DNA of 62,945 nt, counting the filler, from Hyphochytrium catenoides (lineage: Eukaryota; Protista; Hyphochytriomycota), in NCBI GenBank assembly GCA_900088475.1. It is 9 parts of 9 records of this genome, joined end to end, with 100 filler letters (N's around TTAATTAATTAA, not from the genome) between each part and the next. Parts side by side here need not be neighbours in the genome. Positions count along the whole stretch, not along the records: positions 32,438 to 51,676 come from FLMG01002005.1; 8 more parts are not named here. One strand, 5' to 3'. Shown here piece by piece: positions 1-62,945 of this stretch. Positions within the stretch are counted from its first letter, which is position 1. Each line of letters begins with the position of its first letter. The position numbers and the translations under genes were made by a program. The notes under the pieces are model-generated. The model did no database searches and had not been told where the DNA came from. It saw only the letters and a program-made list of their open reading frames with translations.

Positions 1-599
1 GAAGGGATGCTAAGAGAGCAACAAGTAGAGAGCGAGAGAAGAGCCGTTCCTTACTTGTTGCTTCTTTCTCTCGTCTCTGTCTCTCTCTCTCTCGCACGCG
101 CGCCTCTTTGCATGGCAGTGCGTTCTTCTCCTACTCAGAGAAGAGAATGGCAACTGTATGACAGACTCACAGGGTGGAAGAGATGCATTCACTGTTAAGC
201 TCAGCCCTTCTTGGGCAGAGAGAGAGAGAGAGAGAGAGTTAGCGCAGGGAGAGAGAGAGACTCTCGCGTATGGTACATAAAAGCTTGAGCATACTTATCT
301 GGTCGACACTTTCCCTACTCCCTCTCTCTCTCTCTTCTCCTCTTATACCCTCCCTCTCTCTCCCTATGTCTCTACCCTGTCTCCCTCTTTCCTTACATCT
401 GTCTCTCCTGTGCTCTCTCTCTCTCTTCCCTTCTCCTCTGCCTCCCTCTGTCTTCCTTTCTCTTCTCCTGTCTTCAACTCTAACCTTCTCTCTTCCCCTT
501 TCTGATGGTCCTCTCCTTGCTCTTCACATCTCTCTCTCTTTCTTCAAGTCTCTTTCTGTCTTTCCTGTTTGAGATGTAGAATTTATATTTTTATCGCAG

Positions 600-870
600 A
601 GCAGTACCAAGAGAGACGCGGTCATAAGAAGGCAGCGGCATGCACAATGCCCAGCGAGTCCGGGCCAAGCCTTCGGGCTGTCTCTCTTCTTCATCAGGGC
701 TTCCAAGTCGGAAAAGTAACAGCTATAGAGGGGGAAGACTACTCTTTATGAAGAGAGAGAGAGAGATATAACACACAGAGAGGGGAGGAAGAGAGATGCA
801 GGAAAGAAAGAAAAAGGAAAGAATGTGAGAGAGAGAGAGAGAGTGAGAGAAAAGAGGGAGCAAGGGGGGA

Positions 871-902
<32 letters not shown>

Positions 903-1099
903 GAGAGAGAGAGAGAAAAGTGAGAGAGCGAAGAGAGAGAGAGAAAAGAGAGAGAAAAGAGAGGAAGAGAGGGAGAGAGAGAGAGAGAAAGACAGAGAGA
1001 AAAGAGAGAAAGGGAGACTTTCGTTGACAGCCATTCATCGTCCGCCCTCTAAGAAGCAATTATCCCGTACTGGCCGCTAACGTTATTGTGGAGCTATGA
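600..1099 (+). CDS. Possible last two exons (600-715, 1031-1099) of an unidentified gene
   Basis: CAG acceptor ending 599, AAA|GTAACA donor at 716, AG-microsatellite intron, CAG acceptor ending 1030. Phase-0 join reads ...HQGFQVGK|PFIVRPLRSNYPVLAANVIVEL*. No family recognised. Confidence 0.3.
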
Positions 1100-1652
1100 A
1101 TGTGCCCACAGAAAGAGAGGACTTGGGACTTGGTGCTGTACCTTCGTGTCTCTCTCCCCTACCCTCTCCCTCTCTCCGCCTCTCGGGCTGTCCCTCTCCT
1201 TCTCTCTCTCTGTGTCTATCCCCATCTGTTTGTGTCTCTCTTTGTTTGTCTCTCTCTCTCTTCTGTCTGCTTCTCTCTCTCCTCTGTCTCTCTCTTTTGT
1301 CTGTCTCTTTGGTGCTCCTCTGTTCCCTCTTTCTCTCTTTCTTCTCCTCCTCCTCCCACATCCAATAAAAATGGCTGTGTGAGCCCCCACTCCTCCGCGG
1401 CCATCATCCTCCTCTCCCAGTCCACCTTACTTTCCTGCAGGAGCTCCATCTGATCTCTCTCTCTCTCTCTCTCTCGCTACTTTTTCATAGAGTAGACACA
1501 GGGAAGCCCTACTGCGCTCTCTCTTGGCAAGCCGATCTTTCTCTCTCTGTGTCTCTCCTGAGTCGTCTCCTGGACAAAAAGAGAGAGAGAAAGGCGTTAT
1601 AGAAGACGACAGGAGCCGTGTGGCGTCTCTCTCTTATTTCCAAGGAGGAAAG

Positions 1653-1835
1653 ATGACGCTGGCGGGGCGGAAAGCTTGGAAGCTGAAGAAGAGCGGCCCG
1701 TCCAAGTGGCAGAGCGGCGGCCAGCAGCGGCCGTCCAAGGCCCAAAGTAGCGGGAAGAAGTTCAGGCCGCCAGAAAGTAAGAAGAGCTTTAACTTGGTCA
1801 GGTCACCACCGCAGCAGCAACAAGGTTAGACGTGG

Positions 1836-1871
<36 letters not shown>

Positions 1872-2711
1872 CTCTCTCTTTCTTTGTCGCTCTTTCTTTC
1901 TTCCTTCCTTGCCGGTATCTGCCAGACCTTCTTCTTCCGCCCCGCGTCTCTGTTTCGTTTCCTTGCCTCTCTTGGATTTTCCTTGTCTCTCTCTCTCCCT
2001 TTTTACTCTCTCTCTCTTCCAATCGATGCGCGGTCCGCTGACTTTGTTCCCATGCCCTGCCCGTGTCTCGCCTACAGGTGGCCGAGGAATCAGACAGGGA
2101 GAAAGCTCGGAGAGAAAGGAAAAGCCTTCTCTCGAGAGCTTGCTAGCCTCCTCTTCCGCGCCAGATCTTCTCTCTCGTCGCATCGTCTTCCACAAGTCGA
2201 CTCTTCCAAACACAGGGTACAATCCTGCCGGACGCTCCTCTGGCTATTCTTCTCTCTCTTTCTCTCTTTCTTCTTCCTCGTCATCGTCCTTGAAGCGTCC
2301 TCTCTCTCTCTCCCCGAAAGTGACTGCCGATGGCTTAGAGCTGCCTTGCAATGACCGAGCGCTGGTGAGAGAGGAGACAGTGCATGAGTACTTGGTCTGG
2401 AAGAGAGCCACAAAGATTGGTCCAGGGCTGTACAACCTTGGAAACACTTGCTTTCTTAACAGCGTCCTTCAGTGTCTCGCGTACACGCCGCCTCTCTCTC
2501 AGTATCTCCTCCACAACGGAAAAGAAGCACATGGAGGAGGAGTTGATAAGGGAGAGAAGGGCTTTGACATGCTAAGATTGTTGGCTCACCACGTATCGAA
2601 GACTTTCTCGGCCGGCGGGAGCAATCCGATCGCGCCCAAGGCTATTGCTACCAATATCAGAGCCCTAGGAAGGCAGTTCCGGATTGGGAGACAGGTGAGA
2701 GAGAGAGAGAG

Positions 2712-2766
<55 letters not shown>

Positions 2767-3410
2767 TCGGGGTGAGGGGGGAAGAGACAGAGAGAGTGAA
2801 AAGGCGATCTCGTTCCATGCGCTCATTTACGCTTAACGCTCTGACTTTAGGTCTCACTACTCTTTGCGATAGCCTGCTTCAGGGCCCAATCTTCTACTTC
2901 TTGTTTGCGAGCACTAACTCTCTCTCTCTTTGTCCCTTCTCTCTGTTTGTCATTCCGGGCCATTGCCCTGCGTCGACATTCATTTCCTATGTGAACAACC
3001 TGCTCGTCCTTGTCTTCAGGAAGATGCACACGAGTTCCTTCGATGCGTCATAGAAGGTCTGCAGAAGAGTTGCCTGCGCTCTGCGCGGCTGAAAGAGAAT
3101 GCAGGGAGGCTGACAGAGACGACGATTGTACACAGAGTCTTCGGGGGATACCTGCGGAGTCAGGTGCGGCAGCTAGTCTACTCTTTCTCTCTCAATTCAT
3201 TGCTCCCCTCTCACTTCCTATCTCTCTCTCTCTCTTGCTCTCCTCCGTTCTGATTTTGTTCCTCGCGCATTAATCTTTTTGCCGCTTCTTTGATTTATGC
3301 TGCTCACATGCAAACGTCAGCCTCGCTAAAACTCACAATTGATTCATAATCCCCGTCTAACACGTCTCTCTGTCTCTTTCCCTCTCGCTTGCTTGCTTTC
3401 TCTCTCTCTG

Positions 3411-3443
<33 letters not shown>

Positions 3444-5682
3444 CCCTCCCTCTCTGGGTTCCTCTCGTTTCAGGTGCGCTGTACAGTGTGCCCATATGCC
3501 TCAAACACTTTCGATCCGATGCTGGACCTTTGCCTAGAGCTTGCACCCGGAGTAGACTCCATCTATCAAGCTCTAAAGCACTACACCGGCATCGAGACTC
3601 TAGATCGCGAGAACATGTGGAAGTGTGACGGCTGCAATAGAAAAGTTAGGGCCAAGAAGCAGCTGACCATTCGAAAGGCGCCTAATGTCCTCACGATCCA
3701 ACTGAAGAGATTCAACTATGGCGGGAAGATAAACAAGTATGTGGCCTATAAGGAGAGTCTCAATGTTGCAGAGTTTATGAGCGATAAGAAGGTAAGAATC
3801 GCGGGAGAGAGGTTGAGAGGAGAGAGACTAAAAGAGGAGAGAGAGAGAGCGCAAGGTTATGAGAGGGCCACTCAATCTCCTCGCTTCCAGTGTAGTGCGT
3901 TGCCAGTCTACTTCTTCCCAATCTCCCTATCTCTCCTACTCTCTCTCTTTCTCTCTCTCTCTCTCTTTGTGTCCATGTTATCTGTTTCGACTTTCGTCTC
4001 TCTTTTCTGTCACATGACTTTCTTTCTGTTGACGCTTCCTTTGTCAGGAGAGAGCATCCTCTTGCCAGTATCAGCTCTATGGCGTCCTCGTTCACTATGG
4101 ACACAGCACGAACTCGGGTCATTACTATGCCTTTGTCAGGAACTCTACAGGCACGTGGCATCGAATGGACGACTCCTCTGTCTCTCGAGTGAGTCTAGAC
4201 ACTGTGCTCAGCCAGAAGGCATACATTCTCTTCTATGTCAGGACTCCAGCGAAAGATGAGAACAGGAAGAAGGAAGTTGAGGCAACTCCTCTCTCGTCGG
4301 CAACCTCTGCCAGTAACAAAGAGGAGAAACGGAAGAAAGAAGTGGCTAAGAGCAAGGCAGAAGCTACGGTTGAGAGTGTCTTCAGGGCCATGCAGGATAG
4401 TGAGGAGATGAAGAAAGCCGAGAAAGCCGCAGCGCTAGCGAAGAAGGAAGAAGTTAGAGAGGAAAAGCAAAAAGAGATAGGAGGCAAAGAGTCAAGACAG
4501 ACAGAGAAGAAAGGAGAGTGGGAAGAAGGGAAGAACTCGAATCCCGACCTGGCGAGCTTTGTAAGCAGATGGAAGGCCACCGCAGAAGCTCCTCTTCTTA
4601 AGAGAGTGTTCGTGGACGAAGAGGAGGCGAAGCAGAAAGAAGGACCAGAGCCAAAGGTAGAGGAGGATGATCTAGGAGAGAAAGTAGTGGAAAGGAAAAG
4701 AGAGAAGGCATCAAAAGCTCCTTCTTCCGTTCGTGGAGCGCTACCGGCACCTAAGCAAGGGAAGGGAGAGAACAAGCAGAACCTTTCTCTCCTAGCAAAA
4801 GAGGATGACAGCGACTTTGATGGCTCTTCTCCTCCACCTTCGGACACTGTCTCGCCCGAGATGGTACAGAAGGCGTCTACCTTTGATGTGGACGTCATCC
4901 GCAAAGTCTCCCCAAGTAGACACAGAGAGCTCTGTCGCCTTCGTCGCTCCTCTTCCTCCTCTTTTGGGGCACGGCCTCTCTTCTTCTCCCGGCTCAACCG
5001 CCTCTATTTGGGCTCCAAACTTGTGGCCTCACTCTCTCTGTCCGCCTCGGGGTCCAAGCTGAAGCAAGGAGCAGCTGTGAGGCGGAATCTAGGTGATGCA
5101 TTTGGCGCTTCCCCTGACAGAAACTCTCAGGAAATAGACGAAAGAGTGGAAAGAGGCGAAGAAGAGATACGGAAGAGTATCAGCGAGACACCTGCCCTAG
5201 CAAGAAAGAGTCGCGAGGGGTCCGTACCTCTTCCGCGCACAGCGGAAAAAGCAGAGAAAGAGGAGATGGCACAAGGAAAAGAGAAGCCTCTTCTCAACCG
5301 AGCTCAAGAGGGGAAAGTGCTGCTTACTGGCAAGAAGAGAAAGGGTGAATGGGCTCCAGAGAAAGACTTTGGAGGCTACGGGCTGCTCGGTAGATCTGTG
5401 AACCAGTGGGCGGACGAAGAGAAAGAGGTGGATGAGACAGAGAGACAGCAGCAAAAGGAGCACAACCGACTGCTGCGCGAGGCTCTGAAAGAAGAGAGAG
5501 AGAGGAAACAAAGGGCAAGGCTGGACGAATGGGATGCTGCGATAGACACAGGCAAGGTGAAGAAGGTGAAGAACAAGGGAGAGCAGCGGAATGACGTTGG
5601 AAGAAGCCCAGGCGTCAACCCCTTCCAGAGAGCTGCAGAAGAGAAGCAACGGGCCAAGCGGGCGGCGTATCAAGGAGCCTGA
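1653..5682 (+). CDS. Ubiquitin-specific protease, USP36/USP42 (plant UBP23)-like; exons 1653-1824, 2078-2694, 3020-3163, 3474-3791, 4048-5682
   Basis: Cys box GLYNLGNTCFLNSVLQCL, GRQ|EDAHEF, Zn ribbon CTVC...WKCDGC, His box YGVLVHYGHSTNSGHYYAFV, WHRMDDS...AYILFY. C-terminal DEWDAAIDTGKVKKVK resembles the USP36 nucleolar tail. All four introns are GT-AG and phase-consistent. Confidence 0.93.
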
Positions 5683-6100
5683 TGGAGGAAAATTCTGCAA
5701 ATTCGCGTCGATCCTATCTCTCTTCAGTCTTTGAGCCTCAATCTCAACTCTCTCCCTTTTCTCTCTCTCTTTTCTTTCCCTCTCTCTCTCTCTCTCTCAC
5801 ACACTCTCTCTCTCTTTCTCTCTCTCTTTCTTTCTTCTTGCCTGTCTGCTTCTCTCTCTCTCTCTCCCCCTACCCCTCAGTGCTTGTATTGACCTCGCTT
5901 CATGATATTTTGTGGTCTAGACCGGCTTATGTTTGGGTATTATGACGGCTGGGTTGCGTCATTTATAGGAGGTGGAGGCTTATTTATGAGAACATAAGAA
6001 TGTGTTATCAAACTCTATCGTTTGTTAGTACTGTAGACAGGGGAGGGCTGCATGACCCCCGTCGTAGGCGTTACAAATTCCCTCTTCTCTCTCTCTCTCA

Positions 6101-6136
<36 letters not shown>

Positions 6137-6461
6137 TTTCTCTCCCTTTCTCGCTCCTTTCTCTCTCCCTCTCTCGCGCCTTCTTCTCTCTCTCTCTCCC
6201 TCTCTCTTTTCTCTCTTCTTTTCGCTCTCTCTGATTCCCTCTTTCTCTTCAGTCTCTATTCATTCGGGGCCATCCCCGTCTGGCTCTTCAGCTTCATTGC
6301 CGCCGATGCCTCCTAGTGAGTTGTCTCCGTCCGCAATTGCTGCCCCTCATCCTGGCGAGGATCTTCTTTCTCTCTCTCTCTCCTTTTTCTTTGAAGGCGA
6401 TTGCTCAAACAGTAAAAGGGTGAAACACTTTGTCGGGCTGGGAGGCATCTCTATTCTCTCT

Positions 6462-6502
<41 letters not shown>

Positions 6503-6988
6503 TTATGTCTCTTTCTCTCCAATTTCATCTCTGTTCAGCGCTTTTCTTCAAATCCTTGGCTTCTACTTCTTACCTTTCTTGTCTCTGTCCCGCCCCTAGC
6601 TCCTTCTCTATCGTCGTTGTATTCTTCTCTTTTTCTCAATCTCTCTTCTCTGTCTCTTCTCTCTCTCTCTCTCTCTTTCTCTTTCTTTCCTCGTCTCTTC
6701 CCGTTTCTCTCTTCGTCCCACTTCTTGTCAGTCGCGCGCTTTCTGTCTCCTGACAGGCGGCAGAAGGGTGCTAAGATGATAGAATGAAGAGGAGAGGGAG
6801 GAGAAAAGGAGAGCAACCTGCATAGCAACCTGCTGGGGTTCTCTCCATATTCTCAAGTCCTCTAAGGCATGAGGCAGACTTAGGCCTCTCAAATATTTTT
6901 GCCACTCTCTCTCTGTCTGTCTGTCTGTCTCTCTCTCGCTCTCTCTCTCGCTCTCTCCGTTCTCTGCCCCCTACTTTTGAACTGGGTC

Positions 6989-7540
6989 ATGAGGGACAAA
7001 AATGAGAGGACGGCCACCACCCCAACCTCTAACAGAATGGCTGCGTCTCCCCTCAGCCAGAAACAACATCCTGAAGCTCTCTCTCTCCGATCTTCTCCTT
7101 CTCAGAAGCCTCTCTCTTCCGCTCTCTCCCCTCTGACGAGCAACAAGTCTCTCCTGGCATCGAGAGGAGAGAGCTATCTCGCTTCCCCTTCTTTCTCTCC
7201 CACTTCACCTCTCTGGAGCGCTAAGAAGCCCCTACACTCTGGCTCGCCAGTGGCAGGAGGATGGAAGAAAGAGAGGAACAACGTCGAGAGAGAAAGAGAA
7301 GACAGCAGAAGAGAGAGGAGAGAGAGAAAGATGGAAGATACAAAGAGAAAACCTTGGGTGGAGCCCATAAGCCCGCTGCACAAGAAAGAGAGCTCCCTCA
7401 CTGCTGCTTCTCGTTCCTCTCTCTCCAACTCTTCTTCCCTGCCCACCAGCAGCTATAGCATCTCTCTTTGGGCTGATGACCTAGAGTTCATCACACGGAG
7501 AGAGAGAGAACAAATGAGAGACAGGGAAGAGAAAGAGAAA
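6989..7540 (+). CDS. Possible Ser/Pro-rich N-terminal exon of an unknown gene, truncated by the linker
   Basis: Open frame MRDKNERTATTPTS... running into the gap; low complexity, no domain recognised. Confidence 0.25.
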
Positions 7541-7640
7541 NNNNNNNNNNNNNNNNNNNNNNNNNNNNNNNNNNNNNNNNNNNNTTAATTAATTAANNNN
7601 NNNNNNNNNNNNNNNNNNNNNNNNNNNNNNNNNNNNNNNN
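7541..7640. other. Artificial contig linker; identical linkers at 23819-23918, 29765-29864, 32338-32437, 51677-51776, 54263-54362, 59452-59551 and 61582-61681
   Basis: 44 N + TTAATTAATTAA (stops in all six frames) + 44 N, occurring eight times in the window. Confidence 0.97.
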
Positions 7641-8088
7641 TCTCTCTTCTCTCTCTCTCTCTCCTCTCTCTCTCTCGCTCTCTTTCTCTTTCTCTCTTTT
7701 CTATCTCTGCGTGACTCGCACGCCTCTCTCCTCCTGCCAAGGTCGTCCATCCAGCTCACCTCGACGGTCCCTCTCCAGGCTGGATGCAGGTGTCCGAATC
7801 GCGTAGAGGTTGGTCTGGCTCGTCGAGCGGGAGATCTACATCCAGAAGGAATCCGCCAGAAAGAATGATGGGATTTTGAAAGAAGAAGGAAAGGGGCAAA
7901 GGGAGACCATGCAAGTAGCTCTCCCTCGCTGTCCCTTTCGTCCTCTCTCTATGGCGAGGATGTCTGAGCTTTACGTCTAGGGACAGAAAGAGATAACGGG
8001 CCCAGATCACTAAACGACAAAGAGCTTTGCGGGGCTAGAGGATGGGAGACGGTACGGAAATCGTCCGAACCCGTTGGAGGCTCAAAGG

Positions 8089-11000
8089 ATGAGTTTAGGG
8101 TCAGGCGTTGCTGGCAAGGATGTACAATCAGCGCTGCAGCAGGCCCCGTATCCCTGGACTCAGTACTTTGACGAGACAGTAATCCGCTCTAGTCCTTCCT
8201 CTACTATCATGCTTTAGATGTGCTCCGCTGTTCGCCACCTGGTGCCTCCTGTTCCCTGTTTCACACCCTTTGGCGTCTTAGATGAGACAGTGCTTCCTTT
8301 CTCATGACCAGTTACTGTCCTTCTCCGATCTCCATATCCTACGAGCCGCACGCTATCCCTCTCCAATGACTGTCTCGTATCTCCCCTCTCATAACTGCCT
8401 AGTCTCTGTTCTAAGGTCTCTCTCCTCGCTCCCCTCTCCCCCCCAAACCGGCGCTCTCGTTATCATCTTCTCCTCCTTTTCTTCTCACTTTCTTCCTCTC
8501 TCTCTCTCATCCTCTTCTCTCGCTATCCTAATCTTCTCAAAGTCTTTTTCTCCTAATATTACCAAGTCTGTCCAATGGAGCATTGTCCACTTCGCGCCTT
8601 CTTGGCATCTGCTCACACAGCTCAATGTCTGACAACAAACTCTTCCTTGTCGTCTTTTCTTCCTCGGCCAGGGTCGACCTTATTATTACAATGTTGAGTC
8701 AGGAGAGTCGCGGTGGGAGCTGGAAGACAGGGGCCAGAGCGCTGAAGAGAGTGGTTCCTACTCGGCTCTACACTTCCAGCAGCATCGCCCGTCAGGTCTT
8801 CAGGTAAACAACTTATACCAGTATGCCCTTGCGCTCTCCCTTCTCTCTCTCTCCCCAAACGTTGACTGGCGTTTTTTTCTCCGTTCCTATCTTTGGTTTC
8901 CGCTCTGTTGGGGTCCTTTCTTCTCTTTTCTCTCTCCTCTCTCCTTTCTTTGTCTCTCTACCTGTTTCTCTTGGGCTTCTCTCTCGTGAGCGTTGCGGTT
9001 CCCTACTCCTTGATCCCTTAAGGCTGCCATGGTTCTTTCACTTCTTTCTATCCCACTGTTCCCCTGACCGGCATGCGCATTCTTAGGTGGATCCCCAAAG
9101 CTTACGGACGGCTGCCCAGTGGGTGGAGTGCCTTGATCCCTCGACAGGGGCGGTCTATTATTATAACACTGCCACCATTGAATCCCAGGCAAGGAGCTGC
9201 CTCTCTGTTCTCCCTATTAATCTCCTTTCTTGAAATATTCTGCTTGCTGTCTCTCCCTCGTTTGTAGCGATCTCTGCCCCTCTGTTACGCTCTCTGGCCG
9301 TATGATCTACTACCATTATGCTTGGGCTCCGCCTGCTGTCCAGCTATGTGCTCAAAGGTTTGGTCTTCCCCATGGTACTAGTGTATCAGCTGCCAAGTGC
9401 GCTTTCTGCGCTTTCGCTTTATGCTTCTTAACAAGTTCTACTCAAATTCCCATATAAAGAGCTAGTGCTCCTCTTGGGCCTCGCGGGCTTACGGATATCT
9501 CTCTCTTGTTTCCTCTCCCTCTTCCTTTTGTCTCGTTAGTGGGAGAAGCCTGAAGGTTTCAGCTCCTCTGGGTCACCCCGAAGAGTCTCTCCCACGACTC
9601 TCATGCAGTCTCCGACAAGTCGTAAGACCAGCAGTCTGGGGGCACCATCTCCAGCCGAAGGCTCTCAGAAGAGAAATGGGCCCAGGAGAGATGAGGCTAC
9701 TGTCCAGGGAGACAATATTGTTTCGCCGTCCCTGGGACCAGAGGACATGGCACTCCTTTCTAAAGACAGCTTCTACGAGCTGGGGAAGGGAATTCTCTCT
9801 CCTCCCAGCGGCACCCAGGGCTCCCAAGCAGTGGGAGAAGACGATAGAGTGGGAGGCGGTGAACGCGGAGACCTGCTTGATAATAAGGAGATATCTCGGG
9901 GCTTCCCCTCAATGGCCAGCATCAGCATTCTGAACGATGAAGTCCTAGGCTGCTCTCCGGCTTTGGACATTGACGAAGATGACCTGGACTCCGCCCGCCT
10001 CCTCTCGGACTCAGATTTGTCTTCCTATCTCTCTCTCTCTCTCCCGGCCTCAACACCCAGTTCCTCTTCGAAGCTACCATCAATCTCTGTCCCTTCATCT
10101 CCAGAGTGCAAAGATTACCCGGCCTCTAAGAAAGCATCAGGAGAGGACAGGAGCCTTCCTCGTCTTCCTTCTCTTCCCACTCAAAAAGGAGAAGTGAAGA
10201 GAACCTCATCCATTGCCAGTGTAAAGATTATGGAGGACTTCAGAGATATGCAAAATAGTTCTTCCTCTCGCTCTCCGTCTGCCCGCACCTCCCTCTCTCC
10301 CTCCTCCTCACGTATGTTGTCGCCTGCTATTGGAGCTATTTCCGAAGGAGAGGCCCAGCAGTTCTCTTTACTAGAGACAAGAGAGGTAGTTGGAAAGACA
10401 AGGGCTCGGCAGAACACCGGCAGAAGGAAGAAATCTTTAGTCTCTATCTCTCGTGCTCTCTCCTCAATACCTCCACCAATGAAAGGGCCACTCTCTCACT
10501 CTGAGGAACAGGGTCAGACTACTTTCTCAGGCCCCTCCCTTATCCGTGAGACAATGGCTACGTCTTCTCCTATATCTGTCTTATCTCCTCTATCATCTTC
10601 CACCTCGTCAAGAGTGGGACCTCCTATCACTGAAGAAGGACATCATGAAATCGAGGACCCAGGGGCTGTTGACACGACGACGGGGACGCTTGTGGTTGGA
10701 GAAGAAGGAGAGAGGAGAGAAGAGACAGTCCAGGGAGATAATAAAGAGGAGGAGGACCAGCTTTCAGTAACAACAACAAAGAGAATCGAGGAGGAGGTGC
10801 AAGCTGCAACACGACCAACGGAGAGAGAGGCAGGTGAAGAGAGACTGGAGAAAGAGGAGGCGCCAGCAAGTCTCTCAGGGAAGGAGTCAAGTACAGCTAA
10901 GCTCTCTCAGGATAAGAGTAACAGCGCCCGTGGAGACCTGGAGAGCAACGTGATAGAAGGTAGTGAACCGACGGCAGGGGCTCAAAGTCAACCAAAAGTG

Positions 11001-14000
11001 GAGCAAGCAGAAGCTCAGACAAAAAGACCCGAAGACTTAGTGCAGCAACTGGGACAAGAGGAGATTGACGCGAAGGAAGACAAGGGATTAAATATTGGTG
11101 GGGGAGAAAGTGGGTCAGTGCTAATGGAAGAACGGCTAAAGCCAGCTGGAGATAGCGGGACAAACCTTACCGAGGAGCACAGTATGATAGCAGTGGCGCT
11201 GACGAAGAAGAAGGAAGTAGAGGAGAATCGTGAGAATGAAGCGAAGACGGAAGAGAAAGTCGATGAGGAAGGTTTGAAGCCCAACCAAGAGGCCGAGAGG
11301 AAATTCGAGGCTCAAGACGGAAGACACCTACAAGAGGAAGTGCGTGGGGACGAAGGAAAGAAAACAGCGGACGTGCGGGTGGAAGAACGAGGAGTTAAAG
11401 AGCAGGAAGAAGGAAATAATAATACGCGAACTGCGGAAGAGAACTATCAGCTGAAAGAAGACAACCCGGAAGGGCAGGGAGAGGGGCAATGCCATGCAGA
11501 CGGAAGGAAGGACGTAGTGGCATGCAATGGAGAGAGGCATATTGAACATAAGATTGCAAGAGAAGAAGAGGAAGAAGACGGGGAGAATCAAAGAATGGAC
11601 AGTGGACATGGAGCACGAAGGGCGAGGGAGAATGAGACAGAAAGGAGGATAACGGAGCAGGAAATAGAAGGTACGATTCGAGCTGAAGAAGAAAGCAAAC
11701 TGTTGAAAGAACAAACAGGGGAAGAACAGAGGCAACAGCAACTGCTTGCAGACCAACAGGAGAAAAGGCAAGAAGAAGACAGGGCGGAGGTGGAAGGAGA
11801 GAAAGAGAAAGTAGAGAAGAGAAAAGCGGAGGAGGAAAAAGGCGAGCGCAGCAGAAACAGCGAGGGACTAGAACGGGATATCGAAGCTGAAATTACCGAG
11901 CAAACAGAGGAAGAGAATAACAGAAAATGCCTCCAAGAAGACCAACAACTGGCGGAGATTGGGAGATCAATGAATCTGAAGGAGAACGCGTTGAAAGGAG
12001 CACAAGAGCATGAAGACAGAGAGGAGGCAATGAAGCAGAGAACAGCAACAGATGAAGAAGAAGTGGAAGCCAAGAGCACTAGACGCCAAGATGAAGAAGA
12101 AAAATCATTGTCGCTCAAGCTACAGCGGAGAGAGGACGACGAACTGCTGGTGTCTGGAGAGAGAAAAGAGCACCAACAGAAAGAAGGAGAGCGAGGAAGA
12201 CGATCAGGAGATCTAGATAAAAAATCCGAGAGGGAGGAAGAGTTGAGTTTTGCAGGAGACAGTAAGAAGGTGGAGGTTGGGAACAATGCTGAGGAAGCGC
12301 ACAGCCTGTCAAATGGAAAGAAGACAGAGGAGCTGGGAAGAGAAGAGGAGAGTAAGAAGTCCGAAAGTGAGGAGAAGGGCAACGAGATAAGAGTCTCGGA
12401 GATGGAGATGCTGGTCCAGGGGAAGAGAGGCGAACTGAGTCAAGATGAGGAAGTGCCAGAGGTATCTGAGATATATGAGGAAGACAGCGGAGGCATCTTA
12501 GAAGAACTAGTTGTTAGGGCTGGCGCATCTGAGACTGAGGAAAGAGAAAGCGAAGAGATTCTAGAGCAAGAGGTTCAGAAGAGCCTAGAGCTTGTGCCTG
12601 TGCAAGCAGAAGAGACGAGAGTAATGGGAGGGGGAGAAGAAATGGCGAATGGAGGCGAGCAAAACGAGAAGGAAAGCATCGCGGCTGCTCACGAGACGAA
12701 GGACACAGAGCAGCTCCAATCGGAGGAGCAGAGAGCAGCTGAATCACAAAGTCTCTCCAATCTTCTTGAGAAGGAAGAGACTTACTCCTTTCCATCGTAC
12801 GAGGCTGAAGAGCTACAGATGGAGACTGAAGAGCAGAAGGAGGAGTTAATCAGTCTGGAGCCCACAGACAATGAAGAACAAAAGATGGCGCTGAAAGACA
12901 CTGATAATATGATTGAAATTCAGAGGGGAAAGCCAGATATCGCGCAGCCTCAAGACCAACGAGAGAGCTATGAAGGAGGAAGCGAAGAGCTCCCGATAGG
13001 AGGAAACCCCGTGGACCAGCAGCCCAACATAGGAGAAAAAGTTGACGAATTAGAAGGCTATGAAGATGAGTTCGAAACGGAGGTAGAGGAAGAGGCGAAA
13101 GGAAAGGAGCGAGAGCATAACCACGAGGTCCCCACCTCCAGAGAAGAGGCGGGGGGTAACGTGTCTACATCGATGGCTGATATGTCTCCTCCTTCTCCAT
13201 CTTTAACTTCGACTGCAGAAGACTTTCCTGCTTCTACATCCTTGCCAACTTCAGGACGTGGGACAGATAATGAGAAGCACACGGTGCCAGCCGTCATGAC
13301 TGTGAGGGAGGAGCCTTTAGATTCACTTAGTTCCCCGCCTCCTCCATCTCATTCGCCTCTGCCGTCTCATAACGTTTCAATTCTTCCTTCTATGGTTGAC
13401 AAGCTTCTGACAGAGCAAAAGCTGTCACCTTCAGTGCTGTCCTCATCCCTGCAAAAGCCAAGAGCAACCAAGAAGACAGTGCGCGGTCACAATAAACAGA
13501 TGGAGGCACTTCAGAAGAAGAATGGGGAGAAACTAGGTAATGCGGTGCAGAGGCGAAGCGAAGATCCCAAACCTTTAATAGAGCCTCAGGGCTCTCCTGG
13601 CACAAAGTTCAGTGAACAGCAACCACTTCAGGGCCGACCAATGATCCGTAGCATTCCTTCGAAGGCTAGAATGACAGGAGCGATGGAGAACGGAGGGAAG
13701 AAGACCACTGGAAAAGGACAAGTCACAAACACCTCTACTGCCTCCCTCTTCAAGAAGTCGACGATGTCGAATGACGAGGGCCCGACCTCGGCTATCACAT
13801 TAAAGGCGTCGTATCCTGAGAAGAGGAAGATTGCAGGCGCTCTAAAGTCCGGCGGTCACGAAGAAAGGTCTCGGAAAGTGCGAAAACAAGGGAAGAATCG
13901 TATTCCTTTGGGATCTGGCATTTCATTCTCTTCGTGGTCGAGGCCTAAAAGAAGTCTGGAGAAACCTAGAGTCAAAGATCTGCCGTCTGTTGTCTCTGCT

Positions 14001-15988
14001 CCGCCTTCGGATATGGTCTCTATCTCCCGGCCTTTGGCCAAAGAGAAGGAAGAAATGGGTTCGAGTCAGAGAGGTTCCTCCGGGCTCGTTCCTCCTCCAC
14101 ACGATCACTCTCCACCCCTAGCACCTTTCAAGGCCAAAGATGAAGTAGTGCAAAATTGTGGACTCAGGACAGGCAAGAGTTTTCAAGTGGGAGATAGAGT
14201 GAGAGTCTGGTGGCCAGATATGAAGGAATGGTATGAAGGACGTGTCAAGGAAGTGGCAGACAAGTCAATTCTCGTTTTCTATGACGATGGAGACCAACAG
14301 TGGGAGGAGCTTGAGGGACAACAGATCGAGCACTGCAAAGTGGAGGAGGATCAAAGGTAAAATAACAACGAGAGACTTTCTCTTGGCTGACGCATCACTA
14401 GCACTCTCCTTCAACTACCTTGACGGTAACTTGATTCTATGGGCTCCCTCCCTTCTCGTGGTCATCCCTGTTGTCGCTAGATCTTCAGGCACTATCCTCT
14501 GCTCTTGGCCGTTGCAATCAGAAGTGTTCTACCGTCCGCTCCTCTCTCTTGTTGAGCTTCAAGGTTCTGATCGACTCGTTTAGGCTCCAAGAAGCGCTAC
14601 AGCAAGTCATGTTGGCTGAGACTGGGAAAGCCAAGAGTGGCGATAATCCCTATGAAGACGAAGACTTTGAGGACGTTGAAGAGACCACCTTAGCAGAGAA
14701 GATGGTACGTGGTGAAGGTCAAGTATAGTGAACCTTAAGAGGAAGATTGGCCTTCGCACAATAGCTCTTTAGACAGTGGTAAGGGGAGTAAGAAAGACTG
14801 TATACAGCTTCAGGGAGTCGGCAATGGGGAGACTACAACTAGATAGAAGTGGTCCGATCTGACCTTTCTGGTGACCTCTGCCCAACAGACCTGTACAGTT
14901 CTAAGATCCCACCAGCCATTGGCGCCACTTCTAGGACAGTCACGAGACCCTGTTGATCCCCAAGGAGTGAAACTGGACAGCCATCCTCTGTGTGGGTCTC
15001 GTGAAAATAAGGTGGACACAGCGCCTGCAAAGAAAGCAGAGAAAGCCAAAGGGCCGGAACCTCACGCCAGAAAGGACATCCATCTCTACCGTTGGCAGCC
15101 AAAGCCTACCGTCAAATCCAGCCCCCCGAAATCCAATGAACTGCTGACAGAGGAGAGACGGGAGGAAACCTTCAGGTTGTTAAGGACAGAGAACGAGGGA
15201 GCAAAAGCCAAGCCAGTATTCGGAAAGAAGGGGTAGGGCGAAAACAGGGAACTTAAAGGAAGACAAGAGAGAGACGAGTAGCCGCGATCATGAATTAGTT
15301 CATGCGAGGGAGAAATGTTACCATTCGATACTTCAAAGAGGAGCAACAGACCTGATCGAGGTTGTGAGGAACGAAGAGAGGATTGCCGAGCAAAACAATC
15401 TGGAGGAAAGGGGAAGATAGTGATCAACCAGGGATAAGGAGGCTTGCTGACCCGCTAGTTGTGTTGACAGATCTTGGCTCAGCCAGAAGGAAGAAGAAGT
15501 GCAACGAAGGCTGGCAAAGGAGAAGGAGCAGGAAGAAAAAAGAAAAGCAGCTGTCAGAGAGCTTAACGAGCGCAGACTACAGAGGCTGATGGAGACGTTA
15601 GAAAGCACTAGACAGCGGCAAGAACAGCTTCTTGTCCAGCAACACCGGACCCGGCAAAGGAGGAAAAAGAGGGTAAGAGAGAACTTAACTTGCAATAGAT
15701 GGAGGAGAGAGCTACCCCATCAGGGTAGGAATATTGATAGAGATATAAGGTCAAGGGAGGGCCATATAGGTGTTGAGCAGCAGGAGAAGGGCTGGAGGTT
15801 TGATCTACTGGGGACAAGTGTCGGCGTTAGAGCGAGAAAAAGACAGAGGATGGGGTGGTTATATAACTTTCCTATCACAGGGCAAGCGTCTGGTGCAGCT
15901 CCATAGACAAAGGCAGCGGCTGCTGGAGCAACGGATGATAGAGCAGGAGAGGGAAATTCTGGCTCGTGCTGCGGTCAAGAAATTTTGA
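8089..15988 (+). CDS. Large protein: two WW domains, long Glu/Lys/Ser-rich disordered/coiled region, Tudor-like domain, C-terminal coiled coil; exons about 8089-8178, 8672-8803, 9087-9188, 9540-14356, 14584-14704, 14889-15232, 15471-15672, 15881-15988
   Basis: Splicing gives WW1 PYPWTQYFDET|GRPYYYNVESGESRWE and WW2 QWVECLDPSTGAVYYYNTATIESQ|WEKP. Tudor-like VGDRVRVWWPDMKEWYEGRVKEVADKSILVFYDDGDQQW lies near the end of the 1585-aa ORF. Junction phases are consistent; the true start is uncertain. Confidence 0.78.
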
Positions 15989-17365
15989 GATGGAGGCGGA
16001 GCCCTTGGACTCCTGCCTCCACATTTCCCGCGCTCGGTAGCGCATCTACCTCCTCATTCAAGCACCACTGCCTCATCTTCTTGATGATAAATCATCCTGA
16101 AATTTGCTTTCTTCCTGGCTTTTGGTGTACATTGCAGACGGCATCATCTGATCCGCAGTCTTTGCATTCCTCTGCACGGAGTCCGGTCGTCAAGAACCGG
16201 ATTCAGATTCATTTCTGGAATTTCTTTATTAGTTTTTGGCTTGTCTGTCTATTTATTATAGAGCACATTCTCTTGTTATCTCATCTCGCCATATCCTTCT
16301 GTGTGTGTACAATCATGTCCCAAGTAACCCAGTCAATCCAGCATGTTCTCTTCCACTCTCCGCCGAGTCCCATAAGCTACCGAGGGGGAGGAACTGGAGA
16401 AGGCCCAGATACATCTAGCAGCTAGGTGTAGGAGCTTTCCAAAGCACCGCGGCAAGACATTGTCTTGCAGTTGTGTATACTAGTGCCGTTTAAGCCCTCT
16501 AGTTTGTTCAAGGATTCACCTTCTGAGTGGATTATAGTCCATCTAGGCAGTGCGAACCCAGTACCCTTCTAGTGCAGGATAGAGAAAAAGGCAGGATGAG
16601 GAGAGTTAAGATGGGAGTAGCGAATGTTCGACATGGCCCATTCTCCTCCCATCATCCATCTGCTACATGCCTCTACCAGATGTGCCGTCCAAGATATGTT
16701 AACTACGTGACCCGCTATTACGCACCACCGAAAGTTCTCTATTACTGAAGCAACTGCTCTGCACCTGTAGTCTGCTCGTTAAATACACTCTACCAAGTAT
16801 CGTGGGAGCGACACTCTTTCAAGGGATAATGCAAGGCGAATCTAAGTATTACCATCTACCCTGGAGTCCTTCGTCGCCACGTGGATCCAGCTGCGTTGCA
16901 TGAGAGGACGACCAGGTAACAGGTTCGATGTGAGAAGGGAGACTGTGCAAGGTTTGGTGCGAGTGGAATGAGGAAACCGGTGGTACACCACAGAACCTCA
17001 TTGTAGCTACATGTTCAAGCCAAAAGGAGGTTTTGGCATTCAGCACGATGGTAGACTCCTTGCAATACTTCAAATCATCTTGCACCATGTCGCTAAATCG
17101 CACCTAGTGGGCGGCCCTTTCGCAGCTTCCTTTGCACCTACCTCTGCTCGGCAGCTCACCACTGAATGTAAGGGATTATACTCGCTGCATACCTGTCGGC
17201 CGCGAAGAGGTGATTGTTGAGAGGTTCCGTCAGGCTTATGCGTTGCGGGTGGCTTCAGGCACAGGAGCAGAGTGAAGTGGAGTCAGAGGGTTGCACAGCA
17301 AAAGATCGCTTCGAAGACGCGAGTGCGCAATCCCTCCCCTCCATCAGCCAACCCCTCCTATCGCT

Positions 17366-17716
17366 GCTGAAGAATGGGAACAGCGTTCCAAGGACAGGGA
17401 TCTTTTGGGGGTATCTTGGAATGGACTGCGAAGCAGCTATCCAGTACTAAAATCGAGGCCAACTAGCTGGTCTATTTTATAGAAATGTGAATGCTTTGTC
17501 CCACTACTTGGTAGTCGATGCGATGATGCTGAAGAATGGGAAAGGGTTTCATAGGACGGGGATCTGTTGGCGGGTATCCTGAGAATGGTTGAGGAGCAGC
17601 TACCACGGAATGGGACTAAGGGCGAGCTAGCTAGTCTATTTATAAACAGGTAAATGATTCAAGACAGCTAAAGCATAGACTAGTAGCCGGCCTTTGTCCC
17701 ACTCGAAGGTGGTCGG
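17366..17716. repeat. Diverged direct tandem duplication, period about 162 bp
   Basis: GCTGAAGAATGGGAA...GGGATCT..GGGTATC...GCAGCTA...CTAGCT.GTCTATTT...CTTTGTCCCACT starts at 17366 and again at 17528. Confidence 0.7.
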
Positions 17717-18836
17717 AAGGGAGAATGTGATGATCCACGGTGTTTCATTCAGATACCGTGCTGCTTCAGTGTACAAGTACCGGACAGTAGAACAGTAGGG
17801 ATCTCAGAGAGTGGACATGCTTCAAAAATCAAAACTATCACTAGCTGCATGTGTCCTACTCAGCCCAGGGAGTGCTTTGTGATGAACATTCTTGAGACAC
17901 TTCCCGGCTGCGCTCTTGCCTGCGCTCACCGCGCGGCCGTCTGTCATCATCGTGTCATCGTGTCATCATCCTGTCATCCTCGGTCATGCCATGGAAGTGA
18001 TGGAAAGTGATCTTTGATAGGGAAGAACTTTCGTCACTAGTGGGGGAGGTCTGCAGTAGTAGTAATACATTACCACGATCTGACCGCAGAGAATGCCATT
18101 TGGTCTCAATAATATGCCGACACAAGAGTGAATTCGCAACAAACATACATTGGAAGAGAATGGACAAAGGCGGACAGACAGAGAAGGATCGAGATGACAC
18201 TGTCAGTTATGTTAATCAGCGGCAGCTAAAGCCAGAGTGAAGAGAGATGTAATATGCTAGACGAGAAGATAAACCCTATGTTCCTGCAGCTTCGAAGTGC
18301 ATAGAAAGGTGACGATCATCTTGATGTTGTGCATGGACCTTCAAGCGGCGATAGTTCTCTACAAGAAAGAAAGAACGAAGCTTTCTCCTTCCTAGCGGTT
18401 GAACGCGTTCTTTCCTAGAGATTCGCTCCTAAGAAGGTTTGCCCTCAACAAGGCTCGTCGTCGAAGCTCCTACAAGTACTAGACTTATCTGGCGAGCTGC
18501 CTTTGGAGAGCCTTCCTCTACCCCAGCAAGCTTGTTCTTACCCGCTGCCCGGAGTGGTCGACCGTTTGATGCGTAGTTGACTTCTATCTTTATAAGACCG
18601 TAACGACCGTGCTGTGTACTCACTACCAGATCTAATCAGGGAAAGTAGCTGTCAGGCCGACGAAGTGTCGACTTCTGGGTCATCCGAGTACAAATCATGG
18701 CTTGGTCACTGGTCGGCCGCTGTGAATGGGGCTAGGCATGTGCCAGAATCCAACCTGACCTTGAGAGGTGGCAAGGCCAGGATTAAGCCGAATATACACA
18801 TTTGCTGCAAAGACTCAAGTAGAGCAGGACAACAGG

Positions 18837-20957
18837 ATGCCAAGAGACGGTAAAGAGACCGTTTTTTTCTCTCCCTGGAATGGAGTACATTCTCACTACC
18901 TGCCTCTTGCCCACCTTGCAGACACTGGCGTGGCTGGTGGCAATATCCTGCCCGTGCGCTACACTAACTTACAGGTTGTCTGTTCTAAACACCTGTAAAC
19001 TAGAGTTTCCGCTTTGAAGCTGAGTAGTATTTTCTTTCCTCACAATGCATTTGGCATCCTGTACTTGTTGATGTCTGATAGATATATGCTCGCACCTGTC
19101 AACTGACCTTCTGACGCATTCGGCAGTCTTCAAGCGATGAGTTAGCAGCAAGCCCGTCGTCAAGCTCAGGGACAGGGGTAAGAGATCGTGCACATTGCAG
19201 AGAGCAAGTCTTTATATCTAATGATGGTATCCTCTGCGCTTGGGTCCTGGAAATGCAGAACAATATCTTCACTACCTCCGATGGTAGGGACTATTCTAAG
19301 ATCGCGCTAATCGTGGTTTGCATCGTAGACTTTCCTCAGGTCAGTCCGACCGGATGAGTGTGCAAATCTAGGTGATAAAGAAGGGGGAGGAGGATCATTT
19401 AAATTTATTGCAAGGAAAGTAGGATAAGAATACGAGTACGATTAGCTAGCGGCAGAGAAGGGAGAACACTTGTGGCCCAGCGAGACGGGAGAATATGAGT
19501 CATATGCACCACGGAGGAAGATGCAGAGAGAGCGGGGAAATTTTGCTTGTCTAGAGTAAAAACCGAGCCGACACTTATGAGGTGGCGACTGCTTGTTAGA
19601 TCGTAGCGGCTGCCACAATTCTGCCATCCCATTGGAAAGAGTCGGCGGGATGCGATGTTCCCCTGCGGTGGTGGGTCGCGTTGTCGGCCGGAAGAATGCT
19701 GATCCATCTCATCGCTTGGTGCGTGCTCTACCTAGCTGCGTTCTCCAGCGATCTCGTCTGTCTTCTTTCCCTCCGCCTTTCATTGCCCTCATTATATGGA
19801 TAGCTGCCGTTTTAGAGGTTAGCCTTACTCACGTGTGCCTTTGTGTCGGCTAGTTGCATCATATACTTTGGACGTTGCTCCCCACAACAGTTGGTCTCGT
19901 ACAGGCCCGTCTCAACCCAGCAGCAGCTCTATGTTAGAAGCGGCTGGCTGTTGAACAAGCTTAAGGAAGTCTTAGTAATGGCCGGTCTGGCGTGGTTTGT
20001 CATTGGGAACCTGTGGCTTCTGCAATCTGAGAACTGCTCGGTAGGTATNNNNNNNNNNNNNNNNNNNNNNNNNNNNNNNNNNNCTGCTCTCTCCACATCT
20101 GCTGGCGCACTCTGCCTTTCTTTCCGTAGCGCCGCACTGACAATGTTCATTGTACGGCTCAACAGACAGAATCTCCCTCAGTTTACAGGCTCACCCTAAC
20201 AATGCTGCTGGTCAACTGGGGTACGTGTTCCTTTTATGTAGTTATTGCAAGAGACGTCGTCACCTTTCTAACGGCTTTCCTTAGGCGCAATTTTTGCTCC
20301 ATGCATCCTGGTTATTGTAGTCATCCCTATGGTCTGCCTCTGCCTACCATGCATACTAAGGCTGTCAGCGAGGTCTGGTGCATCTTTAACACTACGTTGC
20401 GGAGAGCTTCATTAGTTACCGTTGTCCATTATCTCGTTCGATAACTTTCTCTCTGTTGGGCGTCATATGTTGTATGCACTTTCCCTTCTTTCCATCAACA
20501 GCTGAAGCGTCTCATTATTTATCGAACAGGACAAATAGAAGCCTACACTCTGCCTCCAAGGGAGCATCACCAGATTTGATCAACCTCTTAGACACCACAG
20601 TTTATGACGGTGTGTCTTTCAACGAAGAGGAGAGTGTATGCGCAATCTGCTTAGAGGAATATAAGACGGGCGAGGTGCTCAGACTACTGGCATGCAGTCA
20701 CTGCTTTCACCAAGAGTAAGATATTCTTTTTGGAGGACCCCCAATGCCGGTGTCCTCTTGGATTCCTGGAACAGCACTCACGGCCTCCATATTATGTTGC
20801 TGTTCATTCACATAGGTGTGCAGACGAATGGCTGCGTATGAATGCAACTTGTCCGACCTGCCGGATGCCAATCGGTGCAGAATCTCCAGCAGGGAACCCC
20901 AGGAACCCCCGGACGCGGTCTGTCCTTTCGATATCTTTCGAGGAACTGCCTGTGTGA
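18837..20957 (+). CDS. Multi-pass membrane RING-H2 E3 ubiquitin ligase, multi-exon
   Basis: TM exons (DFPQ|IVAAATILPSHW...CDVPLRWW; WFVIGNLWL; PMVCLCLPCIL), then KGASPDLINLL and RING-H2 CAICLEEYKTGEVLRLLACSHCFHQE|CADEWLRMNATCPTCR. The 5' exon (18837-18974) is tentative. Confidence 0.85.
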
Positions 20958-21118
20958 CTGGATGGCAGCATCATAAGCAAGGCCAAGACTTCTCCCAACG
21001 CTCGAGCGGAATTTTGTGCTTTCCCCGCCTGAGCCGAGGATTTGGGCGGCTCTTTCCCTTTCTCGGTCCTCTTACAATTTTTCCATTGAACGATAGCTAC
21101 TATGGTTCAATAGGACAA

Positions 21119-21885
21119 TTACTCGCCATCCTCTCCCCCTGAAAAGCTTCTTTCACTTCTTGCTTCTTCGGCTGCTTCAGGCAGCGGCAATGAAAGCTCT
21201 TCATATCCTGCCCACGAGGCAAAGCAGTGCATAATGATGGACGCCGCGACGGTCACGTTTAACGATGCCGTGCCCCCGCCATACTGAGGGATGTACAGGA
21301 AATAATCGCATGCCCGCACTTGCCTCGAGCTCAGGCCCGCTCCCTGGCGCGCACGCAGAGAAAACATGAGTTTAATTGGTCTGCCTTTACATCCTGCCTG
21401 ATAACGAGTTTCCTCTCCCCCCCCCTTCTCCCTTTTCTTCTCGCCCTGATCTCACCTCATTGCCCATCATAATTGCAGTGTCACCCGTGAAGGGCAAGTC
21501 ATGAATGTTCTTCGCTTCATCCATTATCTCCACTCCGGTAATGCTGACGCCTTTCTCCTTTAAATAAGCTCTGCATTCCTCCAGATTGCCAATAAACTTG
21601 TGCTGCAGCTGGCTTAGTAGATCTAGTAGGGAGTGCTCCAATTTCCTCTGACCGACTATGTCCACATCGAAGTGAGCATTGTAGCTGTGTCGTAATTCCA
21701 TGCGATAACGTACCTACAAGGACCTCATAGACACCAAAGGCTATAGCCGAAAGCAGTAGTTCCTTGACATTGGCCTTCTTTCCAATGTTGTAAATGATAA
21801 GATAAAGCTTTGGAGCAGACGAAGGTAACGTGTCCAGGCCCTCTGTTGTGAGCTCCTCCCCCCTGGCAGTCTGTACTTCAGACAT
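21119..21885 (-). CDS. SpoU/TrmH-family (SPOUT) tRNA/rRNA 2'-O-methyltransferase, three exons
   Basis: LIIYNIGKKANVKELLLSAIAFG; AIMMGNE|GAGLS; YIPQYGGGTASLNVTVAASI are SPOUT motifs. GT-AG introns are in phase. Confidence 0.9.
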
Positions 21886-23074
21886 TATGGGCGCACAAAG
21901 AAGGAAGCTCTCTTCATGTCGCTTATGCAGAACTTTCTCCGCCGTGTCCAGGACAGTGTGCCTGTGTTGAGCTCACCAAGAGGTGCAAGGTCCCCTCAGA
22001 TGGAGACTAAGAAGGCTACTTTCTGCCTGTTGCTGCGCTCGCAGAACTGTCCTGAAGGATCTAAAGGCCATTACGCTCATGTTGGTGCCTCGGTCTGAGT
22101 CTCCGGTCTCTGTCTTTTGATGATGATGCTGATGAGTCTCAGAAACCAAAATCATAAGGAACTTCTTTTCCAACAGATTATCACTCCATGGGGGTAAATG
22201 ATTATCACAACCACAGACGAAAGGTATAGACTGATTGTCAACCTAAGGATTATCCGCTAGACAGCCACACCGGCTTGTATTCCCTTTATGGCCAACTTGA
22301 TCCTATTCCGCATCTGGTTAGGCTGACGTGGTAATAGCCCTTGGGCTCATGCTACAGTTTATATTATAGCCAAGAAACAAAGAACCAATAATACGCCCCC
22401 CTATGGTGTGTGGTGTCAAGCCCAGTCCCTTTTTCCATCAGAAGCTGCCCCACCCGACCCGGTGGTTCCCAGGTTATAGTTCCCCACAGGCGGGTGGGAG
22501 AGGGTTCGATCTGGTTGGATGGAAGGCGTGTTGCGAAGTGATTAGGAAGGGGGAAAGATACTAGACAGATTACACACGCTTGCAAGACAGAGAATAAGGA
22601 GATATGAGTAACTAGCGCTTAGATCATGAATTTGATTGTGTAAGAGTGCCATAGAGATAAGCCAAACCGACGGCTAGAGATCAGGGCAAGCTGTACAGCC
22701 TCAACAAATGACCGGAAGTTCCCCCAAGACAAACCTCAAATAGAGAAGAAGGAGGGAGACAGAGGCCGCCAAGAGAGAAGAGTAAGCGGTGGAAACTCAG
22801 AAGTAAAGAGAGAGACCGAGTGCGGACTAGAAGATTGGGAGACGTGGAGGGGGCAGGAGGGCAGTGAGTGGGGCGCTGTAGTGTAGTACTAAAAGGCTGG
22901 GAAGTGAACTTGCAGCACCAAAGCTCATGACAACCATTCAAGGCGGCAGCTTTCCGCGCTGTAAGTCCAAGCGAACGCTAGAAGAGAGTGGCCGTGTAGG
23001 GGAATAGATGGAGAGAGAGAGAGAGACGCGGAGAGAGAGAGAGAGAGAGAGAGAGATAACAAAGAGAGAGAGAG

Positions 23075-23111
<37 letters not shown>

Positions 23112-23918
23112 GGGCTCCGAACAAGAGAAGTTTTCGGAGCGAGGTTTTGCGAGTCATCTGCACCTTCGAGGTCCTGGAGAGAGAAGGAACCAGACAAAAG
23201 GCTCAGAAAGAGCTGCAGCTGCGAGCTTTCTGCCCTTAGCAAGTCTTTGGAGTTGTGTGTCGACGGGGTAACGATAGTCCCTAGTCTAGCGCGGATTTCC
23301 TCGATACCTCTGTCACAATCTCTGTGCCAGGGTCTTTCCCGTGAACCTCTCGCTACCTAAAGCTTATCCCAGCTTCAAAGAGAGTATCTGCCAGCCACAC
23401 CAACCCGGAATTGGAAGAAGTAGCCCCGCGGCTCGCGCACTGGAGTTGAAGTCAGTCCGGGCATCGGGGTTTTGCATCACAGCCATGACGACTGAGGTTC
23501 GTGGACACAGGAGAGATTGCGCGCATCACACAGTGGCACTAACCTAAGTCCGGTTTAGGTACAACATAAGGCCGGAGAGGGCCCTGTTCATGAGAACAAG
23601 AGCATCGACGTCGAGGAGCAGCCTGTAGGCACATTGAGTGAGTGTGGACATTCTTCTGGGTCCTTCTTTGGCTGTAACCTGGACAGCGCACATTCTCTCG
23701 CCCGTCATCTTGCGGTCGCTTTCTATAGTTGTCTCGCCCTTCTGCTGGCTGACGATACCCTCACTGCTCGCTACACACTCTGTTGTCCTGACGAGCAGCG
23801 GGAGATGCTCTTAGAGAGNNNNNNNNNNNNNNNNNNNNNNNNNNNNNNNNNNNNNNNNNNNNTTAATTAATTAANNNNNNNNNNNNNNNNNNNNNNNNNN
23901 NNNNNNNNNNNNNNNNNN

Positions 23919-23998
23919 GGCGACGGCCAGTTTGAGAGAAAGGCTTGTGGACGGCCGTCCGGGGCCGGGTTAGGCGAAGTCGCGTTGGGGATCGCCAT
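23919..23998 (-). CDS. N-terminus of a second 7TM-RGS paralogue, truncated by the linker
   Basis: MAIPNATSPNPAPDGRPQAFLSNWPS; about 100 nt align to 28366-28469 with four differences. Confidence 0.75.
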
Positions 23999-24950
23999 GG
24001 TCGGTAGGGCGTTTGAATGGGAATAGCAGGAGAGCAAGATGGCAGAGAAGACGACCAAGAGAGAAGCGAGAGATGACACGTCAGGAAAAGCAAAAAGCGA
24101 GAGGCTCCATGGGGGCAACTAGAGGGATGAGAAAAGTCTAGCCGTGGTACCCAGGACAAGAAGTGAGAGGGCGGCAGCAAAAATTTGAGACAAGCGGACC
24201 GCCGATAGAAAGGATTAAGATCAAAAAGGAGAGGAGATAGCAGAGTCTTCTCTCTTCTTTCAGCGAGTCTTCTCTCTACTTTTCAGCAGAAGGGCAAGGC
24301 ATAATGACGGGGTCCAGCACTCTCTCTCGCCATGGGCTCTTGTCTCTATGTCCTCTGTCTACTATCGGACTAGAGCTTTAGGTTACGACGGCACCTGGCC
24401 TTCCGGAGGAAAGTCTCTTCTACCTCCTCGTTCCTCTCTCTTTCTCCTCTTCGAATGGAAGCAAAGAGCAACGGTCTTGGAAGGAGCTGATGGCGGGTGC
24501 TCCTTTCCTCTTCTTTCTGAGCTTAAAGAAGACTCACTGCAAGTCTCTTCCATCGGGAACCAGGGGAGTTTTTAGAGAAAGAAGAAGAAAGAGAGAGCAG
24601 AGCACGCTGCCAGACAAAGCAAGAGAAGGAGAGGAGCTGGAAAAGAGTTGAGAACCATCTGTCGAAAGAAGAGGAAGACAGAGAAGACGGACGGGTGGGG
24701 AGAGAGCTGGACGGTGCGTTTGCTGGACGGTGCGTTTGCTCTCTCCTCTTCTCTTTGCTCCATGATCTATTGACTATAGGAAGTGAGAGAGAAAGGTAGG
24801 AGAGGAAGAGCGCGACGCAGCAAGGATAAGAGGTACACGCGACACGAATAGGGAGAGAGTTACAATAGCTCATGAGAGGTAAGGAGACACAGAAGAAAGA
24901 GAGAGTGAAAGAAAAAGGGGGAGTCAAAGAGAAGAGAGAAAAATAGACTG

Positions 24951-24995
<45 letters not shown>

Positions 24996-25001
24996 AGAGA
25001 N

Positions 25002-25033
<32 letters not shown>

Positions 25034-25263
25034 TCTTTCTCCTATCATTGGCTATGGGCGCCCGAATCCAAGTGGCAGCCTGGTCCGTTTCGGGCCAGTG
25101 CGAGCCAGGATGCCCAGGGGAGGAAAACAGACAGACCAGAGGAGGCTGCGGCGTCATTGTCATCAGTGCTCTCCACTACTGCTGGTGGACCAAGCTTTGT
25201 CACTGTTGTACGTTGATTGTAGAACTACCTGCACCTGTTCTGCTGTTTCCTTTCTTCCTCCAC

Positions 25264-25308
<45 letters not shown>

Positions 25309-26157
25309 CTCTGTCACTGTCCTCCTCTTTTTCTCTCCACCCTCTTCTCTCTCCTTTACTGCCTCTCAGTGGCAACCCTATCTCTCTGCTCTCCAGCCCC
25401 CCTTCTTCTCTCTCTCTCTCTCTCTCTTGCTTGCTCTCTCTCTTTCTGTCTCTCCTCCCTCTCTCACCACTCTCTCTCTCTCCTTCTCACTACCTATCCC
25501 TCTCTGTCTGTCTCTCTCTCCCTCTCTGTCTCTCTCTCTGGCTCCATCATCACAATGTCCCACCCACCCCTTACAGGCCTGTCTCACTGTCCGTTACAGA
25601 AGTGACCGTTAACGCCTAGAAACGGCTCTGCTGGTTCTCTGCGCACTTGAAGTGAGTGCAAGTGTGGAGGCAGCACCGCCATCCACAGCGTCAGACGCTG
25701 CAGCACAGCGGCGATGAAGATCAAGGCTTGACATTGACAGGCATGATGGTTCACCTCCAGCGGCAACAGCAATAGCATCGAAGGCAGCGATAGATGCAGC
25801 CAGCAGCGGCGACGAAGAGGAGGGCTTGAGAGGAGGTTTGATGTCTGTCCTACAGTGAAGGCTAGCTGCAGAGGAAGACGCAGCTAAGCGAGAAAGAATG
25901 GGGCAGAGGAGGAGGGAGCTAACTCTGGAACAAGACAGAGGAGGAAAGAGGAGGAGGGCTCAAAAGTCGCAGATGGGAGATAATGAGGGAAAGGCATCTG
26001 GAAGTGTTCTGAGGAGAGAGAGTGGAAGGAAGGCAGAGATACCAAGTAGACAATTATGAGAGAGACATTAGCATGACGAGCGGATTGGAGGCTCTCTCTC
26101 AAAGTATAGGATCTATTATATATGTAGCCAACTCTTTGCCTTCCTTCTCTTTCTCGC

Positions 26158-28445
26158 TTAGCAGGGTTGGACCCTCACTTCTTTCGCCACCACCTTCGCT
26201 AGCAACTTTGAGCTTCTCCCGTGAGAGCTCACTGCTACCGCTGCACTAGCACCTGGCTGTTGGAGCGACGGAGGAGAGGTAGACGAAGAATCTGAGCCTC
26301 CTCTCCCTAGGAATATCGTTCCGCCCTCTGACTTGACCAGAAAACGGTTGAACGGGTCCAACATCATCTTGTACACCTCTTCCTCGCTTGTCTGGAACAC
26401 CGACGTGTCAGGAAACCTGCCGTCGGCGCATTGAGGACTCTGGCACGCCTCTTTTACTGCGCGAAGCAGCTTTTTTCGTATGTTATAGCTTATATTCACT
26501 TCGTAGGCAGAGCGCTCTTCAACAAAGAAGGAACAGAGGGATCGGATGGCTTCCACGCCTCCTCGTGTCTCTGCCTGGTTGGTTCTGATATAGTCCAGCC
26601 TGTCTAGGAAAAGAATATTCTCCACACAATATTCTAGAGCCAAATAGTGCTTGAAGTTCTCGCGGATGCCAATCTCTCTCTCTTTCTCTCCTTCAGCGGT
26701 AGGAGCAAGAGTGAGCATGAAAGGAGAGGCGAGGGCCGCTTTTAGTTCTTGACAGTTGTGGACTTTCTTCACTCCAACACCATCTTTACTTCTGGCAGTT
26801 GCGAGGCCGCCAGAACCAGTGGAGCTGAATGACAGACCTGACTTGTGCTGGACCCGAGAAGGAAGGGATTAGCACAAGAGAAATAAGCACATAGAGCTAG
26901 AGGAGTTGAGAGGTGCAAATAGACAGGTAAAGAAGATAGGGCTGAAGGCAGGCCATATAACGTATTGAGTCTGAACAAAAGAGAAGCGGGAGAGAGAGAA
27001 GGATGAGAGCGACAGACAACCATGGCAGCGAGGCACAGAGCAAAGAGAGAAGTAAAGGAATAATGGCAAAGCCAATCATGGTCAGAGCTCATTACCCTGG
27101 TCTGCTTCGCTGCTTTTACGAGCTGATAAATCCAGACATAGAGATAAGTGCCAGAGAAGAAAGAGACAGCCCAGATGAGCTGACAGGCCCAAGTCAGATT
27201 GTTGAAGATGTCAGCGTCGGTCCCCGGGCGTAGCGCCGCTCCAGAACTGCTTAAGCCAGTAAGGGAACTCCAAGAAGAGAAAGAATCGGGCATTGAGTTG
27301 TCCCAAGCGGTGTTGCAGCGGGCGACAGGGGAAAGCTTCCTTGACATCCTTGGCCAGGAAAGCTATACGTTTCTGCAAGTGCACGACAAGCATTCCGCAC
27401 ACCACCTTGAAAACGAACTACAATCCATTGGTTAGCTGAAGGAGAGGAGAAGAGGATGTGAGAGGAGAAATGATGGTGAGATAGCTAACAAGATAAGGTG
27501 CTTAAGAGCACGCAGTCAACCAAGACATGCTTGTGACGGGATCTATGGCAGCAGAAGGAGATGGGGGACCGGTGGAGGACAATAAGGTATGGCAAACTCT
27601 ATGATGGCAAACTTTCTGCCGCAGGAAGTAGTCCTGGCACTGAGAGTCATTGTTGGTAGAAGAAGACCATCAGGAAGGAGAGCTACTAGGGATGGACGCA
27701 GCAACGTAACAATACAGAGTCAGCGTCTACCGGTGTAGAGAGCTAAAAAGACGGGAAAAGGATAAAGAAGTCGTTGATGGCAAAGATGATAAAGCTCTAG
27801 GAGAGAGGCAGCCAGGATGTTTGTTGGTGATCAGCAGCGCTCAACTGTTACCTGCGTGGTGGTGAGAGAGGTACACCTCAGTTGCCACATGGGAAGCAGC
27901 AGATCCTCGTACTGGTCACAGCCAAAGATCCGGGACATAGCGACACCGGACGAGAGAGAGAACACCAAGAGAGTGATGAACGCCTCCACTTTTATCCCGC
28001 GCTGAAGGTCTTTATGCCGCACGAACCAGTTGTCCATATCACCCAGCGCCATGTAGTGCTGACAGTTGTTCCGCAGGTAGATCCTTAACGTCCCAGCGGT
28101 CCCTGTCACCGCGAAGGGAAAGTAAGGGAAGGTGCAGAAGTAGATGTGCAGCCAACAGGGAATGTTAGGGAACAGGATGGCGTGCGTGTAGGCTAGACCC
28201 ACGAGGATGTGAGACAGAGTGGCAGAGACTAGCAGGGGATAGTTCTCTAGAGATATGGGAAAGGCGTGTCTATATTTGGTGACACAGAAGGCAAGGTAGA
28301 GCGCGGCGGCAGTGATGGAGAACTTGTGCAGGAGAGCGAGGTAGAAGGCCCAATTGTCGTCTAACGGCGACGGCCAGTTTGAGAGAAAGGCTTGTGGACG
28401 GCCGTCCGGGACCGGGTTAGGCGAAGTCACGTTGGGGATCGCCAT
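26158..28445 (-). pseudogene. 7TM-RGS (membrane receptor-like region plus C-terminal RGS domain), apparently disabled in the TM exons
   Basis: About seven hydrophobic segments including IPCWLHIY...LRIY and the loop KDVKEAF. RGS domain FKHYLALEYCVENILFL...AYEVNIS...EEEVYKMMLDPFNRFL. In-frame TAG at 27418-27420, stop or frameshift near 27743-27755, frame change near 27230. Could instead be base errors or a wrong exon model. Confidence 0.7.
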
Positions 28446-28962
28446 GGTCGGTAGGGAGTTTGAATAGGAAAGGGCGTCACGAGAGAGGGAGAGGCAAAGC
28501 GCAGTGAAGAAGGAGGGACAATCAAACGGAGCGCGAAGAGAGGAGCAACCAGTATGAAGGCAAAGAGAGACTGGATCAGCGCTTGCTATAGCTGTTGATT
28601 GAGAGGGAAGACACCGGGAGGAGCTGATCTTCTGCGGAAGGTAGCGCGGAGAAAGAAGGATGCCGCATCGATCTAGAGAGATAATGACTAGAGACAAGAC
28701 GGAATAGAGGAACTAGTATCTATCAGTAGATGGCGAACAAGGAAGCGAGCGAGGCTTAATCCTCTTGATTAAAGAAGAGGAGGATAGACTCGAAGTCAGG
28801 GGCAGTGCGGTTGTCTCGTCTCCTCCTCCCTCTTGCGGCAAATCTACTGTGCTTCTGAAGTCACAGAAGCAGCGCAGCTGCCGTAGAAACAGGTGATAAG
28901 AGACGAAAGTAGAGACCCCATCAACAGAGAAGGGAAAAAGGAAGAAGAGAGAGAGAGCGAAC

Positions 28963-28995
<33 letters not shown>

Positions 28996-30080
28996 TGAGA
29001 GGAAAACGATAGCCCAAGCAGTAGGGCAGCAGGAAAAAAGAGAAAAGGTTAGGAATGGATTCACCAAGGGCGCCATGTGGCGACAGCAAGAACCCTTCTT
29101 GCCCTTGCCTTACTATTTGCAGGACACTTCTTCCTCAGTCACCCGTCCTTGTTATAAGACTAGGAGGAGCGCATGACGGAGAGAGAGAGAGAGACCAACC
29201 TAGTCATGGGCCAGAAGATGGGATAAGCGGCTTTCTTTAGGAGGGACAGACAACAGGAGAGGGAGACAGGAGCATGGGGAGAGGCCAGATGGGCGGTTTA
29301 TGGGAAAGGGGAGAGAAATGAGAGAGAGAGAGGAGAGAGAGAGAGACAGAGAAACAAAGGGAGAGGAAACCGGGAGAGACAGAGATAAGAGAGACACCAT
29401 AGCGGTAAGGGCGGGAGGTGAGCGGGGTCATCAAGAGAGATGGAACGAGTTTGGAGATGCAGAGAGCAAGAGGAGGAGCACAAGAAGAGAAAGAGGAGGA
29501 AACGGAAACGCAAGTCACACTCGAGGGACATCTCGATGTCTGGTCTCTTCTCTTCTGCTGCCGTCATCCTCCTCCTCTGACTGTATCACAGGTCCGTCTT
29601 GAGAAGAGTGGCCATAGGTTCACTCGCCTGACTCTAGAAAACCGTCCTCTCCCGCTCTCCTCTTCTCTGGTCATCCTTTGGAGGCGCTTTCTTCCCTCTT
29701 CTTCTTTTCACTCTCCACTGTCTTTCTGCTCCCCTCTAACTTTTACAAGTAAAACCCCCCACTTNNNNNNNNNNNNNNNNNNNNNNNNNNNNNNNNNNNN
29801 NNNNNNNNTTAATTAATTAANNNNNNNNNNNNNNNNNNNNNNNNNNNNNNNNNNNNNNNNNNNNGAGAAAGAGAGAGAGAGAAAGAGAGAGAGAAGAGAA
29901 AAATAAGAAAGAAAGAAAGAGAAAGAGAGATGAACAGCAAAAGAAGAGGCCGGCGCAAGCTGACCAGGAGAAAATGTAGAGAAATGAGACATAGACGCCG
30001 AGATTGATGAAGGGGAAGAGAGAGGGGAAAATATAGATGGAGTGCGATCGGGTGAGAGAGAGAGAGAATGTGACGTCGAC

Positions 30081-30165
30081 CTAGTCCGTGATGATAGTGC
30101 ATTCCTAGGCAATATAAAGCTTGTGGGTCACCTAACTTTCCTGATTGTTTGAACCATCCCAGGGC

Positions 30166-30200
<35 letters not shown>

Positions 30201-31260
30201 NNNNNNNNNNNNNNNNNNNNNNNNNNNNNNNNNNNNNNNNNNNNNNNNNNNNNNNAGAGAGAGAGAAGGAGAGAGAGAGAGAGAGAGAGGAAGGAGTAGA
30301 ATACAGAGAGACAAATGTGTGCCTAGTGAATGATGATTGTTACAAGATAGAGAGAGAGAGACACACATTATGGAGGAAAAGACAGAGAAGGCTTACGAGA
30401 GCATAGTGAACGTCTAGCACGTTAAGAGAGGGAGAGCCGAAGAACCTTGGAAGAGAGAACTGGAACAGGAAAGAGCGAGTGACCGAGAGAGAGAGAGACA
30501 GAGACGAGAGAGAGCATAAGTGAGAGGAAGAGACACAGAGAAGGAGAGAGAGAAAGCGACAGAGAGAGAGAGAGAAAGCGACAGGGAGAGAGAGCGAGAA
30601 ATAAAGGACAACAAGAACATAAAAGTGACAAGCGTTTTACTTTTTGGTCATCCTTCGTCACTCCCAAGCCCTTCTCATGCATAGCGCCCAGGCTGTACAT
30701 AGCGCCACGATGTCCCTAAAGGAGCTCCAACGTTAGAAAGAGAAACTGCGCGAAGAGGGAAAGAAAGAGAAAGGTAAATGGACCCAGAGTGAGAGAGAGA
30801 GAGAGAGAGAGAGGGAGGGAAGGAAAAGAGAACATGTTACCAGGGGGAAGAGATAAGAAATAAGAGACACTCGAGAGAGAGAGGGCCGCTTGAGGGGAAA
30901 GAGAGAACCCATGCCTAGAAGAGATGAAAAAGAGAAAGAGAGAGAAGGAGTGACAGGATGAGGCGGCCCAAGAACCAAGAACCAAGGTAAGAGGAAGACC
31001 AAACAAGGGAGAAAATAGAGAGACAGGAAGTTGGAGAGAGAAAGAGAGACCATGAACCTGCTGCGCACACTTTTCGAAAAGTTCCTTAGCTCTGGCGTGT
31101 TGGCCACTCTGACTGCACTGGAGCCCTTGCTCGAACCACTGCGACGCAAGCTTTCTCTCTCCCTCGTCCTGGCGTCCTCTCCCTCTCTCTCTCTCTCCGA
31201 TTGAGCTCAGGCCACTGATGGAACTGACAAGGCTTGTCGCCGAAGGGCGTCTAATAGCGT
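30081..31260 (-). CDS. Sel1-like repeat protein, partial (exons include about 31260-31058, 30715-30641, 30131-30081)
   Basis: ARAKELFEKCAQQ|GHRGAMYSLGAMHEKGLGVTKDDQK and GDPQALYCLGMHYHHGL match the Sel1 consensus. Confidence 0.8.
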
Positions 31261-31676
31261 GGAAGCCGTAGAAAGGAGAAAGCGTGGGCACATTAGGTTA
31301 GATATGTAAACAGGGGAGAGAGAGGCCGCCTCGGACGGCGGGAAAAAGAGAGAGAGAAAGAGCCGTAGAGCAAAGGAGGGGAAAGAGAGGGAGAAAGAGG
31401 GAGAGAGAGAAAAAGAGGGAGAGAGAAAGAGAGAGAGAGAGTAGAGAGTAGAGACCCACCTAAGACACCTTAAGCGATAGACATAGGGAGATAAGACTAA
31501 TAAGAGTTGAAAAGAGAGTGCAAACGATAAGAAGCAAAGAAAGAAGTCGAAAAGAAAGAAAAGAGTGATCAAATGATCGAGGAGAGAGAGAAAAAGAGCC
31601 GAGAGAGAAGGAATAGACTAGCGACGGAGAGAGAGGACGAGAGAGAGAGAGAAGAGAGAGAGAGAGAAGAGAGTGT

Positions 31677-31717
<41 letters not shown>

Positions 31718-32857
31718 AGAGAGAGAAAGAGTTCGGTGCAGTTGGATCAGGACCTTGCTGCTTTGCTAGGAGAAGTGTTCGCATCCTCTCTTCCTCCGGT
31801 CACCTCCGCGCTCCGGATGCTGTTTGCCTCTTCTGTGAATGAAGGCGGAGCTCCCTTCCTCTTCGTGGGCGAGAAAGACATCTTTTGCCTTCTTCTCTCT
31901 GTCTCTTTCTCTTTCTCTGCTTCCTCCCTCTTGATGAAAGGAGATTTGGCTGTCTAGCTTATTCTCTCCTTCCTCTCTCACCAATCTTCCCTCTCTCCTT
32001 GGTCTCTTTCTGTCTCTCTTTCTCTCTTGATGTTCAACTGTATCTGGTCCTGTTAGTGTATATAGTGGAGTCAGGAGAGGGATCAGAGAAGAGAAAGAGG
32101 CTTCTAATAGACTTTCGACGTAGCGAAAAGACGGTAGTCCCAGAAAGCGTTGATAGGGAAACGAGAACGTGATCAAGAGGAAAAGAGCGAGCGGGAGAGA
32201 GAGAGAGAAAGAGACACAGATAGATAGGTTGAATGGCAACCTCCTCCTGCAAGAAAGATGAGAGGAAGTAGGCCAGCCATCAGCCATCAAGTGAAAAGGG
32301 TGGTAAGACTCTCAGAAGTGCAGCATGAGAGGAGGAGNNNNNNNNNNNNNNNNNNNNNNNNNNNNNNNNNNNNNNNNNNNNTTAATTAATTAANNNNNNN
32401 NNNNNNNNNNNNNNNNNNNNNNNNNNNNNNNNNNNNNCTCTCTCACTCTCTCTCTCTCTCTCTCCCCCGTCCCCCCCTTCTCTTTCTCTCGCCCGCTCGC
32501 TCGCTCTCTAATTCTCTCTTTCTCACGCTCACTCTCGCGCTCTCTCTCTCTCGCTCGCTCGCTCTCTCTCTCCCATATGCACATGAATCTCTCTCTTTTT
32601 CTCGCTCTCCTCGCTCTCGTTCACTCTTTCAGTCTCTCTCTCTGTCTCTCCTTATACAAAAGCCTTTCTCTTCTCTCTCTCTCTCTGCCTTTGTCTCTTT
32701 TCTTTGTTCAGCTGGTGCATGCGCTGGCTCTGATGATGTTGCCTGACTGGTCTTTATCACTTGGAGACTCCTCCAATCATCGGACCGATGAGCTAATGCA
32801 CTTCTGCGGTCGTGAAGGTGAGGCCATCCCTTGACGACGGCTCTTGGGACTTGAGAA

Positions 32858-32906
<49 letters not shown>

Positions 32907-32929
32907 NNNNNNNNNNNNNNNNNNNNNNN

Positions 32930-32978
<49 letters not shown>

Positions 32979-33551
32979 TCTCTCTCTGTCTTCATGGGTT
33001 CCTCATCTCACCACCGACAAATCCATCCTCCATGGACAGTTTGGCTGCTTGATCTTATGCCTCCGGCTTTGCTCCTTTCCCAAGCTCCACATTCTGTCTC
33101 CTTTAGGCTTCCTCCTGATCTTCTCCAGTAACCGGGGGTGGGGGGAAGGTCTCCCTTCTCTTGCTCCCTCTCTCTCTCTTCTCTCTCTCTCTCTCTATGT
33201 AACGCATCTGGAGGATCCTTTTCCTCTTGGTTCCGTCCTTGCTGACGCTTGGCCGTAAAGCCCCTTTCTTCTTATGACAAGAAGAGAGAGAGAGACAAGA
33301 AGAGAGAGAGAGACAAAAAGAGAGAGAGAGAAAGAGAGAGAGTGAAGGAAGAAAGGACGAAGAGAAGCGGCAAGAAGAAGAGATTCATTTAAAGAGGAAG
33401 ACAAAAGAGACAGGGGAGAGAGATAATCTTTCCCTCCTCGTCACGCCTCCCTCTGCTCCATAAAAATAAACTCTTCGCTTACAAAAAAGTGATAACCCGC
33501 CGGCCTTGTTAGACGCTGGGCGTCCCTGTTGGCAGGACACCAAGAGAACTC

Positions 33552-33600
<49 letters not shown>

Positions 33601-34046
33601 TTCTGTCTCTCTCTGTCTCTCTCTCTCGCTCTCTCTCTCGCTCTCTCTCTCTCTTTCTTGGCATAGCTCTTCCCAATTTCTCTCCCTCCTAAGTTTCATT
33701 GATCGTGTTTCTTTCTCCTCTCTTCCGTTGCCGTCACTCACTATTCCCTCCCGGCGCGCTCTCTCCTTTTTTCCTTCTGTCTTCCTGGTGGCACATCCGC
33801 TGCGGCAAAGTCCTGCTGCGTGCTTCTGCGGCCCTCAGTGTTTCACCATCTGTTTCTAGCAGTCTCTCTTCTGTCTCTCGTCATCTGCTTTTCCTTTCGT
33901 TTTCTGCGTAGCACTTGCCTGTTGGTGCCTGTCCTTGTTGACTCTGTTGGACGGTTGACCGCAGTCGGCACTTGGAAGAAAGAAGCAAAGAAAGAGAGAG
34001 AGACCCAAAAGTAGTAAAGAAAGACCAGAGCCAAAAAGGGAAGACG

Positions 34047-35540
34047 ATGGCGTCACAGGCCAAGCCACAAGGTGCAGAGAGCCTCCCAGTGACTCACTTC
34101 ATTAACAAGCAGCTGCTCCACACCGACGTCTGGTACCGCTTCCAGTATGTCTCAGACTTTGTAGGCTTCACGAAGGAAGATTCAAAGTGCTTGATAGATA
34201 ATCTCTCTACCCTGGATTCTGTTATGAAGCCCGTGCTCGACCTTGTCTATCACAGGCTCTTCAGCTACGATGTGACCAGAGCTGTCTTTGTTGATCATCG
34301 CAATAGAATGGAGAAGAGAGGCTCTCAACAGCCGCAAGGAGGGCAGCAGCAGCAGCAGGATGACCTGTCAGCAGCAGCGGACGAGAACAGCAGCAGCAAT
34401 GAGTTTAGAGACGACGATCTGCAGCTGCGGAAAGACTTTCTGAAGACGTACTTTGTCAAGATTATCACGGGAGACATCGATCAGAGACTTGTCTACTTTA
34501 TGGACTGGATAGGGAGGCTGCATACTCCTGCTGGGATGGGAGGAAGACGGAAGAATAACGTTCCTGTCGAGTATATCCATATCAACGCGCTCTTTGGCTA
34601 CCTCCACGCCATCCTGACTGAGCACATCATGCTGGCCCCAGAGATGCAGGACAAGCCAGAGGAGATGCGGAAGGTTGTCTCTGCGCTGACGAAGATCCTG
34701 TGGATCCAGAACGATCTCTTCGCCAGACACTATGCCAAAGAAGAAGAAGAGTATCAAGAGCACGAGACGACCACGGCAGAGCTTTATCAAACTCTTAAGG
34801 ACAAAGGTGAGGTCCGAGAAGCTTTCACAGCGTACGTAGAGAAGCAACATTGCGCCGAGACCATGCGATACATAGAGCTCGTGCTCAAGTTTGACCTTGA
34901 GCAAAGTCCAGAGGGCCGTTCGAGCCTCAGCCGGCAGATAGTGCAGCAGCACGTACAGCAGGGTTCTCCGAACGAGGTGAACATCAGCTCTAAGATGCGG
35001 ATGCAGATGTTGCAGACAGTAGAGAAGGCTGGAGACCGTAGTGACTGCTGGAGGCCGTGCACAGAGGAAGTGTTGAACCTTCTTCTCCCTTCTTATCTGC
35101 AGTTTTTAAAGCACTTCAGTAGTGCTGGCCTCTCCTGTCCGATAGGAAAGAGAGGAAGCGAGAACCTGCGCAGAGGCTCAGCATCATCCTCGGTATCTCC
35201 GCCTCCTCTTCCCGACGCTGGCAGCCACCAACAACAACAGGCGACTGCCAATGTTGCTGGAGGAAGAGGAGCTGCTGCAACGTCATGTCCAGCAGCTAAT
35301 GATCACGTTGGCAGGAAAAGGAGTTCTACCAGGCCCGCACCCTTTACGGGCCTGCTAGGCAGGTGGAAGAACTCAACCTCCGAATGGCTGTCAAGCTTGA
35401 GCATCGGGGCGAGGAGAAAGAAGGTCTACAACGAAGGATCACATCAGACAGCCGGACCGTCACGCTGGCAGGGCGTGGCAGCGGAGTCTACCAGCAGGCC
35501 CTCAGACACAGCGGCAGGACCTCCGCTGTTCTCTGCGTAG
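34047..35540 (+). CDS. Intronless 497-aa protoglobin (sensor-globin)-RGS fusion protein
   Basis: Globin about 34090-34733: YRFQYVSDFVGFTKED, VYHRLFSYDVT, RKDFLKTY, MDWIGRLHT, VEYIHINALFGY, KILWIQNDLFARHY. RGS about 34779-35114: FTAYVEKQHCAETMRYI...SPNEVNIS...EEVLNLLLPSYLQFL. First in-frame ATG is 34047. Confidence 0.88.
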   Translation: MASQAKPQGAESLPVTHFINKQLLHTDVWYRFQYVSDFVGFTKEDSKCLIDNLSTLDSVMKPVLDLVYHRLFSYDVTRAVFVDHRNRMEKRGSQQPQGGQQQQQDDLSAAADENSSSNEFRDDDLQLRKDFLKTYFVKIITGDIDQRLVYFMDWIGRLHTPAGMGGRRKNNVPVEYIHINALFGYLHAILTEHIMLAPEMQDKPEEMRKVVSALTKILWIQNDLFARHYAKEEEEYQEHETTTAELYQTLKDKGEVREAFTAYVEKQHCAETMRYIELVLKFDLEQSPEGRSSLSRQIVQQHVQQGSPNEVNISSKMRMQMLQTVEKAGDRSDCWRPCTEEVLNLLLPSYLQFLKHFSSAGLSCPIGKRGSENLRRGSASSSVSPPPLPDAGSHQQQQATANVAGGRGAAATSCPAANDHVGRKRSSTRPAPFTGLLGRWKNSTSEWLSSLSIGARRKKVYNEGSHQTAGPSRWQGVAAESTSRPSDTAAGPPLFSA

Positions 35541-36401
35541 TAAAAGAGTGCTTTGCTCGACTCCTCCTCCTTGTTTAACCTGCTTGGTCCCTTGCTCCCG
35601 CATTAGCAGCAAAAGCATTTGGCGCCAATGCTGCTGCTAGCTCTACTGCCTGACTGCTCTTACTAATCTACGATCAGGAGCAGCAGCAAGAGTCGGAGAA
35701 GTCCCAATGATGAAAGCTTGAGAGCGGGGACAGGCTTGAGGCTTGCAGGGAGCTGCACGTGCATGCTCCACATCTAATTGTCACACAGGCAACAAAAATT
35801 GCCATGCAGCCAGAGGAAATAATATTGAGAGCAGTGGGCGTCGTAGTACCAAGATGAGCCCGGTCGTCCTGTTAATCCTTGTAGAATCAACGCAAGCTTA
35901 CTCCTTATTAACTGCAGGTCGTCCGGCCACCATCTACATATAGTCCTGCCTGCCCACTCTTCTGTGTTAGTGTTGCCACCTTTACGGGCTGATCATCCCC
36001 GCTCTCTCCTCCATTGCCCTCTTCTGCTGCTGTTGCTACAGCCTTCTGCTGTCCCACACTGTTCGGCGGCGGCGGGGCCATGCTGCTGCAGTGCTCTGGC
36101 CCGCCTGCTACCTCTTCTCTTCCCGTTAACCTCCCATGATATCTCTTCTTTCTTGCCTTTGTCTTCTTCCGGCTGCTGCTCCGCATTTTCCTCTTTTCCC
36201 CTCTCACAAGTTCAAGAAGACCGCTCTTCCTCTCGATCCCACCCTGCTGCCGGCGGCAATTCTGATGATTGTCCCGTCGTTGGAGAAGAGGTTCACGAAA
36301 GAAGGCTACGGGAGAGGGAAAGTGCTTGGGGTGGTCTGACTCTCTACTTCTTCTTAGGCTGGCGATGCTTTTCTTCTTTCTCATTCAATCTCTATAGCTC
36401 T

Positions 36402-36456
<55 letters not shown>

Positions 36457-39384
36457 ATTTTGGATGCAGTAGGCCATTATCATCTTCTTTCCTTTGACAG
36501 ACAAAGAGAAGGAGGAAGGAAGCCATCATCATCCACAACATGACTTCTCAGGACTGCCTCTTCAACAGGCACGGGCAATAAGAGCATAGTCTTGCGCCTG
36601 CTCCTTCCTGCGATCCTTCATCCACATTGATGATGGTTGGCAGCTACTCCGTTGGGGCTCCGCAAAAGAAAGTCTCCCCCGCGTTGTGGAGCGCCCTTCA
36701 TGCTGTCAACGGCTGCAGGTCTTTCCCTTCCTCTTGTACTGCAGCCAACGGCCTTTGCGATGCATTGAGAGTCGCCTTGCATGCAAGGGGTTTGGTGCGC
36801 CTGCCAGGAGGTCTGGAGAGGGGCCAAGAAGGCGGATCATCCACATGATGGCAGGCAGAATGATGGAGGCTGTTCCTCTCATCTATCTCATGCTGGCAGC
36901 TTTCCTCCCGTTGTGAATAGCCAGGAAGGCCGCTGAAGCTGACGACAGACAGTGAAATAGCTTGTCAAGGCGTCAAGAATGGTTCCCACAGCTGTCTATC
37001 CCACAGCCGTCCTGCCTAAAGACTAAAATAATATTGGCCGACATGAGTGACAATAGCGGCCGCGGCCGCATGGACCTACCGCTAACGACGACCATCATCT
37101 ACCTTTTGGTACCTGCCCTAATAATGACGCGAGTCCTGCAGACAACAAGCGGATCGCTGCTGCTTGCCCAATGATGTGTCTTCTTCTCCTAGTGGTTGAA
37201 GACGGTGATGGCTCTCGCTTTGTTGGGAGCCATCGCCCGGGCGACAGCTTTTGTTACTCTTACGCCACCACCGAAGAAGAGAGAAGATAGAAGCTGGACG
37301 ACTCACTTCATCATCTATTGCATCGTCCTGGCAGCAGCCCACCAGCAATCTTCGATCCTTCTTCCTCGTGCTCATTAGCCCTCCATATTATCCTTCTGTC
37401 ACTGTCCACCTTCTTCTGGACTAGTAATATATCGAGGGGCCGGGAGAAGTAGGCTACATGGCTGCTTGGGGAGCGAAAGGACAGACGCAGCTTCATCTTA
37501 CTTTATTCACTGCCTCGTGTCACTATTTTTTAAGTTGATAGCTACGAAGAGAAAACAAATCGTCCTGGAGAAGTAAAGCAAAAGCCTTGGTTGAAGAAGT
37601 GTCTACAAGGATGTTATCTTTTGGCCTGTGCTACTTCGACTAGGATGAAGATGAGCAGGGCAGCTGAGCTGATTGGCCTTGAAGATGAAGGAGGCGCCAC
37701 CACGACAGCAAGCATAATATTCATGGTACCCAGTCCTCCCTTCTTGGCGCCAAGCACTTATTGTCGGAGGAGAAGTGAAGTGAGCGGTGGCCGGTCGATC
37801 CATGCTTCTCCCTGACGTTAACTTCATCATTAAAGCGACATATGTTCTTCTTCTTCCTTGATTGAATAGATGACAACAGAGAACATATACACGGGAGGAG
37901 AGACATCGAGACGACACGCTGCCCACTGCGCGTGTACTACTAGCGATAGGTTGAGAATCTAGCAGGAGAAGCCTAGGACGGGACCGCTTCGCTCAAGCAT
38001 CGAGTGGCTCCATCCGAGAAGAAGAACGCACGTGCAGACTCCTAGTAGAGGAAGCCTAAATCATTCAGATGGACTCATCCTCCTAGGTTCTTCCCTTCTT
38101 TCCGACGCTTTGACGGCGGTACACTAAAGGCCTTTAGCAGTTAGTGAGCTGAGCAGCAGCAGGAGAGAGAAGGAGGATGCTCGCTGTCACAAGGCAGGCT
38201 CAGAAGAACTCCGTATGTTGCCTTTCTCACAGAACTAGAGAAGAGTAAGGGAAGGTGGGCAGCAGCCAGCTTCCGCCCATGCTGTTTGGCGTTACCAGCC
38301 TCCTGCACCCGGGCCGACCAGGCCCCGAAGAGCCCATCATCAAATCCCCATCCGGCTCGATGACTCTGTCTTCCAGTCCCTTTCCTCCTCCAGCAAGAAG
38401 CAGGGGCTCAGGCTCATCATTGCAGGTGAGCAGTAGGAACTTTCTCAAAGTAGACAATCTAATGAGCGAAGTTCACTATTCGTCAAGAAAGTGAGACAAG
38501 AAACCTCGCTAAGGAACCTCGCTTGGCCGCTGCCGCCTTGGACATCCATACCCGGTCTGTTGCATGGTGCCCACCATCACCAAGGAACCAATAAGCTTCC
38601 CCTTTCCTCAGCAAAACTGATAGCGTAGTAGCCCATCGTCCCAATGCTTGCCACCTTATAATCTTGATACATCTTCGGGTACGATCGCTCAACTCGCTCA
38701 ACAAGAAGGACGACATTGAAAGAACGACTGGGTGGACACTATGGGCGCGGGTACATTACGGCGTGGCTGGTTTGCCTGGAACATTCTCTAGAAGAGCAGC
38801 AGACTTTGGTCCAAGCCATAGACAATGCTCCCGCTAGTAGTGGGCAGAAAAGCTTTGAGAGTGGGAAGAAGCACCACAGTTTCTCCCAGCGAGCTTGTGC
38901 TGCTGCTGCTGCTCTGTTCGCCGCATGATGACATGGATGGGCAAACCTCGCATCACTGTTCGCCCGCTGCTCTCGGGCTATGTCCACGTTCAATCGATGA
39001 TGTCAGCAGCAGGAGGGCAGCAATAATCTCTATCCTATGAGGAAGTAATGATGATGGCTTCGGGAAGAGGATGTGCATGTTCATTCTTCTTCTTCTCCAC
39101 CTAGTCCAGACCAATTTCAAGAGGCAAGATCACCACCTGTTCTGCAGCAAGGAATGCATGCGCAGCAGTGAGAGCACGGACTAACTGAGCCGCGCGCAGG
39201 ATGCCGTCTTTCTCTGACTCTCATGCCAGTCACTCAGCGCTGATGGAAACGGGAGGAGGACAAGAGGAAGAAAAGAGAGAAGAGAAGAGAGCAGCTGCCT
39301 CAGAAAAAGATTCACCAAGAAGTTCATCATCCAGCCATCATCAGAAGTGAAACGAGACTGAAGATATGACGGCGAGAGAGAGAG

Positions 39385-39432
<48 letters not shown>

Positions 39433-41744
39433 AGAGAGAGAGAAAGAGAGAGAGAGAGAGGGAATGAGAGGGAGAGAGAGAGTCATAAAAGAGGAGAGAG
39501 AAGAGAAAGACAATGGAAAGATCCAACACAGGGAAGAAAGATTCTCTCCATTATTGGCTGCTCTTCCATCACCTCTTAACCTGCAACCCCCACTTCTCCT
39601 TCAATACGACATTCCTAGGAAACGCTCGTTGATAAGCCCCGGGTTAGAACAAGCTACAGAAAAGAATTGTGAAGCGCTGAAAGCCATCTGCTGACTTTAC
39701 CTACAAATCGCGGAAGACAGCAGAATACGAAAATCATAGGTTCACTGTCCGCACCCCATGGATTCATTATTAGGCATTATCGTCCCAGAGTTATATGATA
39801 GGGCAAACAGCTCCAGAAGCCGGCACCCAGCCGCCCTTGGCCGGTACATAGGATCCGAGAGAAGATGAGGCGGAGGAAGAAGAGACGGCAGTGGACAGGA
39901 GGAAGGAGAAGAGAGACGCCAGCAAGAGGTAAAGAAGACGGCGAACAGAGGCCAAAGTCCTCGGTGATGTCAGCGCCTGAGAGATCCTGCAGCGCAAGGA
40001 GAAGGAAGAAACAAGCAGCCAGAGCCCCCGCAACGGCCCTCCTTAGCCTTCCCTCTTCCCTCACGTGACGCCATGCATCAACAAGCGAGCAGTAGTGAGC
40101 CCATCACTCGCGGTACAATGCACTGATGAGGCTTGCTGGCTGGCGGGGGTGTGAGGAAGGGTGACCCGGGAAGAAAGAGGTACCCTGGTGGCGAGAACAG
40201 CCAGAAGTCTCTTGCAGGTGCTTCGCTTCTTGCCTCCTGTGCGATGCAACAGGTGCTAGCCTCACAGCAGCACGCGGCAGCGCGAGGCTAGGCAGAACGA
40301 CGGCAACTGATACTGAGGAAGAGCGGAACAGGAGAGGAGAGGGTAAGAAACGATGATGGAGAGAATGGAGTGCCGCGCCATAAGATCTCAATGACGTCCT
40401 CCTTTTTCTCTCTTTTCCCGCCCTCTCACGCTGTCTCTTTTCTCCTTTCTCCCTATGCCTGTGCCTTTCTTCTACATTGCCTTTCAGAGCTTGGACGAAC
40501 TCATCTTACTCATAGTCTTCTGAACAGGCTAAGCCACAGCCGGAGAGTAGTAGTGCTAGCCCTTGTCTTTCCAGTCCCTTTCTCCGAACCTTCTCTTAGT
40601 CCTTCCTTTTTCAGGGCTCTCTCCTCTCACTCTTATAGTCTAGGGATGATAGGGTGTACCTGGTCTCTCCACAGGCTTCTTTCTCTAGCTGTCCGTGTCC
40701 CTTAGCTGTCCTCTTTGGTCCTCCGGCTCACCAAGATCCAACATCGTGCTTCCTGATGACCAATAATGACGTAGGAGCTCGTCGTCCCTTTCCCTTCCTG
40801 CGTGACGTTTGCTAATAACTTCTGCCTAGGGAGAAGCAGGGATTAAGGTCACCACCATAGATCTAGGAACTGCGTACTCCCGGAGTTAACTAACTGAATG
40901 AGCGATCAGAACTGGTTCCGTATCTTTTCTCTTCCTCTGCTTCCCAGACAGATCTTACGTCTGTCCTCGCATCCTTCTCCCGACTGAGTACATTCTTCTA
41001 GAGGTCTCTGTCTGTCCACATATTCAGAAGCAGAGTCGTGCTTTGTGGCTTAGCACCTGCATGGAAAGAAGAAGAAGGGAGAAAAAATAGAAGAACTGAA
41101 GGACAAGAAAGAAAGATCGACCATCTCTTTGCTTTTCTGCTCTTTCTTTCTTCCTTGAGCTGGCCTTACGACCTGTCTGTGCTAGGATCCAGGGGACGGT
41201 TCTGTTAAGAGAGAGAGGGAAAGCGAAAGATCTCCAGCTCTTGCCAAGCGCCTACGTTTGTTGAACGTTAAGCTTAGAAGCGAGGCAAGGGTAGCTTTCT
41301 AGCGAGACTGGGAGTTCTTCGACGGCAAGGAGGAGGAGCTCCAACCTAAAGAGAAGAAAGAACTGGGAAAGAGAGAACTTCGTTGTTCTTCCGACTTTCA
41401 GGGAGGAGTTCTTCCTCTGTCCCTTGCACAGCCTGGCCCTGTTCTCTCTCTCGTTGAGAAACAGGCAGCGAACCCTGCCACCCCATCCCGGTGCCACCAT
41501 GACCACCATAAAAGAGAGAAAAAGTAGAGGATCTACCTTCCCGCATTCTCTTCCTCTGCAAAGCTCCTTTGCTGCCAGTCCTGCTGTTGGAGTTCTTCAG
41601 ACCATCGCACTTTCGATTTTGATCGCTATCCCAAAGATCGCTACCAGCCAGCAACCAAGCCAAATATTATCTTAAGAACTTCCAATCCAACACCCGCAGC
41701 AAGTCGAATAACCAGCTGAGTGCAGAGCCTGAACCTTCGTTGAC

Positions 41745-43754
41745 ATGGCAGGAGGAGACGTAAGTCAACAGCTCATTTGCCAAGCACAATGCCTCTTCAA
41801 TCATTTAGCATGTCTTCTTCCCCCTCCTGGCCTGCTCCTTCCTCCCGCGCCGCTTTCCACCGCATTATAGACTAACGCTCGCATCTGCTCCTAACCTCCT
41901 GATGAACAGAATCGCCGTGGTATGTCCGCCCACGAGGCCGGGAAAAAAGGTGCTTCTGCCCGCTGGGGCCGTGATTATACGAAGAACGACGAGGGTGCTC
42001 GGGGCACCATGAGCATGAGCGAGGCTGGGAGAAAAGGAGGCCAAGCCAGAGGAGGTGGAAGCCGCAGGAGCAGCGGCGGCGGAAGCGGCAACAGACGCGG
42101 CACCCGAAGCGCCACAGACCGTGATCCTGAGGAGGAGGAAGAGTACAGCATGGAGGACGAACTTTATGGCGGTGAAGATGACATCATCGACGTCCAGCGC
42201 GGCTACGTTGGAAAGGCCCGTGTCCCCTATCAAGGCCAGCAGAAGAAACAGTCTACGGGGAATCGTGGGCAAGACTTCATCGAGAATGATGATGAAGGCA
42301 GCGTGATGGACGAGGAGGAGATGTATGATGAAGACGACATTGCAGGCGAGGCGCAAGACCGAGAGAGCACTCCAGCCAAGAATCTCCGTCGGAACACCAG
42401 GAAGAACTATGACGAAGACGCAGAGGACGATGCAGACGAGTACATTCTTCAAGAGGCTGAAGACATTGAGGGCGCTGGCGGTCTCGCTCGTAGACAAGGT
42501 CAGGGCCAACAAAGAAGCAAGGGAGGCAAGTTCACTGCGCATGAGCTGGGCAAGATTGGAGCCTCAGCACGCTGGGGCCGAGACTACACGAAGAATGACG
42601 ATGGTGGAGATGGCCGAGGGCGTATAACCACCCATCAGATGGGTAAGAGAGGTGCATCAATCCGTGAAGGACGCGACTATGGAGAAGATGAGGACGAGGA
42701 GGAGGAGGAGCAGCAGCCTAGACGTCGTCAAGGGGGAGGAGGACGCCAGGGCAAAGGCATGAGCGCTCATGAGGCCGGGAAGATTGGGGCTTCTCGTCGA
42801 TGGGGCCGAGACTATACTCAGGATGATGAAGGCGATGAGGGTACTATGGACACTAGGACCGCTGGCAAGAAGGGCGCTTCTCGAAGGTGGGGCCTGAACT
42901 ACGATGAGGAGGACGCGGGTGAAGACCAGGAGGAGGAAGAGGAGGAGGAGCAGCCTCGTCGCCGCCAGGGAGGAGGAGGTGGTCGCCAAGGAGGAGGAGG
43001 CCGTCAACAGGGAGGCAGAGCCATGAGTGCACATGAAGCTGGGAAGATCGGAGCTTCTCGGCGTTGGGGACGTGACTATACCCAGGACGATGAAGGTGAT
43101 CGGGGCACCATGAGCATGAGTGAAGCAGGAAGGAAAGGTGGCCATGCAAGATTTGGCAGTGGAAAGAGAGGAGGTGCGATGCGCCGAGACCGCGACTATG
43201 ACGAAGAGGAGGAGGAAGAAGAAGAAGAGGAGCAACCTCGTCGCCGCCAAGGGGGAGGAGGCGGCCGCCAGGGAGGTCGAGGCATGAGCGCACATGAGGC
43301 TGGAAAAATTGGAGCGTCCCGCCGTTGGGGCCGTGACTATACGCAGGACGATGAAGGTGATCGGGGTACCATGAGCATGAGTGAGGCAGGAAGAAAAGGT
43401 GGCCAGGCAAGAGCTGGCAGAGGAAAGAGAGGAGGTGCATTCCGTAGAGACCGCGATTATGAAGAAGAGGAGGAAGATGAAGAAGAGGAGGAGCCCCAGC
43501 AGAGAAGCAGAGGCGGTGGTCGCAGTGGAATGAGCGCCCATGAAGCCGGAAAGAAGGGAGCTTCCGCTCGTTGGGGCCGTGAGTACACTCCAGACGAAGA
43601 AGGAGGCCGTAAAACGATGAGCATGAGTGAAGCCGGCAAGAGGGGAGGCAGAGTGCGTGGTGGCCGCAACCAGGGTGACGACAGACCAAGTAAGAAGCAA
43701 AGAGCTGAACAGTTCGATGAGGATCTTCGTGGACGCATCGCTGCTCAGCCTTAA
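41745..43754 (+). CDS. KGG/GsiB/LEA-group-1-like repeat hydrophilin, paralogue A; exons 41745-41759 and 41910-43754
   Basis: MAGGD|GTAAGT...CTAAC...CAG|NRRGMSAHEAGKKG, matching the start of paralogue B. About 12 motifs of the types MSAHEAGKxGASxRWGRDY and MSMSEAGRKGG, separated by poly-E/D and R/G/Q tracts. Confidence 0.85.
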
Positions 43755-45749
43755 GTTTTGCATGCTTTGCTACTTTTTTGCATTATAATGACTAATGATG
43801 GATTTTGATAGCTTTGTTTCCCTACCACTATCGATTGCCCGACGACCTTCCCGCGTCTGACTGTCTTGCTAACCTCAAAAGCTGCAGATTCTCTCCGTTG
43901 TGCCATGACTATCTTCTCTTCGTTAAGCTTCTCAATCATTAACACCTAGTTCTCCATGGACGGAAAGCGTCGGCTGAAGTATTCTCTTTGCCCTCTTCGT
44001 TCTGCTGGAGGCGATGTCAACAATCGTTGTCCCGGTTATTTCTTAGTGGAGGAAGAATGCTGAATGATGATTGTCTCTTGCTGCTCTTCCTACTCTTCTG
44101 ACAAAGTCAGATCGCAAGAAGCTGCAGGTGGTGCCATCTGCAATGCCGGCGTTCTCCTCATCATTGTTGCCTCATTCAGCTAGATTAAGGGGAAATCGAC
44201 CAAGAAGAAGATGGAAAAGCTGCTGTTACTACTTCTTAACTAGAAGGAAGGCTGGAAGTAGCTGGGTCTTGCTTCTCGACAACTAGGTTGACGGAGGAGG
44301 ACTCCGAACAAACCTCGGTCCCTAGGCTGCTGGTAGCTGCTGTCGTCATAACTCTGAGCAGGAGCTTGTATCTGATCTCTGCAGCAGCAGAAACGGAAGT
44401 ACACAAAGCAGCCTTGACAACACGACGTCATCATGAACGCGATATCATCAATGGAAGAGGACGAGGAGGAGAAGTGTTCCATAAGCCAACAAGAGGACCA
44501 GACGATGGACGGAAGTGGACAATTGTTGCTTTGCGGATCGTCAGATCATCTTGTGATTCCTTTCGAAATTGGCCTTGTGAGATCGCGGCTTTCTAAGATA
44601 AGGGGAGTTCCTATTAGTTCTATTATAAGCTGAGATGCTGGCGCCAAAGGGCAAGGAAGGATGTAAAGGCCGCTTGTCCATCAAGCTTTATTACCAAGAC
44701 ATCTCTCTCGCCTCGGACAGCGGTGTAGCGCTGGCTGACTGGGAGAAGGTGGTTAGTGTGCCTCAGCTTGTGGTCGTAAGACTAGCTGTCACCTACTATG
44801 TTTGCTTCTTCTTCCACGCCTTCCCGCCATCATCAGTGACTAGAAAGAACCGACACATCTTGCCTATCGAATCGGCCTACTATGACGTGCCGAACAAGAA
44901 ATATTTTAACTCGTCAGCACCATTATGCTATCTGTAGAACTAGTATCGGACCGGAGACCAGAGGAATGAGCTTACTCGCTGACCAGAGCACTCCTTTGCA
45001 TAGTGCCTCGCAGCGTCTCGCATCCTGATGAGGCCACCAGCCCAAAGGTCAGGCTTCGCTTTGAGGTGAGCTTCTTCTTATCATCTGAAAGACTGGTCGA
45101 AGAGGGAGGATTCACTCGCCGACACAAGAATGGATAGTAGAAGACCGCTTTGCCAGTACTCCTTAGTGGAGCGCGCCTCTAAGGTTGCTTAGCCAGTATT
45201 AGCGGATTGCCTACTACGGCGAGAAGGTAAGAGGAGAGGTTGCTCGACGAAGAAGCCCTGCGACAGCGCGTCTTCCCAATGGCTCTGTAGTTTATGAAGC
45301 CTTCTTTGGCTAATTAGCCCACTGCGATCGGTAGTAGGTGTCATGCCTGACGCTACATCCTTCCCGCGCTTATAACTAGTTGCCACCTTCTCTCATTAGT
45401 CATTACGTCCCTTGTGGCTTGGTCTCAAGGGTCATGAGGCTTTCTAATGCATATACAGAGGGAGGATTGAAGAGGAGAACAAGGATCAAGTTCTAGGAAG
45501 TCTGTCACCGCTACGAACTGCTGCTGGTGAGAGGTGACACTGATGTCAGCCTTTCTCTAGGGCCTCTTCAACCGCTGACGTAAGACATATTCCTTTATTA
45601 AGCACCTTCGCCACCTTGACAATGTCCCTTGAAGGCCCTTCCTCGCTGAGCCTCCTTCCTTGTCTAGAAAAGTAGTTCTTAGGTGTAGCAACAGGGCCCC
45701 TCCTTCATCGCCTGGCTGCTTGTCGCTCCGGCTACAAGGTGGTGGCAAG

Positions 45750-46098
45750 AGGTATGGGTGATGATGATGCTGCTGCTGGTGGTGCTGCTTCTGTATAGTG
45801 CTGCCTACCCCTGCTGCTGATGCTGGTGCACGGCTTCTCTGTCGTGCAGCCTATCCTATCCCTCCTGCTGCTGGTGGTGCTGGAGATGATGCTGGTGGTG
45901 CTCCTCCTAGCTCCTGCCTGTTAGCCTGGTAGGTGCTGCCCGCTGCCGCTTGCAAGCAAGTGCTACCACTGCTTGCTGCTGGTGGCTGGGCTGGAGCAAG
46001 CTAGGAGGACGATGGCAACCTGTTGCTTTGCTAGCTGCTTGCTGGTGGTGGCGCCTCCGCTCTTCTGATCGCTCGCTGTTTCCATGCAAAGAAGACAA
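45750..46098 (-). pseudogene. Possible decayed Gln/His-rich coding-like tract
   Basis: Reads ...GRS*EEHHQHHLQHHQQQEG*DRLHDREAVHQHQQQG*AAL; three in-frame TAG codons among CAG/CAC runs. Confidence 0.3.
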
Positions 46099-47623
46099 AC
46101 ACTATGATAGCCGCTAACGGCCGGCTATAGTGCCCAGGACGTCGTCCGCTGTGTGGCGTTGTGTCCTGTTCTCCCTCCGAACAACCGGTGTAGACGCACA
46201 ACAAGACCACCCATCCCCCATTAATATCACCAGAATAGATCTATCCCACACGCCTTATGGAGTGTACGAAAGATCGCTGTAGAAGAAAAGGAGAAAGGAT
46301 TTTGTAACGGATGATGGGCCAAACCAGGGCGATGACAGGCTCAGGGCGCCGCGAAACGCAGCTGCGCGGTGCACTAGCAGCAGAGGTAACATCGATTCAA
46401 TGAGAGAGTGAGCACATAAGCAGCTCGTAGAATGAGAGAAGCAGCAGCAGCAGCAGCAATGGAGAGGGACGATGGCCAGCAGAGATAGAGAGAAGAAGAT
46501 AATTGAGGAGGGAGGAGGAGAACAAAGACTTTTCTGCTGATGATGACGGGATGCAACAGTTCTGAGGAAAGATGAGTAAGGAGAAGGGGAAGATAAGGGT
46601 GATGGAGTAAAGGATTGGGGGAAAGGAAGCTCTAGGTTTTGGTCAAGGGAGAAAGAAGCAGGCAGACATCTCCACACTTCCTCCTCAAAGGGAGAAAGCC
46701 AATTGTCCAAATGGTCTAAACGGCTAGGGATACTAGGCCCTGGGTAGCACTGTTCCCCAAATAGCAGATGGAAGAAAGAAGGGAAGATGCAGGGCAACTC
46801 TTGGCAAGGCCTCCTTTCTTGTCCTTCTTTCCCTTTCCTGATGCCCGGGACAGCTGGTATCCCTCTTTCATTGAAACCTTGGGTCCTGCAGACAGCAGCT
46901 TCCTGACATTCTGGATTAGAGGAGAAAGCAGTTGAGTTCATAAAAGTCTTCTGGTTCTTTATAAACTTTACACTTTTGGGGTGATAGCTGCGTACGTACT
47001 CAAGAGAGGAGAGAAGGTGAAGACGTACTCCAATAGCGACCGTAAGCACGAACACAAAGCTTCCTACTCCTCGTCAAAGATCTTGGTCCTTGATTCTTTC
47101 TTCCCTCTTGCTCTTGCTTCTTTCTACAAGTAGGCTTAGCCTATCCTTACCCTTGAAAGTTAAATGTATGGCATTCTAAGTAAGACCCTAAGCTTTTCCT
47201 CATCTAAACTTTGGCCCTTTGGAGCTGAAGTTGCTTCCTTGGTCTCTACCTGAAGGACGAGACCACTGCTGGTTGGACAGACATGCAGGGAGATCAAGGC
47301 AGAACGAAGAAAGAACTTTGATGTTCTTTCCTCCTCATCGTGCTCTCGCTGTTCTGTCTCTAACTGTTAGGAAGTAGTAGTTAGAGCTTAGTCATAAAAG
47401 AACTCATAAAAAACGAGGCGGACTCGTACTGAAAAAGTTCCCTACTAGTAGCGTCAGCACAAAAGCGAAGATCTTCGAGCTGTAGGTCCTCATCTTCCTC
47501 GTCATTCAGAAGCTCTCTGTGACTGCCACTTTTCATTTTGAACCCTGCAAAGCACCAACAACGTAGCATTTTTGAAGAAAGCAGCGCCAAGGCAGCGCAG
47601 CAAGCATCTGTGGTACAGAAACC

Positions 47624-47631
47624 TATTATAA
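47624..47631 (+). promoter_or_regulatory. TATA-like element upstream of paralogue B
   Basis: TATTATAA about 30 bp before the ATG at 47657 in an otherwise GC-balanced context. Confidence 0.25.
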
Positions 47632-47656
47632 GAGGCAGTAGACAGCTCTAAGAACC

Positions 47657-49456
47657 ATGGGAGCTGGAGACAATCGTCGCGGTATGTCCGCCCATGATGC
47701 AGGAAAGAAGGGCGCCTCCAGAAGATGGGGCAAGAACTACTATGAGGAGGATGAGGATGACTACGACGAGGAGGAGGAAGAGCAGCAGCCTCAACGCCGC
47801 CGCCAAAGTGGTGGTGGCCGTCAAGGCGGAGGCAGACCTATGAGCGCCCACGAAGCAGGTAAGAGAGGAGCTTCTGCGCGCTGGGGTCGTAACTATCTTG
47901 AAGACGACGATGAGGGAGACCACGGTACGATGGACATGAGCGAGGCGGGAAGAAGAGGAGGCCAATCTAGAGGAGGACAGTCTAGGGGTGGCAGTCGCGG
48001 TGGAGGAAGCGGCGGCCAGCGCCGAGGCATGAGCCAGCATGATGCAGGCAAGAAAGGAGCATCCATCCGTTGGGGCCGTAACTATATGGACGAAGACGAG
48101 GAGGATGACTACGAAGAGGAGGAGGAGGAGCAGCCACGCGGCCGGCGCGGCGGAGGCCAACAGCGGCGCGGAATGAGCCAGAGTCAAGCCGGCAAGAAAG
48201 GTGCTTCCGCTCGGTTTGGACGTAACTATATGGACGAAGAAGAGGAGGAAGACGAAGAAGAGGAAGAGCAACCCCGACGACGTCAGGGTGGAGGAGGTCG
48301 TCAAGGTGGAAGGGGTATCACAGCCCATGAGGCAGGACTTCGTGGAGCTTCGGCCCGGTGGGGGCGTGACTATACCCAGGATGATGAGGGTGATCCTGGC
48401 ACCATGACCATGAGCGAAGCTGGCAGAAAAGGAGGGCAAGCACGGGGTGGCAGCCGTGGAGGAGGCGGAGGAGGGGGAGGTCAACGCCGAGGAATGAGCC
48501 AGCACGAAGCCGGCAAAAAGGGCGCGTCAGCCCGCTGGGGTCGCAACTACATGGACGAGGACGAAGAAGAGGATTATGAGGAAGAAGAAGAGCCACGAGG
48601 ACGCCGGGGAGGTGGCCAGCAGCGCCGCGGAATGAGCCAGAGTCAAGCAGGCAAAAAGGGTGCTTCTGCCCGATTGGGAAGGAACTACATGGATGAGGAG
48701 GAGGACGAAGAGGAAGACGAAGAGGAACCTCCTCGTCGTCGACAGAGTGGTGGCGGGCGCCAAGGTGGTCGAGGTATTACGGCACACGAGGCCGGCAAGC
48801 GAGGAGCATCTGCGCGTTGGGGCCGTGACTATACTCAGGACGATGACGGCGATCGGGGTACCATGACCATGAGTGAGGCTGGCCGAAAAGGAGGGCAAGC
48901 AAGGGGTGGCTCCCGGGGAGGAGGAGGCAGCAGCGGCCAGAAGAGAGGCGGGATGAGCCGTCAGGAGGCCGGAAGGAAGGGAGCTGCAGCTCGATGGGGT
49001 CGTGAATACTCTGAAGAGGAAGAAGAGGAGCAGCCCCAGCAGAGACCCACAAAGAAGCAGAGGAGCTCTTTCACGCCAAACAAGAGAATTCCAATGGTCA
49101 ACGAGGAAAACCGTGAGCTGTACAACGCCATCCGTGAGCTTCAGGAGTATGAGTTCAGGAACAATAATAAGGTTGAAGGTGCCATGTGTGCCGCGGTAAG
49201 TCCCTTCAACTAGCCCTTTCCCCTACATCCCCGAGCCCTGAATGACTCACATTACCTTACTCTTTCTTTTCCGGTCCTATGTTCTGAACAGCTCGGTAAA
49301 ATCATCAGAGAAATGGATACTCCAATCGAGTCTATTGATGACTTAGCTGAGGTGCCCAACCTCCCTCCTACAGCTTTGAAGCACATTGAAGAGTTTATGG
49401 AGACGGGTACAATTAACAAGACGGAAATTCTCCGGCAGATTGCGGCTCAGCCCTAG
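47657..49456 (+). CDS. KGG/GsiB-like repeat hydrophilin, paralogue B, with a C-terminal Pol X/Pol beta N-terminal-type helix-hairpin-helix domain; exons 47657-49195 and 49292-49456
   Basis: Twelve repeats. GCG|GTAAGT donor at 49196, CAG acceptor ending 49291, phase 0. Spliced tail NRELYNAIRELQEYEFRNNNKVEGAMCAA|LGKIIREMDTPIESIDDLAEVPNLPPTALKHIEEFMETGTINKTEILRQIAAQP*, ending in the same IAAQP* as paralogue A. Confidence 0.85.
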
Positions 49457-50380
49457 ACAGCTAGCTTCACCTCTAATAGGGCGAGTCCCATAACAGGACA
49501 GCAAATGAACAGTTTTGTCTAATCCTACCAACTTCGTCTGCAAGCGCTGCCTTTTCTAAACCATGCTCATGAGCCTTTTGCTGATTGTTCTTTATTGAAC
49601 TCCCAAGCAAGCAGTCTGGGGAACGCCGCTTGTCCAGCTCGGAAGAGCTTCCAGAGTTCATGACCCTTAGCGCAAAGGCAAAGACGTACCTTCGATCCTA
49701 GACTACGTAGAAGTAGTTGAGCTGACTTCGACCACTAGGATGGCCCCGCCAGCAACTCGTTCCTGCGAGACGTATCAGTCACTCCACTACATACATTTCT
49801 ATTATAAGTAGAAGAGGCATGGGGAGAGTTGTTGGCACCCTTTACTCTGCACGTTGATCAACAGGTCAACGGCGAGAGGAGCAGCAGCCCTTCCAACGTG
49901 TTTCTGGAAAGAAAAGCGCTCGTATGATGATAGGTACGGTAGAGAGAAAGCAATAGAGGACAAACAACTGCAGGTCTCTGAGACACCAACAAGATGAGAC
50001 GGTGAGACCAAAGGGATAAGATTGTAAGACCAGGATGAAGATCCAAAGATGCTTATAAAAAAGGGAACAACAGTAATGAACAACCAAAATTTAAGCAGGA
50101 CAAAGCGAGGAGAAGCAGAAGAGGAGAGAGTAAGAACTACGACTACCTGGGAAATAGAGTACTAGCTATCACCTCCCTCTACTATCTCTTCCTTCTCTCT
50201 TTTTCCGTTTCCTCATCGCTGTCGTCGGTATGACTACTCTGTCTTCTTCAATACTTCGTCCTTGTCACTTATCCTCCCGTTCCCTTCCTGCACTGCCAAG
50301 TCACCACGTCGGCATGCACCAACGGACGATGCTGACGTTTGTCCTTGATGGTCAACTGAGCGACTGCTTGAGCGGAGGCG

Positions 50381-50540
50381 AAGGATGCTGAGAAGGATGC
50401 TAAGGAAGGATGCTGAGGAAGATGCTGGAGGAGGATGCTAAGCAAGGATGCTGAGGATGATGCTTCCTAAGCAAAGATGCTGAGGAGAATGCTAAGCAAG
50501 GATGCGGAGGAGGATGCTAAGCAAGGATGCGGAGGAGGAC
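50381..50540. repeat. Degenerate minisatellite, GGATGC(T) core, alternating 12-13 bp units
   Basis: (GAGGATGCTAAGCAAGGATGCTGAG)-like units repeated. Confidence 0.8.
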
Positions 50541-51107
50541 GAAGAAGAAGAGATAAACAGAGCGGAAGCGGATGATGGAGCGTTAGACTGTAACGGCCCC
50601 GTTTCTTTCCTGTTTTCTACCCTTCAGTCAAAATTTCCCACAGTCCAAATGACAGTCAGATGGGTAGGGTACGTTCTGGTAAGAAACAGTATCTGTCACG
50701 CATAATACCTTTATGTAAACTGGATAACTTCCCCTTCACTTCGTCAGGTACCTCTTCGGGTGGTCCAGTCTGTGGGAGGCCAGGGTACTGTTTAACTGAA
50801 CGAAATGTCCGATCCCACAAGACAGGTAGCTCTTGACCAATATTAAGAAACAGTGTAACCCCCACCAGATTTCCTAATAATCAGGGTTTTGCTAGTTTCC
50901 TCTCCAAACTCTATGGTCTACCATAGATGTCAGGCCTCATAAAGAGATAAAATGTGCATTCCGCCGCAATATCCTACTTTTTATTCTTCTGTGACCTTAG
51001 GGAAAAGTCCTTAGTCTAAGATATGCCTAGACATTGGAATAAACTCCGGTTCAGACAGTTGTTGTCATTGGACATTCATCACTCTCTTTCTCTTCCTTTC
51101 TTTTTCG

Positions 51108-51159
<52 letters not shown>

Positions 51160-53314
51160 NNNNNNNNNNNNNNNNNNNNNNNNNNNNNNNNNNNNNNNNN
51201 NNNNNNNNNNCTCTTTCTCTCTCTCTTTCTCTCTCTCTCTCGCTCTCTCTCTCGCTCTCTCTCTCTTTCTCTCTCTCTCTCGCTCTCTCTCTCGCTCTCT
51301 CTCTCTTTCTCTTTCTCTTTCTCTCTCGCTGTTTCTCCCACACTCTCTCTCCTTTCTGATCTCCAGCTTGGTACATCTGCAATGCGAAGCCTCGCCTTAC
51401 ACTCTCCCATCAGGTCCCCATCCAAGAGAGAAGAAAGGAAACAATGTGAAGCCATTCATTCCTCTATGAACAACTCTCGCCGCTGTGCTTGCTGCTTTCA
51501 GCACCAACCGTAAGAAACCCAACAGAAGACAATGCTTGGGGAAAAACGGTTCGGAGCCACTCTTCCTCATGGAGTCGCCGTTCCTAGGTGCTGGCCGGCA
51601 AGCACAGCTAGCCAGAGGAGAGGGAGAAAGCAGAGCGGTGAAGCTTTTGGTCCTTCAAGGACCGACAGCCATTGAGNNNNNNNNNNNNNNNNNNNNNNNN
51701 NNNNNNNNNNNNNNNNNNNNTTAATTAATTAANNNNNNNNNNNNNNNNNNNNNNNNNNNNNNNNNNNNNNNNNNNNATGGAGACGACGAGGCTGCCATCC
51801 TGACACCTCCTTCTCTCTCCCACCGGCGTAGGGCAATAACTATTATGGAAACTGAGGATATTATTAGCTGAAGGTTGTTGTTATTAGCCGGAAGAAGAAT
51901 GATTGCAGGCCGACGACATTAAACGCCGATGTACTAGATTATTATAGGAAGGAGGCAAGGAGAGCAAACCTACTTGGCTTGTACTAGGGACGGCCGGGAG
52001 AAAGGGCAGTCTACTGCCAGGTCTACGGGCTTCCCAACAACAAGGCAGCCTGTTTTTTAATAGGGCCAGCAGAGGAGGGTAAGATATCCGGTGTGAATGA
52101 GAGACTGTGACGCAGATATCCCCTAGTGGTGGAGAGGAAGAGAGGCTACATTGAGAAGGACAAGAACAGACAGACGAAAGAAGAAGACTGCCGTTTTATG
52201 AGTGAGTTGTCCGATGATTCTACGTGGAGGCAGACTACAGCTAGATGATGTTGCGCAGCAGGAGGCGCATCATCTTCATTGCCAAGAAGCCAGCTGCTGC
52301 TGCTTATCGATGGGTGCCGCTGCTCAATCACAAGCAGCGCCTGATCGCTAATAAAGCGAAGAGGCAGTCCATCAGAAGATGTGGACTAGGCTCTACAAGC
52401 TCGTCCCCTAACCATCTCAATCGCCGCAGAGCATAAGCGATCAATCCTCTAGAAGGTAAGTTAGCCTTTGATAAGTGGCGAGAGGCTACCTGTCAACGGT
52501 GGCTGTCGTGAATGCAATGTTCTCCTTTTTGGACCCACGCCAAAGATATTACCGAGATTTGTCTAGATAGTAGATATAGAGGAAAAGGTGTCGGCGAGCT
52601 GTCACAGCGCTGGTCTTAGCACAAGATGAGGTCAATCAAGTCAGCCGCACGAGCGGCGAAGAAGAAGCGGTTGCGGCGGTAGCATATGCGGCAGGCAGTA
52701 AACGTTCAATCCAGAGGCACGCAAGGCTCTCCATCTCTATGAAGCTGGAGGCTGCTATCTCCTGCTGGTATTTACCTGATTATTGCTCCTGCACTTCTCA
52801 GTCACCTCTTTGATCAGCACCACCTGCTGACTATTATGAAGACCTCCAATGATTGTTGAGCGACTGAGCTCTTCGAAGACTGACTCCCAATTTGTCAAAC
52901 AACAGCTCGAAGGGCCTCCTATAGCCTCCATAAAGATCATGCGCGGCAGCGGGGCGGCACTGCTGATGCAGCAATAGGAGGCAAGCTGGAGCAGCAGCAG
53001 CCTGGCAGGAGGAGGACGGACAATGACGACGAAGAAATAAAGCCAGCAGCAGCGGGCCAAATCCTTGTGTTTGGGCCACTTGAAGTCTTGAACTCTTAGT
53101 CCCGAAAAGAAAGACACTCGTGCGCCTTGAAAGTTCTAATACAAAGATACGGGTTACGGTGTGAGATAAATGGAAACAAATGAATCCTTCAAAGGTACGG
53201 TCAAAGTTTAGCAGCTTCTGGGGGTGGCTTGGGGGGACGAAGACTAATATAAGAGTTGATTCCTCGATGATCTGTCAGCTGAGCCTCTGGCTACCCCAAG
53301 AAGCGCCATCCCAA

Positions 53315-53378
53315 CTGCCAAGAAAGCGCGAAGCTTCAGAAAGAGCTTCTGCCAAGAAAGCGCGAAGCTTCAGAAAGA
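53315..53378. repeat. 30-bp direct repeat, two copies
   Basis: CTGCCAAGAAAGCGCGAAGCTTCAGAAAGA at 53315 and 53349. Confidence 0.85.
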
Positions 53379-54552
53379 ACTTCTATCTGTCTCTGCGGCT
53401 CAGGCATCCCTTCATCTGGGTATGGAGAAGACTGATCTTCGACGGGTCAGTTGGCAAGAAATCATGCGGCTGCTCGGGTTGGTCGCTGCAATAGCCCGCA
53501 ACGAAGGGCTGCCCAGCAACAAAAAGAGGAGGTAGGTAGGATGTGTTCAAAGAATTGTTGTTCGTTCCCGCGCCACGCGGTGCCATAGGTGCGTTTACCG
53601 GGCTGAGGGCCTTCTCTGCGGCTGTGCCTGCCGAGGAGGCGGTAAGTAAAGCATATTTGCTAGGAGCTATAGCTCTGGGCTCTGATAGCGGTGAGGAGGC
53701 TCATGGTACGTACCACGTCTGAGCAGCTGGAAATGGCTATTGTTGGCTGCGCTACTTCTGCCCCATATTCCTCAGTGAGCTACTTTGCTGCTGACCATTG
53801 TTAGTATCTCATTCATGAGAAGAAGCCACCGAATCGAACAGCAATTGATAAAGCGATGACCAGGAGCATTGACCCACTGGGGAGCGACAACGCGAGCTGC
53901 TGCTGCTGAGGATGCAGAGACCCTCCGTGGTGATCCTTCTTGACCTAGGCTATTTGATGGGCATTCGGAGTGTGCCAGTAGGTCATGATAATAATACTTC
54001 CTGCGAAGACTACTGCGCTGCTGTCCTCATTTGGATATTGGGGCCTTTAGAGCGTATCGCACGCGGAGAGACAGAGCCCGTCGTGTGTTGGTTTTTCGAC
54101 TCGTCCCTCTAGGCCTTTGAAATAATATTGCCCGCTTTGGCCTAGTGCTGCGTGAGACCATCGTGTCCGTTGTCAGCTGAATGACGTGGTTCAAGGTTCT
54201 TCAGTCTGGACTGCTCCACATTGAGCTTTGACTCCGTCGATCGTCCTTCAAAGGCCAAGCAGNNNNNNNNNNNNNNNNNNNNNNNNNNNNNNNNNNNNNN
54301 NNNNNNTTAATTAATTAANNNNNNNNNNNNNNNNNNNNNNNNNNNNNNNNNNNNNNNNNNNNGGGGGGAGAGAGAGAGGGAGAGAGAGAGAGAAAGTGAG
54401 ACAGAATCACGAGGGGCTTTATGAATTGGCTAGCTATGGGTAATAGCTGAGAGCGAGGGGGAAAGAGAGTCTCTTCTGCAAAGGACGATGAGTCTCTCTC
54501 TCTCTTAATTCTTGTCTCTCCTCCCTCCGTCCGACGGCTGGTGTTAGTTCCA

Positions 54553-55091
54553 GAAAGACAATGACTGGATTAACACTTCTTTCTAACGTCCGGCCTCAGT
54601 GTAGCTACAAGGGAACCGAGAGAGGGAGAGAGACAGAGTCAGGTCTTCTCTCTCTCACTCCATTTCTGATCTCCCTTACTAAACGATATGAATACGAGCT
54701 TCGACAAGTAGTCTATGGGCTTTCCTCGGTAGCTGGAACGTCTAGCCTCTTCTCAGTCCTCTCTCTCTCTCTTCTTCCTCGGTGTTCCAGCTTTCAGTCC
54801 TCTCTCTCTCTTCTCCCTCTGTGTTCCAACTTTCTTCTCTTTCTCTTCTAGATGCTCAGCTTGATTCACTGGTTGTTAGAGCTTTTGACGGAGCTTCAGG
54901 GTGGAGAGCCTGAGGATAGACTCTGGGGTCGGTGCAAGATCTGGAAAGGTCAAGACCTTCTGATGCCCTGTCTCCCTCTCTTTGGTCCTCTGCATATCGA
55001 GTCTCTCTTTGTTACCTCTCAGCTCTCTCTCTCTCGTCCCCTCAGCTCTCTCTCTCCCTTCCCCTCAAATAAAGATCTGAGATTGAGATAA
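54553..55091 (+). CDS. Possible 3' exons of an unidentified gene
   Basis: ...KRYEYELRQVVYGLSS|GT...TAG|MLSLIHWLLELLTELQ... is a phase-0 join across a pyrimidine-rich intron. No family recognised. Confidence 0.25.
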
Positions 55092-55537
55092 TGGTCGTGC
55101 TTAGTATGGACATTGAAAACAAATCTCTTACTCCGTTCTCTCTCTCTCTCTCTCTGTCTATGTCACTCTCTCTATCGTTGTTCAATGAAGCTCCTCTATC
55201 CACTGACAAATCCTCTCTGTCCCACTGACTACTCTTCCGCAGTGACTGCGAACAAAGACTTCGGCTTCCTCACTATCGAAACTCACGTGTTCCTATCCAC
55301 GCCCGCAAAAGGGCAAGAGAGAGACAGCGAAAGAGAGAGACACACACACAGAGAGAAACGTGAGGAAACGGTAGAGCAGTTATTCTTTGAGCAGGATGAA
55401 AGGACAAGACCCGCAAAAGAGAGAGAGAAAGGAAGAAAGGCCCTTGATGAGATGAGAGAGAAAGACAAAACATACGAAGGAGAGACAGGGTTAGAAAGAG
55501 AGAGACAGGGAAACCACAAAAAAAAAACAAAATAAAA

Positions 55538-55574
<37 letters not shown>

Positions 55575-56049
55575 CTTTCATGCAAACATCTGAGATCGAA
55601 ACGATGGTCGTGCTTCATTATGGACATTTAAAACCGGCTCTTACTTCTCCCTCTCTCCCTCTCTCTCTCTCTCTCGCTCACTCTATATATGTCGCTCTCT
55701 ATCGTTCTTCAATGAAGGTCCTCTATCCACTGACAAATCCTCTCTATCCCACTGACGACCCTTCCGCAGTGACTGCGAACAAAGACTTCGGCTTCCTCAC
55801 TATCGAAACTCACGTGTTCCTATCCACGCCCGCAAAAGGGCAAGAGAGAGACAGCGAAAGAGAGAGAGAGACACACGCAGAGAAACGCGAGGCAAAGGTA
55901 GAGTGGTTATTCTTTGAGCAAGATGAAAGGACAGGACCCGCAAAAGAGAGAGAGAAAGGAAGAAAGGTATTTGATGAGATGAGAGAGAGAGACAAAACAT
56001 ACGAGGAGGGACAGGGTTAGAAAGAGAGAGACAGGGAAACCACAAAAAA

Positions 56050-56082
<33 letters not shown>
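55076..56082. repeat. Tandem duplication of about 0.52 kb carrying two copies of the aminotransferase terminal exon
   Basis: Units start at about 55076 and 55589. Exon copies at 55292-55182 and 55819-55709 on the minus strand (offset 527). Confidence 0.9.
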
Positions 56083-56083
<1 letters not shown>

Positions 56084-56517
56084 TAATTGATGTACCGGTA
56101 GGCTGTCAATAGCATTGAGCGCTGCGCCGCCGTCAAAGTCGACGTAAGCAATCCTCGCCAAGAAAGCAGCAGGAGGGCATCCAAAAGCAGAGCCTGGTAG
56201 AAAGGCTACGCCTGGAAAGGAAGGAGAGAAAAAGAGTAAGTCGAGAGGCTTCCATACGCTGAGAAAGAGGAAGAGAAAGAGAGAGAGAACAGTGAGAGAA
56301 ACGAAGAAAATGGAAAAGAGAAAGAAGCAACAACCAAGCACTTCACTGTCACGGCTAAGCGAGAGACAAGTCGTTGGAAGCTCCGATCTCCGAAGGAGAC
56401 CCGATAACAAGATACANNNNNNNNNNNNNNNNNNNNNAACCAACGGTGTGGATGCAGAGAGTGGGAGAGACAACCATTGACAGAAAGAGAGAGAAAGATA
56501 CACAGAAGGTGAAAAAG

Positions 56518-56548
<31 letters not shown>

Positions 56549-57087
56549 AAGAACGGAGAGAGACGGAGAGAGTGACAGAGAGAGAGAAGGAGGGCGAGAC
56601 GGAGAGGAGAAAGAAGTTAACTCTTTACGCGTTTTACCTTTCTCCTCTAGCAGTGCTGAACAGAGCCCGCTGTCATCGGTGACCTTTCTCTTCTCTAGCA
56701 GGAGATCTGACAGAGAGGAGAAGTCTACAAACAAATAGAAAGCGGCAGTGGGAGAGGCCAAACTCAGCCCCTGAGAGCGAAGCTACAAGGACAGAAGACG
56801 GGGAGAGAGAGGGTTAGCGAGACGAGAGACAGAGAGAGAGAGAAGAAGAGAGAAGAGTAACAGCAAAATGAGGTCGAAAGAAGAGGCAGAAAGCGAGTAC
56901 AAGTCACATCGAGCCTCAACTAGGGAAGAAGACGTTCTTCCTGGACTATCAAGAGCCTCATCATGTCTCTTTACACATCCCCTATCCTGGCACTTCTCTC
57001 CCTCTTTTAATAAAGGTTGCAATGGGTTCTAGAGTACAGGTGCCTTCCATTTGTTTCTCTCTTTTATCTCTCCCTCGGCATTATCGC

Positions 57088-57136
<49 letters not shown>

Positions 57137-57897
57137 CTACTTGGCGCCTCTTTGTCTCCTCGCTTTGCTCAATCTCTTGTCCCATTTGCTCGTCCACTCT
57201 CTCCCTCTCTCTTTTCTCTCCTTCTGTCTCTCTCTTTTCTCTCCCTCTGTCTCTCTCTCCTTTCTCTCACTCTCTCTCTCTCTCTCTCTCTCCTTTCTCT
57301 CCCCTCAGTTACCTGGCGAGCACACCATTGCCCTAGCAGACTGACAATCCTCCTCTGTCTCCTCACATAACCGGAAAGAAGAGGGCAAGCCAGGTCATAG
57401 GCGCGGACGGCAGCAAATTGTAAGGGAGAAGCGACGCATGAGAACGTTTCCGCGGCCATTATCGAGACAGAGGCGCGAAGGAAGGCTAAAGACTTAGGAA
57501 AAGCCCATAGACCGATGCGCCATCCTCCCGCCCCGCACCACTTGGAGAGACCATCTAGCGAGCGAGAGAGAGAGAGAGAGAGTCCATCAGCGAGAGTATT
57601 CCTGAGCTGGAGAGAGAGAGGGGGATAAATAAGCAAAGTAGAGAGATGGAAAAGAGACAGAGATACGTAACAAAAGAAGAGAGGGACGAGAAACAGGGAG
57701 AGATCTAGGGTGAGGACAGAGAGAGAAAGAGAGAGAGAGACACATACACATTGTGGAGAGAGAAAGTATAGAGAAGAATCGAGGCAGCCATCGGGAGAGA
57801 CGGAAGACGTTCGGTAGGTATGGGAAGGGCTGAGGATAAGCAAGAGAGAGATGCTGAAACGAGGCAGCTGAGAAGGCCAAGAATGAGATGGAGCGGG

Positions 57898-57946
<49 letters not shown>

Positions 57947-58622
57947 AAAGGGAGGTAGAACAGAAGGAGCAAGTGAGAGAGAAAGATGAATATACGAGGA
58001 CACCCAAGGACGAAGAACAAAAGAGGAGAGAGAGAGAGAGAGAAAATGAGAGAGAATTACGAGTCACGCACTGCTGATGATCGTCCCCTCAGGATAGTAC
58101 TTAGCGGGAGAGACATGCTGGTCCTGATGCTCAAGAGCGGCGTAGATCTCATCGGAAAGGACGAGGATCCGATACTTTCGGCAAACCGCAGCCAGAGCTT
58201 TTATCTAAAGCAGAACGTGAGCTAATGCAGGAGCCATGGGAGAGAAAAACATTAGAGGGAGATAGAAAGAGAGAGAGAAAGAGTTGAGAAAGAGAGAGAA
58301 AGAAAGACAGTCAGATGAGAGAAGGGTAGGGGGGCCGAAAAAGCCAAGTCATTGTATAGGTGTAGGAGAGAGAAAAGACCGGAAAAGAAGAGGTGATGCG
58401 AAAGACTGCAGAACAAAGAGATAGCAGGAGAGAGACGACGGATGAGTCGATGAGGAAAGGACAGAATCATAATAGAAGAAGAAGGAAGAGACAAACCCTA
58501 CTTTGTCTTCTGGGTAAGTCGTTCCTGTGGGATTAGCTGGCGTGTTAAGAATGAGCAGCCGTGGCTTGTCTGCAAGATAGAGGTTGAAGAGTCGTCGTTA
58601 ATTAGCTCTCCACCAGCTACGG

Positions 58623-58662
<40 letters not shown>

Positions 58663-58756
58663 AAGAGAGACAAAAGGAGAGAGAGAAAGAGAGAGAAATA
58701 GAGAAATAAAGAGAGACAAAATGAGAGAGAGAAAGAGAGAGAGAGGGAGAGAGAGG

Positions 58757-58791
<35 letters not shown>

Positions 58792-59027
58792 NNNNNNNNN
58801 NNNNNNNNNNNNNNNNNNNNNNNNNNNNNNNNNNNNNNNNNNNNNNNNNNNNNNNNNNNNNNNNNNNNNNNNNNNNNNNNNNNNNNNNNNNNNNNNNNNG
58901 ACCCAACTGGGGCGAGGGAGCAGCGTCTCCGAGTAATAAACAGACTGGAGAATGTACATGAGCTCCTTGGTGCCTGGACCCACCTAGAACAGGAGAGAAC
59001 CGGATGTGTATGCGCGTGAGAGAGAGA

Positions 59028-59063
<36 letters not shown>

Positions 59064-59183
59064 AACAGCGTGTGCGAGAGAGAGAGAAAAGGAGAGAGAA
59101 AGAGAGAGAGAGGTGACTTGAGAGATACACAAAAAAACTTGAAGAGGAGAGAGACGGAGATAACGTACCCGCTTTCGAGAGAG

Positions 59184-59215
<32 letters not shown>

Positions 59216-59451
59216 NNNNNNNNNNNNNNNNNNNNNNNNNNNGAGAGAGAGAGAGAGAGAGAGAGAAAGCGAAGGCTTTCCGTACCAGTATATCCTCCGC
59301 GTCGTAAGACTGTCCCGTCCCTTCCATCGTCACAGAAGAGATGTACCGAGCGAACGCCTCTCTCAAAGCAGGCAGCCCGGCCACGGGCAAGTAGTCTCTC
59401 TCCCGAGCGTTCTCTCTCAATGCCTGCACGACAGGCTCAGGAACAGGGAAG
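55709..59451 (-). CDS. Class I/II PLP-dependent (aspartate-type) aminotransferase, 5' truncated, multi-exon
   Basis: FPVPEPVVQAL...YLPVAGLPALREA; VGPGTKELMY; PRPSWV; ILVLSDEIYA; PLP-lysine motif DGLSKWCGAGGWRIG; AAFYLFVDF; GVAFLPGSAFG; ARIAYVDFDG. Confidence 0.9.
59184..59215. repeat. (GATA)n microsatellite; (CT/AG)n tracts are pervasive across the window
   Basis: Direct reading of the sequence. Confidence 0.9.
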
Positions 59452-60029
59452 NNNNNNNNNNNNNNNNNNNNNNNNNNNNNNNNNNNNNNNNNNNNTTAAT
59501 TAATTAANNNNNNNNNNNNNNNNNNNNNNNNNNNNNNNNNNNNNNNNNNNNAGAGAGAGAGAAGAGAGAGTAGTAAAGAGAGAGAAAAGATAGAGTTTCT
59601 TTGGCTTTCAGTTTTTCTTCTGATTACATTGTAAGGAGCACCTAGAACTATACTACTCAGAAGAACTGTCTTAATGAAGAAAGAGAGAGAGTGAGAGAGC
59701 GAGAGAAGCGAGAGAGAGAGCGAGAGAGCGAGAGCGAGAGCGAGAGAGAGAGAGAGAGAGAGGGACGAAGATGAAGAAGAAGAGAGAGTTTCTCTGGCTT
59801 TCAGTCTTTCTTCTTTGACGAAGTTATAAAGTAGCAACTACTATTAGTAGAGTGAGAAGGAGAAGAAGAGGATAGGAAGTTGAAGAACCAGAGTTACGAA
59901 GTTCTTGACCTCTCTTTCTCCCCTGCGCGATCACAATCAGAAGGTGAAGACTCATAGTATTTTTCCTTTCTATGGAAACGGCGCCGCTAGCAGGTTGAAA
60001 AGGAAGATGGCAACGAGGAGAGAGACCAG

Positions 60030-60074
<45 letters not shown>

Positions 60075-60538
60075 GTATATGTACTGCTGAGAGAGAGAAA
60101 AAAAGAGAGATTGCAGAGGAGAAAGTAACTATGCATGAAGAAGATAGAGGCAGGTGAAGGGGAGGAAGAAAGGAGGCAGGGAAGAAAGAGTTACGTGGGC
60201 AAGAGGAGACATTAAGAAAGGACAATTAGAGAGAGAGAGAGCGAAAGGGGAACAAGAGAGAGAGAGAGAGAGAGAAAAGAAGGGACGATGGGAAAGAAGA
60301 GAGAACATCGGGCGCCCGAGGAAGGATGACAGGACAGGTAGATAAAGGTAACTCTAATGCTAAGAGCTCTTTATTAGTGACCTCTCTATGTCAATGAACC
60401 TTTGGAAACAGTATAGAAAATCGAGAAATCATCGTCGCGGAGAGAGAGAAAGAGAGAGAGAGAGAAAGAGAGAGAGAGCACCTACAACTCAACTCGTTCC
60501 CTCTTACTCTTCTCTCTAGCGCGGTGATAGGGATGTGG

Positions 60539-61581
60539 TTAAATCGCTAGTAGAGTCTGCAGAAGAGCCGCGATTGCACCAAGGGAGAGAAAGAGAGAAA
60601 GGATACTGGGAGAGGAAAGAGATGCCGAAGAAGACTTATCTGCTGCCACGGCAAGCTTTTGTCTCTTGTGATTCTCTCTCGCCTCTTCTCTCATCTCCGC
60701 CATAAAGGCCTCTGCCTCTCTCACCTCTGTCTCATTGAGCCCCATCTTCCGAATGTACTCTAAGGGAAGAGGCGCTCTCTCTCTCTTCAGCGCTTCTTCC
60801 TCGAGAGAGAGAGAAAAAAGCGTCTTGGGCTCTAGGTAAGTATAACAGAAGTTACTCTCTGTAGACAGCGTGTCTCTGATTCGAACGTCCTTCCTTAGCA
60901 ATGTATCCGCAGTTATCGTGGTGCCATCCTTCAGGTTCCCTTCCACTATCTTCCCGCCTCCTGCTCTCTGCCAACGCCACCAGAGGCGGTCCATCTGGGA
61001 GTGATGGAGGAAGAAGACAGGGTCACATGGACTGCTGGGCGTGGCAAAGGTGCCGTTGCCTCCTCCGATTTCATAGTGAACTGTGTTATGGATGGCGCTC
61101 TCGAGAGTGCTCGTGAACTTTGTCATGGTGAGTGTGGTCTTAGACAGAGTAGTGTCAATGGTTAGGCGATCCTCCCATTGAGATGGAGGCAAGGGCAGTC
61201 TTATGACACATTCTTCCTTCTCACCGGGCTTTGCTTTGGCCCCGACGGCAGGAAGACACTCTCCTGGAGCTAGAGCAAGGTACTCGGTTGAAGAGATGAG
61301 AGGAGAAGAGAGAGGATTGGCGGCATCAATCGTCCAGTCCCAGTAAGGAATGGTAAGAGAGGGATTCTTCTTCTGCAGCTCTCGTTCAAAGCGGGCCGTG
61401 AACTCTCTGTGCCATGGGAAAAAGACTGAAGAGCCGTGAGCAAACGTCATGGTATTGGCATGCTCGTCACAGAATGCCTTGACTGCGCCCTCGCGGTGCA
61501 TTGCGTACACTGCCTGCTTATACGCGGCCCATTCTGCCCTGGAGAGGTCTCGAAACTCCTTCCTAGTCTTGATACCGTTGG
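60539..61581 (-). CDS. Tyrosinase (type-3 di-copper protein), 5' truncated, with a Ser-rich spacer and hydrophobic C-terminus
   Basis: TRKEFRDLSRAEW N-terminal motif; CuA H...AHGSSVFFPWHR; TIPYWDW; CuB HNTVH...SPCDPVFFLHHSQMDRLWWRWQ. Confidence 0.92.
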
Positions 61582-61682
61582 NNNNNNNNNNNNNNNNNNN
61601 NNNNNNNNNNNNNNNNNNNNNNNNNTTAATTAATTAANNNNNNNNNNNNNNNNNNNNNNNNNNNNNNNNNNNNNNNNNNNNG

Positions 61683-62030
61683 TTTGTAAGAGAGACGATC
61701 CAGCGCAGAGCCTCTCTCCATCCAGATCAGCAGAAGCCAGCCTTTATATTGGCGCATTCCATGGGAGCCGCCATCGCCATCAAGGTCATGCAGGTGAGCA
61801 ACAGGACCCAGGAAGAAGGAGTGAAGAGAGAGAAAGGCACGGTGTTGAAGGATAGGAAGTACTGAGCGGGAAGAGACAGAGACAGAGAGAGAGAGAGAGA
61901 GAGAGAAGGAAGGGGAGGAGAGAGAGGCAGATACAACCGAACTTCAGGGCCGAGAAGAAGGGTTGAGAGAGAGAATGGCTGAGAAGAAGGGTTAAGAGAA
62001 AAAGCACGACATTAAGCTTAAGATTGGCTG

Positions 62031-62075
<45 letters not shown>

Positions 62076-62503
62076 AAGTAGAAGCTGACGTTAGGGGCCA
62101 GGAAGGAAGGCCACGCGAGAGAAAGAGACCTTGAAAGCTGCCCTTGAGAGAGAGATGACGCCAAGAAAACGAGCCAAGTTTAGAAAGAGAGCAGAGACGA
62201 AAGGAGAGAGACTTGTTACCTTTCCACTCTCCTCCTCTCCGTTTTCTCTCTTCTCAACTCCTGCACTCTTCCTGCATCTGGACGGTCCTAGGAAGCTGAG
62301 AAGAAGAAGGTTGTCTCCGATGTAAATCTTCGCGGGATGGTTCTTAACGCTCCGCCGCCCGCCAACCACGACTGGAAGTGCCCTTCCCCAGCCCTGATCC
62401 ACACCATCAGGATCCTGGCCTTCCTCCTCCCGAAGCTGACTCTCTTCGCTCTTGGAATCAACAAGTCCACAAAGAACTTCGTGGTAAGGAAGAGGAAGAA
62501 AGC

Positions 62504-62561
<58 letters not shown>

Positions 62562-62945
62562 AACAGAGGCAGACAGAGAGACAGTCACACAGAGAAAGAG
62601 AAGAGAAAGGAAGTGAGAGAGACAGAGGAAGACAGAGAGAGAAGGAGAGGGGAAGACAAAAGAAGAAAGAGAGAGGGAGAGAAAGAGAGAGACGGGGAGA
62701 AAAAGAGAGAGAGAGTGTGTGCCCCTACAATTCGATCTTTAGTATGGTCCTTCCTCTCCTCTTTCCCATGCTCTCCTCATCACTCTGAACGATCACCAGC
62801 CGGAAGCAACTTCATTTCTTGTGCCCCTGCGTCTCAAACAAGGAGATACGTCTCACTCTCTTTTCGCCGTTGTTCCTCTTTCTCTTTCTCTCTTGGGTCT
62901 GCGGCCCTTTCAGATCCGGACACAATATAGTCGCGACCCGCTGAC
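61683..62945 (+). CDS. Alpha/beta-hydrolase (monoglyceride lipase/lysophospholipase-like), partial; exons 61683-61793, 62292-62483, 62914-end
   Basis: Nucleophile elbow KPAFILAHSMGAAIAI, then LRGMVLNAP...LAFLLPKL, then IRTQYSRDPL. Phase-0 GT-AG junctions. Confidence 0.8.

What the first reader, a model, noticed from the sequence alone, without database searches (positions are those of the whole stretch)
34047..35540. Protoglobin-RGS fusion: candidate haem/gas-sensing regulator of heterotrimeric G proteins
Seen: one uninterrupted ORF joins a protoglobin/sensor-type globin (likely proximal His in DWIGRLHT at 34521; family hallmarks VEYIHINALFGY and WIQNDLFARHY) through a short acidic linker (AKEEEEYQEHETTT) to an RGS box with the EVNIS motif. 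Known: globin-coupled sensors link a globin to MCP (HemAT), diguanylate cyclase (DosC), kinase or adenylate cyclase (Leishmania HemAC) outputs, and RGS boxes are GAPs for G-alpha. I do not know of a described globin-RGS architecture. Inference: O2, NO, CO or redox state could tune G-alpha GTP hydrolysis directly, a soluble counterpart of the ligand-controlled 7TM-RGS strategy that the same assembly also encodes.
Basis: partly seen in the sequence, partly recalled or inferred. Interest (0 to 1): 0.92.

Follow-up and report, generated by a model that had tools for sequence, protein, structure and literature searches.

The report
Sensor globin fused to RGS box
One uninterrupted gene in an unidentified eukaryote joins a haem-type sensor globin to an RGS box, the module that switches off G-protein alpha subunits. 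No other protein in the searched databases has this combination, so it may link oxygen or NO sensing directly to G-protein signalling, but nothing about its function has been tested.

Summary
A 497-aa ORF (34047-35540, + strand) scores well above Pfam's cut-offs for Protoglobin (aa 31-235, E 6e-30) and RGS (aa 249-352, E 4e-10).

- **Globin half:** it keeps the proximal His (H159) and the distal Tyr B10 (Y68). It models at pLDDT above 90 and matches solved sensor globins (AfGcHK, protoglobin, GsGCS, HemAT, DosC).
- **RGS half:** it keeps the equivalents of RGS4 Glu87, Asn128 and Ser164. Asn88, Asp163 and Arg167 are replaced. Its fold could not be confirmed because no usable model was obtained.
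- **Junction:** contigs from two runs of the source organism and one metagenome contig cross it. All indels inside the ORF are multiples of three.
- **Uniqueness:** a full HMMER scan of 1.84 billion representative proteins, word-based searches, the ESM Atlas and 80 metagenome loci found many relatives of the globin. None carries an RGS box. No paper holds both 'protoglobin' and 'RGS'.

Best reading: a globin-coupled sensor with a new, eukaryote-specific output. Haem binding, GAP activity, coupling between the halves, expression and a G-alpha partner are all inferred.

The parts
34047..35540 (+). Complete coding sequence, 497 aa plus stop, with no interruption
   Evidence: ORF list. 34047 is the first in-frame ATG. 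Homologues start at the equivalent place. A cluster of heterozygous SNPs and a 3-nt indel at 33864-33915 suggests non-coding DNA upstream.
34137..34751 (+). Protoglobin / sensor-globin domain, aa 31-235
   Evidence: Pfam PF11563 E 5.9e-30. AF2 pLDDT is mostly above 90. Foldseek hits AfGcHK, MaPgb, GsGCS, HemAT and DosC globins with target TM 0.7-0.89.
34248..34250 (+). Tyr68, the distal Tyr at globin position B10
   Evidence: At least 90% conserved among 45 homologues. The family profile aligns it with Tyr61 (B10) of M. acetivorans protoglobin.
34521..34523 (+). His159, the proximal haem ligand at position F8
   Evidence: At least 90% conserved and invariant among the 8 closest sequences. It aligns with His120 of MaPgb and with the second His of the GHAH stretch of GsGCS 2w31; that this GsGCS His is the proximal ligand is from memory.
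34326..34409 (+). Gln/Ser-rich insertion in the globin, about aa 94-121, absent from homologues
   Evidence: It appears as a gap in all homologues and has low pLDDT. It carries in-frame length polymorphism, +CAG at 34368 and -3 nt at 34388.
34734..34775 (+). Short acidic linker, aa 230-243, between globin helix H and the RGS box
Evidence: Sequence position.
34791..35102 (+). RGS box, aa 249-352
   Evidence: Pfam PF00615 E 4.4e-10. phmmer to RGS2 gives E 5.5e-6 and to RGS7 E 0.017. The nearest ESM Atlas clusters are RGS.
34851..34862 (+). Cys269-Ala270-Glu271-Thr272, the loop equivalent to RGS4 Ser85-Glu86-Glu87-Asn88 (RGS2 Cys106 at the first place)
   Evidence: Alignment to RGS2 and to its C106S/N184D/E191K mutant 2v4z. 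The RGS4 numbering comes from prior knowledge.
34980..34982 (+). Asn312 in EVNIS, equivalent to the catalytic-helper Asn128 of RGS4
   Evidence: It aligns with the Asn of EINID in RGS2 and AINLD in RGS7.
35124..35537 (+). Ser/Ala/Gly/Pro/Arg-rich C-terminal tail, aa 360-497, probably disordered
   Evidence: Composition. No Pfam hit. Mostly non-synonymous differences plus an in-frame 3-nt indel at 35229 between strains or alleles.

Best explanation
This is a real, intact gene for a soluble two-domain signalling protein. An N-terminal haem-binding sensor globin of the protoglobin / globin-coupled-sensor family is joined by about 12 acidic residues to a C-terminal RGS box, followed by a disordered tail. 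The most likely mode of action follows bacterial globin-coupled sensors. The globin binds haem through His159. A diatomic ligand (O2, or NO/CO) or the iron redox state is read out with the help of Tyr68 (B10). The resulting shift of the G/H helices, probably at a globin dimer interface, passes through the short linker and changes how well the RGS box can reach a GTP-bound G-alpha subunit. Gas or redox status would then set the lifetime of the G-alpha signal. Shown here: both domains, their key residues, the continuity of the frame and the lack of any other such fusion in the databases searched. Inferred: haem binding, GAP activity, coupling between the halves, expression, and the existence of a G-alpha partner.
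For: Both domains score above the curated Pfam cut-offs. The globin has a high-confidence model whose best structural matches are all sensor globins of known gas sensors. The proximal His F8 and Tyr B10 are conserved. The RGS box keeps the equivalents of RGS4 Glu87 (E271), Asn128 (N312), Ser164 (S349) and Lys170 (K355), and the FxxFLxxE, EVNI and SYxxFL motifs. Only about 12 residues separate globin helix H from the first RGS helix. Independent contigs from two runs of the organism and from one metagenome cross the junction. The three indels seen inside the ORF are all multiples of three, whereas indels outside it are 1 or 4 nt. No listed substitution changes a residue in the globin domain (four synonymous changes up to aa 230). 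One further synonymous change lies in the linker (T241T) and one in the RGS core (V311V). The three replacements lie in the linker and the first RGS residues (aa 245-255). The tail takes mostly replacements. Precedent exists for sensor globins driving varied output domains, including a eukaryotic adenylate cyclase (PMC7033309 and its reference 19; PMC7719234).
Against: No RNA run was listed, so expression and the joined transcript are unproven. The RGS half could not be modelled: pLDDT was 40-60 in the full model and 44 alone, and its fold search was not significant. Three G-alpha contact positions differ from canonical GAPs: Asn88 to Thr272, Asp163 to Pro348, Arg167 to Gln352. The globin sits on a long branch in the tree. 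No orthologue of the fusion was found, so conservation of the architecture across species cannot be shown. Whether the genome encodes a G-alpha could not be tested from this piece.
Confidence: 0.5

Rival explanations
1. The RGS box is not a GAP. It acts as a binding or targeting module, like the RGS-homology domains of GRKs, axin, sorting nexins or AKAP10. It would place a globin with its own chemistry (NO dioxygenation, O2 buffering or redox work) next to a G-alpha or another partner, or the globin would simply be regulated by that partner.
For: Three canonical G-alpha contact residues are substituted. The Pfam score of 40 bits is modest. The profile match stops at position 107 of 117, so the last helix is weak or missing. 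Most relatives of this globin are single-domain proteins with no output, many of them with a hydrophobic tail. Human neuroglobin affects G-alpha without any GAP activity (PMC4842972).
Against: The best sequence matches are true GAPs of the R4 and R7 classes (RGS2, RGS7, RGS16, RGS4), not axin, GRK or SNX-type domains. The Asn128 and Glu87 equivalents are kept.
Confidence: 0.27
2. A young, lineage-restricted gene fusion with no evolved communication between the halves, or a gene that is not expressed. The two domains would work independently or not at all.
For: No orthologue with the same architecture was found anywhere. No RNA run was listed. The globin lies on a long branch. A poly-Gln insertion and a 138-aa low-complexity tail suggest loose constraint on parts of the gene.
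Against: The frame is intact over 1.5 kb. Indels keep the frame in two strains or alleles and the folded parts take mainly synonymous changes. Key functional residues of both domains are kept. The linker is short, as in working sensor-output fusions.
Confidence: 0.18
3. An assembly or gene-model artefact: two neighbouring genes wrongly joined, or a chimeric contig.
For: The assembly is fragmented, with N gaps in microsatellites nearby.
Against: Single contigs from two runs (X1, X2) and from a separate metagenome run (X4) span the junction with no joints or loose ends there. There is no stop, frameshift or N between 34047 and 35540.
Confidence: 0.03

Closest known systems
Bacterial globin-coupled sensors (HemAT-Bs, EcDosC, BpeGReg, AfGcHK, GsGCS)
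   Same: An N-terminal sensor globin with His F8 and Tyr B10, followed in the same polypeptide by a signalling output domain. The model superposes on their globin domains with target TM 0.7-0.89.
   Different: Their outputs are MCP, diguanylate cyclase, histidine kinase or STAS (PMC7033309, PMC4976288), often behind a middle domain. Here the output is an RGS box, a eukaryote-only module, behind a linker of about 12 residues. Sequence identity to these globins is only 9-19%.
Leishmania HemAC / trypanosomatid oxygen-sensing adenylate cyclases
   Same: A eukaryotic protein in which a sensor globin controls a nucleotide-signalling output (PMC7719234; reference 19 in PMC7033309).
   Different: The output there is an adenylate cyclase that makes cAMP. 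Here the presumed output acts one level higher, on the G-alpha GTPase cycle. These proteins are not among the closest globin relatives.
Eukaryotic single-domain sensor globins (Sgbs) of fungi, Naegleria and Physarum
   Same: These are the closest sequence relatives of the globin half, at 34-44% identity, with the same conserved motifs. They are described for fungi in PMC3287990.
   Different: They are about 190-290 aa long and have no recognised output domain, often only a hydrophobic tail. None carries an RGS box.
7TM-RGS proteins (plant AtRGS1, fungal GprK type)
   Same: An RGS box directly fused to a sensing module, so that a signal could act on the GAP rather than on a GEF (from prior knowledge).
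   Different: The sensor there is a membrane 7TM domain. Here it is a soluble haem domain at the N terminus. No sequence comparison was run here.
Human neuroglobin as G-alpha-i/o GDI
   Same: A globin whose iron redox state controls a heterotrimeric G-alpha subunit (PMC4842972).
   Different: Neuroglobin is a single-domain 3/3 globin of the F lineage. It binds GDP-bound G-alpha itself and has no RGS box. It acts as a GDI, not a GAP.

Membership tests
Protoglobin / sensor (S-family) globins, Pfam PF11563 | Sequence match to the family profile above the curated cut-off, over the full profile | tested here: met
   104.8 bits against a cut-off of 25, profile positions 4-158 of 158. There were 290 relatives at E<=0.001 in the exhaustive scan.
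Protoglobin / sensor (S-family) globins, Pfam PF11563 | Proximal His at F8 and Tyr at B10 | tested here: met
   H159 and Y68 are at least 90% conserved in the 45-sequence alignment and align with His120 and Tyr61 of MaPgb. H159 also aligns with the second His of the GHAH stretch of GsGCS, which from memory is its proximal His.
Protoglobin / sensor (S-family) globins, Pfam PF11563 | 3-on-3 sensor-globin fold | tested here: met
   The AF2 globin half has pLDDT mostly above 90. The top 34 Foldseek PDB hits are all sensor globins or protoglobins, probability 1.00.
Protoglobin / sensor (S-family) globins, Pfam PF11563 | Binds haem b and a diatomic ligand | not testable with these tools
   Needs expression and spectroscopy.
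Globin-coupled sensors (GCS) | Sensor globin and a signalling output domain in one polypeptide, globin at the N terminus | tested here: met
   Globin at aa 31-235 and RGS at aa 249-352 in one ORF. The junction is confirmed in independent contigs.
Globin-coupled sensors (GCS) | Output belongs to a described GCS output class (MCP, DGC, histidine kinase, adenylate cyclase, STAS) | tested here: not met
   The output is RGS. No paper holds both 'protoglobin' and 'RGS'. The output classes are listed in PMC7033309 and PMC4976288.
Globin-coupled sensors (GCS) | Output activity depends on the haem ligation state | not testable with these tools
   Needs biochemical assay.
RGS domain, Pfam PF00615 | Sequence match to the family profile above the curated cut-off | tested here: met
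   40.4 bits against a cut-off of 23.9, E 4.4e-10. RGS2 scores E 5.5e-6 by phmmer. The nearest Atlas clusters are RGS.
RGS domain, Pfam PF00615 | Nine-helix RGS fold | tested here: inconclusive
   The region is predicted all-helical, but pLDDT is 40-60 or 44 for the domain alone. Foldseek ranks RGS16, RGS8 and RGS2 first, but at E about 1 and TM 0.2. No RGS homologues could be fetched to build an alignment.
RGS domain, Pfam PF00615 | G-alpha contact and catalytic-helper residues of canonical GAPs (RGS4 Glu87, Asn88, Asn128, Asp163, Ser164, Arg167) | tested here: inconclusive
   Kept: Glu87 (E271), Asn128 (N312) and Ser164 (S349). Replaced: Asn88 (T272), Asp163 (P348) and Arg167 (Q352). This comes from alignment to RGS2 and its 2v4z mutant. 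The RGS4 numbering is from prior knowledge.
RGS domain, Pfam PF00615 | Accelerates GTP hydrolysis by a G-alpha encoded in the same genome | not testable with these tools
   Only this 19-kb piece of the genome is available. No G-alpha gene lies on it.

The most novel reading that the evidence does not exclude
This is the first haem-based gas sensor wired directly into the heterotrimeric G-protein cycle. It would be a eukaryote-invented globin-coupled sensor whose O2, NO, CO or redox state sets the GAP activity of its own RGS box, giving receptor-independent, gas-controlled termination of G-alpha signalling.
Probability: 0.35. Interest if true: 0.8.

Novelty: new variant of a known kind. Interest (0 to 1): 0.62.

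Why it matters
Globin-coupled sensors are known to drive chemotaxis transducers, c-di-GMP and cAMP synthesis, kinases and stressosomes, nearly all in bacteria. RGS proteins are known to be controlled by DEP, PX, 7TM and kinase modules. A haem globin placed directly in front of an RGS box would join these two fields. It predicts a simple, soluble, testable route by which oxygen, NO or redox state shortens or prolongs G-protein signals without a receptor. It also gives a compact two-domain protein, about 360 aa without the tail, in which allosteric control of an RGS box by a spectroscopically readable cofactor could be studied. If the coupling is not real, the gene is still a clean example of lineage-specific domain shuffling onto the widespread eukaryotic single-domain sensor globins, whose function is unknown.

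Tried and rejected
1. Looking for the same architecture elsewhere:
   - The word-based search with the whole protein found only a 285-aa Naegleria globin.
   - Searches with the RGS region inside the protein and with the RGS part alone found nothing.
   - The exhaustive phmmer scan over 1.84e9 representatives gave 290 hits, and the best 150 all match the globin only.
   - Of the 18 hits of 320 aa or more, 17 were scanned with Pfam. Their partner domains were cNMP-binding, B56, MoeA and a truncated globin, never RGS.
   - The eighteenth, P0023 (327 aa), has its globin at residues 130-315, which leaves no room for a C-terminal RGS box.
   - ESM Atlas searches returned protoglobin-only and RGS-only clusters.
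   - A scan with a closer alignment gave 80 loci. None had an RGS match by tblastn, and their median extension after the globin was 5.5 aa.
2. Expression: no RNA run was listed. The runs that hold the stretch are marked 'DNA?', a guess by the tool, and are read here as DNA; they are kept only as contigs.
3. RGS fold: the AF2 model built with the globin alignment and the single-sequence model were both poor. The fold search was not significant.
4. Organism identity:
   - Rfam and tRNA scans of the piece were empty.
   - Exact look-ups of this protein and of one neighbour found no record.
   - The nearest globins come from chytrids, zoopagomycetes, Naegleria, Physarum and Cyanophora.
   - The tree places the query on a long branch, loosely with chytrid and Coemansia rows and with no well-supported clade.
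   - The source stays unidentified; an early-diverging fungus or soil protist is a guess.
6. Rejected reading: the antisense ORF 34368-34952 is an ordinary shadow frame of the coding strand.

Full report
**What is there**

The piece 32438-51676 is eukaryotic-looking DNA of about 51% G+C. It has long (CT)n/(GA)n microsatellites and few long ORFs. One open frame runs from 33972 to 35540 on the + strand. Its first ATG is at 34047, which gives a 497-aa product.

Homologues begin at the equivalent position. The DNA just upstream (33864-33915) carries a dense cluster of heterozygous SNPs and an indel, as non-coding DNA would. I therefore take 34047 as the start.

**Domain identity**

Pfam gives two hits:
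- Protoglobin PF11563: 104.8 bits against a cut-off of 25, E 5.9e-30, aa 31-235, covering the whole profile.
- RGS PF00615: 40.4 bits against a cut-off of 23.9, E 4.4e-10, aa 249-352.

Against PDB sequences, the RGS part alone finds RGS2 (E 5.5e-6), then RGS7, RGS16 and RGS4. The globin part finds the Geobacter globin-coupled sensor 2w31. A profile of 45 homologues finds M. acetivorans protoglobin, 2w31, HemAT and AfGcHK.

**The globin half**

In an alignment with 44 relatives, H159 and Y68 are at least 90% conserved and Q221 is invariant. Among the eight closest sequences, 38 columns are invariant.

The profile alignment to protoglobin gives these equivalences:
- H159 on His120 (F8).
- Y68 on Tyr61 (B10).
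- L132 on position 93 (E11).

The alignment to 2w31 puts H159 on the second His of that protein's GHAH stretch, which from memory is its proximal His.

An AlphaFold2 model built on this alignment has pLDDT mostly above 90 over the globin. The exception is a Gln/Ser-rich insertion, about aa 94-121, which no homologue has. Foldseek against the PDB returns only sensor globins at the top, with probability 1.00 and target TM 0.67-0.89: AfGcHK, protoglobin, GsGCS, HemAT, DosC and BpeGReg. The globin half is a bona fide sensor-type globin with its haem ligand in place.

**The RGS half**

The alignments to RGS2, to its C106S/N184D/E191K mutant (2v4z) and to RGS7 agree with each other. I used the known equivalence of RGS2 Cys106, Asn184 and Glu191 with RGS4 Ser85, Asp163 and Lys170, which is prior knowledge.

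| RGS4 position | Residue here | Status |
|---|---|---|
| Ser85 | Cys269 (as in RGS2) | as in RGS2 |
| Glu87 | Glu271 | kept |
| Asn88 | Thr272 | replaced |
| Asn128 | Asn312 (the N of EVNIS) | kept |
| Asp163 | Pro348 | replaced |
| Ser164 | Ser349 | kept |
| Arg167 | Gln352 | replaced |
| Lys170 | Lys355 | kept |

The residue most tied to GAP function, the Asn128 equivalent, is kept, but part of the G-alpha contact surface has diverged.

I could not confirm the fold. No RGS homologues could be fetched for an alignment. The region has pLDDT 40-60 in the full model and 44 when folded alone. Its fold search puts RGS16, RGS8 and RGS2 first, but at E about 1 and TM 0.2, which is not evidence. The RGS call therefore rests on sequence profiles only, and those are clear.

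**Is the fusion real?**

Logan contigs of two runs labelled with the same organism cover 34084-35301 (X1) and 33916-35301 (X2). A 251-base contig of an unrelated metagenome run (X4) covers 34642-34892. A soil-metagenome contig (X5) matches 34192-34339. No joints or loose ends fall in the gene.

The three indels seen inside the ORF are +CAG at 34368, -3 nt at 34388 and -3 nt at 35229. Those outside it are 1 or 4 nt.

Translating the listed substitutions gives this picture:
- Globin domain: four synonymous changes (L24, R147, L214, A230) and no replacement.
- Linker: one synonymous change (T241T).
- RGS core: one synonymous change (V311V).
- Linker and first RGS residues: three replacements (E245D, G254P, E255D).
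- C-terminal tail: mostly replacements.

The counts are small, and seven differences were not shown by the tool. The pattern still fits purifying selection on the two folded parts and a loosely constrained disordered tail. No RNA run was listed, so expression is not shown.

**Is the architecture known?**

The exhaustive phmmer scan of 1.84 billion cluster representatives found 290 relatives, and the best 150 all match only the globin. A relative carrying both domains would have scored in both and ranked high.

Eighteen of the listed hits are 320 aa or longer. Seventeen were scanned with Pfam. The eighteenth, P0023 (327 aa), has its globin at 130-315 and no room for a C-terminal RGS box. The partner domains found were cNMP-binding, a B56 fragment, MoeA and a truncated globin, plus a four-globin Cyanophora protein. 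None was RGS.

Other searches agreed:
- Word-based searches found nothing with both domains.
- ESM Atlas clusters were protoglobin-only or RGS-only.
- Eighty metagenome loci encoding relatives had no RGS match and almost no extension after the globin.
- No paper in the library holds both 'protoglobin' and 'RGS', or RGS, globin, 'domain architecture' and 'heterotrimeric' together.
- The census of fungal globins describes only single-domain sensor globins, some with unidentified extensions (PMC3287990).

Within these limits the fusion is undescribed and so far unique to this organism. The limits are that InterPro could not be queried, that hits 151-290 were not listed, and that Atlas clusters under 50 members were not searched.

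**Relatives and origin**

The nearest globins, at 34-44% identity, come from chytrids and a blastocladiomycete (Chytridiales, Entophlyctis, Chytriomyces; Sorochytrium), and from Allomyces, Coemansia, Basidiobolus, Rhizopus, Naegleria, Physarum and Cyanophora.

In a maximum-likelihood tree the query sits on a long branch (1.84) and groups loosely with chytrid and Coemansia rows (85/96). No strongly supported clade holds it. The simplest history is that an RGS box was added to a eukaryotic single-domain sensor globin. The source organism remains unidentified.

**How it most likely works**

By analogy with globin-coupled sensors, ligand binding at the haem is passed on through the globin G/H helices and a linker to an output domain, usually in a dimer (PMC7033309). 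I propose three steps:
1. Haem is ligated by H159.
2. O2, NO, CO or redox state is read with Y68.
3. The resulting change alters how the RGS box, only about 12 residues beyond helix H, engages GTP-bound G-alpha.

A redox-dependent action of a globin on G-alpha already exists in human neuroglobin, though by a different mechanism: GDI activity, with no RGS box (PMC4842972). A eukaryotic sensor globin driving a nucleotide-signalling enzyme exists in Leishmania (PMC7719234; reference 19 of PMC7033309).

I give this coupled-sensor reading about 0.5. A non-GAP scaffold role for the RGS box gets about 0.27. A young, uncoupled or unexpressed fusion gets about 0.18. An artefact gets about 0.03.

**Verdict**

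The functional claim is reasonable but untested, and it is weakened somewhat by three substituted contact residues, the missing RNA evidence and the unknown G-alpha repertoire. This is a new variant of a known kind: a globin-coupled sensor with a new, eukaryote-specific output, or equally an RGS protein with a new sensor input. It is worth a bench test.

Noticed in passing
window 41922-43754 (+) and 47657-49213 (+): Two paralogous ORFs of 610 and 518 aa built from repeats of about 40 residues (MSAHEAGKKGASARWGRDYT...MSMSEAGRKGG), separated by poly-Glu and Arg/Gly/Gln spacers. BLASTP between them gives E 2e-39. Pfam finds nothing even at E 10. From memory the repeat resembles the KGG motif of GsiB/Con-10/group-1 LEA stress proteins; this was not tested.
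   Followed up: partly
window 32438-33750, 36400-36500, 39180-39520, 51020-51470: Long (CT)n/(GA)n microsatellites, several interrupted by short runs of N. The + strand is pyrimidine-rich upstream of each + strand ORF and purine-rich inside them. All three long ORFs lie on the + strand, with 4-6 kb between them and no recognisable genes there.
   Followed up: no
window 33864-33915, 35272-35400, 35453-35457: Pairs of alternative contigs at about half depth (roughly 200 against 408) in run X1 indicate a heterozygous diploid, or two-haplotype, source. The globin and RGS coding parts show no such bubbles.
   Followed up: partly
proteins P0054, P0006, P0087, P0015, P0002 (hits): Other little-known eukaryotic protoglobin fusions turned up: Protoglobin+cNMP-binding (P0054), MoeA+Protoglobin in the chytrid Entophlyctis (P0006), Protoglobin+B56 fragment (P0087), truncated globin+Protoglobin in Basidiobolus (P0015), and a 2207-aa Cyanophora protein with four protoglobin domains (P0002).
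   Followed up: partly
alignment A1, C-termini of P0001, P0009, P0017, P0032, P0046, P0053, P0071, P0079: Many single-domain eukaryotic relatives of this globin end in a hydrophobic stretch of about 20 residues, as if tail-anchored to a membrane. The protein studied here has the RGS box instead.
   Followed up: no
window 34047-34751, residue R128: By alignment to protoglobin, the nearly invariant Arg128 of this globin family falls at position E7, where MaPgb has Val. A charged residue there is unusual for a distal pocket. It may contact haem propionates or the ligand.
   Followed up: no

Follow-up and report, generated by a model that had tools for sequence, protein, structure and literature searches.

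Gene organization and splicing

The window analysed here is a stretch of 62,945 nucleotides from the genome of Hyphochytrium catenoides, filler between its joined parts included, and the gene described in this study lies at 47657-49456 on the + strand. It has two exons separated by a short intron, and a tandem paralogue is located 3.9 kb upstream on the same strand (Table 1).

Table 1. Positions of the gene, its parts and its paralogue, counted along the window
Feature	Position	Strand	Remarks
Tandem paralogue	41745-43754	+	mini-exon 41745-41759, intron 41760-41909, exon 41910-43754
5' untranslated region, at least this long	47560-47656	+	RNA contigs of the relative begin at or before 47560
Exon 1	47657-49195	+	513 codons; predicted disordered polyampholyte, repeat units between D/E and RGG/RQGG runs
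Super-repeat copy 1	48017-48481	+	aa 121-275; A, A, A' and B units; TRF period 459, x2
Super-repeat copy 2	48482-48937	+	aa 276-427; codon comparison with copy 1
Type-B unit (example)	48398-48469	+	KGG match; other type-B units at 47924-47995 and 48857-48928
Basic NLS-like motif RPTKKQR	49043-49063	+	RPSKKQR in the paralogue
Predicted helix, proposed first half of the module	49103-49192	+	residues 483-512; AlphaFold pLDDT ∼70
Intron	49196-49291	+	96 nt, phase 0, GTAAGT...AG
Exon 2	49292-49456	+	54 codons (49292-49453) and TAG (49454-49456); HhH-like half of the C-terminal module
Degenerate hairpin, VPNLPP replacing LPGVGT	49352-49369	+	HMMER register to Pol beta
His codon CAC where Pol beta has its lyase nucleophile, Lys72	49382-49384	+	HMMER register

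The ORF scan reads the locus as an ORF of 518 amino acids that runs into the intron (47657-49213, + strand), and a retained intron would give an in-frame stop at 49211-49213. The initial annotation had proposed that a last exon is hidden behind a 96-nt intron, and this exon proved to be real. Contigs from four public runs were aligned to 47560-49620. A 344-nt contig found in two plant metatranscriptome runs (X5 and X10, which belong to one study and count as a single study) aligned to 48990-49194 and 49291-49422, skipping 96 nt with GT..AG ends and leaving 132 letters on the shorter side of the joint (49194/49291, cut +1). This contig is ∼92-93% identical to the gene, with 14 and 11 mismatches in the two runs, and therefore comes from a close relative and not from the sequenced organism. 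No RNA contig from the four runs lies over the intron. The same relative contributed further contigs, at 47560-47991, 47811-48188, 48405-48727 and 48799-49195, and no upstream ATG is present in the 5' untranslated region. The locus is a genuine, expressed two-exon gene with a 567-residue product, the RNA support being that of a close relative. Close relatives are transcribed in plant-associated samples, in which presence of the transcript is what was seen.

The intron falls between codons, and exon 2 continues the frame of exon 1 after codon 513. The protein ends with IAAQP, followed by the stop codon, downstream of which the ORF scan finds no long ORF. Both this gene and its paralogue have a eukaryotic structure with short introns of 96 and 150 nt, respectively. 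Substitutions relative to the RNA of the close relative fall at codon position 3 in 27 of the 32 listed cases, at the first position in four and at the second in one, and all four listed differences within the predicted helix (Table 1) are at third positions. Therefore, the frame is coding and constrained, the helix at the end of exon 1 included. We dismissed the long antisense ORFs over the repeats (e.g. 47648-48505, minus strand), which we take to be a side effect of a purine-rich coding strand, because the third-position pattern sits on the + frame. No tRNA or Rfam features were found in the piece carrying the gene, and exact-sequence look-up of the 518-aa and 610-aa ORFs gave no match on record.

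The tandem paralogue begins with a mini-exon encoding MAGGD, followed by an intron of the form GTAAGT...CAG. The N-termini of the two proteins match (MAGGD-NRRGMSAHEAGKKGAS in the paralogue, MGAGD-NRRGMSAHDAGKKGAS in the gene), the repeat units are common to both, and the two align through RPSKKQR and RPTKKQR. Both end in IAAQP and a stop codon with similar DNA. Between these two anchors the paralogue has seven residues (AEQFDED) and LRGR, whereas the gene has ∼95 residues and an intron; the module is missing in the paralogue. Because the anchors are shared, and the ∼95 residues and the intron are found in one gene only, the module is either an insertion in the gene or a deletion in the paralogue. 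No second copy of the module was found in the piece by tblastn. The neighbouring gene encodes a Protoglobin-RGS protein.

A constrained repeat chain that is predicted to be disordered

Residues 1-482 are predicted to be disordered, with AlphaFold pLDDT below 50 and no secondary structure. Exon 1 encodes 20.5% glycine, 94 K+R and 103 D+E residues with a GRAVY of -1.79, and the length-weighted GRAVY over both exons is -1.64. The EAGRKGG-type motifs pointed out in the initial annotation were recovered as 12 in-frame units in a motif scan, nine of type A and three of type B. The type A unit is MSxxEAGKKGASARWGRNY (consensus M-S-x-x-E/D/Q-A-G-K-K/R-G-A-S-x-R-W-G-R-N/D-Y; short forms EAGKKGASARWG and EAGKKGASARWGRNY), and the type B unit is MSEAGRKGGQARGG (consensus M-S-E-A-G-R-K/R-G-G-Q-x-R-G-G). 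The units follow the order [A A' B] [A A A' B] [A A A' B] [A] and are separated by spacers of D/E runs and of RGG or RRRQGGGGRQGG runs.

Within this order lie two super-repeats of 153 residues, in which 138 of the 152 aligned residues are identical (91% protein identity). Of these 138 identical residues, 79 are encoded by different codons. The base differences by codon position are 10/5/88, with dN of 0.063 and saturated dS. Since 88 of the 103 differences are at third positions, constraint on the repeats is strong. The duplication is old, and nearly every residue has been kept, those of the acidic and glycine runs too. Taken with the structure prediction, the chain of ∼480 residues is modelled as an intrinsically disordered and very hydrophilic segment that is under strong purifying selection.

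Downstream of the repeats, the basic motif RPTKKQR was found ahead of the C-terminal domain, where the initial annotation had placed it. It would read RPAKKQR in the close relative (A>G at 49049, our own translation). Judging from this NLS-like motif, the protein may be located in the nucleus.

Relationship of the repeats to KGG, LEA_5 and hydrophilins

The repeats had been likened to KGG and LEA_5 proteins, and the comparison with Pfam bears this out in part. Whole exon 1 has no Pfam match. Isolated type-B units match KGG (PF10685) at 17.7 bits (E ∼0.005, profile positions 11-22 of 22), which falls short of the gathering cut-off of 20.4 bits, and no KGG match was found for type A units, which are nine of the 12 units of the protein, in the 34-unit family set. 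Six of the 34 units of the repeat family match KGG at E ≤ 1. The LEA_5 half of the comparison did not hold: neither exon 1 nor its pieces match LEA_5 (PF00477) at E ≤ 10, and the one weak match is in the relative L002 (E 0.027). The hydrophilin label, on the other hand, is borne out by the glycine content and GRAVY of exon 1. Hydrophilins were reportedly defined by Garay-Arroyo and co-workers in 2000 as having more than 6% glycine and a hydrophilicity index above 1. We read the type A unit as a derived member of the KGG-like motif world, with the protein itself standing outside Pfam KGG. No solved structure matching the repeat profile was found.

Relatives of the repeat family are few. Low-complexity words overwhelmed the word-indexed homologue search when whole exon 1 was the query (8000 candidates scored, 1 match), and the exon-1 tail found no relative in it; limited to the repeats, the search returned P0006 and P0001 only. 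P0001, the sole named relative, is a hypothetical protein of Aphelenchoides avenae, which we take to be the anhydrobiotic nematode also called Aphelenchus avenae. Its gene bears introns and has peptidase C1 and P450 genes as neighbours on a contig of 275 kb. P0006 (also L001) is a 474-aa protein from a JGI contig. The 34-unit alignment was too variable for scanning, and a scan with an 8-unit subset gave L002-L004. L002 and L004 are eukaryote-like ORFs on JGI metagenome contigs. L002 has a type-A unit at one end and at the other a KGG unit that passes the cut-off at 22.8 bits, and L004 mixes a type-A unit with units of the F-V-E-M/L-G-K/R-K-G type. L003 is a DUF1376 protein on an ocean scaffold that ends in the same twelve residues, with the motif EAGRKGAAARWG; it looks to be of bacterial or phage type. 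No module-like sequence was found by tblastn in L001-L004.

The 'EAGRKGAxARWG' unit is a rare motif that carries no Pfam annotation, and was seen in the nematode, in two eukaryote-like metagenome ORFs and in one DUF1376 protein.

Sequence of the C-terminal module

The spliced tail had been described as a degenerate Pol beta lyase/HhH domain, and the stretch was picked for that same Pol beta resemblance. In our Pfam, PDB, Atlas and folding runs the exon-1 tail and exon 2 were taken as separate pieces. The exon-2 half does resemble HhH, but every HhH or HHH_8 score is below threshold or non-significant. Exon 2 alone matches HHH_8 (PF14716) with E 9e-4 at profile positions 37-72 of 73, its 20 bits lying below the cut-off of 30 bits, and it matches HHH_3 with E 7.5e-3 and 16.8 bits. 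Taken alone, the exon-1 half could be assigned neither in Pfam nor in the PDB or Atlas, and the HHH_8 match is confined to exon 2. Low-score coiled-coil and bZIP-like features were matched by the exon-1 helix in Atlas.

Among PDB sequences, the best match of exon 2 is TthPolX (Thermus PolX) residues 36-85, with E 0.053 and one gap, followed by Pol beta 52-90 with E 0.59. The ungapped alignment to Pol beta in the initial annotation was reproduced by HMMER, which pairs LAEVPNLPP...EILRQ with residues 59-90 (6cr3 chain) at a non-significant pairwise E of 0.6-0.8. This 32-residue register contains an EF-x-x-TG and K-x-E-x-x-RQ signature after the hairpin. In Pol beta, Lys72 is the lyase nucleophile, and Lys60, Lys68 and Lys84 are lysines of the 5'-phosphate pocket. 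In the same register G64 is replaced by N, G66 by P, K60 by A, K68 by T and K72 by H, with K84 kept. The Gly-hydrophobic-Gly hairpin of HhH is accordingly missing, N-L-P standing at G64-V65-G66; both the loss of GxG and the change of Lys72 to His agree with the initial annotation. The fingers, palm and thumb domains of family X are absent after the module, where the chain runs into IAAQP and the stop (49454-49456), a C-terminal end shared with the paralogue.

As the hairpin glycines, Lys72, Lys68 and Lys60 are replaced and no polymerase follows, the sequence of the module rules out dRP lyase activity of the type seen in Pol beta. Elsewhere, loss of both hairpin glycines is a feature of pseudo-HhH motifs that bind proteins rather than DNA.

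An exhaustive phmmer search of 1.84 billion representatives found no orthologue of exon 2, and because of this, conservation of the module can be judged in one close relative and no further. Of the four matches returned, P0002 and P0003 are repeat artefacts, and P0004 and P0005 are tandem arrays of ComEA-type HHH_3 with scores inflated by repetition, each repeat adding roughly 8-10 bits. No exon-2 relatives were found in JGI metagenome contigs and viral contigs, in scans that reach close relatives only.

Predicted structure of the module

The NRELYNAIREL helix that had been noted before the tail is included in the AlphaFold helix of residues 483-512. AlphaFold, run on the single sequence of exon 2, gave a model with a pLDDT of 67.6 in which three helices (15-18, 26-38 and 43-51) are spaced as helix, hairpin, helix, helix, as in HhH. 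When this model was compared with the PDB by Foldseek, the best 35 rows were all family X polymerases, including TthPolX, TdT, mu, lambda and beta, at E values of 0.5-5, and no match was found at E ≤ 0.001. Language-model features of exon 2 in Atlas gave scores of 0.85-0.87, which are a lead only; the named clusters among the matches listed are all HhH, mostly HHH_8. In the Atlas shape search, seven of ten rows are Pol X or HHH_8, with TM by query of 0.46-0.58. A purely structural search of the PDB with VIA-align was uninformative for the 54-aa model (Z ≤ 3.8, Pol mu at rank 38).

These lines of search converge on HhH, and they are correlated, a single sequence of 54 residues underlying them all. 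We consider that the exon-2 half probably carries a genuine HhH-clan motif. Descent of the module specifically from the Pol X 8-kDa domain is a more tentative proposal, for which we would claim somewhat less than even support. The exon-1 helix would presumably fit helices 1 and 2 of Pol beta (residues 11-58) with a shift of at most one residue, and the module of ∼80 residues would equal Pol beta 11-90 in length, which is a lead only. The Pol X 8-kDa domain is a compact bundle of four to five helices, and a single compact domain of this kind probably spans both exons.

Discussion

We have described a gene in which a KGG/LEA-like chain, predicted to be disordered, is joined to what looks like a catalytically dead Pol X-like HhH tail, an unusual combination. 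The chain shares with KGG proteins (PF10685: YciG, GsiB and fungal con-10) and group 1 LEA proteins (LEA_5) its basic 'S-E-A-G-R-K-G-G-Q' units and its glycine-rich, hydrophilic and disordered character; its type-B units align with the latter part of the KGG profile (positions 11-22 of 22), and its relative L002 passes the cut-off. It differs from them in that no unit of the protein itself reaches the cut-off, nine of the 12 units have the distinct EAGKKGASARWGRNY form and LEA_5 is unmatched. The protein is also far longer, with interleaved acidic and RGG blocks and a C-terminal module that is predicted to fold.

The module resembles the Pol X 8-kDa domain (HHH_8) in its register to profile positions 37-72 of 73, to Pol beta 59-90 without gaps and to TthPolX 36-85, in helices predicted where they are expected, and in having that domain as its nearest model by Foldseek and Atlas shape. 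Against this, the score is below cut-off, G64, G66, K60, K68 and K72 are replaced, polymerase domains are lacking and the first half of the module is unrecognisable alone. Moreover, the module is C-terminal on a disordered protein, whereas the 8-kDa domain is N-terminal on an enzyme. HHH_8-type modules that lack a polymerase also occur on their own in bacteria and Nucleocytoviricota, in Atlas clusters of stand-alone proteins 69-120 aa long. These are the nearest by language-model features among the matches listed, again as leads only, and unlike the protein studied here they are small single-domain proteins. The literature searched did not describe any fusion of a KGG/LEA-type protein with an HhH module, and among the relatives found none has this fusion. 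From these comparisons, both the type A unit and the presence of a C-terminal module on a KGG-like hydrophilin appear to be new.

In our account of this architecture, KGG-derived basic units alternate with acidic and RGG runs in a chain predicted to be disordered and very hydrophilic, and the conserved NLS-like motif comes next. The ∼85 C-terminal residues would form a helical module, with an exon-2 half that would be a helix-hairpin-helix closest to the HHH_8 type. The module would then most likely act as a non-catalytic anchor that docks the stress-protein-like chain on DNA or on a partner protein. The tandem paralogue would act untethered. That the module localises the chain in this way, by attaching it either to a partner protein or to the backbone of DNA, is, in our view, an evenly balanced proposition. 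The protein may also have a protective role in stress or dormancy, including cysts or spores.

Tardigrade Dsup, a protective protein that is long and disordered, binds chromatin through a short element close to its C-terminus, an HMGN-like motif. It offers a functional analogy for a tethered shield and has no sequence relationship to the protein described here, an HMGN-like motif standing against HhH. A fuller scenario, in which a eukaryotic hydrophilin family captured a Pol X 8-kDa domain that lost its lyase and hairpin residues and now pins the strongly conserved KGG/RGG/acidic chain onto DNA or chromatin, as a convergent counterpart of Dsup, seems unlikely.

Three other readings, which partly overlap with one another and with the anchor, have to be weighed. 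The module could be a generic helical domain for interaction or oligomerisation, made of a long helix and a three-helix cap, with no contact to DNA and a likeness to HHH_8 that arose by chance or convergence. Such a domain would be consistent with the sub-threshold HhH scores, the uninformative structure-only search of the PDB, the coiled-coil and bZIP-like features of the exon-1 helix and the N-L-P in place of GxG, and no homologues were found from which to make a profile. It would leave unexplained why five differently built searches rank Pol X or HHH_8 first, why a 32-residue register without gaps retains the EF-x-x-TG and K-x-E-x-x-RQ signature, and why the helix spacing fits HhH. We regard this reading as rather doubtful, though the best placed of the three.

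The second reading concerns the chain rather than the module. Blockwise alternation of D/E runs with RGG or RRRQGGGGRQGG runs, the balance of 94 K+R and 103 D+E residues in exon 1 and the conserved basic motif would also suit a mainly nucleolar or RNA-associated protein with RGG and acidic blocks, a condensate scaffold or a chaperone of the histone/RNA type, rather than a stress or dormancy hydrophilin. The likeness to KGG would then be a short shared basic motif, consistent with the lack of a KGG match in nine of the 12 units and of any Pfam match for whole exon 1, and with the EAGRKGAAARWG motif at the end of the unrelated DUF1376 protein L003. The type-B units do match the KGG core, however; L002 and L004 mix type-A units with KGG/LEA-like 'F-x-E-x-G-K/R-K-G-G' units, L002 passing the KGG cut-off, and the sole named relative comes from Aphelenchoides avenae, presumably an anhydrobiotic nematode. 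The second reading is improbable, slightly more so than the first.

The third reading, in which the module is no derivative of the Pol X 8-kDa domain but a double HhH of the ComEA type (HHH_3) whose two hairpins have both degenerated, is very unlikely. In its favour, the 16.8 bits of HHH_3 are close to the 20 bits of HHH_8, and the sole HhH proteins among the four library-wide phmmer matches are the tandem HHH_3 arrays P0004 and P0005. Against it, these matches are inflated by repeats of roughly 8-10 bits each, Pol X or HHH_8 is preferred in the PDB and Foldseek searches and in the two Atlas searches, and the likeness to Pol X in the stretch that follows the hairpin extends past the HHH_3 profile.

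The architecture of the protein is unusual, and so is such extreme constraint on a chain of predicted disorder, in a lineage that is narrow and with the key homology sub-threshold. The 91% identity between the super-repeats despite saturated synonymous sites argues that the exact 'low-complexity' sequence matters. If the module does anchor this KGG/LEA-like chain to DNA or chromatin, it would provide a simple model of how a hydrophilin is targeted to the material that it protects, and the neighbouring paralogue, which lacks the module, would be a built-in, natural untethered comparison.

Super-repeats, paralogue and neighbouring sequence

The disordered chain of the repeat protein contains two super-repeats that are 91% identical in protein sequence. 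Of the 103 base differences between them, 88 affect the third base of a codon, and dS is saturated; this constraint is unusually strong for disordered low-complexity sequence.

The gene has a tandem paralogue, whose first exon of 15 nt and following 150-nt intron are both absent from the gene with the HhH-like module. The two share their termini and the NLS-like motif (RPTKKQR; RPSKKQR in the paralogue). The paralogue lacks the HhH-like module, and a Pfam search of it gave no match. In the several kilobases on either side of the paralogue, no long ORF, tRNA or Rfam match was found, and these stretches contain CT/GA microsatellites; more CT repeats occur with an N-gap around 51100-51300.

In a neighbouring ORF, a Protoglobin domain (E 7e-30) precedes an RGS domain (E 5e-10); the product is predicted to be a globin-coupled regulator of G-protein signalling. 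Only ~20 nt separate the ATG of the 69-aa minus-strand ORF from the 5' end mapped for the repeat protein's transcript. This ORF could represent exon 1 of a divergent gene, or may have no meaning.

Features of the window and of related sequences elsewhere
Feature	Position	Strand	Remarks
Protoglobin-RGS ORF	33972-35540	+	522 aa
Paralogue flanks	36400-41700; 43800-47500		several kb each side
Tandem paralogue	41745-43754	+	
Minus-strand ORF	47381-47590	-	69 aa
Two super-repeats	48017-48937	+	153 aa each
Metagenome ORFs	L002:2977-3795; L004:184-2694		JGI contigs; long, hydrophilic, eukaryote-like
DUF1376 protein	L003:2683-3081		TARA ocean scaffold
Nematode relative	L005:8001-9435		Aphelenchoides avenae contig JNEY01000176.1 (275 kb); intron-bearing

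Relatives of the repeat family

Only one of the repeat family's relatives is named, a gene of Aphelenchoides avenae, which we take to be an anhydrobiotic nematode. It is adjoined by cathepsin-like and P450 genes and lacks the HhH-like tail. Both the EAGRKGAAARWG unit and units of the KGG/LEA-like form F-x-E-x-G-K/R-K-G-G occur in each of the two metagenome ORFs, and the ORF on L004 ends in a basic SPSKRTR motif.

The DUF1376 protein, by its look of bacterial or phage type, ends in RRRRQEAGRKGAAARWG, the motif also found in the eukaryotic type-A unit. The type-A unit is therefore a short module common to different domains of life.
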